A program made the position numbers and the translations under genes. Shown in pieces: positions 1-24,000 of a DNA stretch of 24,000 nt. The DNA is from Marinobacter litoralis (GTDB lineage: Bacteria; Pseudomonadota; Gammaproteobacteria; Pseudomonadales; Oleiphilaceae). Where the stretch lies: positions 64,550 through 88,549 of the forward strand of contig NZ_JAELVS010000003.1 in assembly GCF_016427555.1 (NCBI RefSeq). Direction: 5' to 3'. The notes below the pieces were generated by a model, which was not told where the DNA came from, ran no database searches, and saw nothing but the letters and a program-made list of their open reading frames with translations. Positions within the stretch are counted from its first letter, which is position 1. Every line of letters begins with the position of its first letter.

Positions 1-1
1 C

Positions 2-415
2 AAGCCGGGCAGTCAACGGATCTCAATCGAGAGTGCGGACGCGAAGCTTGAATGGGCCGCCAGGCATGCCTCGAAAGCATTGTTAGAGCGCACGGGTCTT
101 TCACGCCAAGAGCTTCTGGAAACAGTCGTTCGTGAGCGAGCCTACTTAGCCTCATTGCCCTCCGAGACATTCCTTAGACTTCGTCGCGAACTTCGCGTAC
201 GCCCCCTTGCCAACCTGCTTTTTGAGTCAGGCGCGGCGGTCTCTAAAGCCCAGAGGGATGGCCATTTGCCGCTAATCATTGTCAACTCCCCGAACGTGCG
301 CCTCGGAGACCTCAAAAACTATGACGCGGCTAAAACTCGCCAGCGTAAACGCCGGGACGACCCGCGCGCCTGTGGCACGCGAATATCTCGGGTACTGCCA
401 CTGTTCAAGATTTAG
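2..415 (+). CDS. hypothetical protein, C-terminal part (reading frame open to the left window edge)
   Basis: Frame 2 has no stop codon from nt 2 to TAG 413-415. The ORF-track start at 80 is only a TTG inside an open frame, so the gene probably begins upstream of the window. No motif recognised. Its stop overlaps the stop of the convergent gene (TTAG). Confidence 0.4.
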   Translation, partial: KPGSQRISIESADAKLEWAARHASKALLERTGLSRQELLETVVRERAYLASLPSETFLRLRRELRVRPLANLLFESGAAVSKAQRDGHLPLIIVNSPNVRLGDLKNYDAAKTRQRKRRDDPRACGTRISRVLPLFKI

Positions 416-672
416 CCCTCTCCAATCAAATCCTTGACTAATCCGGCCAGAGCGCACCCCCCCGCGGTTACAGCCAACGTCGAAAACAGTTTGTGTTTGA
501 CGAGCGTTGAGACCAGCGTGCTCACCGAATCAAAGCCGAGCCACGGGCTACCTCCGGCTCCTTGAATAACCCAGAACAGCACGGCCAAACAGAAAGCGAT
601 AGGAAGAGCTTTGAGGGGCTGCACTGAAGATTTTACGTGGATGGCCACAAGCTGTTTGATGGCTGTTTTCAT
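412..672 (-). CDS. small membrane protein (about 86 aa, two hydrophobic segments)
   Basis: ATG at 670-672 is preceded by GGAGG plus an 8-nt spacer (minus strand GGAGGTAAAACCCATG). This is a better start than the ORF-track start at 705. Hydrophobic stretches are LPIAFCLAVLFWVIQGAGG and LFSTLAVTAGGCALAGLV. No family recognised. Confidence 0.5.
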   Translation of the reverse strand: MKTAIKQLVAIHVKSSVQPLKALPIAFCLAVLFWVIQGAGGSPWLGFDSVSTLVSTLVKHKLFSTLAVTAGGCALAGLVKDLIGEG

Positions 673-742
673 GGGTTTTACCTCCGTGGGATTTGAGACC
701 TTCAATGCTTACACAAATCCCAAATCCACCAAGCGCGCCCAT

Positions 743-1100
743 CTTTCTGACTGCTCTGCGCTGACCCACTACAAATTTTTACGCACCACCCCCCCTGCGA
801 AAACAGTAACTGTAGTTGCGCACCCCCCTTGCGTAAAATGCAGGTGTTTTACGCATCCCCCCCTTGCGAAAACAGTATTTGTAGTTGCAGCCTAGCCTGC
901 GTAAAACAAAAGACGAAATTGCCGCTCTCCCCGCTTTCTGACTGCTCTGAGCTGACCCGCTACAAAAGTTTTACGCACCTCCCCCCTGCGAAAACAGTAA
1001 CTGTAGTTGCGCACCCCCCTTGCGTAAAACGCAGGTGTTTTACGCATCCCCCCCTTGCGAAAACAATAACTGTGGTTGCAGCCCCCCCTTGCGTAAAACA
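743..1100. repeat. composite iteron-like array: two ~166-bp direct repeats, each built of two ~70-bp sub-units
   Basis: 743-908 and 934-1100 align almost base for base (period 191 bp, few mismatches). Each unit holds two sub-units of the form TTTTACGCA-N2-C6-8-(T)TGCGAAAACAGTAACTGTAGTTGC-N-C6-8-TTGCGTAAAA. The C-run plus TGCG(A/T)AAAA motif recurs about every 33-34 bp (about 788, 822, 856, 889; 979, 1012, 1047, 1082). TTTTACGCA and TGCGTAAAA are inverted repeats. ACAGTAACTGT is an internal 5-1-5 palindrome. Confidence 0.9.
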
Positions 1101-1144
1101 CCCTCTAAAAATCTTGATATTTTGGCCGTTTGAGGATCAATTTG

Positions 1145-1206
1145 TTTTTCGCAGGGGGGGGTGCGAAAACAGTAAGTTAGTTTGTATACGCAGGGGGGGT
1201 TAAAAA
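1145..1206. repeat. additional copies of the same motif in inverted orientation
   Basis: TTTTTCGCAGGGGGGGG (1145-1161) is the reverse complement of the C-run/TGCGAAAAA motif. It abuts a forward TGCGAAAACAGTAAG (1162-1176). ACGCAGGGGGGG (1188-1199) is another inverted copy. Confidence 0.8.
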
Positions 1207-1381
1207 CTGCTACTGAAAAGTTAATCAGAGCTACAACTGAAACGGGAATGTGTGCCTAGATATCACGCCACCTTTGAGTTACTCCGAATCAACCGACACT
1301 CATCTGAAAGAGATACATCCCCGAAAAAGCACCTCTCAGCGCGTTAAAGGACGCTTTCGGGGAAACGCTACACTTAACCAG

Positions 1382-1411
1382 CACAGAAACAAACAGCCCG
1401 CAAACGGGCCG
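1382..1411 (-). terminator. rho-independent terminator downstream of the ADP-ribosylglycohydrolase gene
   Basis: Minus strand reads CGGCCCG-TTTG-CGGGCTG (7-bp stem with one G-U pair) followed by TTTGTTTCTGTG. It lies about 37 nt after the stop codon at 1448-1450. Confidence 0.6.
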
Positions 1412-1447
1412 TCAGGAGCTGAGAGATAAACGCAACATAACCCTGAC

Positions 1448-2554
1448 TCATCCTCCCGGATACCGAGCCCAGAGCCTGTCATCGCCCATGTAAGAATGCC
1501 ACTCTCGACACGTCCACAAATCGGAAGCAACAGCCTCAATCACCGGCCGTAGCTCAAGCTCCGCCAGCCACCGATCTGGGATAGCACGCAGCCCAAGATG
1601 TGCGCCAAGAATATTCCCGGTAATCGCTCCCGTGGAATCTGAGTCGCCATCGTGATTGACCGCCAGCACGATACCCTGCTCGAAGCTATCCGCCACCAAA
1701 GCGCAGTACACGGAAATGGCCAAAGCTTCCTCCGCCACCCAGCCTTCGCCTAGTTCTCGAATAGCCTCATGGTGAGGTTGGGCGGATTGACTGAGTGTGT
1801 CAGCGTGTTCTAGCGCCGCCGCGGTTTCTTCGTGACCTGGTTCAGCCACTAGCAACGGCTTGGCGTTATCCAGCGCCTCTGACAACGACTTACCCGCCAG
1901 CAACTCGAAAATGACAACCGCCAATACGCCACCGGTCAAATAGCCACTGGGGTGACCGTGAGTAATTGCGGCCGCCATGCAGCCGTCGTCGAAAACACGT
2001 TTCAACGGGTTATCGCCAAGGAGGTCCTTGAAGGACCACCAGAACAGTCCAACCGGTGCCACGCGCATCACGCCGCCGCAACCTTTACTGTCGTTGGCCG
2101 CAATACCGGGTTCGCCGCTGTAATGCCGCAGCGCGCTCAAACACGTACTTCCCGGGGCCCGCTGGTTGTGAAGTTCATCTTGTTGAAACAACCAGCCGCT
2201 CTTGTCCACGGTGACTTCGTAGCACTCCTGCCCCTGAGTGGCGAGCCAACGCAAATAAGCATTCGCCACCGTATGATCGAAGCTACTTAACCCACGGCTG
2301 ACACCTCGCATCTGCCCTCTCAGCAACCCCTCAGCCGTGAACAGCGTCATCTGGGTATCATCGGTGATCTTACCTTTCCCACCGTAGGCTTCCGCGTAAT
2401 CGGTAATGCCCTCCGGCCCGAAACGGTTCAGTATCGCGGTTCGTGACATGAATTCGACCGCTCCGCCCAGGGCATCGCCGATGGCGCCGCCTAAAAGGCA
2501 AGCGGTAAATAAATCCACTGGACCAGAGTTAAGTTCGGAACGAGTTGCTTCCAT
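1448..2554 (-). CDS. ADP-ribosylglycohydrolase family protein (DraG/ARH-like), 368 aa
   Basis: Family signatures are LLGGAIGDALGGAVEF, TDDTQMTLFTAEGLL and NHDGDSDSTGAITGNILGA (metal-binding Asp clusters). The start is set at ATG 2552-2554, with GGAGG at 2564-2568 and a 9-nt spacer. The longer 417-aa ORF only adds translation of a microsatellite. Confidence 0.85.
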   Translation of the reverse strand: MEATRSELNSGPVDLFTACLLGGAIGDALGGAVEFMSRTAILNRFGPEGITDYAEAYGGKGKITDDTQMTLFTAEGLLRGQMRGVSRGLSSFDHTVANAYLRWLATQGQECYEVTVDKSGWLFQQDELHNQRAPGSTCLSALRHYSGEPGIAANDSKGCGGVMRVAPVGLFWWSFKDLLGDNPLKRVFDDGCMAAAITHGHPSGYLTGGVLAVVIFELLAGKSLSEALDNAKPLLVAEPGHEETAAALEHADTLSQSAQPHHEAIRELGEGWVAEEALAISVYCALVADSFEQGIVLAVNHDGDSDSTGAITGNILGAHLGLRAIPDRWLAELELRPVIEAVASDLWTCREWHSYMGDDRLWARYPGG

Positions 2555-2581
2555 GGCGTTCGACCTCCAGAGGTGAGCGTG

Positions 2582-2636
2582 GGCTTGGCTTGGCTTGGCT
2601 TGGCTTGGCTTGGCTTGGCTTGGCTTGGCTTGGCTT
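2582..2636. repeat. perfect pentanucleotide microsatellite (GGCTT)x11 (AAGCC on the gene strand)
   Basis: There are 55 nt of uninterrupted GGCTT units, read directly. The tract starts 27 nt upstream of the ARH start codon. Confidence 0.97.
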
Positions 2637-2659
2637 GGTACAAATTCTTTGAATGACAT

Positions 2660-2697
2660 AAGACAGGAAACGCCTGGGCCCATTTCATGAGGCCCAG
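2660..2697 (-). terminator. probable terminator of the outer-membrane protein gene
   Basis: Perfect 7-bp inverted repeat CTGGGCC (2674-2680) / GGCCCAG (2691-2697) with a 10-nt loop. On the minus strand it is followed by GCGTTTCCTGTCTT. It begins 19 nt after the stop at 2716-2718. Confidence 0.45.
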
Positions 2698-2715
2698 ACA
2701 CAAAACAACGATCTG

Positions 2716-3318
2716 TTAGAAACGGAACTCAGGCCCTACGCTAAAGACGTTGACATCGGTTTCGCCGGTTTCATCTTCATCACCGACGTTAACGAGATAA
2801 TCCCAGTCAGCACGTAGGCGTACCGAGTCAGAGACATCAAAGCTAACGCCAAGCCCCGTTCGGAATGCAACACCCGTATCGCTATCGCTCTCAGAAACCG
2901 TCATAAAGCCGTTACTTGCCGTCGCTTCATAATTTAGGCGCCACAACAGCAGACCCGCCTTGGTAAATACCTTAAACGGCCCTGCTTCCGGCATTCCTAG
3001 CTGGAACGTTGTATCAACGAAGTGTCCATTAACCGCACCAGCAACAGCCACGCCCCGAAACATTCCGGATACCTCTACGTCATCGATATAACGATAGCCA
3101 AACTCAAGATTTGCAAAACCGTTTAACTCCGTTCCTCCGTATACACGTAGAGAGAGCGCACTGTCGTCGCAGGAAGTTTCCGACCCATCACAGAAATCGT
3201 CTACGGTAGCCTGCCCTAACGACACACCTACATACCCTGCCTGCGGTTCAGCGGCTTGCGCTGAAGTGTGAGCCAGAACAGCAATGGACAACGCCAACAC
3301 AAATTTATTGAACTTCAT
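2716..3318 (-). CDS. small outer-membrane beta-barrel protein (OmpA-N/OmpW-like porin-fold family), 200 aa
   Basis: Signal peptide MKFNKFVLALSIAVLAHTSAQA with an A-x-A cleavage site. The body alternates aromatic and hydrophilic residues in beta-strand patterns. The C-terminus ends in the OMP signature ...GPEFRF. AAGGA RBS lies 8 nt upstream of the ATG. Confidence 0.8.
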   Translation of the reverse strand: MKFNKFVLALSIAVLAHTSAQAAEPQAGYVGVSLGQATVDDFCDGSETSCDDSALSLRVYGGTELNGFANLEFGYRYIDDVEVSGMFRGVAVAGAVNGHFVDTTFQLGMPEAGPFKVFTKAGLLLWRLNYEATASNGFMTVSESDSDTGVAFRTGLGVSFDVSDSVRLRADWDYLVNVGDEDETGETDVNVFSVGPEFRF

Positions 3319-3525
3319 TTCAACATCCTTTTAGTCACAACAAACAACTGCCACTCACCCAAGTGAACGAGTCATCTAATTTGTTCTATGCGAACCGTTT
3401 GAATTAATTGTTTACGATTTTCGGCATGACAGGGCCATCATGCTTTGGAGGTGCGACAGTTAGAGTCGCTATAACTTCGAAGCACCGAAATCTAACCACA
3501 CTGATTCTATAATGCGACCAATGGC

Positions 3526-3849
3526 TCATTTTCCCTGAAGGTCGTGCAACTTCTTTTTAAGTTCTAAACCGCGCTCATTCAGGCTGAAAATCGTTACTCG
3601 GTAGTCGTTTGGATCTGGCCGAGTACAGGCAACATCGATACCAGACTTACCTGGACGAGCCCGGTCAGTGAGATTCCTCATATTTCGAGAAGTACGGCTT
3701 TTACCTAACTTAAAACGGGCCTCGACTTGGCTCACGGTAGCTTCATCGTTATCACAAAGATGCAAAAAGCAGAGGATGGTGCCTAGAGGTATGTCCTCTT
3801 CATACTCCCTGAAAAGAGAAATTGCATTGACTAACGTATTACAGTTCAT
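3526..3849 (-). CDS. MarR-like winged-helix transcriptional regulator, 107 aa
   Basis: wHTH pattern ATVSQVEARFKLGKSRTSRNMRNLTDRA... followed by the wing DPNDYRVTIFSLNERGLEL, which resembles the MarR D-x-R...LT..G wing. AGGA RBS precedes the ATG. Confidence 0.6.
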   Translation of the reverse strand: MNCNTLVNAISLFREYEEDIPLGTILCFLHLCDNDEATVSQVEARFKLGKSRTSRNMRNLTDRARPGKSGIDVACTRPDPNDYRVTIFSLNERGLELKKKLHDLQGK

Positions 3850-4141
3850 TTTTTCCTAACAAATGAAACACGAATCATCAACATCCGTTCCCGAAACCGC
3901 TTTCCAATCCGTTAAAGCGATACAGTCAACCGGCTAAGCACCAACAAAGCCGGTAAACGCCCGGTCATGATCCTCCAGAAACGTCGACGAATCTATTTCA
4001 AAAGCTAATAATGTGAAACCCAACTCGTTGTTATTGCGATCATTTTAAAAGTAACGATAATGTTTTTTAGTACACCTAATAGGACCCTTAGAAGGGTCTT
4101 GCTTATCACTGACCCGCTTTTCAGTCAGAAAAACTCAAACA

Positions 4142-7069
4142 TTAACCTTTACCAACTCCGTTAAACTCGAGAAGCCCCAAATCAAACGCTATTTCATTTT
4201 CTGTATGCGAACAGCCCTCTCCGCTGCTTCGATAGTTTTTGCAACCCCAGAACTCCCCATACCGACCTTTGCGCTGGACCATTTCTGCCCCACATTTGGG
4301 GCAAACTGGTACCTGGTTCACGCACTTTGGATTAATACAGGTTTTGAATCGGCCAGCTCGACGCATTTGTGATTCGCAATGAGCGCAACCGCGCTCACGG
4401 TGCTTGCACAGCGGGAAGTTGTTACAACCAAAAAATCCCCCGAATTTGCTATGCCTAGGAACCATCGTGCCGGTTTTGCATTTCATACATTTGAGCATGT
4501 GCAACAGTTGCTGGCTGAGCGAGGTTGCAAACTCATTCAGCTCAACGTCATATCCATCCCCCAACAGCTCAACTACGAATTCTGAGGCAACGGCCATATC
4601 GGCGATCAAATAAGCTCGATTCCTGGCCCGAGTGAGGGCGACGTACAATAATCGCCTCTCTTCAGCATATGGGTGCTGCTCTTTTTCTGGCAACAATGCC
4701 TCAAGCAGCGGATGTGTGGTCTTCATTGAGGGGAAACCGTGCTTGCCAGTTTCCAAACCAAGAATGATCACGTAATCGGCCTCCATTCCTTTGGAGGCAT
4801 GAACTGTAAGAGGTTCCAACACAATGGAAGGGTAGCGTTCGGCAATGATACGTAACTCCGACCTGTCCGGCAGATTGAAGCCGTAACGTCCTAATAAATA
4901 AACGCTGCTTCCAGGCTCAGCAATGTCCGATATGCGCGAAATAACCTTCTCCAAACGACTTGGTTCCCCTACGCTTTGCTTTTGCCGGTTGTCCTCACGG
5001 AGAAGCGAGACGGCTGGTTTACTTACCTGTTTAATACTGTTTAATTGCTTTCTAACCTGTGCCGGGTTTTGAAGCACAAAGCGCGTGGCAACATCACCAA
5101 TACCACTGTTAAAACGGAAGGTAAGATCAAGCGCTGTTACTCTGGTATAGCCGAACTTTTTTCGAAACTCGGTCGTAAAACCGAGATCACTACCCGTGAA
5201 ACGATAAATTGCCTGCCAGTCATCCCCAACGCAGAATAAAGAACTGTCTTTAACAGAATCTCTAAGGTATTTAACCAGACGTGCACGGGCATCCGAGATG
5301 TCTTGAAACTCATCAACGAGAATGTAACGCCAAGGACTTACAAACCGACCATCTCGGACATAGCTTATGGCCTTACCAATCATGTCATCGAAGTCGATGT
5401 GGCCTTCTCGGTCCAGCAATTCCTGATAGTCATCAAGTATCGGCTGAAGCAGCTTTAAAGCCGCTTTTACTTGCCCCTTGTTTTCAACCCTGGAAATGGT
5501 TTCTTCCACTTGCCCTGACTCATAACAGTTAGCCCGATACCTTTTGAGCAAGTCCGCCAGCAAAGCAGAAAATGTGCTGATAGCCCCAAACTCGCGCAAC
5601 GTCTCAAGGACAGCTTTAGGTGGAAGCGGCCGATATTTGACCTCGTATTCGGCTAATTTTTCATCGAGCGCTTCAAAGAGCACACCTTCTACCAACTCGT
5701 AGTGATACAGTTCGACCAGACATGTGCCATTTTTAGAATGAAGTTGTCGTTTCCAGTTAATTCCTTGATGGTATAGATCCCGGTCCACGTACGGTGCCGT
5801 ATTACCCTTCCGATCGATCCCATAGTACTCGATATAAACACCATGCTCCGGCAGATAGAAATCCGGCTGGTACTGACGATGGAGCGGATTCGCTGTCTTA
5901 TGTTCATAAGCAGACTCATATTGATACTCGATGCCTTGCTTAAAAAGGTAATTGGCGACCAGGCACTCGCCCCAACTTTTAACCGCTTCACCTTTTAGAG
6001 TCCGGATATCGTTAGCGGTGATATAATCAAAGTATTCCCCTTCTGTTTCGAAATCGAAGGGGTTTGCTTCAGGGTACAGATAGTACTCGAAGTAGTTGAA
6101 CATCAATTGCCGGTAAGAACGCACCTTCAAATGCTGTTCAAACCACTGGTTCACTTGTAATGCCAACCGTCTGTCATCCTCGGCAAGCGGTGTCAGGGAC
6201 GGTTGCTGTCCCTCGACTTTGGCAATAATCTCCTTGCCCAGCTTGTGAAACGTACTTGCAGCAACTCCACACCGCCCTAGCCGGTTATCGATACGTTCCT
6301 GCATTTCTGCTGCCGCTTTATTCGCAAATGCTAGCATCAGAATCTCGCTAGCTCTGGCTTGCCCGCTTTTGATCAAATACCCGGCGCGACCAACCATTAC
6401 GCTCGTCTTACCAGTGCCCGCACCAGCCAACACCAAATTATTATCTTCGTCGACGACACAAGCCTCTCGCTGGCGCTCAGTTAGCGGCTTGCGTTCAACG
6501 GATGCAAAGAAATTATCATAGAGCTTCAATTGATGTGCCACATAGCTTTGGCGTAGTTGTTTCAGGTCTGATTCCTGCCATCCAGCTACATCAGCTACCC
6601 ACTGAAAAGGCGCTTCCTCGATGCCCTCACACCATTCAGCCTCTGGCACTCTGACAAATCGATTCAAAGCTTGCTGCGCCATTTCTTTAGCTAGGTCTAT
6701 TCTCGACTGCCGGGGGTATCCCTTAGCCAAAAGGGACCGAATATCCTCTGCAGTCTTCCCCACTTCAGGGGAAAGCTCCCTGAGCCATTGCTGGCGTAAC
6801 CAACGAAACAACTCTTGCGCGTCTTTTTTCCGAAGCCCTGAAAAGGTCTTAGGTCCTGAATCTGTCTGAAGCTCTAGGCGAGCAAAAAGTGCTCCTTCCT
6901 GAAATGTAGCCTCGTTCGCTAACGATTCAGCAAGAATCAGGTATCGATCACCATCCTTAGTAACGACCTGCAAGCCACCATCAGCTAAGTTGAATGTTGC
7001 AGACTCAGCTCCAAACAGCCGCATCAGCCAGTGGGGGTCAATTTGTGCAGAAGAGGACACTGAATTCAT
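4142..7069 (-). CDS. UvrD/Rep superfamily-1 helicase, helicase IV (HelD)-like, with two C-terminal topoisomerase-type C4 zinc ribbons, 975 aa
   Basis: Walker A is LVLAGAGTGKTSVMVGRAGYL, motif II is ILVDEFQDIS, and the C-terminal motif is LYVALTRARNRAYL. The N-terminal ~190 aa resemble the helicase IV N-domain layout. The tail carries CMKCKTG...FFGCNNFPLCKH and CPKCGAEMVQRKGRYGEFWGCKNY. An insert between Walker A and DEFQD reads QPDFYLPEHGVYIEYYG (PD-(D/E)xK-like). Confidence 0.85.
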   Translation of the reverse strand: MNSVSSSAQIDPHWLMRLFGAESATFNLADGGLQVVTKDGDRYLILAESLANEATFQEGALFARLELQTDSGPKTFSGLRKKDAQELFRWLRQQWLRELSPEVGKTAEDIRSLLAKGYPRQSRIDLAKEMAQQALNRFVRVPEAEWCEGIEEAPFQWVADVAGWQESDLKQLRQSYVAHQLKLYDNFFASVERKPLTERQREACVVDEDNNLVLAGAGTGKTSVMVGRAGYLIKSGQARASEILMLAFANKAAAEMQERIDNRLGRCGVAASTFHKLGKEIIAKVEGQQPSLTPLAEDDRRLALQVNQWFEQHLKVRSYRQLMFNYFEYYLYPEANPFDFETEGEYFDYITANDIRTLKGEAVKSWGECLVANYLFKQGIEYQYESAYEHKTANPLHRQYQPDFYLPEHGVYIEYYGIDRKGNTAPYVDRDLYHQGINWKRQLHSKNGTCLVELYHYELVEGVLFEALDEKLAEYEVKYRPLPPKAVLETLREFGAISTFSALLADLLKRYRANCYESGQVEETISRVENKGQVKAALKLLQPILDDYQELLDREGHIDFDDMIGKAISYVRDGRFVSPWRYILVDEFQDISDARARLVKYLRDSVKDSSLFCVGDDWQAIYRFTGSDLGFTTEFRKKFGYTRVTALDLTFRFNSGIGDVATRFVLQNPAQVRKQLNSIKQVSKPAVSLLREDNRQKQSVGEPSRLEKVISRISDIAEPGSSVYLLGRYGFNLPDRSELRIIAERYPSIVLEPLTVHASKGMEADYVIILGLETGKHGFPSMKTTHPLLEALLPEKEQHPYAEERRLLYVALTRARNRAYLIADMAVASEFVVELLGDGYDVELNEFATSLSQQLLHMLKCMKCKTGTMVPRHSKFGGFFGCNNFPLCKHRERGCAHCESQMRRAGRFKTCINPKCVNQVPVCPKCGAEMVQRKGRYGEFWGCKNYRSSGEGCSHTENEIAFDLGLLEFNGVGKG

Positions 7070-7484
7070 GATGGGAAATGACTCACAGTCTTACAGGGCA
7101 GCTTGTCGCTGGAGTGGCGCAAAAAGGTATCATCCTAACATTATCACTGAGCCTTGTGTGACACGACTCTAGAACTTCAGTCTCAAAGGATAATGGCCTC
7201 GTAAGTTCCTGATATCGCCCCAATGCAATACGTAAATTCGCCATATCGGCCTACTCTCCAACAACCGGGTAACACGCATAACCCAAAGTGGGTTCGGATT
7301 ATCCATCATGATGGTCAGAATGATCGGCACCAATTTCCCATGATCGTCACGCAATCGCGGAGCTGGTCTCGATCTACTTTGCTCCCCCAAGTAGCGCCTC
7401 CATGAATCCGTTGGTTGCAGAGGGTGCAGATCCGATTGAGCGCTATCCCTAGAACATGGCATTTCCATAAAAACGCGCATGCAC

Positions 7485-7593
7485 GTCGCATGCGACAACT
7501 CTGTGCGCACAGCTCCCAAATTTTATTTAGAAGATGGTGTTCAGGCCACTTAAGTTGTCGCAAACACGTCGTAAAGGTGTCGATTGCGACAAC
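7485..7593. promoter_or_regulatory. cluster of palindromes sharing a TGCGAC(AAC) core (candidate operator sites)
   Basis: GTCGCATGCGAC is a perfect 12-bp palindrome (7485-7496). TGCGACAAC occurs at 7491-7499 and 7585-7593, and inverted (GTTGTCGCA) at 7554-7562. GTTGTCGCAA (7554-7563) and TTGCGACAAC (7584-7593) form a perfect 10-bp inverted repeat with a 20-nt spacer. No U-tract follows on either strand. Confidence 0.45.
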
Positions 7594-7616
7594 CAAAAAA
7601 TATTGAAAACAACAAG

Positions 7617-7645
7617 TTGACATCACTATGAGATCAATCTATCTT
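7617..7645 (+). promoter_or_regulatory. sigma70-type promoter pointing rightward
   Basis: TTGACA (7617-7622), a 17-nt spacer, then TATCTT (7640-7645). An A-rich UP-like tract (CCAAAAAATATTGAAAACAACAAG) lies immediately upstream. Confidence 0.5.
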
Positions 7646-8225
7646 GGATTTGAATGGCACCGGTAAGCGGATGTCGAACTGCCAGCTGAGCAGGCCTAAA
7701 CGGCGAAACAGCAGCAATAAAGGCGAAACCGTTAGTCCTCACATCGCCTCTGCAATTCAGTCGGGAGTCTAATCTCCCAAACACTCAAGATTGAGTGAAT
7801 CTTCACGAAAATTATCCAACCATCAGTGACCTTTCCAGGTCGTGGGAATCTTTTTTCTAAAAACAGACTCCCCAGAGACGCTTTTTTGTTTTAACGACAA
7901 AACTGCCCACTTTCAAATGCTTATCCTAAAAATTCTGGAGACTTTTCGGACGAAAATGGACGAAAAACCAGACTGATAAGCCGGGATCCACTTTCAGTCA
8001 GTGAAGTGCCTGCAAACGCAGGGGCGTCGGAGCTTTCATAACCCTAGAGCTATGACGGCATTGCATCACCCCAGCCACACGCCATGATCATCCCCAACAT
8101 TCAGAATTCCCGCTGACGGCTATGCCGGCCGCATGAGTGCGGCGGACGCACTCCAACACTAAACATTGAATCATTACCACGGGGCTGCCGGCATATTTTT
8201 AAGCTATTTCATGAAGGGACCATCT

Positions 8226-9143
8226 ATGAGTTGTCGTAAAAAATCTTTGATCGCGAGAGCAAGACACAGCCTCAGACCGCTTGTCGCGGATGGAACGCTT
8301 TCTTATTCATCTTATGGATCCATCGTGGATAGATGGCTTGTGTTCGTGAATTTCCTGGTCGCACGAGAAGAAATACCTAAAGTGGAGGAAATCTCTAAAG
8401 ACTTGGTCATCGAATTTTCCAAAAGCCTGGCGGATACCCAGCCGTCTTATGCCCAAAACGTGATTTCATCAATAAACACCGTAATGAAAGCCCTTACCGA
8501 CGGTGACTGGGTCACTGTAAGTCCAGTCCGCGATTGCCTGATAGCACGCAGATGTAACGTCAGGACAACGCAACCGTCAGGAATGGACGATCACCAAATC
8601 AATAAAGCTCTAAAGCAACTGGAGAATGCGCACCTCTCCAGGGGGAGAGTTGTCGCTTTGGCCGCCAAAACGTTTGGCCTTAGGGTGAAAGAAGCAACCC
8701 TTTTGGATTACAAACAATCACTTCAACAGGCGCTATCAGATGGATATATAGATATCCGATTGGGAACAAAAGGAGGCCGTCCGCGACGTATCCCCATCAC
8801 TGCTCCGGACGAACAAATACCTGCTCTACGGTCCGGCGCCAAAATTCAGGGAGACCATTTCTCATTGATTCCGCCTGACATGACTTGGAAAAAATTCCGG
8901 GAAAATGAAATTGTGAAAACCCGGGCAGTACTCAAGTCCAACGGAATAGCCTCCATTAGAGACCTACGGGCTGCCTACGCCTGCCAGCGATATCAAAATG
9001 AGACTGGCAAACCAGCCCCTGTAATGGGTGGCCGAGCCACGAAAGAAGCCGATGAAAAGGCCCGGACAATCATTGCAGAAGAGCTTGGCCATAATCGCAC
9101 CAATGTCACAAATTCATACCTAGGTAAGAGCCATGCCAAATAA
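8226..9143 (+). CDS. tyrosine recombinase / phage-integrase-family protein
   Basis: Candidate catalytic residues are R in FGLRVKEA, K in GTKGGRPRRIP, R in IRDLRAAYA, and H-x-R...Y in LGHNRTNVTNSYLG. The N-terminal region has SAM/core-binding-like helices (SYAQNVISSINTVMKAL). The start is uncertain. ATG 8226 follows GAAGGGA; ATG 8211 and the TTG 8166 of the ORF track are alternatives. Confidence 0.65.
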   Translation: MSCRKKSLIARARHSLRPLVADGTLSYSSYGSIVDRWLVFVNFLVAREEIPKVEEISKDLVIEFSKSLADTQPSYAQNVISSINTVMKALTDGDWVTVSPVRDCLIARRCNVRTTQPSGMDDHQINKALKQLENAHLSRGRVVALAAKTFGLRVKEATLLDYKQSLQQALSDGYIDIRLGTKGGRPRRIPITAPDEQIPALRSGAKIQGDHFSLIPPDMTWKKFRENEIVKTRAVLKSNGIASIRDLRAAYACQRYQNETGKPAPVMGGRATKEADEKARTIIAEELGHNRTNVTNSYLGKSHAK

Positions 9144-9444
9144 ATCGAACAGCAGCAGGATCTTTTATATACGGTTAGCGAACTACGGCAAAAAAGGAGG
9201 AAAAAACCGAGCAAAAAAGAAAAAACAGATAGAGCTGGTTATTAAACACTGCGGGTGCAAGCCTGCCCAAATTGGAAAAAAACAGGTCAAAGCTTTCTTC
9301 CGAGCAAAAAACTACAAACCGAGCACGGAGAGAGACTACTACTATGCGCTCTGTGATTTTTGGGTACTGCTCGATCGCACTTCGAAACCTCCTAAACCTC
9401 CCGCCATCACCGCGCTCAATAAAGGCGGGGGCAATCTTGGGTAG
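9133..9444 (+). CDS. small basic protein, possibly an integrase N-terminal (SAM-like) domain remnant, 103 aa
   Basis: The ATG overlaps the recombinase stop by 11 nt (GCCATGCCAAATAA). It has a Lys-rich N-terminus. The segment GKKQVKAFFRAKNYKPSTERDYYYALCDFWVLLDRTSKPPKPP resembles phage-integrase N-terminal domains. This is a weak call. Confidence 0.35.
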   Translation: MPNKSNSSRIFYIRLANYGKKGGKNRAKKKKQIELVIKHCGCKPAQIGKKQVKAFFRAKNYKPSTERDYYYALCDFWVLLDRTSKPPKPPAITALNKGGGNLG

Positions 9445-9552
9445 CTAAAATCCCAATATTCTCTCTTGCCAGTGTCATGAAGCTTGAGCCCATTGTGAGT
9501 TTCAGGGGGCTCTAAACCCGCTTCCGGCGCTAAGATTTAGGCGTAAAACCAA

Positions 9553-10173
9553 CTAAACTTCAGCGGTGTGATGGAACACCGGCCGGAATCCTCGCGAAAA
9601 GGTTTTTACTACTGTAGACGGTGTAAGAACCTCTACCGTTTCAGGCAACCTATCATGAACCGCCTTTCGGTATCCCGACGCATTCCAGGCGAGTAAACCA
9701 TTCTCAGAAATTGCATAGGCAGCGTTATCAATCAGAACCATTGTTCCATGCGGAAGATCCTGAAGTTGACCTTTCCAAGTAATTTTTCGGCTGTCTTCTA
9801 TACGCTCCTCGTGGAGCATCTCATCCAACTCCGCAGAACGCACATTGCGCGCTTCAGTCCAAGCACTTGCTGACTGCCAGGCATCGCGGAACTCGTTATA
9901 ACGTTTTCGCCGGCATTCGGCGCAAGGCCGATGGCCGGCAGCGAAAGCCGTGACCTCATCAAGGAAAAAGAGCTCCGTATACCGTCCTGGCGTCATTAGC
10001 TCACGCTTCCGACCTTTAAACTCGAGCAAACATGTAATCCATGCTTTGGTTTTAAACTGACGCGTTACCTCGCGCTTGCCATTGTGCAATACCCCGCGGT
10101 TGCCCATATACGTGCCCCTTGCAGAGCTTTCTTCAATAGTGCCTTGGGGATTAACCCGATTCTGTAATGGCAT
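9553..10173 (-). CDS. conserved hypothetical protein with a Cys/His motif, 206 aa
   Basis: GGGAGAG RBS lies 8 nt before the ATG, and the gene starts 19 nt after the SNF2 stop on the same strand. The segments MPLQNRVNPQGT...GNRGVLHN and YTELFFLDEVTAFAAGHRPCAECRR look like a conserved domain of unknown function. Confidence 0.6.
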   Translation of the reverse strand: MPLQNRVNPQGTIEESSARGTYMGNRGVLHNGKREVTRQFKTKAWITCLLEFKGRKRELMTPGRYTELFFLDEVTAFAAGHRPCAECRRKRYNEFRDAWQSASAWTEARNVRSAELDEMLHEERIEDSRKITWKGQLQDLPHGTMVLIDNAAYAISENGLLAWNASGYRKAVHDRLPETVEVLTPSTVVKTFSRGFRPVFHHTAEV

Positions 10174-10192
10174 CTAAATCTCTCCCTGAACC

Positions 10193-13100
10193 CTAAGTAC
10201 TTGCTACAACGTAATCGAACCATTCCCCGAGCAAAGCCTTCTCCTCATCCTGAAAGTCCCCTGCCGGAAAATTCAACTGTGCTTCAGGTGAAGCATTCCT
10301 GCTGAGCCGGAAATTCACAAACGGAAATCGGTTATTAAGCCTTAGCAACTTTAGCAGTTGATCCTTCCCTTTGAACGCACCGACGACATTCTCCGACAGG
10401 GCATCAATTGTGTCGCTTGAAAGCGGACTTAAGAGCTGTTCAATAGGGCCAGACATAGTTTGGAAACTCAACCAAGTCTGAGGCGCGCGACTGGCCGTTC
10501 TCTCGCGAGGCAAAGCTACTGGTAGTGGTCTCGGCCCAGACACATTTTTGGCATTAATCTCGTCAATGGTGAGGTCCTGGATGCCATGGAAAAGTCTGGC
10601 CTCTAGCTCGTCAGAAAACTTCTTAATGCTCTCGAGACCCATTCGAAATTCCTCTAAAGACAGCCACTGCATCGTCCCTCGCCGAACAAACAGAGGAAAA
10701 TTGACGCGGGTGCTGAGGTAGAAATGACTGTTACCCGAGTCCTCGTCGACCGCCACGCGAACTAATGGGTACGATTGGCTCAGTTCATCAATCAATGTTT
10801 TCAACTCAGTGAGGGCTATCTTTTCAAAATTCTCGCGATTAGCAATTGGCGACGCAAAACTCACTATGTAGGCTGTCTCAGGACTCAAAGCCGAAAACCG
10901 AGGTGAAAAACCAAGCGTTGCGAATATAGGCTGGTGCCGCCGGGATTGCCCTCGCTCAATGCGTGGATCAATGATGAACAAAAGCTTTGGTGATGTCTGG
11001 CTCGACCGAGCTTCGATGATTTTGTCGTTCAGCGGATCACAAGCACTTTCGAGATGCGCTCGGATGGTCTCTGCGATATCGGAAAAAGTATGGGTATCCT
11101 GCGGCTGGTAGCAGGAATCTAATGTTTCAGGCCGATCAAATCTTGCCGGATAAGGATCGACCACCTCTTCCTCAGAATGATCAATTGGTGTTCTGAAAAG
11201 CTGCCCCCAATCCTTGTTTGCGGTCGGACGATATTCAGAATCAAATTTCGTCTGTAGGCAGGCATCCATTCGTTCTTCCACCTGATGTTTTCGCTCAATG
11301 AAAGAAGCCACTTGATCCTCATCCACGGAACCCTCTAGGTAGGGGTAATGGATACCCAGATCGCCTTTGCCAGATTCCAGCCGTTTATTGACGCACCCGA
11401 ACAAACGGTCAATCCGCCCTACCCTCTGTTCGTTATCCCCCGGTGATCCCGCTATTCCATAGTGGTGCACCTGATGACAATTCATGTGCAGATTCACCCC
11501 TTCCTGGAATACCGAGGTAGAAACCAGAACGTTGGGGTAAAAGGGGCTGTTAAAACCCAGTATCAGGCGTTGGCGGGCGCTGTTATTTTCACCACTGGCG
11601 TACCAGGCTGGACTGGTCAAACCTTTTAAGCTTCGCCATTCCTTACGCCAATCTCCGACACCATGGTCAACAATTTTGTCGCAAAGTGCTTCGAAGGTTT
11701 CCAGGGCCGCGACAAAGTAGCGGAGTAACAAAGAGCCTTTGATTTTTTCCTGCCGAACGAAATCATAGAATCCTCGGTACCACTCCTGCACATTGGCAAT
11801 CCTTCCTTTGCGGCGATACTCTGCAAACCAGCTATACAACTCCACGATCACTGGGCTCGCATGTAAAAATCCGGCTCGAATATAGTTCCCGAAGTTTTCC
11901 GCAACGGGCTTACTTGTGTTTGCCCATCTAAGCATTTGCTCCTGAAGCTTGCCAGGAAGTTCATTGAAAACCAGTTTCCATACTGTAAACAGCTCCTGAG
12001 TGTAGGCTGTTTGCGGTGCTTCAGTTTTGCCCACGGCTTCTCGCAAATCGGCAGCACTGTTCCAACGGGAAAACCGTTCATAACGAGCAGCCACACCGTA
12101 GTTGGCCCGCGTACGCTCTGAATCCCCATAAAAGTAGCTGTATCCGCCTTTGAGGTAATCACTGGACGGCTCAAGAAACAGCGAGAACAGACTTTCATGT
12201 TTGGTAAAACGCCGCCGCACATTTACACAATCGGTCTGGCCACCAGCTGCGCCTTCCTTAACAACAAACAGCTGAGCAACCCTTGATGCCAGATAATCCT
12301 CTTCCATGCCGTCAGCGTCTTCGTCATCCGCATCTACTTCCGCGCTTTCATCCTGAACGTCACCCGTTCTTACGCTTTCTAAAAGCTGTTCAAATTCGTT
12401 GCGGGAAAAGCTTTTAAGCCTTGGCTGTCCGTGAGAGTCAAATGAGGACAAGCCCAATCCGGAAAGCAGCATTTCACCTAACATTTGGTCGTAACGCTCA
12501 TTTAAGCGCTGGGTTAATTCTCTGACCGAAGGAATGCGACGAACAAAAATCAGATGTTTAAGGTTGCTGAGTGGCAACTGGTATAAATCCGCCTTTTTAG
12601 GAACACACGCCTCAATCAACCGACCGTATTTTGGGTGCCCGGGAAATCGATCGAATGCCTTATAGAAACTGTCGGTAAGCCCCATGAGCAGATTGGTATC
12701 CGGAGCCGTCGAGTAATCGGTCTTGCCTTTATCACCATCAGACGTATCCCGGTCAGGATCCTGCCGCGAGGCCTCGTCTGTTATGAGATCTCGGCCAACG
12801 GACTCAAACCCTTCCAGATACCCGTACATCAGACTTTTGTTTTCATTTTTCTTGTTTAGTTCAGCTACCAGGCCTTTCTGGTAAAGGGCAAAAAAGCCTT
12901 CTGCCTCGGGTTTTCCATCAAATGTCGCCGGCATAGGCTTTTCATGTCGGTAATGCCGTTTACTGAAGAGCTTTCCATTGGCCTCCATAAGCCGCATCCG
13001 TCGCAGTCCATAGTTATTGAGCAGGTAACTGGCGCGATCAGCTTCACTTGTCCATCCGTCCCCGGAATCCAAGAAGTAACTGAAAATGCTGTTTACATCC

Positions 13101-13849
13101 GAAAGACGGGTATGACTGGGCGTTGCTGTCAGCAATAAAGCTCTTTGTGAGAGTGGATCGTGCTTGGTACCAAAAAACGCCCCGGCTGCAGCAACCCGCT
13201 GAGAGCCGCCGTGAATATTCCTAAGGTAATGGGCCTCGTCAACGATGATCAAGTCGAAGCCCTCAGGACCAAGAGCACTTTTGATGCTCTCGTGAATCTC
13301 TTGTGCTCTTTCTCCGGCGACTATGTCAGGGCTACGACCATCAGTGTCTTCGCCCCGTAGCAAGCCACTCAATGAATGAATCGTGGTGAGATAAAAATGG
13401 GAAACGCCCTGGCTCACTGCGGCATCTAGATCAGCTAATGACTTACAGATTTCTATGCTGGGAACGACACCTCCATCAACACTGTTCTTAACGGTGTGGT
13501 CGACAACCCGGTAGTGGGAACTCACCAAGTTGTTAAATTCCCGGCGCCAGTGCAGGCATAAATCCCTGTTGGGTGCCATCACCAAAACTCGGGCATCAGG
13601 TTTCCTCTTCCATAACAGCGCTGCAACCCCCAGCGCCTGGAAGGTCTTGCCCATACCTACTTCATCCGCCAGCAGAGCCACTTTCTGTTCCGCTAACACA
13701 TTCCATAAGTAGGCGACCCCTTCGGTCTGTTTAGCAGGCATAGATTGGCGGTCGTGCGCACTATAGCGCCAGTCTTTCTGGCCACGATTGAAGTTGATCC
13801 ACTCCGAGACCATGTCGGGACTTAACAGCCCCCAATCGGATACGCTCAT
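10193..13849 (-). CDS. SNF2-family (superfamily-2) helicase/translocase, 1218 aa
   Basis: Motif I is LLADEVGMGKTFQALG (nt 13643-13666), and Ia is LVMAPN. Motif II is IIVDEAHYLRN (DEAH at 13229-13240), and III is LLLTATPSHTR. Motif V is STSVFQEGVNLH, and VI is NEQRVGRIDRLFG. The ATG overlaps the PLD gene stop (ATGA). The last ~400 aa carry no recognisable motif. Confidence 0.9.
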   Translation of the reverse strand: MSVSDWGLLSPDMVSEWINFNRGQKDWRYSAHDRQSMPAKQTEGVAYLWNVLAEQKVALLADEVGMGKTFQALGVAALLWKRKPDARVLVMAPNRDLCLHWRREFNNLVSSHYRVVDHTVKNSVDGGVVPSIEICKSLADLDAAVSQGVSHFYLTTIHSLSGLLRGEDTDGRSPDIVAGERAQEIHESIKSALGPEGFDLIIVDEAHYLRNIHGGSQRVAAAGAFFGTKHDPLSQRALLLTATPSHTRLSDVNSIFSYFLDSGDGWTSEADRASYLLNNYGLRRMRLMEANGKLFSKRHYRHEKPMPATFDGKPEAEGFFALYQKGLVAELNKKNENKSLMYGYLEGFESVGRDLITDEASRQDPDRDTSDGDKGKTDYSTAPDTNLLMGLTDSFYKAFDRFPGHPKYGRLIEACVPKKADLYQLPLSNLKHLIFVRRIPSVRELTQRLNERYDQMLGEMLLSGLGLSSFDSHGQPRLKSFSRNEFEQLLESVRTGDVQDESAEVDADDEDADGMEEDYLASRVAQLFVVKEGAAGGQTDCVNVRRRFTKHESLFSLFLEPSSDYLKGGYSYFYGDSERTRANYGVAARYERFSRWNSAADLREAVGKTEAPQTAYTQELFTVWKLVFNELPGKLQEQMLRWANTSKPVAENFGNYIRAGFLHASPVIVELYSWFAEYRRKGRIANVQEWYRGFYDFVRQEKIKGSLLLRYFVAALETFEALCDKIVDHGVGDWRKEWRSLKGLTSPAWYASGENNSARQRLILGFNSPFYPNVLVSTSVFQEGVNLHMNCHQVHHYGIAGSPGDNEQRVGRIDRLFGCVNKRLESGKGDLGIHYPYLEGSVDEDQVASFIERKHQVEERMDACLQTKFDSEYRPTANKDWGQLFRTPIDHSEEEVVDPYPARFDRPETLDSCYQPQDTHTFSDIAETIRAHLESACDPLNDKIIEARSSQTSPKLLFIIDPRIERGQSRRHQPIFATLGFSPRFSALSPETAYIVSFASPIANRENFEKIALTELKTLIDELSQSYPLVRVAVDEDSGNSHFYLSTRVNFPLFVRRGTMQWLSLEEFRMGLESIKKFSDELEARLFHGIQDLTIDEINAKNVSGPRPLPVALPRERTASRAPQTWLSFQTMSGPIEQLLSPLSSDTIDALSENVVGAFKGKDQLLKLLRLNNRFPFVNFRLSRNASPEAQLNFPAGDFQDEEKALLGEWFDYVVAST

Positions 13850-15798
13850 TTTCCTTCCCTGTTAGAGCTACGGCGAAAGTATTCGTCGGTTAACCATGCG
13901 CGGTATTCTTCACTGACCGATGCCGGCAGCGCCGGTTCCGCAACAATCAAAGCTTCCCATCTTTGGAATGTTTTCTCAGATCCAGCACCGACTAACTCTG
14001 CCTGCTTTGAACGGGCCGTACTGCATAGCTGATTAACCTCCTGGGTAAGAAACCAGTTAAACAGAGTAGGCGCAGAGCTACTCTCAATGCGGTGCACCGT
14101 TTTTTCTACCAGCTCTTGGAGACACCCAGGACGAATGAACGCCCAATACTCCAGTTCTTTCTGATCCCGGCAACCAGCCAACAGCTCCTCATAGTGATGG
14201 CAAGCAGAGAACAGCCGAAAATAACTGATGTCAGCCGATTGATGTTCATGTTCGGAGACCACAGCGGCATCGTCTGAGACCAGAGCGTCAACCAACGCCC
14301 GCCCATCATCGTCCTCCTCGACGCGGTAGGCAGCAGCATCGGTAGGAGGTTCACCGCCGGATAGCACCAACGCATCCAGCAAGCCTCGTAGATCCTCATA
14401 CTGTTGAGCTCTTCGGAAGATCGGACGTGTTTCAATAATCAAACCTTTTGCGATCGCAACATCACCGCTGAGTACCTCATAATTGCGGTCTACTAAAAGC
14501 GGTTTCGTGGATGCTACCGGCAACTCCAGTTTCTGTAGTACGAAAACATCACCGTGAGAATCAACCACCCATTGAAGCTTCACTGAATGGGAAAGTCCGG
14601 GAAGTTCTAGCTCAAACTCACAATCAGGCTCCGACGTACCAACCCACACTCCCGAAATGTAAAAACGCTCGATTTGCCAGTCAAACACCACGCGCAGATC
14701 AAAAGGCGGGGGCTCCGGGACTCGAAGACTTTCCTGCTCCATTTGGTCTGGTGTCGCAAATAAAGCTTCAGACAACGGCAACACCTCACCCACATACTCC
14801 GCCAAAGGAGACTCATCAACGATAAGCAAACCTGCTTCTACGTTATGGATGGGATAGCCACCGTCTGGTATCAAATTGCTCCCAGGCTGAGTGAAATTCC
14901 AGGATCCAATCGCTAATCGATCCGGTGTTTTCCAAAGCTTTGCATGGGTCATAAAGCTTCGGTGATCACGTTTGGAGGGGCTCTGGTGCAAAGAGAGCAG
15001 CCCTTGCTCGTGCAACTTGGCCAAGCCCTGGTTCCATTCAGCGCGTAAATACTGATTCTCTACCCTGTCTGGTACCAGCTGAACCCGAAGGTCAGGAGCT
15101 ACTGCAAAACGCTGTAAGTTCCTCACGTACTTACTGATATCTCTTGAAAAATAAGGGGACCAAACGGCAAGTTCACTTGGTTTGCTATCAAAAAGACGAT
15201 TAAGAAAGGGTATCCCTGCCAGACTATGACAGAAGCTCACCCCCGGATCCTCCGTCTGACCCGGGATGGAAAAATCTTCAGGGAATCGTTCTTGAACGTT
15301 GGTAAACACTGGCTGAAAGAAACTTCTAACGGATTCCGCCATGCTCCGACTTGCCACCGGAACAAAGGAGAACAGCTCCTGATTTCTGCCCCAGCCATCC
15401 ACGGTCAGGTTTGCGCTCCCGGAACCAAGAGCAGAACCTTTGTCGCCCTGAAGATAGATAACCTTTGCGTGGAACAGACTGTGCTCAGAGAAAGAAATGT
15501 CTCCATTGGATGACAATCTTTCCGGTGAAACGCCATGAATTGGAATTGCGGTTCGTTTATTCTGATCTGGCTCGATGAATCGCTTGTCACAGAACACTCG
15601 AATATCGATACCCCGCTCGCTCAGTACCTGCTGCATCCCCTCATAGTCCATTCTAAGCTTTGGGGGATCCATCCCTAGAATGGTCGGTAAAAGGTAGGTT
15701 TCGATAAATTCGATGTTGATGACGAAACTGGTGAGCCAAACCCGCTGAAGCGTGCCTACTTCGTCAATCTGTTTTCGGAAAGTCGAGAGCAATTTCAA
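13846..15798 (-). CDS. phospholipase-D-family nuclease with two HKD motifs, 650 aa
   Basis: HKD 1 is HAKVIYLQGDKGSALGSGSANLT (nt 15403-15471). HKD 2 is HAKLWKTPDRLAIGSWNFT (nt 14890-14946). The TTG start (15796-15798) overlaps the upstream TGA (TTGA) and follows GGGGGTGA. The C-terminal ~300 aa are unassigned. Confidence 0.85.
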   Translation of the reverse strand: MKLLSTFRKQIDEVGTLQRVWLTSFVINIEFIETYLLPTILGMDPPKLRMDYEGMQQVLSERGIDIRVFCDKRFIEPDQNKRTAIPIHGVSPERLSSNGDISFSEHSLFHAKVIYLQGDKGSALGSGSANLTVDGWGRNQELFSFVPVASRSMAESVRSFFQPVFTNVQERFPEDFSIPGQTEDPGVSFCHSLAGIPFLNRLFDSKPSELAVWSPYFSRDISKYVRNLQRFAVAPDLRVQLVPDRVENQYLRAEWNQGLAKLHEQGLLSLHQSPSKRDHRSFMTHAKLWKTPDRLAIGSWNFTQPGSNLIPDGGYPIHNVEAGLLIVDESPLAEYVGEVLPLSEALFATPDQMEQESLRVPEPPPFDLRVVFDWQIERFYISGVWVGTSEPDCEFELELPGLSHSVKLQWVVDSHGDVFVLQKLELPVASTKPLLVDRNYEVLSGDVAIAKGLIIETRPIFRRAQQYEDLRGLLDALVLSGGEPPTDAAAYRVEEDDDGRALVDALVSDDAAVVSEHEHQSADISYFRLFSACHHYEELLAGCRDQKELEYWAFIRPGCLQELVEKTVHRIESSSAPTLFNWFLTQEVNQLCSTARSKQAELVGAGSEKTFQRWEALIVAEPALPASVSEEYRAWLTDEYFRRSSNREGK

Positions 15799-17240
15799 TG
15801 ATCACCCCCGTAGTAGCCGCTGACCAGGAAATTAAACTGATGCAAATAGTAAGAATTCACCCAAGAACCAGGTGGGCGGTCACCTGCAACCGGTAACGAT
15901 GCCGTTCGGCCATGGTTATGAACTTCCCCGCTCCGCGCCAGCTCGACCCAGCGTAATTGGCCCCGCTGCTTCATGACGGTCGCATGGTAATCCAGTAAAG
16001 CGACAAGCTGTTCTTCTACGGTATTCAAGCGGGCAATTTGAAGTATTTTTTCCAAACGCTTTCGGCCTGTTTCTTGAAGAGGAACCCGAATTTCAGGGTG
16101 GTCAACGATTGTCTCAGCGTAACTTTGTAGCGTGGTTTCGGAACGACCGAGCCGCTGCCAGTGATCCCGAATTTCTGCCACGGCCTGAACCTTCTTGTGT
16201 CGGGCAACTCGAAAGAGCAAATCTACTTCAGCAAGCAAAGGTTCAATACGCTGGATGTTCTGAAGTTTCTGGCGTTCAGCGGTTTCACCATCAAAGGTCT
16301 TAACCGCCTCTTCAACAATGGACTGAGGGTTCAGTTTCTCCGGTGCAACATCATTGGCTTTGAACTGACTGAGCTTTTTTTTCATAACATTTAGAAGTTC
16401 ACCAGCAGATCCCTCGTTCAGTCCCGTCGCTGAAAGCCAGAAGTCCCGTGTTTCCGAGCCGACCTTGGCACCAGTAATGAAAGCCGTGCGGTAAGCGTTC
16501 TTTAGAACTGGCGAAATCTCCAGGAAATTAATCCTGGGAGGCACTTGGGACTTGGCCTGCGCTGAGTGAACAAGATTTACCAAGTGCCTTCTGACCTCTG
16601 TGAAGCAATAACGCAGTGAATCACTACTTGATAGCAGCTTCTCAAACTCAGCCCAGCGCTCTTGAGCCGTAGGATCAATATAGCGGTAGTTCTGATCGAA
16701 GAACCCTATCTCTACAAACGGTGTTTTGTAACGACCGCTCACTCCCAAGCCCAGCTGGCGAACTAACAATTGGCCTGAAGGTTTATCCGTAAAAATCAGC
16801 TGGTGATCCCCTTTGCTCTCCTGCTCTTCCAAAACGGCGCGACCTTTACTACCACCCAAGATACCGAGCGTATCGATACCCGCGTCCTCTGGTCGATGAA
16901 CCATTGAGTAGGTAAAGATATTCTCCAGATGTATCAGGCAGGCATGAATAAATGGCAGGCTATCTTTCGGCCCCAGCTCATTGGCAAGTGCATCGGACAC
17001 CTGAACTTCTTCATCGAGAAGTATCGAGCGAATCACACCATGATGCAGCAAGTTGAGCGTAAAATTTCGGACATCATTTGAGACGGAGTTTACGCGGTTT
17101 CGGAAGACCTGTTGGCCATAAGCCGACCAGATAACCAGCTGGCCGAGCGGGTCGATAAACGAATCACCAGACAAGGAGTCATCGTATTCGGTAAGCATAT
17201 CCTTAAGCTTCATAAGACAGTCCAATCCTTGGAGAAACAA
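15795..17240 (-). CDS. hypothetical protein, no family recognised (up to 481 aa)
   Basis: Long ORF with coding-like composition, flanked without gaps by the GIY-YIG gene (stop 17241-17243) and the PLD gene (4-nt overlap). The start is uncertain. TTG 17238-17240 abuts the upstream stop; ATG 17211-17213 is the alternative. Confidence 0.6.
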   Translation of the reverse strand: MFLQGLDCLMKLKDMLTEYDDSLSGDSFIDPLGQLVIWSAYGQQVFRNRVNSVSNDVRNFTLNLLHHGVIRSILLDEEVQVSDALANELGPKDSLPFIHACLIHLENIFTYSMVHRPEDAGIDTLGILGGSKGRAVLEEQESKGDHQLIFTDKPSGQLLVRQLGLGVSGRYKTPFVEIGFFDQNYRYIDPTAQERWAEFEKLLSSSDSLRYCFTEVRRHLVNLVHSAQAKSQVPPRINFLEISPVLKNAYRTAFITGAKVGSETRDFWLSATGLNEGSAGELLNVMKKKLSQFKANDVAPEKLNPQSIVEEAVKTFDGETAERQKLQNIQRIEPLLAEVDLLFRVARHKKVQAVAEIRDHWQRLGRSETTLQSYAETIVDHPEIRVPLQETGRKRLEKILQIARLNTVEEQLVALLDYHATVMKQRGQLRWVELARSGEVHNHGRTASLPVAGDRPPGSWVNSYYLHQFNFLVSGYYGGDH

Positions 17241-18155
17241 TCACGTTAAAGCTTCCGGCTCCAGCTTCTCAGCCTCCCAAGCCTTATACGTTTTCCCTTC
17301 CGGTAATCGCCATTCAGTGGTGCCATTGGTTGGACGGCCATTCACCACTGCCGCTGCAGCACTTGGGCTTTTAAACGCGTAGTTCTCGGTAAACACAGCA
17401 AGCTCTCCCTCTGGGCGTATGACACCCGCTGCCACCAGCTCACCATGCAGCTTACTGTAGCCAGTGTGGTGAGTGCTCTTACCTCGCCATCTGGGACTGA
17501 CTTTGGAGCCCGTGAGAACCACAAATTCCCCATCCGTGAGCACAGCTTTGGCCTCGATAGCATGCTTGGGGGTTCGAAGTTCAAACACTGTATCCGGCTC
17601 ATCTGGGTCAGCAGAGGAAACTGAACCTGTTTTTGCCTGCGGTCGAGTCTGAGCAAGAAAACTGTCGATACGTATGGCGGGCAGCACCATCATAAGGTAC
17701 TCAAGAAAGCTCTCCATATTGGCCTGCGCAGCCTCACTCAGCGAGGAGCGCGGGGGTGTATTGCCATTGTCTAGTCGGATTTTGCCAGCCCGTCGAGCCT
17801 CTTCAACCAGCCTGGATTCCAGATACTTTGCATGTGCCTTATTAAGGTTATTCCCGGCAGTCGTTATAAGAACCGCAGTGGTCCACCAATCCTTGGACGT
17901 GTCATGGCTTTTAATCCGCCCGCCGATATCCTCACCCTCCCCGATGTAAGCCAACGGACCGTCATCATCTTCGCCAAACAACAAATATACGCCAGTGTAG
18001 CTGGCTTCCGGCCTCTTCAAGGCGGCTCCCAGGCGCGTGCGCGGAGCCATGAGCACATGACCCGTCCAGTTAAACACCTCGGCTGTCAGCATGCCGTCGG
18101 GTTTTCCATCGATGAAGAATAGTTCGAGAGACTGCCCTTTATTGTTAATCATCAT
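17241..18155 (-). CDS. GIY-YIG nuclease family protein with C-terminal DUF4357-like domain, 304 aa
   Basis: GIY-YIG core is GVYLLFGEDDDGPLAYIGEGEDIGGRIKSH followed by AKYLESRLV. The C-terminal FVVLTGSKVS...FTENYAFKSPSAAAAVVNGRPTNGTTEWR matches the DUF4357 pattern, which occurs in restriction-modification (R-M) and defence neighbourhoods. Confidence 0.8.
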   Translation of the reverse strand: MMINNKGQSLELFFIDGKPDGMLTAEVFNWTGHVLMAPRTRLGAALKRPEASYTGVYLLFGEDDDGPLAYIGEGEDIGGRIKSHDTSKDWWTTAVLITTAGNNLNKAHAKYLESRLVEEARRAGKIRLDNGNTPPRSSLSEAAQANMESFLEYLMMVLPAIRIDSFLAQTRPQAKTGSVSSADPDEPDTVFELRTPKHAIEAKAVLTDGEFVVLTGSKVSPRWRGKSTHHTGYSKLHGELVAAGVIRPEGELAVFTENYAFKSPSAAAAVVNGRPTNGTTEWRLPEGKTYKAWEAEKLEPEALT

Positions 18156-18197
18156 TCTCTGCTATCGTTGATTCGACTTTTTACTGCTTTATCGTGT

Positions 18198-20039
18198 CTA
18201 CCTTCGGGTTTGAAACGCAAAGCTCCGCCGCCCAACCACTCGAAAATCTCGTGAGCCAGCAAGTTTCTGCTCGTACTCCACACCAGCTCCGTTCACTCGA
18301 AGGTACCGCTTTGTCTTGCAAGACTTACAATCTGTCGCAAAGCTACTGGGTTCTTGATGAACCAGCTTTACTGGACTTGAGCAAACCGGACATCGCTCAA
18401 GTACCATGATTTCCTGTTGTCTTCTGCCCAACTCCCTCACTTGAGAAGCTGCATTGTCATCGACAAGTGACCGCTCAACCCGTGAAAGATCACCCTCGCT
18501 CAGACCCTCTACAAGTCTAATTTCATGTCGTTTCGATTCTACTGCCAGGCCTTTAATTTCTCGCGCGATTCTTAGTGAATTGGCTGGGACTTTTAAGATC
18601 GGGCAACCGTATCCAGCCACCAGCTCCCTCTGTAAAAGCTGATCGATCAGATAACCAAATCTTTCGACGCTATACAGGTCGAACGGCGATAGCTGAATCC
18701 ATATGCCATCGATGGGAACTTCACTGGAATACAAGTGTTCGTCCGTCAATTTTGGCCAAGCCACTACTCTAGACAAAGGGTGATCGAAATTCTGCTCCGC
18801 AGAAAGTTCGTTTGGACGTTCGCCCAACTCCAACCAAGGAACAACTTCCAAGAGAATTTTTTCTGTTCTGCTTGAGTCATCGGGAGATAAAATCAACTGC
18901 CAGTCGAGCCCTACCTGTCTCAGCTCAAGATTCAGCCCGGCCCAACGCGATGAAAACTCAGTTCTGAGATAAGGTGCCAAAGCATGACGAAGAACCAGAC
19001 CGGCGTATCTCGAATACGTTAGGTTCAGCGCTTCGTTTCGCGCGCATCGTTCCTCAGGCGTCGTCTGTTTACCGCCAACGACACTCCGTAACTCATTCCA
19101 AAGGACAGGTAAATGGCGGTAATGCTGATCATGGCTCAGGATATTCGTAAGATGCAGTCCGTCTCCGATATTTACGCCGCGGTTCACCAACAGGTACAAA
19201 CCTCTCTGCTTGAGACCTCGAACTATACCAAGCGCATTCTCTAGCTGTTCCAGCGTTTCGGCTAGCTGTTCGGACGCTTTATTGGTTGAATCCTGAGTAA
19301 AGGCTTTTCCCCAAAGCCTGCATATTTCGTCAGTCAGGCGATGATGAAGCTCATTAGTTCCGTAAAACTCCAACGCCTCATTAACGGCAGACTGGATCTG
19401 CTTTAGCGTGCCGACTCGTTTGCACAAATATTGCTCGATTTTGTCAAGCAACCTTGCGTACACACGATTTTCATAGATATTAAAGTCGTCCTCGCTAAAC
19501 CGGGCTTTCACTCTCTTGGGTATAACACCGGACAAGGTCTGGCGCTGCCAGCACTCAGAATGCGAGGCCAGATGCACCAAGGCTCCTTTAGCTAACTTCT
19601 TGGCCCTCGCGACATCCGTGACCTCTTCTTCGTAGTGCAGGTCCAACCTAGGTCTCATCGATATTTGATGAAGGTGCCCCGCTCCGATGGTCTCGATCAG
19701 TTTCAAATCAAATGAGTTTAGGTGACTATCTTCGTTAACCACACCCTCAGGCATTAATGGTGATGCCAGCCCATTTCCACTCTCGATGCTTGAATCTATC
19801 GTATCCAGGATGCGCTCGAATAAATCGGCTTTCTGGACGATTGCCTTATCCGGCAACCTAAAGGATTTTCGCTCGCCATCGACATTGGCAATTTCGCTCC
19901 CATCGTCAACCAAGAGACCGCTCGTTCCCACACCTAAAGATTTTGGATGTCCAGCCGTTGCCTCAGCTAAATAACGGCCGGACTCGACAACGTCAGGTAA
20001 ACGCTCGATAGCCTTCCCAGTCAGCCGATCCACCCACAT
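18198..20039 (-). CDS. McrC-like (DUF2357-type) partner protein with C-terminal zinc ribbon, 613 aa
   Basis: The ATG overlaps the McrB-like gene stop (TAATG). DFNIYENRVYARLL resembles the conserved ENR segment of McrC/DUF2357 proteins. A PD-(D/E)xK-like stretch SPDDSSRTEKILLEVVPW follows. The tail has CPVC-x17-CKSC. The assignment rests on position plus weak motifs. Confidence 0.55.
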   Translation of the reverse strand: MWVDRLTGKAIERLPDVVESGRYLAEATAGHPKSLGVGTSGLLVDDGSEIANVDGERKSFRLPDKAIVQKADLFERILDTIDSSIESGNGLASPLMPEGVVNEDSHLNSFDLKLIETIGAGHLHQISMRPRLDLHYEEEVTDVARAKKLAKGALVHLASHSECWQRQTLSGVIPKRVKARFSEDDFNIYENRVYARLLDKIEQYLCKRVGTLKQIQSAVNEALEFYGTNELHHRLTDEICRLWGKAFTQDSTNKASEQLAETLEQLENALGIVRGLKQRGLYLLVNRGVNIGDGLHLTNILSHDQHYRHLPVLWNELRSVVGGKQTTPEERCARNEALNLTYSRYAGLVLRHALAPYLRTEFSSRWAGLNLELRQVGLDWQLILSPDDSSRTEKILLEVVPWLELGERPNELSAEQNFDHPLSRVVAWPKLTDEHLYSSEVPIDGIWIQLSPFDLYSVERFGYLIDQLLQRELVAGYGCPILKVPANSLRIAREIKGLAVESKRHEIRLVEGLSEGDLSRVERSLVDDNAASQVRELGRRQQEIMVLERCPVCSSPVKLVHQEPSSFATDCKSCKTKRYLRVNGAGVEYEQKLAGSRDFRVVGRRSFAFQTRR

Positions 20040-22498
20040 TAAAACCCGCCCTCTTTCCTTTTGATGTCTTTCTCCAAAAGATCAAGTGAGGTCACTGGAA
20101 GACTATCCAGGCCCGTTCCGCTCCAGAACGCTTCCAATGAAGACATCAATTTTCGAACGGAATCCGCGCTTACATCGAAGCGACCTGTTACCTTACCCTG
20201 GCGCATTATTCTGCTCGCTAGCAGGTGATCCAGAGCCTCACCCCTGGTCGCCCCTGATGACATCATCACGGGGATAAACCTGAGCGCCTGCTTCTCAAAG
20301 CGGTTGCCCCACCCCAGACCAAAGTCAGTCTCAAGCTGTTTTGTAAAGTCGTTTTCGGTTAATTTACCTAGCAAATCTTTCACAGAGGCGGTGTGCTCCC
20401 CGCAGGCAGAATCGAAGGCTTTCTGAAGAGAACTGAATGAATAGCTCGCAGGTGGATATTCCTTGATACGGAAACTGTGATCCTGCTTCGGAAGTGTCAT
20501 CACATGTGACCGATCATAAGTCTTATCAGCTAGCTCATTAGTCGTCTCGTCATGATTTGCCGTGCCGATAAACCAAACGTTGTTCGGCACAAGAATCTGG
20601 CGCCCATCCCTCAGCATATTTGGTGCCCCGGGCAACTCTGTTTCAGAAAGGCTGATTAGTCGCTCGGCCGGATTATTTTTTTCAAGAGCGGACAAGAATT
20701 CTGCGAAATATTGCTCTGGTCGAGAGAGGTTCATCTCATCAAGCAAGATCACATTACAAGAGTCTTGCCAGCGAGGGGCCTGTGCCTTGTATAGAGCTTG
20801 CAAGCAGTCCTTCTCGTAGAAACGGCGCTCAAAGGCGTTGAAATGACCCAGCAAATCATCGCGATCTCTCCAGCCTGCCTGCACGGCTATGTCCTGACAG
20901 AACCCTCCCATGGCCTTAGCAAAGGCCTTCGCAAGGCTCGTTTTACCCGTGCCACTAATTCCTTGGAACACGTGTAACTGACTCATAGCCAAACCACCGA
21001 GAAGCAGCCTGATATCCTCAATCGGATAGAATAGCTCCACATTCTTTTCAGCTCGGGCAATACGGTGCTGAAGTTCTTCTGCAAAGGACTTCAAATCTGG
21101 CACATGCTCAAGTTCGATGCTGGCCTGGAAGGCTTTATCAGTGTCCATGATCGACATCGCAGGGAACGCTGTTTTGGCCTTTTGCGCATTGGTCAATTGA
21201 TCAATACGAGTTTCAAGATCATCAATGTGGACCGCTAACGTATTTTTGTGAGATTCGAGAACCCGCTTCTCCCGGGCAATGGCTTCAAGCTCCGTAGCAG
21301 CTACACGCTTCACGCTCAACTCTCGACGCGCTTCGTCAAGTTCCGGGCGCAGAGCGGCAATGTCTCGCTCCAAGTCTGAGACTTTATCCCGTAGATATTG
21401 ATTGTCTTGCTGCAACCCAGCGGTGTCTGAAGATTCCAGCTGTCTTTTCAGCTCGCGATTTTCAGCAGTCAATCTCTCTAAATTCTCAAGTATTTCTGCC
21501 GGAGAGCGCTCGCCCAGTGCAGTACCCAACTCCTGGAGGTCATGTAACCGTTCTTGTAGCGTCTGAACCTTTTCCCAAGCCTTCTCTCTCTGTGCAGATA
21601 CCTTCGCCAACTCGAGCGCAAACCCCTTTCGCTCAGCTTCCATTCCCTCAGCTATGCGATTTTCTAGCTCAGCTTGCTCTGTTTTGAGTTCTGACCAATC
21701 GCGGTCCAGCCTTGTTCTATCGCGACTTAGCTTTGCCTTTTCCTGGCTGAGCTCATGCTCTCTCGCATCAAGCGCGTCAATTCGCTGAGCTTCTGCGTCA
21801 GAACAGCTATGCCTGATTTCTGCCAGCTTTCGTGCAGCCTGCTTTATTTCCTCTCCAAGCGCGGTCTTCTGATCCTGTAGATCCTTCAGATCTGATTCTC
21901 GCTGCACAATCAGCTGACGCTGTTGCTCTTCCAGTTGCCGCAGTGCTTTCTCATTCTCCTCTGCAAATCCTGCCTCAGCATTCGCCTCTCTCTGCTTAAG
22001 CAATCGTTCGAGGCTCAAAAGATCATTTTTCTTGGTTGCTAACTCCTGCTCCAGCTCGTCTATGCCGGCAACTCGTTGCTCCAAGGCCTCACGGTCTGCC
22101 TCAACCCGCTCAGCTTCGAGTTGCAGCCGTTTGTGTTCGGCATTGTTTTCTTCACCAAGCTTGCTGGCCTTCTCCCAACGTTGGATATATTCCTCGTTGA
22201 GCTTCTCCTGGTATTTGCTGAGCTCCTTACACACCTCTGCAAATCGCTCAATCCATCTCGCTATTGAGGCAGTGTCCTCAGTCTTCTGAAGCGCATCCAG
22301 GACCCGACCGATCAATTCTTTGTCGACGTCAATATCTAGGTTTGAACCAGTGGCTTGATAGACCTTTGATGCATTCTCAAACGAGGCTGCCCATATCGGA
22401 CCATGCTTTTCGAGTGACGCAGCCTGACGAGAAGGTGCAGCGGGAGCTCCTGTTGCCACCGGGGAGGCATTGCGTTTGTTTCCATTCTTCTTGGCCAT
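20039..22498 (-). CDS. McrB-like AAA+ (AAA_5/COG1401) NTPase with long N-terminal coiled coil, 819 aa
   Basis: Residues ~95-450 are E/K/R/L/Q-rich with almost no Pro or Gly, as expected for a coiled coil. P-loop is FQGISGTGKTSLAKAF (nt 20936-20962). Walker B is VILLDEMNLSRPEQYFAEFLSALE. FIGTANHDETTNELADKTYDRSHV sits at the McrB signature position. TAATG overlaps occur at both ends of the gene. Confidence 0.85.
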   Translation of the reverse strand: MAKKNGNKRNASPVATGAPAAPSRQAASLEKHGPIWAASFENASKVYQATGSNLDIDVDKELIGRVLDALQKTEDTASIARWIERFAEVCKELSKYQEKLNEEYIQRWEKASKLGEENNAEHKRLQLEAERVEADREALEQRVAGIDELEQELATKKNDLLSLERLLKQREANAEAGFAEENEKALRQLEEQQRQLIVQRESDLKDLQDQKTALGEEIKQAARKLAEIRHSCSDAEAQRIDALDAREHELSQEKAKLSRDRTRLDRDWSELKTEQAELENRIAEGMEAERKGFALELAKVSAQREKAWEKVQTLQERLHDLQELGTALGERSPAEILENLERLTAENRELKRQLESSDTAGLQQDNQYLRDKVSDLERDIAALRPELDEARRELSVKRVAATELEAIAREKRVLESHKNTLAVHIDDLETRIDQLTNAQKAKTAFPAMSIMDTDKAFQASIELEHVPDLKSFAEELQHRIARAEKNVELFYPIEDIRLLLGGLAMSQLHVFQGISGTGKTSLAKAFAKAMGGFCQDIAVQAGWRDRDDLLGHFNAFERRFYEKDCLQALYKAQAPRWQDSCNVILLDEMNLSRPEQYFAEFLSALEKNNPAERLISLSETELPGAPNMLRDGRQILVPNNVWFIGTANHDETTNELADKTYDRSHVMTLPKQDHSFRIKEYPPASYSFSSLQKAFDSACGEHTASVKDLLGKLTENDFTKQLETDFGLGWGNRFEKQALRFIPVMMSSGATRGEALDHLLASRIMRQGKVTGRFDVSADSVRKLMSSLEAFWSGTGLDSLPVTSLDLLEKDIKRKEGGF

Positions 22499-23988
22499 TA
22501 CATCCAGTCCTTAAAGCATTCCGTGAAATTCTTTGCATACGTCATCTGTTCTATCACCAGGTCCTGAGTAATCTCTTTCGACCTCCGTTTATTGAAACGA
22601 CTCTGTCCATGGCTACTCTGATTCCGAAGGTCAGCCAGATCTAACAACTGCATTAGCTGTAAGTCCGAATCTTGCAAAACCTTTAGCGGGTGCTGATCGT
22701 CGTTGAGTGCCCCCATTCCCGCGGCAAACAGTAAGGCTTTGAGAGAGCTTGATGGGTTGCGACACGATTTGATGACGTCATCTAAGCGCTGCCTCGCTAA
22801 TATTCGAATGACATCTTCGGTGAAAGATGGAATACCCAATGCGCCAAGCAACCCTTCATTCAGACTCCAGTTCGATTTCTTCGCGGATGGTATCTGCCCC
22901 ACATTCGCAGGGTAGGTCTTGATCAACCATTGCATAACCACTTCGAGAAGCTTCTGACAGTCACCGAGAGCAGCCTCCAAATCAGAATCCCAAGTCAGTC
23001 CCGATTCGATTCTGCGTCGCCACTTCAATATTCGGGCGAAATACCGCTTGATGTCGGGCTGAGCCTCTACCCAGGGGTACTCGATCAAAATATCCAGCTC
23101 CGTTCTCTTTTGAAGCTCTCTCAACCACTCTTCATTAGTCAGTGCCCCTGCGTCTGGAATACCAATCAGCGGCGCGAGAAAATTCCGAAGCTTAGTGTCT
23201 GAGTCCAGCAACTGCCTCACAGGCTCTTCGAGCCACCAGGCGCCTTCCCTGAGCCCAAACGGATCCCTTACTGACCAGAGCTCGTCCCCCTCATCATCAC
23301 CCGTTATCCAAACCACAATTCTCGCGGCCTCCGGTGAATCGTCCAGACGCTGAATGCCCTGCAATCGCACAGAATCAGATGACGAATGCAAGCCGTCCAT
23401 TTGCTGGCTGGCCCGAAAATCTTTCCGATAGTCACGGTAGGCCCGAGCGAGCCCCTCGTTATCTAAAGCAGGCAGGTTTTGCTTTTTTGATCTGGCGAGA
23501 TAGGGCCGGAAGGTGTGACCTGTCCGTCTCTCAACAGAAAACTCCGGAAACCTGGCTTGCGGATCCAGAGGCTCTATTTGTTCGAGCCTTGTTACCATTC
23601 GTGGCCAGAAATCACCGCTTATCGCGTCCTGAATCAGGAAGCCAGCCTTGAGATTCGACGACTCATCTTCCTCAGCGTCCAGCAGCTTGTGTCCTTCATC
23701 CGTCAGAGCATCCGCCCCCGTGGTCAACCAACCATGACTAATCCCTTGCGCAATAATCAGGGCGATCAATTCCGGGTGTAGACCAGTCAGAGCGGCAATA
23801 TCATCCTGTCTGGTGCATTTGGCCCTGATCAGTCCCAAAACCGCTCGCTGAAACAAATTCAACTCGGGCTGCCTTGGTTCAGGATAGAGAACTCGATGAA
23901 CAAGGACCGGCCAAAGAATCGCTTTCGATTTTGACCTGGGCCGATCGCTGAATTTGAGATAGCTGCCAGTTTCAACGAACGCTGCCAT
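22498..23988 (-). CDS. hypothetical protein with N-terminal wHTH-like segment and C-terminal R-x4-H (HEPN-like) motif, 496 aa
   Basis: ATG 23986-23988 is preceded by GGAGG plus a 5-nt spacer; the ORF-track GTG at 24000 is less likely. LNLFQRAVLGLIRAKCTRQDDIAALTGLHPELIALIIAQGISHGWL is wHTH-like. DLRNQSSHG (R-N-Q-S-S-H at nt 22609-22626) lies 42 aa from the C-terminus. Confidence 0.65.
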   Translation of the reverse strand: MAAFVETGSYLKFSDRPRSKSKAILWPVLVHRVLYPEPRQPELNLFQRAVLGLIRAKCTRQDDIAALTGLHPELIALIIAQGISHGWLTTGADALTDEGHKLLDAEEDESSNLKAGFLIQDAISGDFWPRMVTRLEQIEPLDPQARFPEFSVERRTGHTFRPYLARSKKQNLPALDNEGLARAYRDYRKDFRASQQMDGLHSSSDSVRLQGIQRLDDSPEAARIVVWITGDDEGDELWSVRDPFGLREGAWWLEEPVRQLLDSDTKLRNFLAPLIGIPDAGALTNEEWLRELQKRTELDILIEYPWVEAQPDIKRYFARILKWRRRIESGLTWDSDLEAALGDCQKLLEVVMQWLIKTYPANVGQIPSAKKSNWSLNEGLLGALGIPSFTEDVIRILARQRLDDVIKSCRNPSSSLKALLFAAGMGALNDDQHPLKVLQDSDLQLMQLLDLADLRNQSSHGQSRFNKRRSKEITQDLVIEQMTYAKNFTECFKDWM

Positions 23989-24000
23989 GGTCACCTCCAC

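Follow-up and report, generated by a model that had tools for sequence, protein, structure and literature searches.

A Marinobacter litoralis defence island very probably composed of four independent modules: the tail of a Type II CoCoNuT, PDC-S14, PDC-M27ABC and PDC-S40

The Type II CoCoNuTs are described as systems of seven genes without a methyltransferase, in which a TerY-P triad is frequent at the 5' end while not belonging to the core, and in which the CnuC clade carries an inactivated nuclease (PMC11090510). A homologous seven-gene system, the 'Obs' locus of Pseudomonas aeruginosa, protects against phages when cloned alone (bioRxiv 10.64898/2026.04.06.716636). With Azaca (ZacABC), all three proteins, and the ATPase, are needed to cut modified T4 DNA (bioRxiv 10.1101/2025.07.10.664194). 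For the PADLOC candidates PDC-M27, PDC-S40 and PDC-M26, no functional study was found in the literature.

The window analysed here, a stretch of 24,000 nt from M. litoralis, contains eight minus-strand ORFs, at 9553-10173, 10193-13849, 13846-15798, 15795-17240, 17241-18155, 18198-20039, 20039-22498 and 22498-23988, which are numbered g1 to g8 by ascending window coordinate, g8 being the 5'-most in the transcription sense. This 14.4-kb array is very probably a stretch of a defence island that combines, head to tail on one strand, four anti-phage modules independent of one another: the CoCoNuT tail (g8-g6), S14 (g5), M27ABC (g4-g2) and S40 (g1). The coordinates bear out the eight-gene minus-strand run described in the first-pass annotation, in which four junctions overlap and no gap exceeds 42 nt: the g8/g7 and g7/g6 junctions each overlap by 1 nt, the g4/g3 and g3/g2 junctions each by 4 nt, and the gaps are of 42 nt (g6/g5), 0 or 27 nt (g5/g4) and 19 nt (g2/g1). 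For g4, homologues and gene calls favour a start at the ATG at 17213, giving a protein of 472 aa. The array is not, as had been thought, a unit that starts at 23988; in a locus (L001) that is 100% identical to window 10039-24000, and which was used to read 8.5 kb beyond position 24000, at least seven further co-directional genes lie upstream of g8, the nearest of which, cnuH, has its stop at window 23972 and overlaps the start of g8 by 17 nt. No match was obtained when 9400-24000 was compared by megablast with plasmids and with E. coli genomes.

In PADLOC, g1, g2-g4 and g5 correspond to three separate candidate entries, with full-length matches, and none of these corresponds to g6-g8. As to the activities originally proposed, SNF2, PLD, McrB-like, HEPN-like and GIY-YIG signatures are present, and the McrC-like protein, by contrast, has no conserved catalytic motif for the nuclease activity that it had been given. 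No activity had been proposed for g1, which matches PDC-S40. Family assignments, motif conservation, gene order, module independence and methylase absence are read directly from the comparisons described below.

The genes g8, g7 and g6 encode CnuE, CnuB and CnuC and form the 3' end of a Type II CoCoNuT of seven genes, which is cut by the window edge at 24000; the full order is TerY-like VWA protein, PP2C, Ser/Thr kinase with a zinc ribbon, CnuH helicase, CnuE, CnuB and CnuC. The same seven genes, in the same order and with overlapping frames, make up the published Type II CoCoNuTs, including Obs (PMC11090510; bioRxiv 10.64898/2026.04.06.716636). The type assignment rests on the published definition rather than on comparison with the representative sequences of that work, and is made because the NxD(E) GTPase motif, the long coiled coil of CnuB, the single RxxxxH HEPN motif behind a wHTH on CnuE, and the zinc ribbon of CnuC all match that definition (PMC11090510). 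A short CnuC with DUF2357 is a further shared feature, to which the lack of a catalytic PD-(D/E)xK motif can probably be added. Unlike the published systems, this one is represented in the window by cnuE, cnuB, cnuC and 29 nt of cnuH alone, no RtcR-like regulator is present in the 8.5 kb upstream, and the neighbours are PDC-S06 and PDC-S11 upstream, and S14, M27 and S40 downstream.

The 29 nt of cnuH (23972-24000, minus strand) comprise the last ~9 codons and the stop of a gene for a UPF1-like SF1 helicase of 1131 aa, which is complete in L001 (5132-8527), with a long extension at the N terminus ahead of AAA_11 and AAA_12, which cover residues 417-1101. The TerY-P triad lies at 2357-5125 of L001 and encodes VWA, PP2C_2 and Pkinase proteins, the kinase with a CDGC...CFFC motif. 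A g6-anchored census of 80 metagenome loci shows that the gene order VWA-PP2C-STK-CnuH-CnuE-CnuB-CnuC is preserved, with all six upstream genes, including the VWA/PP2C/kinase triad, being present in 39 of the 41 loci with full flanks; cnuH was seen in 54 of the 80, a shortfall due to contig ends alone.

CnuE (g8; 22498-23988, minus strand) is an elongated wHTH protein (wHTH-PRTase_assc, 5e-07) with one C-terminal HEPN domain, and is predicted to be an RNase effector. Its RNxxxH motif (RNQSSH, residues 455-460) is the sole Rx4H in the protein, and all the variants listed for 51 aligned sequences keep R, N and H; the match to Pfam HEPN_RiboL-PSP is sub-threshold (E 0.009). The gene is always located between cnuH and cnuB, a position conserved in 53 loci. 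CnuB (g7; 20039-22498, minus strand) combines a long N-terminal coiled coil with a McrB-like AAA+ GTPase domain (AAA_5 match) bearing the NxD signature. The coiled coil is read from the matches of residues ~70-465, which are exclusively to coiled-coil proteins (SMC, ASRP, LmuB, JetC), and the GISGTGKT and GTANHDE (645-651) motifs are invariant in 52 of 52 aligned sequences. The best PDB match of g7 is E. coli McrB (6hz4, E 0.003), in which NTAD is aligned opposite the NHD of g7; against the NCBIfam McrB model g7 scores 16.9 bits, the cutoff being 637.

CnuC (g6; 18198-20039, minus strand; 613 aa) is homologous to McrC and comprises a small beta domain at the N terminus, DUF2357, an alpha/beta region devoid of a catalytic motif, and a C-terminal zinc ribbon, the cysteines of which (C550, C553, C571 and C574; CPVC...CKSC) are invariant in 15 homologues. 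The match to the DUF2357 N-domain is weak (E 3e-4) and below the Pfam cutoff; precomputed PF09823 annotations are present on several homologues. An invariant D...(D/E)xK motif is absent among the 15 homologues, and Pfam searches found no further domains, e.g. Hsp70-like or CSD. The AF2 model (mean pLDDT 68.5) has a beta-rich region at 360-450 and, with this low-confidence model, Foldseek found nothing significant in the PDB (MspJI at E 0.8); a PDB sequence search with the CnuC profile gave no match, and PADLOC has no model for g6. The absent motifs, taken with the literature on this clade (PMC11090510), indicate that CnuC, one of four supposed 'nucleases' of the array, is probably without a catalytic site.

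The g7/g6 pair resembles E. coli McrBC in the McrB-type AAA+ GTPase fold, in the presence of DUF2357 on the partner and in the lack of a methylase. It is not, however, a canonical McrBC, in that the signature is NxD rather than NxxD, the N-terminal region is a coiled coil and not a reader of DNA, and the McrC catalytic motif is absent; unlike McrBC, it shares its operon-like gene set with a helicase, with a HEPN RNase and with the kinase/phosphatase/VWA triad, and the predicted target is RNA. With type I Mokosh the likeness lies in the CnuH helicase core, which matches MkoA in PADLOC (2e-81), in the kinase, which matches the MkoA N terminus (6e-12), and in the N terminus of g8, which matches MkoB residues 10-146 (2.7e-5). 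By contrast with Mokosh, the effector g8 bears a HEPN motif instead of PLD, the kinase has a gene of its own, and the McrBC-like pair, VWA and PP2C are added. With respect to mechanism, each biochemical step, for this and the other modules, is one that we infer. It may be that, following Bell et al. (2024, PMC11090510), a TerY-P phospho-switch gates a complex held by coiled coils, in which the CnuH helicase and CnuB GTPase would deliver the CnuE HEPN RNase to RNA, with CnuC as a putative catalytically dead adaptor alongside CnuB; the outcome would be phage restriction or cell arrest.

The stand-alone candidate defence gene g5 (17241-18155, minus strand) is PDC-S14 (PADLOC 5.8e-119 over residues 3-299), with a GIY-YIG nuclease domain and a C-terminal DUF4357 (1.4e-17). 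The GVY and YIG motifs are present, the Pfam GIY-YIG match itself being sub-threshold (E 0.008). DUF4357 occurs elsewhere fused to McrB and GmrSD homologues. A PDB sequence search with g5 gave no match, and the gene is partly deleted in three relatives (L163, L076 and L156). We propose that g5 may act as a modification-reading, type IV-like DNA nuclease.

The following three genes, g4-g3-g2, are the autonomous PADLOC candidate cassette PDC-M27ABC (PADLOC-DB v2.0.0), from which they differ in nothing essential; all three are co-directional and the matches each cover nearly the full model length. M27A (g4; 15795-17213, minus strand; PADLOC 7.3e-169) is an all-helical protein of 472 aa without a recognisable domain. 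No Pfam family was found in 40 M27A members and, despite a model with pLDDT 85.6 by AF2, no fold match in the PDB. M27B (g3; 13846-15798, minus strand; PADLOC 2.3e-215) is a PLD-family nuclease (PLDc_2, 8.6e-10), both HxK...GSxN motifs of which are conserved in at least 90% of 70 sequences; the PDB sequence search gave one insignificant match only (E 0.35). M27C (g2; 10193-13849, minus strand; PADLOC E 0, 1664 bits) is a SNF2-family ATPase (SNF2-rel_dom 6e-14, ResIII 5e-15 and Helicase_C in Pfam), with GxGKT, DEAH, TATP and QRxGR conserved in at least 90% of 68 sequences, and with Fft3, Rad54-like, ISWI, Ino80 and RapA proteins as PDB relatives. At 1218 aa it is of the long form, which occurs in 14 of 74 loci, most others being of ~905 aa.

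In a census of 74 species anchored on M27C, the A-B-C genes are intact and in the same order in 67, from several phyla. There is no conserved fourth gene, no flanking family being present in more than seven loci. A divergent neighbour or a gap of more than 100 nt is found beside M27A in 54 of 64 loci, which, at the level of gene order, points to M27 having its own operon.

Azaca is like M27 in its three genes, for a protein of helical fold, a nuclease of the PLD family and a helicase of SF2, and in having no methyltransferase. The similarity by HMM is, however, local and confined to short motif regions, i.e. g3 to ZacB (6.5e-7, residues 109-163) and g2 to ZacC (2e-24, residues 765-831), and DUF6361, present in ZacA, was not found when 40 M27A members were searched to E 1; M27 is a separate family. 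DISARM likewise pairs a SNF2 ATPase (DrmD) with a PLD nuclease (DrmC). M27 is not a DISARM: the window and L001 both lack DrmA/DrmB (YprA helicase, DUF1998) and a DrmMI/MII methylase, and the family cutoffs are missed by a wide margin. By analogy with Azaca, the M27C ATPase may translocate on DNA and license the tandem-HKD PLD nuclease M27B, with the helical M27A as a putative scaffold or sensor.

The last gene, g1 (9553-10173, minus strand), is PDC-S40 (PADLOC 1.1e-81, residues 1-204 of 206), a small protein with one CxxC motif and a single-gene defence candidate; a sequence search found no PDB relative. PDC-S40 follows M27C only here and in the relative L156, and is absent from 74 other M27 loci. 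Beyond it lies an Integrase_1-like gene pair (8166-9444, plus strand; 325 aa and 103 aa; Pfam Integrase_1 1.5e-09), which adjoins S40 and M27 in L156 too, window 7461-17383 being 85% identical to L156; judged by these alignments, the integrase-like pair travels with the M27-S40 block. In the closest CoCoNuT-bearing relative, L161, blastn reveals that a 10-kb segment (7094-17132) is missing: window 3281-7093 corresponds to L161 16809-12994 and window 17133-24000 to L161 12908-6040. The segment contains small ORFs, the integrase-like pair, S40, M27C, M27B and M27A minus its first ~27 codons. L161 thus retains the CoCoNuT (CnuC 98% identical) and S14, with a 5' remnant of M27A of ~27 codons at the junction.

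That protection of self in this array does not involve a modification methylase, as inferred at the outset, is supported by the wider survey. The absence of DPPY/NPPY and FxGxG motifs from the array ORFs was confirmed, no (D/N/S)PP(Y/F/W) or FxGxG motif being present in the eight array proteins or in the seven proteins encoded upstream, and Pfam and family profile searches found no methyltransferase family in the window. The suggestion that a protecting methylase lies beyond position 24000 did not hold over the 8.5 kb that could be read upstream in L001, where none was found. Type II CoCoNuTs, as noted above, are described without one, and M27 has no conserved methylase partner: a DNA methyltransferase, usually hsdM, lies within 10 kb of M27 in about 8-10 of 67 loci, more than 85% of loci being without. 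A hidden restriction-modification logic, by which M27 would depend for self-protection on a methyltransferase encoded elsewhere (compare DrmD/DrmC of DISARM), is therefore considered very improbable. The minority of M27 loci with a nearby restriction-modification (R-M) methylase, the R-M operons just upstream in M. nauticus and one other Marinobacter (L002), and the weak matches of g2 and g3 to DrmD and DrmC lend it something; those matches, however, are of 73 versus 610 bits for DrmD and 30 versus 133 bits for DrmC relative to the NCBIfam cutoffs, there is no YprA/DUF1998 helicase, methylases are lacking both here and near most M27 cassettes, and Azaca, architecturally the closest characterised system, works without a methylase (bioRxiv 10.1101/2025.07.10.664194). 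Equally, the idea that the eight genes, or the whole run of at least 15 co-directional genes, constitute one integrated system, with a McrBC-like sensor handing targets to a SNF2/PLD degrader, draws on the shared direction, gaps of at most 42 nt, four overlaps and lack of terminator-like sites at junctions, but is extremely unlikely. The first-pass annotation had proposed this coupling as a combination not previously described; the McrB/McrC-like pair in fact belongs to another, already described, seven-gene system that the window truncates. A comparison of genomes for whether the modules travel together, an approach put forward at that stage, found independent occurrence in essentially all related genomes. 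None of 56 M27 loci with enough flank has g6, g7 or g8 upstream, none of 25-30 g6-anchored loci has M27 genes downstream of CnuC, and M27 stands by itself as a conserved cassette in 67 species of several phyla. Among close Marinobacter relatives, either module is found where the other is lacking, with breakpoints at or inside module boundaries: L161 and L162 have CoCoNuT and S14 with M27 deleted, L163 and L076 have CoCoNuT with S14 truncated, and L156 has M27, S40 and the integrase pair without CoCoNuT, while in M. nauticus a type III R-M system, and in L002 a type I R-M system, is followed by S14 and then M27. This independence, together with the sufficiency of the seven-gene Type II CoCoNuT for defence in Pseudomonas (bioRxiv 10.64898/2026.04.06.716636), largely refutes the coupling, on the terms that the first-pass annotation had itself set. 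Between S14 and M27 the independence may be weaker than that of either from CoCoNuT; in four Marinobacter lineages S14 precedes M27A at a distance of 27-37 nt. In four Pseudomonas genomes a distant CnuH-CnuE-CnuB-CnuC cassette is convergent to M27, which hints at more than chance co-location.

The reading as an island of independent modules is compatible with, and may be overlaid by, a superoperon in which mechanistically independent modules are transcribed together, the DNA-targeting S14 and M27 acting first and the RNA-targeting CoCoNuT serving as an abortive back-up, in the manner of the echeloned defence proposed by Bell et al. for CoCoNuTs with ancillary restriction systems (PMC11090510). 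Co-transcription of the array and some functional interplay between modules are possible; the superoperon as such we consider unlikely. Spacing at the module boundaries is no looser than inside the modules (0-42 nt), and scans, which are weak as evidence, found no promoter- or terminator-like sites at module junctions and fewer promoter-like sites than in shuffles. Type II CoCoNuT superoperons with co-directional restriction systems have been described (PMC11090510), in other Marinobacter the S14-M27 block likewise comes after R-M operons of types I and III that run in the same direction, and a few genomes have M27 flanked by hsdM and hsdR. The published ancillary systems, however, are upstream, between rtcR and CoCoNuT (PMC11090510), rather than downstream as here, where there is no RtcR homologue in the 8.5 kb upstream examined; in most cases M27 is preceded by an intergenic region of its own or by a divergent gene, and the arrangement occurs in one strain only among the relatives sampled. 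A strain-specific version, in which S14-M27ABC would be a promoter-less 'rider' at the 3' end of varied restriction-type operons, co-expressed with them and functionally complementing them, is, on the gene arrangements available, quite doubtful. In this locus its host would be the Type II CoCoNuT, in M. nauticus a type III R-M operon and in another Marinobacter a type I R-M operon; elsewhere its place would be the hsdM/hsdR interval. If true, DNA-level restriction would be backed by the RNA-level abortive defence of CoCoNuT, and the convergent M27/CoCoNuT arrangement in the four Pseudomonas genomes would be a second instance of non-random association.

Overall, the locus is an ordinary but well-resolved defence island and not a new coupled machine. 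The result keeps a spurious 'new McrBC-helicase-nuclease system' out of the catalogue and illustrates that a window edge can make a known seven-gene system look novel. PDC-M27, being widespread and with conserved catalytic motifs and an A subunit without a known fold relative, is an open target for functional study. Within one genus there are natural variants with CoCoNuT, S14, M27 and S40; with CoCoNuT and S14; with CoCoNuT; with M27 and S40; and with R-M, S14 and M27, a set that is handy material for work on the additive versus synergistic action of neighbouring defence modules.

In the array at 9553-23988, the last three genes of a known seven-gene system, which the window end cuts short, adjoin three unrelated catalogued candidates, all of these modules belonging to kinds already described or catalogued. 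The descriptive part of the first-pass annotation, i.e. eight tightly packed minus strand genes without a methyltransferase, is correct, since the ORFs, their spacing, and the lack of methylase motifs and families were all confirmed. The coordinates place eight consecutive ORFs on the minus strand, from g1 (9553-10173) to g8 (22498-23988), with overlaps of 1 nt at g8/g7 and g7/g6 and of 4 nt at g4/g3 and g3/g2, and with gaps of 42 nt (g6/g5), 19 nt (g2/g1) and 0 nt (g5/g4), the last becoming 27 nt with the g4 start at the ATG at 17213, as favoured by 472-aa homologues and public gene calls. The (D/N/S)PP(Y/F/W) and FxGxG motifs are absent from all eight proteins, and family-model searches returned no methyltransferase match among them.

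With PADLOC models, the array falls into several distinct catalogue entries, in the names of which S presumably denotes a single-gene and M a multi-gene candidate. All on the minus strand, g1 matches PDC-S40 (1e-81); g2, g3 and g4 match, each over nearly their full length, PDC-M27C (E 0; Pfam SNF2/ResIII/Helicase_C), PDC-M27B (2e-215; Pfam PLDc_2) and PDC-M27A (7e-169), respectively; and g5 matches PDC-S14 (6e-119; Pfam DUF4357). The three remaining minus strand genes are less directly catalogued: g6 has no PADLOC model and a sub-threshold Pfam DUF2357 match, g7 only a partial PDC-M26A match together with Pfam AAA_5, and g8 only a weak match to the MkoB N terminus together with a Pfam wHTH. 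With respect to the activities predicted at first pass, the SNF2, PLD and McrB-type AAA_5 assignments are borne out by Pfam, and GIY-YIG in g5 and HEPN in g8 each by a sub-threshold Pfam match plus motifs; the McrC-like protein g6 probably lacks a catalytic site, there being no invariant D...(D/E)xK among 15 aligned homologues. Both McrB homologues and GmrSD type IV enzymes are reported with a fused DUF4357, and the domain also accompanies GIY-YIG domains; S14 would thus most simply be a stand-alone modification-reading nuclease. Pfam and PDB searches with S40 gave no informative relative.

The sequence beyond position 24000 bears on the identity of g6-g8. A public contig (L001), which is 100% identical over window 10039-24000, adds 8.5 kb past the window end and carries, in co-directional order, PDC-S06, PDC-S11, an 85-aa ORF, and genes for a VWA protein, a PP2C phosphatase, a Ser/Thr kinase and a UPF1-like SF1 helicase (1131 aa), the stop of which, at window 23972, overlaps the g8 start. 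An M27A that is 100% identical places the source in Marinobacter litoralis. Type II CoCoNuTs are defined as comprising a TerY-P triad, the CnuH helicase, CnuE (a wHTH plus one RxxxxH HEPN), CnuB (a coiled coil plus an NxD McrB-type GTPase) and a reduced CnuC (DUF2357, an inactivated PD-(D/E)xK and a zinc ribbon) (Bell et al., eLife 2024, PMC11090510). As judged from sequence, the seven-gene unit ending in g8 (CnuE), g7 (CnuB) and g6 (CnuC) matches this definition, the comparison being with the definition as published. In CnuB, all 52 aligned sequences share an identical GTANHDE and Walker A motif, with NHD opposite the NTAD of Escherichia coli McrB; in CnuE, RNxxxH is kept across 51 aligned sequences; and in CnuC the four zinc-ribbon cysteines are invariant. 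An inactive nuclease fold in CnuC is only consistent with the data, because its model is of moderate quality and has no significant PDB match.

The seven-gene unit recurs as a block. In a metagenome scan anchored on g6 (80 loci), g7, g8, the SF1 helicase, kinase, PP2C and VWA genes always lie upstream in fixed order and spacing, with all six present in 39 of the 41 loci with a full 10-kb flank. [quoted passage not shown] As a separate observation, 5-8 metagenome loci with Type II CoCoNuTs (L078, L084, L085, L086, L101, L110) share, 1-4 kb downstream of cnuC and in either orientation, four or five clustered genes (about 340, 285, 375 and 245-290 aa) that have no PADLOC match.

The M27 genes likewise form a unit of their own. 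A genome scan anchored on M27C yielded 74 loci, spread over alpha-, beta- and gamma-proteobacteria, Bacteroidota, Spirochaetes, Thermodesulfobacteriota, Planctomycetes and others. All three genes, ordered A-B-C, are complete in 67/74 (the remainder are contig fragments). Among the flanking genes, no family is shared by more than 7 loci; a DNA methylase (usually hsdM) lies within 10 kb in only about 8-10; and in 54/64 the neighbour upstream of M27A is divergent or more than 100 nt away. The three-gene M27 cassette is therefore autonomous and independent of a methylase. At least 90% of about 70 homologues keep the two HxK...GSxN motifs of M27B and the GxGKT, DEAH, TATP and QRxGR of M27C, and the M27A model is confidently all-helical (pLDDT 85.6) with no fold relative in the PDB. 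M27C occurs in a long form of about 1215 aa (14/74 loci, including the window copy) and a short form of about 905 aa (60/74); the additional C-terminal ~300 aa (window 10193-11100) have no domain match and were not found as a separate gene in short-form loci. In some loci (L014, L042, L043; also L021, L046, L071) M27 lies inside or beside a type I restriction-modification (R-M) locus: hsdM precedes the cassette by 1.5-2 kb and hsdR follows it after 40-290 nt.

M27 has the same architecture as Azaca, i.e. a helical protein without known function, a PLD nuclease and an SF2 helicase; ZacABC of Azaca cleaves modified T4 DNA only with all three subunits present and the helicase Walker A intact (bioRxiv 10.1101/2025.07.10.664194). 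Membership of Azaca was rejected, as the DUF6361 of ZacA is absent in 40 M27A sequences and the ZacB/ZacC matches are local, as was assignment to DISARM, for which scores are far below cutoffs and both YprA/DUF1998 and a methylase are lacking.

The first-pass annotation raised the possibility that the McrBC-like genes act as a sensor coupled to a helicase-nuclease degrader. This proposal is not supported, in that the modules occur apart in comparative scans and the McrB/McrC-like pair belongs to the seven-gene system. Neither g6, g7 nor g8 was found upstream of M27 in any of the 56 loci with at least 5.2 kb of upstream sequence, and there were no M27 genes in the 80 g6-anchored loci, including the 25-30 with 3-6 kb downstream. 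Likewise, g1 is in none of the scanned M27 loci and g5 in one, a Marinobacter MAG. Four Pseudomonas genomes (L006, L007, L019, L025) carry a distant CnuH-CnuE-CnuB-CnuC cassette that starts about 150-720 nt past the end of M27C, on the opposite strand and convergent with M27. Its CnuC of 1114 aa contains DUF2357 and a separate cold-shock domain, its CnuE has 646 aa, and the cassette probably represents a Type III-A CoCoNuT. This neighbourhood is independent of that in the window, and two co-locations are too few for claiming association.

By contrast with the coupling proposal, the suggestion that the array works independently of a methylase is supported, none being present among the seven upstream genes in the 8.5 kb and M27 loci being mostly without one nearby. 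PDC-S06 (an AAA_13 ATPase, 4e-157) and PDC-S11 (a NucS_C/Shedu-like nuclease, 6e-142), both PADLOC single-gene candidates at L001 1-2130, are also co-directional upstream of the CoCoNuT, so the co-directional defence run has at least 15 genes. Co-transcription across modules is possible, because CoCoNuT 'superoperons' with co-directional restriction systems have been described (PMC11090510); promoter and terminator scans, which are weak evidence, found no promoter-like or terminator-like sites at module junctions. In the published superoperons, however, the ancillary systems lie upstream of the CoCoNuT, between it and an RtcR-like regulator (PMC11090510); no such regulator was seen in the 8.5 kb readable upstream.

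Natural variants in Marinobacter have breakpoints at or within module borders, a pattern that marks a defence island whose cassettes turn over. In L161 and L162 (g6 98% identical), the seven CoCoNuT genes and S14 are followed by a 33-codon remnant, of which about 27 codons are the start of M27A, and by the UvrD-like helicase found at window 4142-7069. The 10 kb at window 7094-17132 (small ORFs, an integrase-like pair, S40, M27C, M27B and most of M27A) is missing from L161, with flanks 88-92% identical on both sides; the M27A 5' remnant and the ~70 nt of unrelated DNA beside it at the junction point to deletion or replacement, not clean site-specific excision. The seven CoCoNuT genes are also present in Marinobacter sp. 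tcs-11 (L163) and L076, with S14 reduced to its first ~100 codons. In L156, the nearest relative on the M27 side (90%), a 143-nt S14 3' remnant is followed by M27ABC, S40 and the integrase-like pair, and a CoCoNuT is absent. In M. nauticus, type III Mod/Res is followed by S14, M27ABC and an ADP-ribosylglycohydrolase gene, and in L002 type I R-M is followed by S14 and M27ABC; there (5694-8052) identity to the window copy is 88% for S14 but only 64% for the adjacent M27A, which indicates recombination between these neighbours.

Other genes recur around these blocks. An Integrase_1-family pair (about 305-325 aa plus about 100 aa) is found at the edges of Marinobacter defence blocks (window 8166-9444, plus strand; L156 14411-15632, where it accompanies M27-S40; L163 16516-17713), and may be the recombinase moving the cassettes. 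An ADP-ribosylglycohydrolase gene lies near M27 in three Marinobacter contexts (window 1448-2701, minus strand; L156 3619-4539; L157 13657-15081); that in M. nauticus overlaps the M27C stop by 4 nt, at the position of S40 in the window. The longest ORF for the window copy opens with four tandem PSQAK repeats, probably upstream of the true start. The UvrD-family helicase at 4142-7069 (minus strand, 975 aa), with two C-terminal Top1-type zinc ribbons and only UvrD-helicase-type PADLOC matches (GajB models, RTasHel), is a conserved island border in four Marinobacter relatives (L161, L162, L163, L076). A 111-aa ORF at 80-415 (plus strand) aligns with the replication-terminus protein Tus over the C-terminal third alone (profile 196-283 of 296); it may represent a gene fragment or a gene with a frameshift.

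The remaining interest of the array lies in the M27 cassette, which is widespread and uncharacterised, and the natural variants with and without individual modules are useful for tests of synergy.

Follow-up and report, generated by a model that had tools for sequence, protein, structure and literature searches.

The PDC-M27 triad of Marinobacter litoralis: an intact copy of a candidate anti-phage module with an Azaca-like architecture

The closest functional analogue of the locus analysed here is Azaca, which is described (Millman et al. 2022, as cited in later work) as a DUF6361 protein (ZacA), a PLD nuclease (ZacB) and an SF2 helicase (ZacC). The Azaca studied experimentally comes from a Bacillus (BmAzaca): in vitro it prefers T4 DNA, whose cleavage requires all three proteins and the Walker A motif of ZacC, and mutation of conserved ZacA residues leaves this cleavage unaffected (bioRxiv 10.1101/2025.07.10.664194). 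Two further groups combine similar activities. DISARM contains a PLD-family nuclease and an SNF2-like ATPase, and the type IV enzymes of the SauUSI type couple a PLD nuclease to an ATP-driven SF2 motor in the absence of a cognate methylase.

Among the three-gene anti-phage candidates of PADLOC-DB v2.0.0 is PDC-M27, which is one of 145 candidates predicted by "guilt-by-embedding" and corresponds to cassette CAS_00110, for which Table S8 gives three protein families and a count of 127 (Payne et al., bioRxiv 10.1101/2024.01.29.577857). That study predicted such PDCs, without testing them, from their occurrence inside loci for BREX, DISARM or type I restriction-modification (RM) (bioRxiv 10.1101/2024.01.29.577857). 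PDC-M27 is a candidate label, not the name of a demonstrated function, and we found no experiments on it in the searchable literature. Tests of other PADLOC candidates have gone both ways, with four of eight active in one study and none of two in another. We analysed a window of 24,000 nucleotides of M. litoralis (contig NZ_JAELVS010000003.1) that carries three such genes, called A, B and C below.

The three genes and their catalogued counterpart

The genes are adjacent and co-directional, in the A-B-C order of the cassette, and their products match the PADLOC models from end to end. Protein A aligns over residues 10-479 of a 481-aa open reading frame with positions 1-458 of the 460 in PDC-M27A (E = 7e-169), B over residues 1-640 with positions 1-631 of 635 in PDC-M27B (E = 2.3e-215), and C over residues 1-1216 with positions 1-1214 of 1217 in PDC-M27C (E = 0, 1664 bits). 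Since all three match in this way, on one strand and in this order, the triad is, as judged by these profiles, an intact, full-length copy of PDC-M27; we see no structural difference between the two, which are the same entity. The match is far beyond chance, with E-values from 7e-169 to 0 and a gene order kept in about 40 genomes. A sequence-only reading of this DNA had proposed either an Azaca-like system or an undescribed helicase-nuclease system. The second option falls, because a single already-named PADLOC entry covers all three genes at full length: the locus exemplifies a candidate already in the catalogue and is no new kind of system. Papers on PLD and SNF2 defence systems in the searchable literature contained nothing matching the triad.

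The open reading frames of the window bear out the three overlapping genes described in that reading, all on the minus strand and with both 4-nt overlaps (Table 1), and the genes appear to be translationally coupled. Among the 40 intact loci that we tabulated, the spacing between B and C ranges from -14 to +14 nt, and 34 show the same 4-nt A/B overlap. A start of A at TTG 17240 is the longest possible reading and comes immediately after the stop codon of the preceding gene. More likely the protein starts at ATG 17213 and has 472 aa, because the match to the PADLOC model sets in only at residue 10 of the 481-aa frame and an identical M. litoralis database protein has 472 aa; the frame first described thus stands, and its length of 481 aa probably does not. 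A promoter and terminator scan returned fewer sites in the window than in shuffled sequence, no tRNA genes or Rfam matches were found there, and megablast found no counterpart of the triad in complete E. coli genomes.

Table 1. Positions of the genes, overlaps and motifs of the triad within the window.
Feature	Position	Strand	Details
Gene A (PDC-M27A)	15795..17213	-	472 aa; maximal ORF up to TTG 17240, 481 aa
A, N-terminal block, best conserved	17028..17153	-	DPLG..W..G...F......S.SNDVRN.T.NL..H.; residues 21-62; invariant columns in a 35-sequence alignment
A, second invariant motif	16719..16748	-	LGVSGRYKTP; residues 156-165; 35-sequence alignment; low-confidence loop of the AF2 model
A stop/B start overlap	15795..15798	-	TTGA, 4 nt; TTG start of B
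Gene B (PDC-M27B)	13846..15798	-	650 aa
B, first HKD motif	15406..15471	-	HAKVIYLQGDKGSALGSGSANL; H110-A-K112, GSAN 127-130
B, second HKD motif	14890..14946	-	HAKLWKTPDRLAIGSWNFT; H285-A-K287, GSWN 298-301
B stop/C start overlap	13846..13849	-	ATGA, 4 nt; GGAAGGA upstream of the C start
Gene C (PDC-M27C)	10193..13849	-	1218 aa, SNF2-like SF2 ATPase
C, motif I (Walker A)	13643..13666	-	DEVGMGKT
C, motif II	13229..13240	-	DEAH
C, motifs V-VI block	11399..11557	-	Residues 765-817; sole stretch clearly common to Azaca ZacC; 47% identity by BLASTP, 44% in profile-profile alignment
C, C-terminal extension	10193..11134	-	Residues 906-1218; no assigned domain

Domains and conserved motifs of the three proteins

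Protein C is an SNF2-like SF2 ATPase. It carries motifs I to VI, as the earlier reading had noted, and three Pfam domains score above their cut-offs: SNF2-rel_dom (52.2 bits, cut-off 24.9), ResIII (56.3, cut-off 22.5) and Helicase_C (29.5, cut-off 23.5). In 43 homologues the motifs are at least 95% conserved (I, DEVGMGKT; II, DEAH; III, TATP; IV; V, TSVFQEGVNLH; VI, EQRVGRIDR). The inserts between the two RecA lobes are very large, and a sequence search against solved structures gave only one marginal match, to a DEAD/DEAH helicase. No Pfam domain extends beyond residue 815, in keeping with the roughly 400 unassigned C-terminal residues remarked on earlier. This region has two parts: residues 816-905 are conserved family-wide, and the extension over residues 906-1218 is restricted to 10 of 43 sequences (42 homologues and that of the window), diverges faster than the core and returned a single protein in a homologue search. 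The helicase of the window is of the long form (model PDLC04554, 1217 positions); the short form, of about 900 aa, is commoner.

Protein B belongs to the PLD (HKD) superfamily: its tandem PLD fold bears the HxK...GSxN motif twice, and its Pfam PLDc_2 score of 39 bits exceeds the cut-off of 27. The predicted structure (AF2, pLDDT 84.6, pTM 0.82) comprises the tandem PLD domain (residues ~1-340), a beta-rich domain (~366-457) and a helical one (~526-645). The histidine, lysine and GSxN of both motifs are at least 95% conserved in 47 homologues and show no variation in an independent alignment of 37 sequences. Of the two HxK-x4-D...GSxN motifs claimed at the outset, the HxK and GSxN elements are present, but the aspartate follows at a spacing of x6 (first motif) or x5 (second motif) and is not conserved across the family. 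A phmmer search of B against solved structures gave no match. In Foldseek, the predicted fold matched best PLD3/PLD4 and Tdp1 (probability 1.00), followed by BfiI, SauUSI and NgoAVII. All of these are PLD enzymes that act on nucleic acid.

Protein A was described from the start as lacking a recognised domain, and this view holds: it matches nothing in Pfam or NCBIfam. Its homologues form 610 clusters at 50% identity (E<=1e-3), and all 35 homologues tested also match the PDC-M27A model. The AF2 model is all-helical (pLDDT 85.9, pTM 0.82). It has no match below E = 0.8 in the PDB and BFVD (Foldseek), and the best hit of a profile search against solved structures reached only E = 0.42. The weak Foldseek matches were to transporters, which led us to consider a membrane role; this was ruled out by the lack of any hydrophobic or transmembrane segment. 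Protein A is accordingly modelled as a soluble all-alpha protein.

Neighbourhoods, distribution and proposed function

The homologues of the three genes are syntenic elsewhere. A, B and C occur in one order and on one strand in about 40 of the 52 genomes fetched, from alpha-, beta- and gammaproteobacteria, and the loci without an intact A-B-C arrangement are explained by contig ends, one Tn3 insertion and remnants. All the loci fetched are proteobacterial except for a 1.3-kb contig labelled Streptomyces, which is possibly a contamination. The genes flanking the triad in the window, which include other PADLOC candidates and a McrBC-like pair, are not conserved at the related loci, which delimits the module to three genes. 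Its neighbours at these loci include parts of type I RM systems, WYL/WCX regulators, LeoA/BC, MADS, ShosA, SIR2, integrases and transposases. Clear defence loci were found in only some of the 36 neighbourhoods scanned; at some loci the module lies within or beside a type I RM operon.

The genetic context bears on whether the triad serves in defence at all. It could instead be a helicase-nuclease of repair or recombination, or serve a mobile element in maintenance or competition: SNF2 ATPases and PLD/Tdp1-like enzymes also act in repair (see the Tdp1 matches above), the module often adjoins integrases and transposases, and PDC-M27 is a predicted candidate only. We consider this improbable given the patchy distribution of the module, its variable neighbourhoods, its location in low-GC islands, its association with type I RM operons at some loci and the defence-related flanks in the window. 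Moreover, it was present in just 3 of 72,556 plasmid records, and A was found on none of the viral contigs scanned. This rarity on plasmids and absence from viral contigs do not fit a typical gene set for mobile-element maintenance.

We infer a function from the gene structure, the conserved synteny, the near-invariant catalytic motifs, the observation that B has a PLD fold and A no recognisable structural relative, and the variable surroundings, rich in defence and mobile genes. With some reserve, we favour the view that the triad is a self-contained proteobacterial module whose products form a complex, an ATP-driven helicase-PLD nuclease that cuts phage DNA. The three proteins would assemble together; C would bind double-stranded DNA, translocate along it using ATP, and deliver or license B, which as a single-chain nuclease with two HKD motifs would cut the invading DNA via a phosphohistidine intermediate. 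Because the module has no methyltransferase, discrimination between self and non-self would have to rest on a feature of the invader, e.g., modified bases, replication intermediates or a phage protein. Such a feature could be read by A, by the C-terminal, non-catalytic domains of B or by the fast-evolving extension of C. Protein A may be an accessory or specificity subunit or, as the sequence-only reading also proposed, a sensor, which is a guess given that it has no recognisable domain or structural relative; as the ZacA mutations were without effect, an analogous first subunit may not be catalytic.

The lack of a methyltransferase or any other self-marking gene also suits a different mode of action, namely toxicity or abortive infection, with a nuclease that degrades host and phage DNA alike once infection is sensed. 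Other helicase-nuclease systems, Hachiman among them, are reported to degrade all DNA once triggered, and the WYL/WCX regulators upstream of the module at several loci suggest tight control of expression. Against this, Azaca prefers T4 DNA in vitro and the module includes no small antitoxin-like gene; sequence does not separate an abortive from a selective mode. We regard abortive infection as quite unlikely, and retain selective cleavage of phage DNA as the preferred reading. Should it prove active, the module would join the restriction-like systems in which invaders are recognised although self carries no mark. With its tight coupling, its intact catalytic sites and its complete form in about 40 of the 52 proteobacterial genomes that we fetched, PDC-M27 is a reasonable candidate for experiments.

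Relation to DISARM, SauUSI-type enzymes and Azaca

The pairing of a PLD nuclease with an SNF2 helicase raises the question of a reduced or partial DISARM, made of DrmC, DrmD and an accessory gene. There are weak local matches of C to DrmD and of B to DrmC, but their scores fall far under the NCBIfam cut-offs (73.3 bits against 610 for DrmD, 30.4 against 133 for DrmC_I). Protein B, with 650 aa and two HKD motifs, also differs from the DrmC models, which have 153-256 positions and a single PLD domain. The absence of DrmA, DrmB and a methylase, already remarked on in the sequence-only reading, is borne out by profile searches: among the window ORFs tested, none matched DrmB or a methylase, and DrmA gave only a weak local match on C (E = 1.6e-11). 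With sub-threshold scores, missing partner genes and a three-gene module set among variable flanks in about 40 loci, the DISARM reading is extremely improbable and effectively refuted.

The SauUSI-type enzymes resemble the triad in their functional logic, and Foldseek aligns the PLD fold of B with SauUSI at E = 1.3e-4. However, they combine the PLD nuclease, the SF2 helicase and a target-recognition domain in a single chain, whereas here the functions are split over three proteins, in which a Pfam search detected neither DUF3427 nor an SRA-like recognition domain. A dependence of PDC-M27 on DNA modification is hypothetical.

To compare the triad with Azaca, we used six loci defined by their PGAP annotation (a DUF6361 protein, a PLD protein and a helicase), of which that of Cronobacter pESA3 was confirmed with the PADLOC ZacA, ZacB and ZacC models. 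The architectures are alike. In both systems three genes overlap and code in turn for an unknown protein, a PLD protein and a large helicase; neither includes a methyltransferase, and the protein sizes are similar (407/605/1053 aa in Cronobacter pESA3, 472/650/~900-1218 aa in PDC-M27). In ZacB, too, the HxK motif occurs twice (near residues 111 and 304), with about 280 residues after it, and B ends in a tail of about 300 aa. In both helicases motifs III and V are about 550 residues apart, and both contain the block FNSPF.P.VL..TS..QEG...H...EQR.GR; C and ZacC are reciprocal best non-self matches among the PADLOC families, if only across motifs V-VI. Finally, both systems are sometimes found in or beside type I RM loci.

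The sequences tell otherwise, as none of the PADLOC ZacA, ZacB and ZacC models has a full-length match in the triad. Protein A shows no trace of ZacA: hhalign gives a probability of 0.2% against the six DUF6361 proteins of the Azaca loci, neither the A of the window nor any of its 35 homologues matches Pfam DUF6361 or PADLOC ZacA even at E = 10, and 10 distant relatives of A do not match DUF6361 at E <= 0.1. Protein B matches the ZacB model over only 55 residues (E = 6.5e-7), aligns with ZacB in hhalign (65% probability) over only 36 columns around one HKD motif, and has no significant BLASTP match to it. The similarity between C and ZacC is confined to motifs I, II-III and V-VI: the ZacC model scores 84 bits on C, limited to residues 765-831, against 1186 bits for a real ZacC, and the 98.5% probability in hhalign derives from the 63 columns that cover motifs V-VI. 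In motif II, ZacC reads DEFQ and C reads DEAH. The six Azaca loci come from Proteobacteria, Bacteroidota and one haloarchaeon, whereas those fetched for PDC-M27 are, apart from the contig labelled Streptomyces, proteobacterial.

These results exclude a membership in Azaca by sequence, as A has no ZacA homology and B and C share only an HKD motif and the helicase motifs, respectively; what survives of the Azaca-like proposal is the architecture, i.e., the order, sizes and domain logic. The triad could still be a very divergent Azaca subtype that shares an ancestor and a mechanism with ZacABC and whose A is a ZacA changed beyond detection. The common gene order, overlaps, sizes, paired HxK motifs, inter-motif distance, helicase reciprocity and RM context speak for such descent, which we nevertheless hold to be rather unlikely: A and ZacA give no signal in any comparison, B and ZacB align at one motif, the helicases align at their motifs with a different motif II, and PADLOC keeps two separate entries. 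It is conceivable, though we would not count on it, that the Azaca design was reached with a different first subunit, giving a working anti-phage machine in which A and the C extension choose the DNA to be attacked. PDC-M27 is an architectural twin of Azaca, in which C is the closest PADLOC relative of ZacC and A is unrelated in sequence to DUF6361, and a comparison of the two could reveal the role of the enigmatic first subunit. If the shared-design reading is true, tripartite PLD-helicase restriction would be a broader class, with interchangeable specificity subunits.

Identity of the three-gene module

Within a long series of minus-strand genes, the window encodes a triad made of A, the first gene, B, which encodes a 650-aa PLD protein, and C, which encodes an SNF2-like helicase of 1218 aa. 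The three open reading frames and both 4-nt overlaps described in the sequence-only reading were confirmed at their positions: the stop of A and the TTG start of B share TTGA (15798-15795), and the stop of B and the ATG start of C share ATGA (13849-13846), with a Shine-Dalgarno-like GGAAGGA upstream. The length of the first protein had to be revised. Its 481 aa stand as the maximal reading, from a TTG immediately after the stop of the upstream gene; since the alignment to the PADLOC model starts at residue 10 of this frame and an identical database protein of Marinobacter litoralis has 472 aa, the most likely start is ATG 17213, giving 472 aa.

Features of the window and of loci fetched from other genomes (L numbers)
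Sequence	Positions	Strand	Feature
Window	80-415	+	C-terminal piece of Tus (Ter-binding)
Window	1448-2701	-	ADP-ribosylglycohydrolase
Window	2716-3318	-	OmpA-like beta-barrel protein
Window	4142-7069	-	UvrD/helicase IV-like protein, 975 aa
Window	8166-9444	+	Seemingly split tyrosine integrase: a 325-aa ORF overlapping a 103-aa ORF
Window	9553-10173	-	PDC-S40 match, 206 aa
Window	10193-13849	-	Gene C (helicase)
Window	13846-15798	-	Gene B (PLD)
Window	15795-17240	-	Gene A, maximal ORF, 481 aa
Window	17241-18155	-	PDC-S14 match, 304 aa
Window	18198-24000	-	McrBC-like set, three genes
L008	9005-9982		WYL gene directly upstream of A, same strand as A
L009	11474-14488		Tn3-family transposase after A, where B and C would stand
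L047	1913-3128		A truncated to residues 1-170, PDC-S40 homologue directly after
L051	10001-12293		A homologue spanning 2.3 kb, as if split by an insertion of ~900 bp
L055	1060-11193		Azaca operon within a type I RM locus, flanked by hsdS and hsdR; Haliscomenobacter (Bacteroidota) plasmid
L061	1749-8043		Azaca operon, plasmid of the haloarchaeon Halomarina

Judged by its sequence matches, the triad is PDC-M27, a three-gene candidate of PADLOC-DB v2. A and B match PDC-M27A (E = 7e-169) and PDC-M27B (E = 2e-215) end to end, and residues 1-1216 of C match positions 1-1214 of the 1217 of PDC-M27C (E = 0). The sequence-only reading had proposed an Azaca-like or an undescribed helicase-nuclease system; since all three genes match one named entry at full length, "undescribed" fails by that reading's own standard. 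PDC stands for "phage defence candidate", one of 145 predicted single- or multi-gene cassettes, each with at least one copy embedded within a BREX, DISARM or type I RM locus, which entered PADLOC expressly as untested candidates (Payne et al., bioRxiv 10.1101/2024.01.29.577857). Table S8 of that study lists CAS_00110 as three protein families with count 127 and the remark "Assign as candidate PDC-M27". PDC-M27 is not named in the text of the searchable literature, is absent from two studies testing other PDCs, and NCBIfam holds no model for A, B or C.

Anatomy of the three proteins

Protein A is soluble and confidently predicted as all-alpha (pLDDT 85.9, pTM 0.82). Its strongly conserved polar motifs include SxSNDVRN and LGVSGRYKTP. 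It has no relative in Pfam, NCBIfam or other PADLOC families, and a Foldseek search of PDB and BFVD with its predicted fold gave no match. At 50% identity the family forms 610 clusters, a moderate size.

The structure of B is also predicted with confidence (pLDDT 84.6, pTM 0.82), with a tandem PLD fold in a single chain over residues ~1-400. Among solved structures its best Foldseek matches act on nucleic acids (the 5' exonucleases PLD3/PLD4, and Tdp1); the restriction enzymes BfiI, SauUSI and NgoAVII come next. Both HKD motifs that had been read from the sequence are present (H110-A-K112...GSAN and H285-A-K287...GSWN), with H, K and GSxN invariant in the family; the aspartate lies away from the textbook x4 position claimed for it and is unconserved. 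B also carries two unassigned domains, one beta-rich (~366-457) and one helical (~526-645).

Protein C matches ResIII/SNF2-rel_dom and Helicase_C in Pfam, conserves all helicase motifs and has more than 500 residues between motifs III and V. The ~400 unassigned C-terminal residues noted earlier do lie past the last Pfam domain, and they fall into two parts: residues 816-905 are conserved across the whole family, and the extension 906-1218 occurs in only 10 of 43 aligned sequences (the window and 42 homologues). This extension diverges faster than the core (26-53% vs 48-72% identity).

Conservation and genomic surroundings

A pattern scan with one genome per species gave 52 loci with an A homologue in alpha-, beta- and gammaproteobacteria; B and C lie downstream on the same strand in about 40. 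The loci that are not intact comprise contig ends, the transposon insertion of L009, the truncated A of L047 and the interrupted A of L051. Among the 40 tabulated intact loci, the 4-nt A/B overlap is kept in 34 and the B/C spacing ranges from -14 to +14 nt. The window's own neighbours (PDC-S14, the McrBC-like pair and PDC-S40) are essentially unconserved at the other loci, so the module consists of three genes: A-B-C is a real, self-contained module. It is rare on plasmids (3 of 72,556 records), and none was found among the viral contigs scanned. Outside proteobacteria A was matched only once, by a fragment (52% identity, residues 1-220) on a contig of just 1278 bp that bears the label Streptomyces hayashii; this may be contamination rather than a true actinobacterial copy.

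The flanks of 36 loci (125 proteins scanned) encode type I RM subunits, WYL/WCX (BrxR/CapW-type) regulators, LeoA/BC, a MADS component, SIR2, integrases and transposases; ShosA was found when one flank was scanned separately. In L042 an hsdR gene directly follows the module, and in L025 the module itself comes after hsdR-hsdS-...-hsdM. Six of the 125 proteins are WYL proteins, four of them with a WCX domain as well, and the placement of the WYL gene in L008 hints that expression of the module is regulated. We infer that the triad has anti-phage activity; a non-defence role in repair or in a mobile element seems improbable.

In the window, the triad region has 45-52% GC and lies beside a flank of 54-58% GC and the split integrase. 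The GC profile of positions 1-4000 shows 54-58% at the left end, seemingly ordinary chromosome, and a fall to 45-50% towards the interior. This fall and the split integrase, encoded opposite to the defence genes, fit a horizontally acquired island; the window holds no tRNA gene.

The gene directly upstream of A matches PDC-S14 (6e-119), has a C-terminal DUF4357, and its stop codon directly adjoins A's maximal ORF. Compared with another Marinobacter, it shares 88% identity with its homologue there and A only 64%, which suggests that neighbouring defence genes are exchanged mosaically. The PDC-S40 match (1e-81) starts 19 nt past the helicase stop and shows a weak Imm6 likeness; the arrangement in L047 looks like a deletion of the remaining A plus B and C. 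The McrBC-like set comprises an 819-aa protein in which a long SMC-like coiled coil precedes AAA_5 (McrB-type) and which has a partial PDC-M26A match, a 613-aa protein with a weak DUF2357 (McrC N-terminal) match, and, upstream, a protein longer than 500 aa with a wHTH-PRTase_assc domain, truncated by the window end. The set seems to resemble CoCoNuTs, which are coiled-coil McrBC variants. The 975-aa UvrD-like protein scores 518.6 bits with NCBIfam helicase IV (cut-off 543). It bears topoisomerase-type zinc ribbons at the C-terminus and matches GajB models strongly but in part; no GajA adjoins it.

Comparison with DISARM and Azaca

PLD nucleases and SNF2 helicases also occur together in DISARM, a comparison raised by the sequence-only reading. 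The triad is not DISARM: C scores 73 bits with NCBIfam DrmD (cut-off 610) and B 30 bits with DrmC (cut-off 133). With these scores and the conserved three-gene structure, a reduced DISARM is effectively excluded.

For Azaca (ZacA, ZacB, ZacC), loci were obtained by searching plasmids in tblastn with the motif V-VI block of the helicase; PGAP annotates the matched loci as a DUF6361 protein, a PLD protein and a helicase. Two of these Azaca operons (L055 and L061) lie in unexpected settings. The Cronobacter pESA3 locus is a bona fide Azaca, with full-length matches to ZacA (8e-142), ZacB (1e-188) and ZacC (0). Profiles from six such loci were compared with the families of A, B and C using hhalign. 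A showed no homology to ZacA (probability 0.2%), and the match of B to ZacB (65%) spanned 36 columns at a single HKD motif. The match of C to ZacC (98.5%, E = 2.5e-15, 44% identity) rests on motifs V-VI; BLASTP matched motifs I and II-III as well. The best non-self PADLOC family of C is ZacC (84 bits) and that of ZacC is PDC-M27C (69 bits), mutual matches that outscore DrmD, DpdE and BrxH. Membership in Azaca was rejected on these sequence tests, above all for the first subunit; that the triad is a divergent Azaca of common origin is possible but doubtful.

In design the two run parallel. Azaca has the same gene order with overlapping genes, proteins of parallel size (407/605/1053 aa), two HxK motifs in ZacB near residues 111 and 304 followed by a ~280-aa tail, very long helicase inserts and no methylase, and is sometimes embedded in type I RM loci; ZacC differs in having DEFQ where C has DEAH. 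The parallel architectures and the C-ZacC matches suggest that the triad is built on the Azaca plan, with a motor distantly akin to ZacC. Thus the Azaca-like design proposed earlier holds, without the membership.

Azaca cleaves T4 DNA in vitro only when its three proteins are all present and the Walker A motif of ZacC is intact; mutations at conserved positions of ZacA made no difference (bioRxiv 10.1101/2025.07.10.664194). Going by this precedent and by the make-up of the three proteins, A, B and C would assemble into one complex in which C translocates on DNA, presumably coupled to ATP, and licenses B to cut what would be invading DNA. Some property of the invader, rather than self-methylation, would provide the discrimination. 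Candidates for reading it are A itself, B through its C-terminal domains and C through its variable extension. That B acts instead as an abortive-infection nuclease is unlikely, if slightly less so than a non-defence role. The triad is of interest as a candidate awaiting test, for the fold of A, which is without match, and as a natural comparator for Azaca.

Follow-up and report, generated by a model that had tools for sequence, protein, structure and literature searches.

A Marinobacter locus very probably representing the 3' half of a Type II CoCoNuT anti-phage operon

Described systems closest to the locus

Type II CoCoNuTs were described as CnuH-CnuE-CnuB-CnuC modules with TerY-P (Bell et al., eLife 2024; PMC11090510), the TerY-P triad—a VWA protein, a PP2C phosphatase and a Ser/Thr kinase with a C-terminal zinc ribbon—being their usual companion (PMC11090510). 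Their CnuH, encoded directly upstream, is a UPF1-like SF1 helicase possessing a helical insertion after Walker A as well as an N-terminal SPB OB-fold and RTL, and their CnuE is a wHTH-HEPN effector composed of an elongated wHTH and one HEPN domain with the RxxxxH motif (PMC11090510). CnuB of this type is a McrB-like GTPase with a shortened NxD motif, usually followed by E or D; it contains a long N-terminal coiled coil and lacks the CSD and YTH domains as well as the Type I-A hallmark, a helical insert separating Walker B from NxD (PMC11090510). Finally, the Type II CnuC opens with a short beta-sandwich and further contains DUF2357, a PD-(D/E)xK domain that is inactivated, and a zinc ribbon bearing two or three CPxC motifs (PMC11090510).

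As far as function is concerned, Obangsin (Obs; obsA-obsG/cnuC) from Pseudomonas aeruginosa PMM16 is a seven-gene Type II CoCoNuT with cnuC in the last position, the seven genes of which together were reported to defend P. aeruginosa against PP7, LeviOr01 and MPK7, the protection covering ssRNA phages plus one DNA phage (bioRxiv 10.64898/2026.04.06.716636). Transposon insertions in both obsC and obsG/cnuC were recovered there in a screen for restored productivity of the RNA phage (bioRxiv 10.64898/2026.04.06.716636); being third in the a-to-g order, obsC should precede cnuH. A literature search revealed no experimentally tested Type II CoCoNuT besides Obs, and the view that CoCoNuTs lack experimental characterisation, held in a preliminary description of the present locus, is outdated. 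The Obs host differs from that of the locus studied here, and the likeness between the two was judged from gene content.

The trio in the window and its upstream continuation

The window, i.e. the whole 24,000-nucleotide stretch of DNA from Marinobacter litoralis that was analysed, contains near its end the following features:

23972..24000, minus strand: 3' end of cnuH, the last 29 nt of the gene (9 codons and the TGA stop; frame and stop read from the sequence)
23988..22498, minus strand: cnuE, 496 aa, with GGAGGT 6 nt before the ATG
22498..20039, minus strand: cnuB, 819 aa
20039..18198, minus strand: cnuC, 613 aa

The three co-directional genes and their two TAATG overlaps, seen already in the preliminary description, were confirmed at these positions, both the cnuE/cnuB and the cnuB/cnuC junction sharing 1 nt (GGATGTAATGGCC and TTTTAATGTGG, respectively). 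Since each of the three proteins has hundreds of full-length homologues with 40-98% identity, chance ORFs can be excluded for the trio. The domain matches and the gene order also bear out its earlier reading as a CoCoNuT-type module derived from McrBC.

The trio very probably belongs to a Type II CoCoNuT anti-phage operon of seven genes, of which it makes up the 3' half and which is cut by the window edge inside cnuH, the assignment to Type II being based on features compared with the published description rather than on a direct alignment with the type sequences of Bell et al. The upstream genes, i.e. the bulk of cnuH and TerY-P, were read on a public contig (L001) that shows 100% identity to the window across the 11,503 nt common to both and continues upstream; only the end of cnuH, overlapping the start of cnuE by 17 nt, lies inside the window. 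On that contig, cnuH (6622-10017) encodes a 1131-aa UPF1-like SF1 helicase with matches to Pfam AAA_11 (4e-30), stretched by an insertion over residues 417-813, and AAA_12 (2e-38; residues 840-1101), the N-terminal ~415 residues being left unassigned by Pfam. It is preceded by the TerY-P triad, with Pfam matches to VWA/VWA_2, PP2C_2 and Pkinase, the kinase ending in a zinc ribbon (CDGC at 312 and CFFC at 332). The order of the operon is thus terY-like VWA, PP2C phosphatase, Ser/Thr kinase with Zn ribbon, cnuH, cnuE, cnuB and cnuC, and the junctions along the cassette measure -1, +4, +6, -17, -1 and -1 nt.

The preliminary description had taken the module to be devoid of the usual helicase and, hence, possibly an undescribed variant; with CnuH and TerY-P found on L001 immediately upstream, just past the window end, the trio is not a new variant. 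The locus is genuine and represents an ordinary case of a system already known, and its novelty is low. An 85-aa ORF located 5' of the VWA gene on L001 was considered as a BrnT-like toxin and rejected; as it matches no family and is not conserved, it is probably not a gene. A scan for promoters and terminators over positions 7000-24000 yielded sites no more numerous than in shuffled sequence, so that the boundaries of the operon are not given by it.

Features of the encoded proteins

Judged from its sequence features, the 496-aa protein, unrecognised in the preliminary description, is CnuE, the described wHTH-HEPN effector of Type II CoCoNuTs. An elongated wHTH at the N-terminus is joined through a helical linker to one HEPN domain at the C-terminus, the wHTH and the HEPN-like motif having been recognised earlier and now substantiated by a match of residues 49-107 to Pfam PF24409 (wHTH-PRTase_assc) and by the single Rx4H motif (R455-NQSS-H460), which is invariant in all 119 sequences covering it. 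The support for HEPN comes from homologues: the HEPN_RiboL-PSP model matches the C-terminal ~350-495 region in 9 of 28 alignment members, with two of the nine exceeding the gathering score and the window protein itself being below the Pfam threshold. In the AF2 model (pLDDT 80), the C-terminal half is all-alpha. When the AF2 models of full-length CnuE and full-length CnuC were compared with the PDB by Foldseek, nothing reached E <= 0.001, the output consisting only of short MarR-like wHTH matches and coiled-coil noise; CnuE had no significant match to a solved HEPN in that search, and the CnuE-family profile HMM hit among PDB sequences only a primase, at chance level. The reference accessions of Bell et al. 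were not among the cluster members of ten CnuE homologues.

CnuB combines an N-terminal coiled coil of ~375 aa with a McrB-like AAA+ GTPase bearing the NxD signature (N649-H-D651-E). The region ~70-445 is composed to 60-82% of E, K, R, Q, D, L and A, is nearly devoid of Pro and Gly, and matches coiled-coil models of SMC, JetC and LmuB. The GTPase part shows Walker A (GISGTGKT, 513-520), Walker B (VILLDEMNL, 583-591) and GTANHDE (645-651); together with a Pfam AAA_5 match over 511-663 and the SMC-type matches, these motifs uphold the previous view of the 819-aa protein as a coiled-coil McrB homologue, here of the NxD branch. The PADLOC model PDC-M26A is matched at 3.6e-36, and Escherichia coli McrB (PDB 6HZ4) could be aligned to residues 488-655 at a marginal E of 0.0098, NHD standing opposite NTAD with one residue fewer. 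From Walker A to Walker B, CnuB exhibits 41% identity to the published Type I-A CnuB TBC54486.1; between the aligned blocks there are 30 residues in CnuB vs 92 in TBC54486.1, i.e. CnuB is without the Type I-A insert. No Pfam match to a CSD or YTH domain was obtained for CnuB.

CnuC is a McrC homologue that starts with a small beta domain, followed by DUF2357, which includes a long helical hairpin, by an alpha/beta domain of degenerate PD-(D/E)xK-like type and, at the C-terminus, by a zinc ribbon, its AF2 model presenting strands at the N-terminus and the alpha/beta domain plus ribbon at the C-terminus. DUF2357 matches 22 of 24 alignment members, the score of the window protein (3.2e-4) being below the Pfam threshold. 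Of the two elements pointed out previously in this protein, the ENR segment stands—as IYENR at 188-192, with Y189, E190 and N191 unchanged throughout 120 sequences, namely the window protein and 119 homologues—and the PD-(D/E)xK-like stretch proved degenerate, a conserved (D/E)xK being absent from the same 120 sequences and position 398 being occupied by T in 77 of them. The stretch P452-x-D454...E459-R460 forms an invariant cluster, which might represent a non-canonical active site, CnuC then being a second working nuclease and not a dead adaptor. The zinc ribbon contains CPVC (550-553) and CKSC (571-574), all four cysteines being invariant or nearly so (C574 in 119/120), and Lar-type zinc-ribbon matches occur in six alignment members. 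Foldseek against the PDB did not confirm the folds of the beta-sandwich and the nuclease-like domain, the CnuC-family profile HMM had no match among PDB sequences, and BLASTP of the window CnuC against one Type I-A CnuC revealed no similarity.

With E. coli McrBC (Type IV) the locus shares the AAA+ GTPase core, including Walker A, Walker B (DEMN/DEIN) and the sensor Asn motif, as well as a partner protein that has a DUF2357/McrC domain at its N-terminus, and the translational coupling of the two genes. McrB, however, has NxxD as the GTPase motif and a DNA-binding domain at its N-terminus, whereas CnuB has NxD and a coiled coil; moreover, the McrC homologue here is without a conserved (D/E)xK, and genes for a helicase, a HEPN protein and TerY-P stand alongside. 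A classical McrBC system, defined by NxxD, the N-terminal DNA-binding domain and a catalytic D...(D/E)xK, is ruled out by the NxD, the coiled coil and the lack of the conserved (D/E)xK.

Conservation, alternative readings and proposed mechanism

Gene order is the same for all seven genes in 32 loci, each from a different species, as far as the contigs extend, the TerY-P triad being kept in every related locus with a contig long enough. The co-occurrence of homologues of the 496-aa gene with coiled-coil McrB genes, suggested earlier as a check, was found in 32/32 loci, cnuE being positioned in each of them between the helicase gene and cnuB. Compared with the published Type II CoCoNuTs, the locus has the same seven-gene order with overlapping frames, a CnuB with only the N-terminal coiled coil and NxD(E), a CnuE with the wHTH and a single RxxxxH HEPN, a CnuC with DUF2357, the degenerate PD-(D/E)xK and two Cys pairs in its zinc ribbon, a kinase with a zinc ribbon, and a position among other defence genes in Gammaproteobacteria; there is no difference of substance.

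A free-standing three-gene CoCoNuT variant, with the wHTH-HEPN protein in place of the helicase partner, would fit the fact that only the trio is visible as complete cassette ORFs within the window, but the window carries also the final 29 nt of the helicase gene overlapping cnuE, CnuH (with TerY-P where the contig reaches) lies directly upstream on L001 and in 32/32 related loci, and no locus with the 496-aa gene but without the helicase was seen among the related loci examined; the probability of this variant is therefore practically negligible. Two independent adjoining systems, i.e. a Mokosh-like cnuH-cnuE (with TerY-P) and a McrBC-like type IV pair cnuB-cnuC, also have to be considered, cnuH-cnuE-like pairs being known outside CoCoNuTs, too (Bell et al., PMC11090510). 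Like the locus, Mokosh type I consists of a helicase gene (MkoA) followed by a wHTH-nuclease gene (MkoB, wHTH-PLD), and in PADLOC CnuH matches MkoA at 2e-81 and the N-terminal wHTH region of CnuE matches the MkoB N-terminus at 2.7e-5; the Mokosh effector is, however, PLD instead of HEPN, and here the kinase is a separate gene and the pair is coupled to the McrBC-like module. The division into two systems is very unlikely in view of the overlapping cnuE stop and cnuB start (TAATG), their pairing being invariant in 32 species across which CnuE identity is 43-76%; in addition, CnuC is without the conserved nuclease triad, so that cnuBC alone would have no obvious effector, and the P. aeruginosa insertions in obsC and obsG/cnuC both emerged from the screen mentioned above (bioRxiv 10.64898/2026.04.06.716636).

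Another CoCoNuT subtype instead of Type II is exceedingly unlikely. Although CnuH, CnuE, TerY-P and a coiled-coil CnuB are common to Types II and III-A (PMC11090510), in Type III-A there are two HEPN domains in CnuE, and CnuC, devoid of a zinc ribbon, is joined to Hsp70-like NBD/SBD and HEAT repeats (PMC11090510), whereas the CnuE studied here has one Rx4H motif and the 613-aa CnuC has the CPxC/CxxC ribbon with no Hsp70 or HEAT match. Type I, for its part, was rejected; it lacks CnuH and CnuE and possesses a CSD in CnuB, the latter not matched here.

For the Type II CoCoNuT, the molecular mechanism is inferred, after Bell et al. (2024). CnuB would act as a GTP-driven McrB-like ring engaged by CnuC via DUF2357; CnuC would have lost the canonical nuclease triad and presumably binds nucleic acid or serves as an adaptor. 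Through the long coiled coils, this motor may be connected with CnuE and with the RNA/ssDNA helicase CnuH. The one HEPN domain of CnuE would be the actual nuclease, cutting phage and/or host RNA, with abortive infection or restriction of RNA as the outcome; the TerY-P triad of kinase, phosphatase and VWA protein could represent the activation switch.

With the architecture catalogued in 2024, the family widespread in Gammaproteobacteria and the phenotype reported in P. aeruginosa, the locus carries little weight as a discovery. It calls for caution in that a known multi-gene system cut off at a window edge may be mistaken for a new, smaller variant, and, as a well-annotated example, it has some value as material for mechanistic work on CoCoNuTs, with the conserved residues R455 and H460 of CnuE, K519 and N649 of CnuB, and D454, E459 and R460 of CnuC as targets for mutagenesis.

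Concerning the neighbourhood, related loci harbour upstream genes for RtcR-like sigma-54 activators, a YprA/MZB helicase, PLD and GmrSD, as in the published superoperons. In the ~3.8 kb that immediately precede the cassette in the Marinobacter genome, no RtcR-like gene was noted; this segment holds instead genes for a Type I RM HsdS, an AAA_13 protein and a NucS-like protein. A candidate sigma-54-like promoter is situated upstream of the VWA gene. The downstream genes correspond to the PADLOC candidate systems PDC-S14 and PDC-M27, which are on the same strand, with gaps of 42 and 0 nt, and are absent from the other 32 loci. The Type II CoCoNuT and these island-specific same-strand neighbours (Type I RM, AAA_13 and NucS-like; PDC-S14 and PDC-M27) might form one co-transcribed unit in a Marinobacter-like lineage, this suggestion and, separately, that of the non-canonical CnuC active site being jointly rated as rather improbable. 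The nearest relatives of the trio proteins are from Marinobacter, those from Pseudomonas being ~45-60% identical.

Gene order of the cassette

The trio at 18198-23988 consists of three co-directional, translationally coupled genes, the coordinates and both stop/start overlaps of the preliminary description having been verified; TAATG with a 1-nt overlap is found at the cnuE/cnuB and cnuB/cnuC junctions alike:

23988..22498, minus strand: cnuE, 496 aa, head-to-tail with cnuB
22498..20039, minus strand: cnuB, 819 aa
20039..18198, minus strand: cnuC, 613 aa

A Shine-Dalgarno sequence, GGAGGT, is located 6 nt 5' of the cnuE ATG. Each of the three proteins has hundreds of full-length homologues, and the ORFs are thus real genes.

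An exact-sequence look-up with the 496-aa protein led to one public contig, Logan SRR13594299_873 (64.9 kb; hereafter L001), identical to the window in all 11,503 overlapping bases. On the same strand, 5' of cnuE, it encodes:

a VWA protein
a PP2C phosphatase
a Ser/Thr kinase with a zinc ribbon (CDGC..CFFC)
an SF1 helicase, 1131 aa (AAA_11 spread over 417-813; AAA_12 at 840-1101)

The 3' end of the helicase gene reaches 17 nt into cnuE, its last nine codons and stop occupying window positions 24000..23972, a fragment that could not be recognised at the window edge. The intergenic distances along the seven-gene cassette are -1, +4, +6, -17, -1 and -1 nt.

Relatives of the 496-aa protein, surveyed with one genome per species, were found in 32 loci from Marinobacter, Marinobacterium, Marinospirillum, Pseudomonas, Stutzerimonas, Aeromonas, Aquitalea, Marinomonas, Kangiella, Salinibius and other genera. 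In all of them, as far as the contigs reach, tblastn with the L001 proteins revealed the seven genes in identical order (full-length identities 40-94%), none of the 32 having the 496-aa gene without the helicase. The proposed co-occurrence with coiled-coil McrBC pairs is therefore borne out, always within the known seven-gene cassette.

Domains of CnuE, CnuB and CnuC and the type assignment

The sequence features of the three proteins are as follows:

CnuE 49-107: wHTH (PF24409)
CnuE 455-460: HEPN motif R-NQSS-H, only one copy
CnuB from 513: Walker A, GISGTGKT
CnuB from 583: Walker B, VILLDEMNL
CnuB from 645: GTANHDE
CnuB 511-663: AAA_5 (Pfam)
CnuC 188-192: IYENR, within a weak DUF2357 match
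CnuC C-terminal: zinc-ribbon pair CPVC...CKSC

Several of these had been pointed out before, namely the wHTH and HEPN-like motif of the first protein, the coiled coil and P-loop/DEMNL/GTANHD core of the second, and the ENR segment of the last one, and these were recovered here.

Concerning CnuE, residues R455, N456 and H460 are invariant in the 119 sequences covering the position (alignment of the window protein with 119 homologues). In 9 of 28 alignment members, two of them above the gathering score, the C-terminal part (~350-495) is matched by HEPN_RiboL-PSP (Pfam), and some homologues carry the NCBI name "HEPN domain-containing protein". In the AF2 model (pLDDT 80), the N-terminal region is an alpha/beta wHTH and the C-terminal half is entirely helical. 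Nothing useful was obtained against the PDB, either by Foldseek with the AF2 models of CnuE and CnuC or by their family profiles against PDB sequences.

In CnuB, the residues E/K/R/Q/D/L/A make up 60-82% of the segment ~70-445, which is nearly devoid of Pro and Gly and matches the SMC, JetC and LmuB coiled-coil models. The sole solved relative is E. coli McrB (6HZ4; E = 0.0098), the N-H-D of CnuB being aligned opposite N-T-A-D of McrB.

As for CnuC, the DUF2357 match is present in 22 of 24 alignment members. Among 120 sequences, Y189-E190-N191 and all four zinc-ribbon cysteines except C574 (C in 119) are invariant. In the same sequences, the beta-strands predicted for the alpha/beta domain at the C-terminus bear no conserved (D/E)xK, position 398 being T in 77, which fits the "inactivated nuclease" description of Bell et al. 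(2024; PMC11090510). The cluster P452-x-D454-x-Y456-x-x-E459-R460 is nevertheless invariant with the canonical (D/E)xK missing; candidate explanations, judged from the alignment, are a remnant, a surface for contacts and an active site of non-canonical type.

In the definition of Type II CoCoNuTs (coiled-coil nuclease tandems; PMC11090510), CnuH is an SF1 helicase resembling UPF1 that has a helical segment inserted behind Walker A and additional domains at its N-terminus. CnuE combines an elongated wHTH and a coiled coil with a single HEPN domain bearing RxxxxH. CnuB joins a coiled coil to a McrB-like GTPase in which NxD, usually followed by E/D, replaces NxxD, and CnuC comprises a beta-sandwich, DUF2357, a PD-(D/E)xK domain that has been inactivated, and a zinc ribbon, in many cases with two CPxC. 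Their reading frames frequently overlap, and a TerY-P triad (VWA, PP2C and zinc-ribbon kinase) accompanies them almost always (PMC11090510). Every defining element that was tested was found in the trio and the L001 upstream genes; the CoCoNuT assignment is supported, the "unrecognised" first gene is therefore cnuE, and the helicase expected earlier is CnuH, severed by the window edge. The suggested undescribed variant without a helicase is thus a window-boundary artefact, cnuH being positioned directly upstream on the identical contig. Type III-A is excluded by the single HEPN domain of CnuE and the absence of Hsp70/HEAT domains. With regard to Type I-A, the window CnuB shares 41% identity between Walker A and Walker B with the published TBC54486.1 (Supplementary file 3 of Bell et al.), but only 30 residues separate two aligned blocks versus 92 in the latter; the window protein thus lacks the insert specific to Type I-A, which agrees with the expectation for Types II and III alike. 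No CSD or YTH domain was detected in the window CnuB by the Pfam search, and the Type II reference accessions were not found among the cluster members of ten CnuE homologues. The locus is an ordinary member of the Type II CoCoNuTs, already described, widespread and phenotypically tested.

Experimental status and proposed mechanism

The view that CoCoNuTs lack experimental characterisation is out of date, since a defence phenotype was reported in a 2026 preprint for the seven-gene obs locus (obsA to obsG/cnuC) of P. aeruginosa PMM16, called Type II CoCoNuT by its authors (10.64898/2026.04.06.716636). [quoted passage not shown]

The identities of the domains, the translational coupling and the conservation of the cassette were observed; the following steps are inferred from McrBC structures and Bell et al. 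CnuB would form a GTP-hydrolysing ring, with CnuC setting its activity through DUF2357; CnuC, having presumably lost cleavage, may bind nucleic acid or act as a bridge by means of its zinc ribbon and degenerate nuclease fold. Through the long coiled coils this motor would be connected to the CnuH helicase and to CnuE. The HEPN domain of CnuE (R455, H460) is the probable working RNase, and TerY-P may gate the system through phosphorylation. The result may be either selective breakdown of phage RNA or abortive infection.

Flanking defence island and possible regulation

Five genes directly 3' of cnuC, on the same strand (9553-18155), match PADLOC candidate defence systems:

17241-18155, minus strand: PDC-S14, 304 aa, DUF4357, 42-nt gap from cnuC
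15795-17240, minus strand: PDC-M27A
13846-15798, minus strand: PDC-M27B, PLD
10193-13849, minus strand: PDC-M27C, SNF2 helicase, 1218 aa
9553-10173, minus strand: PDC-S40

These are absent from the 32 related loci and thus represent separate island cargo. Upstream of the cassette, on its strand, L001 1-3620 contains:

the end of a Type I RM specificity gene (Methylase_S)
an AAA_13 ATPase, 740 aa (PADLOC PDC-S06, 1e-290)
a NucS_C-like protein, 356 aa (PDC-S11, 6e-142)

The AAA_13 gene is common only to the Marinobacter locus L002, and the NucS-like gene only to L002, L003 (Marinobacterium), L027 and L030. Defence genes are densely packed in this region, forming an island of the kind reported for CoCoNuT superoperons. 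PADLOC-DB v2 has no CoCoNuT models: CnuB matched only the candidate PDC-M26A, CnuE only, and weakly, the MkoB N-terminus, and CnuC nothing. Automated annotation with this release would overlook the system.

The gene directly 5' of the VWA gene was inspected in ten related loci. In L024, L025 and L033 it encodes a sigma-54 activator resembling RtcR; in others of the ten it is of defence type (YprA/MZB helicase, PLD, GmrSD or Macro-domain), in agreement with the "superoperons" of Bell et al. At L001 3771-3786, ~60-75 nt 5' of the VWA/TerY start at 3847, the sequence TGGCATGGTTCTCGCA resembles a promoter of the sigma-54 type. Among 29 related loci, 19 have TGGCA[CT]-N7-GC in the 150 nt preceding the VWA gene, versus 0.7% of random 150-nt windows. 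This pattern is consistent with control of the cassette by RtcR-like sigma-54 activators. In window 7000-24000, a promoter/terminator scan turned up no excess of sites over shuffled sequence.

On the plus strand at window 8166-9444, two neighbouring ORFs that overlap weakly match integrase models (Integrase_1, 1.5e-9; Phage_int_SAM_4, 8e-4); they perhaps represent an integrase, split or degraded, at a mobile-island border. Within 1-8000, the window encodes:

1448-2701: ADP-ribosylglycohydrolase
2716-3318: OmpA-like barrel
4142-7069: UvrD-type helicase, 975 aa, with C-terminal Top1-type zinc ribbons

The G+C content drops from ~54-55% (1-3000) to 46-50% (3001-8000), a composition step within 1-8000 that may mark the island boundary.

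What the first reader, a model, noticed from the sequence alone, without database searches (positions are those of the whole stretch)
22498..23988. Operon-leading 496-aa protein combines a wHTH-like segment with a terminal R-N-x3-H motif
Seen in sequence:
- DLRNQSSHG, with R at 22624-26 and H at 22609-11, sits 42 residues from the C-terminus inside a helical-looking segment.
- The N-terminal third contains a helix-turn-helix-like stretch.

Established knowledge: R-x4-6-H, often RNxxxH, is the catalytic signature of HEPN RNases such as Cas13, Csm6/Csx1, the Abi families and many toxins.

Inference: this could be a nucleic-acid-binding HEPN RNase acting as the effector or sensor for the adjacent McrBC-like motor. 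A six-residue motif alone is weak evidence. The middle ~300 aa match nothing I recognise.
Basis: partly seen in the sequence, partly recalled or inferred. Interest (0 to 1): 0.7.

Follow-up and report, generated by a model that had tools for sequence, protein, structure and literature searches.

The report
CnuE HEPN nuclease of CoCoNuT defence

Summary
The ORF (minus strand, 22498-23988), the wHTH and the DLRNQSSHG motif are real and correctly placed. R455 and H460 are invariant: with E349 they are the only invariant residues across 71 cluster representatives down to ~20% identity. Orthologues reach Pfam's cut-off for HEPN_RiboL-PSP.

"Operon-leading" is a window-edge artefact. The window is 100% identical to a 64.9-kb public contig. 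There the gene follows a VWA protein, a PP2C phosphatase, a Ser/Thr kinase and a 1131-aa UPF1-like SF1 helicase, whose stop codon overlaps the start of this gene by 17 nt. The block VWA-PP2C-kinase-helicase-[this gene]-coiled-coil McrB (NxD motif)-McrC-like with zinc ribbon recurs in Vibrio, Pseudomonas and a Thalassobium MAG with different flanks.

This is the Type II CoCoNuT of Bell et al. 2024: TerY-P + CnuH + CnuE + CnuB + CnuC. The target is CnuE. A 2026 preprint reports that a seven-gene Type II CoCoNuT from P. aeruginosa protects against RNA phages and one DNA phage.

Most likely mechanism (inferred): a HEPN RNase docked by its wHTH/linker to the CnuH helicase and working with the CnuBC GTPase. 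RNase activity is untested, and the fold search was inconclusive.

Verdict: an already known kind, of low to moderate interest.

The parts
23972..24000 (-). 3' end of cnuH, the 1131-aa UPF1/IGHMBP2-like SF1 helicase whose body lies beyond the window. Its stop TGA is at 23974-23972, overlapping the cnuE start by 17 nt.
   Evidence: Pfam AAA_11/AAA_12, NCBIfam IGHMBP2 family, PADLOC MkoA 2e-81.
23994..23998 (-). Shine-Dalgarno GGAGG, 5 nt upstream of the cnuE ATG and inside the cnuH coding sequence.
   Evidence: Sequence read directly.
22498..23988 (-). cnuE: 496-aa wHTH-linker-HEPN protein (the finding).
23668..23844 (-). Winged helix-turn-helix, aa 49-107.
   Evidence: Pfam PF24409, 30.1 bits against a cut-off of 27. 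All 32 homologues match. Foldseek finds MarR-type wHTH hits. PADLOC MkoB N-terminus, 2.7e-5, aa 26-152.
23164..23667 (-). Extension of the wHTH plus linker, aa 108-275: a beta-hairpin wing (113-132), helix 177-197, a small sheet and helices 251-274. No family match.
   Evidence: AF2 model. Corresponds to the 'elongated wHTH' and coiled-coil linker described for CnuE.
22501..23136 (-). All-helical C-terminal HEPN domain, aa ~285-496.
   Evidence: AF2 pLDDT 87.4, pTM 0.84. Pfam HEPN_RiboL-PSP in 19/32 homologues, at gathering score in P0094 and P0101.
22942..22944 (-). E349, an invariant glutamate in the QKxxE helix and a putative third active-site residue.
   Evidence: 71/71 representatives.
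22609..22626 (-). R455-N456-Q-S-S-H460, the HEPN R-[ND]-x3-H motif.
   Evidence: R and H in 71/71 representatives, position 456 is N in 56 and D in 15. Coordinates verified.
20039..22498 (-). cnuB: 819-aa protein with a long coiled coil (aa ~70-460) and a McrB-like AAA+ GTPase. Its start overlaps the cnuE stop by 1 nt (TAATG).
   Evidence: Pfam AAA_5 and PADLOC PDC-M26A 3.6e-36. SMC-like coiled-coil hits and a weak McrB hit.
20546..20557 (-). N648-H649-D650-E651 of CnuB: the shortened NxD(E) signature in place of McrB's NxxD.
   Evidence: Invariant in four orthologues. This is the defining feature of the CoCoNuT clade.
18198..20039 (-). cnuC: 613-aa McrC-like protein (weak DUF2357 match) with no recognisable active PD-(D/E)xK domain. 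Its start overlaps the cnuB stop by 1 nt.
   Evidence: Matches the published description.
18318..18392 (-). C-terminal zinc ribbon of CnuC: CPVC (C550, C553) and CKSC (C571, C574).
   Evidence: Invariant in four orthologues. 'Two CPxC motifs' are typical of Type II CnuC.

Best explanation
The gene is cnuE, the effector subunit of a Type II CoCoNuT (coiled-coil nuclease tandem) anti-phage system.

Shown. It is the fifth gene of a conserved, translationally coupled seven-gene block: TerY-like VWA, PP2C phosphatase, Ser/Thr kinase, CnuH helicase, CnuE, CnuB (coiled-coil NxD McrB-type GTPase) and CnuC (McrC-like with zinc ribbon). It has an N-terminal winged helix and a C-terminal helical domain of the HEPN superfamily. 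The R-[ND]-x3-H motif and one glutamate are the only invariant residues of the family.

Inferred. The HEPN domain, probably as a dimer as in other HEPN RNases, is a metal-independent endoribonuclease that leaves 2',3'-cyclic phosphate ends. It is the system's main or only active nuclease, because Type II CnuC is described as catalytically dead. The elongated wHTH and helical linker dock CnuE onto the helical insertion of the UPF1-like helicase CnuH. Helicase translocation on RNA would then deliver or license cleavage. The CnuBC GTPase complex and the TerY-P kinase/phosphatase switch would gate activity.

The outcome would be restriction of phage RNA, abortive infection by host RNA degradation, or both.
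For: Context. The window is 100% identical to contig L001, which shows VWA, PP2C, Pkinase and the AAA_11/AAA_12 helicase directly upstream. The same seven-gene block, with the same 17-nt helicase/CnuE overlap, occurs in Vibrio, Pseudomonas and a Thalassobium MAG with unrelated flanks.

CnuB and CnuC. CnuB has a long coiled coil and an invariant N-H-D-E (NxD) motif. CnuC has DUF2357, no nuclease family hit and two CxxC pairs. All of this matches the published definition of Type II CoCoNuT, including a single-HEPN CnuE with RxxxxH and overlapping reading frames.

HEPN. Pfam HEPN_RiboL-PSP matches 19/32 homologues and reaches the gathering score in two. E349, R455 and H460 are the only invariant residues among 71 representatives down to ~20% identity. 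NCBI names the Vibrio orthologues 'HEPN domain-containing protein'.

Helicase-effector coupling. The helicase matches PADLOC MkoA at 2e-81 and the CnuE N-terminus matches MkoB. This is the Mokosh type I helicase plus wHTH-nuclease pairing with HEPN in place of PLD.

Function. A seven-gene Type II CoCoNuT (Obs) from P. aeruginosa protects against RNA phages PP7 and LeviOr01 and DNA phage MPK7 (bioRxiv 10.64898/2026.04.06.716636).
Against: No CnuE has been assayed for RNase activity. In the Obs study, transposon hits were in obsC and obsG, not in the CnuE gene.

The window protein itself scores only 14 bits on HEPN_RiboL-PSP, against a cut-off of 28.4.

I could not match any homologue to the accession Bell et al. 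give for a Type II CnuE, because the supplement is truncated in the library.

The SmpB-like and RelE-like domains of CnuH and the inactivity of the CnuC nuclease were not tested here.
Confidence: 0.85

Rival explanations
1. The protein is a transcriptional regulator or sensor of the operon. The wHTH binds operator DNA, and the HEPN-like domain is a non-catalytic ligand- or nucleotide-binding module.
For: The wHTH is structurally MarR-like. Some HEPN domains are non-catalytic. Sequence-level HEPN support for the window protein alone is weak.
Against: The only invariant residues of the whole family are the catalytic-type E, R and H, while the wHTH has none. The gene is translationally coupled inside the operon rather than divergent or leading. 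The homologous wHTH in Mokosh MkoB carries a PLD nuclease, which argues for an adaptor-plus-nuclease design. Type II CnuC is described as nuclease-dead, leaving HEPN as the only nuclease.
Confidence: 0.07
2. The protein is an autonomous HEPN toxin (HepT-, ApeA- or Abi-like abortive-infection or toxin-antitoxin module) that merely sits next to an McrBC-like system in a defence island.
For: UniRef names one homologue 'Apea-like HEPN domain'. The region is a dense defence island.
Against: In all four independent genomic contexts the gene lies in the same seven-gene block with conserved overlaps. No MNT-type antitoxin is adjacent. A profile search of 1.84 billion representatives finds this HEPN subfamily almost only in ~480-520-aa proteins of the same architecture.
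Confidence: 0.04
3. The C-terminal domain is not HEPN at all. It is a novel helical domain in which R-x4-H is conserved for a non-nuclease reason.
For: Foldseek found no significant HEPN match. PDB sequence-profile searches found nothing.
Against: Two orthologues reach Pfam's curated threshold for a HEPN family over 120 profile positions. The R-[ND]-xxx-H-[AG]-S pattern on a helix end is the classical HEPN signature (established knowledge from Anantharaman et al. 2013). Bell et al. independently assigned HEPN to Type II CnuE.
Confidence: 0.04

Closest known systems
CnuE of Type II CoCoNuT systems (Bell, Sahakyan, Makarova, Wolf & Koonin, eLife 2024, PMC11090510)
   Same: The architecture matches: elongated wHTH, helical/coiled linker and a single HEPN with RxxxxH. 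So does the position, immediately downstream of and overlapping the UPF1-like helicase CnuH, and upstream of and overlapping CnuB (coiled-coil NxD McrB) and CnuC (zinc ribbon, no active nuclease). The TerY-P triad lies upstream. The host range is gammaproteobacterial and the locus is embedded in a co-directional defence superoperon with a Type I RM S subunit upstream and PLD and SNF2 genes downstream.
   Different: No difference was detected. Identity with the paper's listed representatives could not be checked because the Type II sheet of the supplement is not held.
Obs (Obangsin) seven-gene locus of P. aeruginosa PMM16, a Type II CoCoNuT (bioRxiv 10.64898/2026.04.06.716636)
   Same: Both are seven-gene Type II CoCoNuTs (obsA to obsG/cnuC). 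Obs provides experimental proof that such a locus protects against RNA phages PP7 and LeviOr01 and DNA phage MPK7.
   Different: The host differs. The sequence relation to the window protein was not measured (the Pseudomonas orthologues found here are ~55% identical). The contribution of the CnuE-equivalent gene was not dissected.
Mokosh type I (MkoA helicase + MkoB PLD nuclease; Millman et al. 2022, recalled from memory; PADLOC models PDLC03920/03922)
   Same: The upstream helicase matches MkoA (2e-81). The upstream kinase matches the N-terminal part of the same MkoA model (6e-12). The CnuE N-terminus (aa 26-152) matches the MkoB N-terminus (2.7e-5). Both share the design of an SF1 helicase followed by a wHTH-nuclease.
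   Different: The effector domain is HEPN rather than PLD. The module is fused into an operon with an McrBC-like GTPase pair and VWA/PP2C genes.
RiboL-PSP-HEPN family (Pfam PF18735) and the HEPN superfamily (Csm6/Csx1, Cas13, HepT, RNase L, Abi families)
   Same: The R-[ND]-x3-H motif sits at a helix end in an all-alpha domain. Orthologues reach the Pfam gathering score.
   Different: The domain is larger (~210 aa with inserts) and the window protein is below threshold (14 bits). It forms its own narrow subfamily of about 107 clusters at 50% identity, almost always fused to the CnuE-type wHTH. There is no CARF or MNT partner.

Membership tests
Type II CoCoNuT (system) | McrB-like GTPase with an NxD (not NxxD) signature fused to a long N-terminal coiled coil (CnuB) | tested here: met
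   N648-H649-D650-E651, the Walker A motif G513-T520 and D587-E588 are invariant in four orthologues. About 400 aa of coiled coil give SMC-, LmuB- and JetC-like hits.
Type II CoCoNuT (system) | UPF1-like SF1 helicase CnuH encoded immediately upstream of CnuE, with a large insertion after Walker A | tested here: met
   A 1131-aa protein on the identical contig. AAA_11 spans aa 417-813 for 251 profile positions and AAA_12 also matches. The best NCBIfam hit is the IGHMBP2 family.
Type II CoCoNuT (system) | SmpB-like OB fold and RelE-like (RTL) domain at the CnuH N-terminus | not testable with these tools
   The N-terminal 415 aa has no Pfam hit.
Type II CoCoNuT (system) | CnuC is McrC-like (DUF2357) with a zinc ribbon reduced to two CPxC-type motifs, lacks an Hsp70-like unit, and has an inactivated nuclease domain | tested here: met
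   DUF2357 is weak (E 3e-4). CPVC and CKSC are invariant. No Hsp70 or PD-(D/E)xK family hit was found. Inactivation of the nuclease fold itself was not verified structurally.
Type II CoCoNuT (system) | TerY-P triad (VWA, PP2C, Ser/Thr kinase) upstream (frequent, not core) | tested here: met
   (weak TerY hit; Pkinase 4.5e-15).
CnuE (Type II) | N-terminal elongated wHTH followed by a helical/coiled linker | tested here: met
   Pfam PF24409 is above its cut-off. The AF2 model shows a wHTH with a long beta-hairpin wing and following helices. Foldseek finds MarR-type hits.
CnuE (Type II) | One HEPN domain with a conserved RxxxxH, and no second RxH HEPN as in Type III-A | tested here: met
   There is a single R-x4-H, invariant in the family. 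No histidine follows H460.
CnuE (Type II) | Sequence identity with the representatives listed by Bell et al. (for example AVE71179.1) | not testable with these tools
   The Type II sheet of the supplement is not held. The accession was not among the listed cluster members.
HEPN superfamily / Pfam HEPN_RiboL-PSP | Score at or above Pfam's gathering threshold (28.4 bits) | tested here: inconclusive
   The window protein scores 14.0 bits (E 0.047), covering only profile positions 143-188. Orthologues P0094 (28.6 bits) and P0101 (29.3 bits) pass, with coverage of up to positions 70-189 of 191. 19 of 32 homologues hit at E up to 0.1.
HEPN superfamily / Pfam HEPN_RiboL-PSP | Conserved R-x4-6-H catalytic motif | tested here: met
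   R455 and H460 are present in 71/71 representatives, and position 456 is N or D.
HEPN superfamily / Pfam HEPN_RiboL-PSP | Four-helix up-down HEPN core fold, with R/H juxtaposed across a dimer interface | tested here: inconclusive
HEPN superfamily / Pfam HEPN_RiboL-PSP | Metal-independent RNase activity | not testable with these tools
   Requires biochemistry.
Mokosh type I | MkoB with a PLD nuclease domain | tested here: not met
   Only the N-terminal 146 of 610 MkoB profile positions match. The C-terminus is HEPN, not PLD. The locus works like, but is not a member of, Mokosh.

The most novel reading that the evidence does not exclude
CnuE may not be a promiscuous suicide RNase. It could be a helicase-guided, substrate-selective RNA restriction nuclease. 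In this reading, the Mokosh-like kinase-CnuH-CnuE module recognises and cuts phage or aberrant RNA directly, for example ssRNA phage genomes, with the invariant E349/R455/H460 triad as its active site. The CnuBC GTPase would serve as a licensing clamp. That would make Type II CoCoNuT a true RNA-level analogue of Type IV restriction.
Probability: 0.3. Interest if true: 0.6.

Novelty: already known. Interest (0 to 1): 0.25.

Why it matters
The finding re-derives, from raw sequence, a component of a published defence family, so it adds no new kind of system.

Its value is confirmatory. It gives a clean, complete Type II CoCoNuT locus in a marine gammaproteobacterial contig, whose closest homologues are from Marinobacter and Halomonas. 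Across the whole CnuE family only E349, R455 and H460 are invariant, which gives three precise mutagenesis targets. It also makes explicit that kinase-CnuH-CnuE is a Mokosh-type I-like module carrying HEPN instead of PLD.

No CnuE has been tested biochemically. Type II CoCoNuT has now been reported to stop RNA phages, so these residues are the obvious first test of the RNA-targeting hypothesis.

Tried and rejected
- Foldseek of the full-length AF2 model against the PDB returned only wHTH hits and a weak Csm6 hit.
- Foldseek of a separately predicted C-terminal domain returned no significant hit, with HEPN structures only in the noise.
- An hmmsearch of the C-terminal profile against PDB sequences gave only chance hits such as IMPDH.
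- NCBIfam has no model for CnuE or CnuC.
- Pfam finds nothing in the CnuH N-terminal 415 aa.
- I looked for the locus tags and accessions of homologues, and for AVE71179, in the supplement of Bell et al. The held file is truncated to the Type I-A sheet.
- Cluster-member look-up did not reveal the paper's representative accession.
- I considered and rejected 'operon-leading', a Type III-A assignment (no second RxH HEPN, no Hsp70-like CnuCD), and Mokosh membership (no PLD).
- No tRNA genes or compositional breaks mark the island inside the window.


Full report
**Observation**

The minus-strand ORF from ATG 23988 to the stop at 22500-22498 encodes 496 aa. A GGAGG Shine-Dalgarno lies 5 nt upstream of the ATG. 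Homologues begin with the same MAAF N-terminus, so the start is sound.

DLRNQSSHG is present, with R455 at 22624-22626 and H460 at 22609-22611. It is the only R-x4-6-H in the protein. From the protein's own composition, about 1.9 such loose motifs are expected by chance, and 0.018 of the stricter RNxxxH.

The wHTH is real. Pfam wHTH-PRTase_assc matches aa 49-107 at 30.1 bits against a cut-off of 27. The AF2 model's N-terminal domain superposes on MarR-type winged helices.

**Homologues and conservation**

More than 120 full-length (~496 aa) homologues exist in Gammaproteobacteria, including Marinobacter (85% identity), Halomonas (82%), Pseudomonas, Aeromonas, Vibrio and Xenorhabdus. In 32 of them, down to 44% identity, R455, N456 and H460 are invariant.

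A profile of the C-terminal 221 aa was searched against 1.84 billion representative proteins.
- It finds only 107 clusters, almost all 470-530 aa long, with the domain in the same C-terminal position.
- This is a narrow subfamily tied to one architecture.
- Aligning 71 of these representatives (19-44% identical to the query) leaves exactly three invariant residues in the entire protein: E349, R455 and H460.
- Position 456 is N (56 sequences) or D (15), giving the pattern R-[ND]-x3(4)-H-[AG]-S.

That pattern is what a catalytic site looks like.

**Is the domain HEPN?**

| Test | Result |
|---|---|
| Pfam HEPN_RiboL-PSP, window protein | 14 bits (E 0.047), below the 28.4-bit cut-off |
| Pfam HEPN_RiboL-PSP, 32 homologues | 19 hit the family |
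| Pfam HEPN_RiboL-PSP, best orthologues | P0094 28.6 bits, P0101 29.3 bits; coverage up to profile positions 70-189 of 191 |
| AF2 model of aa 276-496 | confident and all-helical (pLDDT 87.4, pTM 0.84); motif at the end of helix 445-459, then a flexible loop and a last helix |
| Foldseek against the PDB | nothing significant; HEPN structures 2hsb (TM-score normalised to target length 0.61), 6m6w_B HepT, 1wwp and 2q00 appear only in the noise |

The sequence-profile evidence and the motif support HEPN. The fold test is inconclusive.

**Context**

The window stops 12 nt upstream of the ATG, which is why the gene looked operon-leading. The exact protein lies on Logan contig SRR13594299_873 (64.9 kb). 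Window 12498-24000 is 100% identical to it.

Upstream on the same strand lie, in order:
- a Type I RM S subunit;
- an AAA_13 protein (PADLOC candidate PDC-S06);
- a NucS_C-like protein (PDC-S11);
- a VWA protein (weak TerY hit);
- a PP2C phosphatase;
- a Ser/Thr kinase;
- a 1131-aa SF1 helicase (AAA_11 with a large insertion, AAA_12, NCBIfam IGHMBP2 family).

The helicase stop (window 23974-23972) overlaps the target's start by 17 nt.

Downstream, the target's stop overlaps the start of an 819-aa protein by 1 nt. This protein has about 400 aa of coiled coil and a McrB-like AAA+ domain. Its stop in turn overlaps the start of a 613-aa McrC-like protein by 1 nt.

The block VWA-PP2C-kinase-helicase-target-McrB-McrC, including the 17-nt overlap, recurs in Vibrio, Pseudomonas and a Thalassobium MAG with unrelated flanking genes.

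**Identification**

This is the Type II CoCoNuT of Bell et al. 2024 (PMC11090510). The features that paper defines were checked here.

| Defining feature | Result here |
|---|---|
| CnuB with NxD instead of NxxD, usually followed by E, fused to a long coiled coil | N648-H649-D650-E651, invariant |
| UPF1-like helicase CnuH with a large insertion | present |
| CnuE: 'elongated wHTH fused at its C-terminus to' a single HEPN with RxxxxH | present |
| CnuC with a zinc ribbon reduced to two CPxC-type motifs and no active nuclease | CPVC and CKSC invariant; no nuclease family hit |
| TerY-P triad | present |
| Reading frames overlapping the start of cnuBC | present |

Type III-A is excluded. There is no second RxH HEPN and no Hsp70-like CnuCD.

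Two CnuH features could not be tested here: the SmpB-like and RelE-like N-terminal domains, which gave no Pfam signal. I also could not compare directly with the paper's representative accessions.

**Relation to Mokosh**

The helicase matches the PADLOC MkoA model at 2e-81. The kinase matches the N-terminal part of the same model at 6e-12. The CnuE N-terminus (aa 26-152) matches the N-terminus of MkoB at 2.7e-5.

Kinase-CnuH-CnuE therefore has the Mokosh type I design, a helicase followed by a wHTH-nuclease, with HEPN in place of PLD. This supports reading the wHTH and linker as a helicase-docking adaptor with an exchangeable nuclease. It argues against reading the wHTH as an operator-binding repressor. 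The locus is not a Mokosh member, because it has no PLD.

**Mechanism**

Shown: the architecture, the conservation and the operon structure.

From the literature:
- Type II CnuC is nuclease-dead, and HEPN is the only recognisable nuclease.
- AF2-multimer models suggest that the CnuE wHTH contacts the helical insertion of CnuH.
- A seven-gene Type II CoCoNuT (Obs) from P. aeruginosa protects against RNA phages PP7 and LeviOr01 and DNA phage MPK7, with transposon hits in obsC and obsG (bioRxiv 10.64898/2026.04.06.716636).

Inferred:
- CnuE is a dimeric, metal-independent HEPN RNase using R455, H460 and probably E349.
- It is delivered or licensed by CnuH translocating on RNA.
- It is gated by the CnuBC GTPase and the TerY-P phospho-switch.
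- It acts either by cutting phage RNA or by abortive degradation of host RNA.

I give 0.85 to 'CnuE HEPN effector of a Type II CoCoNuT'. The subunit assignment is close to certain. The catalytic and docking steps are less so.

**Rivals**

- A wHTH regulator with a non-catalytic HEPN (0.07) is disfavoured. The only invariant residues are catalytic-type, and the gene is translationally coupled inside the operon.
- An autonomous HEPN toxin (0.04) is disfavoured by the strictly conserved seven-gene block and the architecture-restricted subfamily.
- 'Not HEPN at all' (0.04) is kept alive only by the inconclusive fold search.

**Novelty and score**

The kind is already described, computationally in 2024 and with a defence phenotype in 2026. 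This locus shows no departure from it. Public annotation of the family is still mostly 'hypothetical protein', and no CnuE has been assayed.

The practical yield is a set of three mutagenesis targets and an explicit link to Mokosh. Interest is 0.25. The most novel reading not excluded is a helicase-guided, selective RNA restriction nuclease rather than a suicide RNase (probability ~0.3, interest if true 0.6).

Noticed in passing
window 9553-18155 (minus strand): Directly downstream of cnuC and on the same strand lie three PADLOC candidate systems. They are PDC-S14 (17241-18155, GIY-YIG-like plus DUF4357, 5.8e-119), PDC-M27ABC (15795-17240 unknown; 13846-15798 PLD; 10193-13849 SNF2 helicase, E ~0) and PDC-S40 (9553-10173, 1.1e-81). 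Together with the CoCoNuT they form a co-directional defence 'superoperon' of the kind drawn in Fig. 8 of Bell et al. (PLD, SWI2/SNF2).
   Followed up: partly
L001 1-3620 (upstream of the window on the same contig): A Type I RM S subunit, a 740-aa AAA_13 ATPase (PDC-S06, 1e-290; weak PrrC/LmuB similarity) and a 356-aa NucS_C/Shedu-like nuclease (PDC-S11, 6e-142) precede the TerY-P triad on the same strand.
   Followed up: partly
L001 5218-10017 and window 22498-23988: The PADLOC MkoA model (PDLC03920) is hit by two separate genes here: the kinase (profile 9-279) and the helicase (profile 507-1081). The CnuE N-terminus hits MkoB. The kinase-CnuH-CnuE part of a Type II CoCoNuT thus looks like a split Mokosh type I module with HEPN replacing PLD. 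'Mokosh' does not occur in the text of Bell et al. 2024.
   Followed up: partly
window 22942-22944 (E349): Besides R455 and H460, a single glutamate in a QKxxE helix is invariant across 71 CnuE representatives, while no residue of the wHTH is invariant. It is a possible third catalytic or positioning residue.
   Followed up: partly
window 8166-9143 (+) and 4142-7069 (-): An integrase-like ORF (Pfam Integrase_1, 1.5e-9; TTG start) sits on the opposite strand just beyond PDC-S40. Further on is a 975-aa UvrD-type helicase with C-terminal topoisomerase-type zinc ribbons. This may mark the mobile-element edge of the defence island. No tRNA gene is in the window.
   Followed up: no
window 1448-2701 (-) and 2716-3318 (-): An ADP-ribosylglycohydrolase (2.7e-75) lies next to an OmpA-like beta-barrel protein. 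Any relation to the island is unknown.
   Followed up: no
window 18198-20039 (CnuC), aa 452-460: A motif LSPxDxYxVERxG (D454, E459, R460) is invariant in four CnuC orthologues just before the zinc ribbon. It could be the remnant of the PD-(D/E)xK site, with R in place of K, but this was not examined structurally.
   Followed up: no
L002/L003 1963-3054; L004/L005 2343-3695: The genes immediately upstream of the TerY-P triad differ between hosts: a metallo-beta-lactamase-fold protein in Vibrio, and Type I RM plus a PLD protein in Pseudomonas. This is consistent with variable ancillary modules around a fixed seven-gene core.
   Followed up: no
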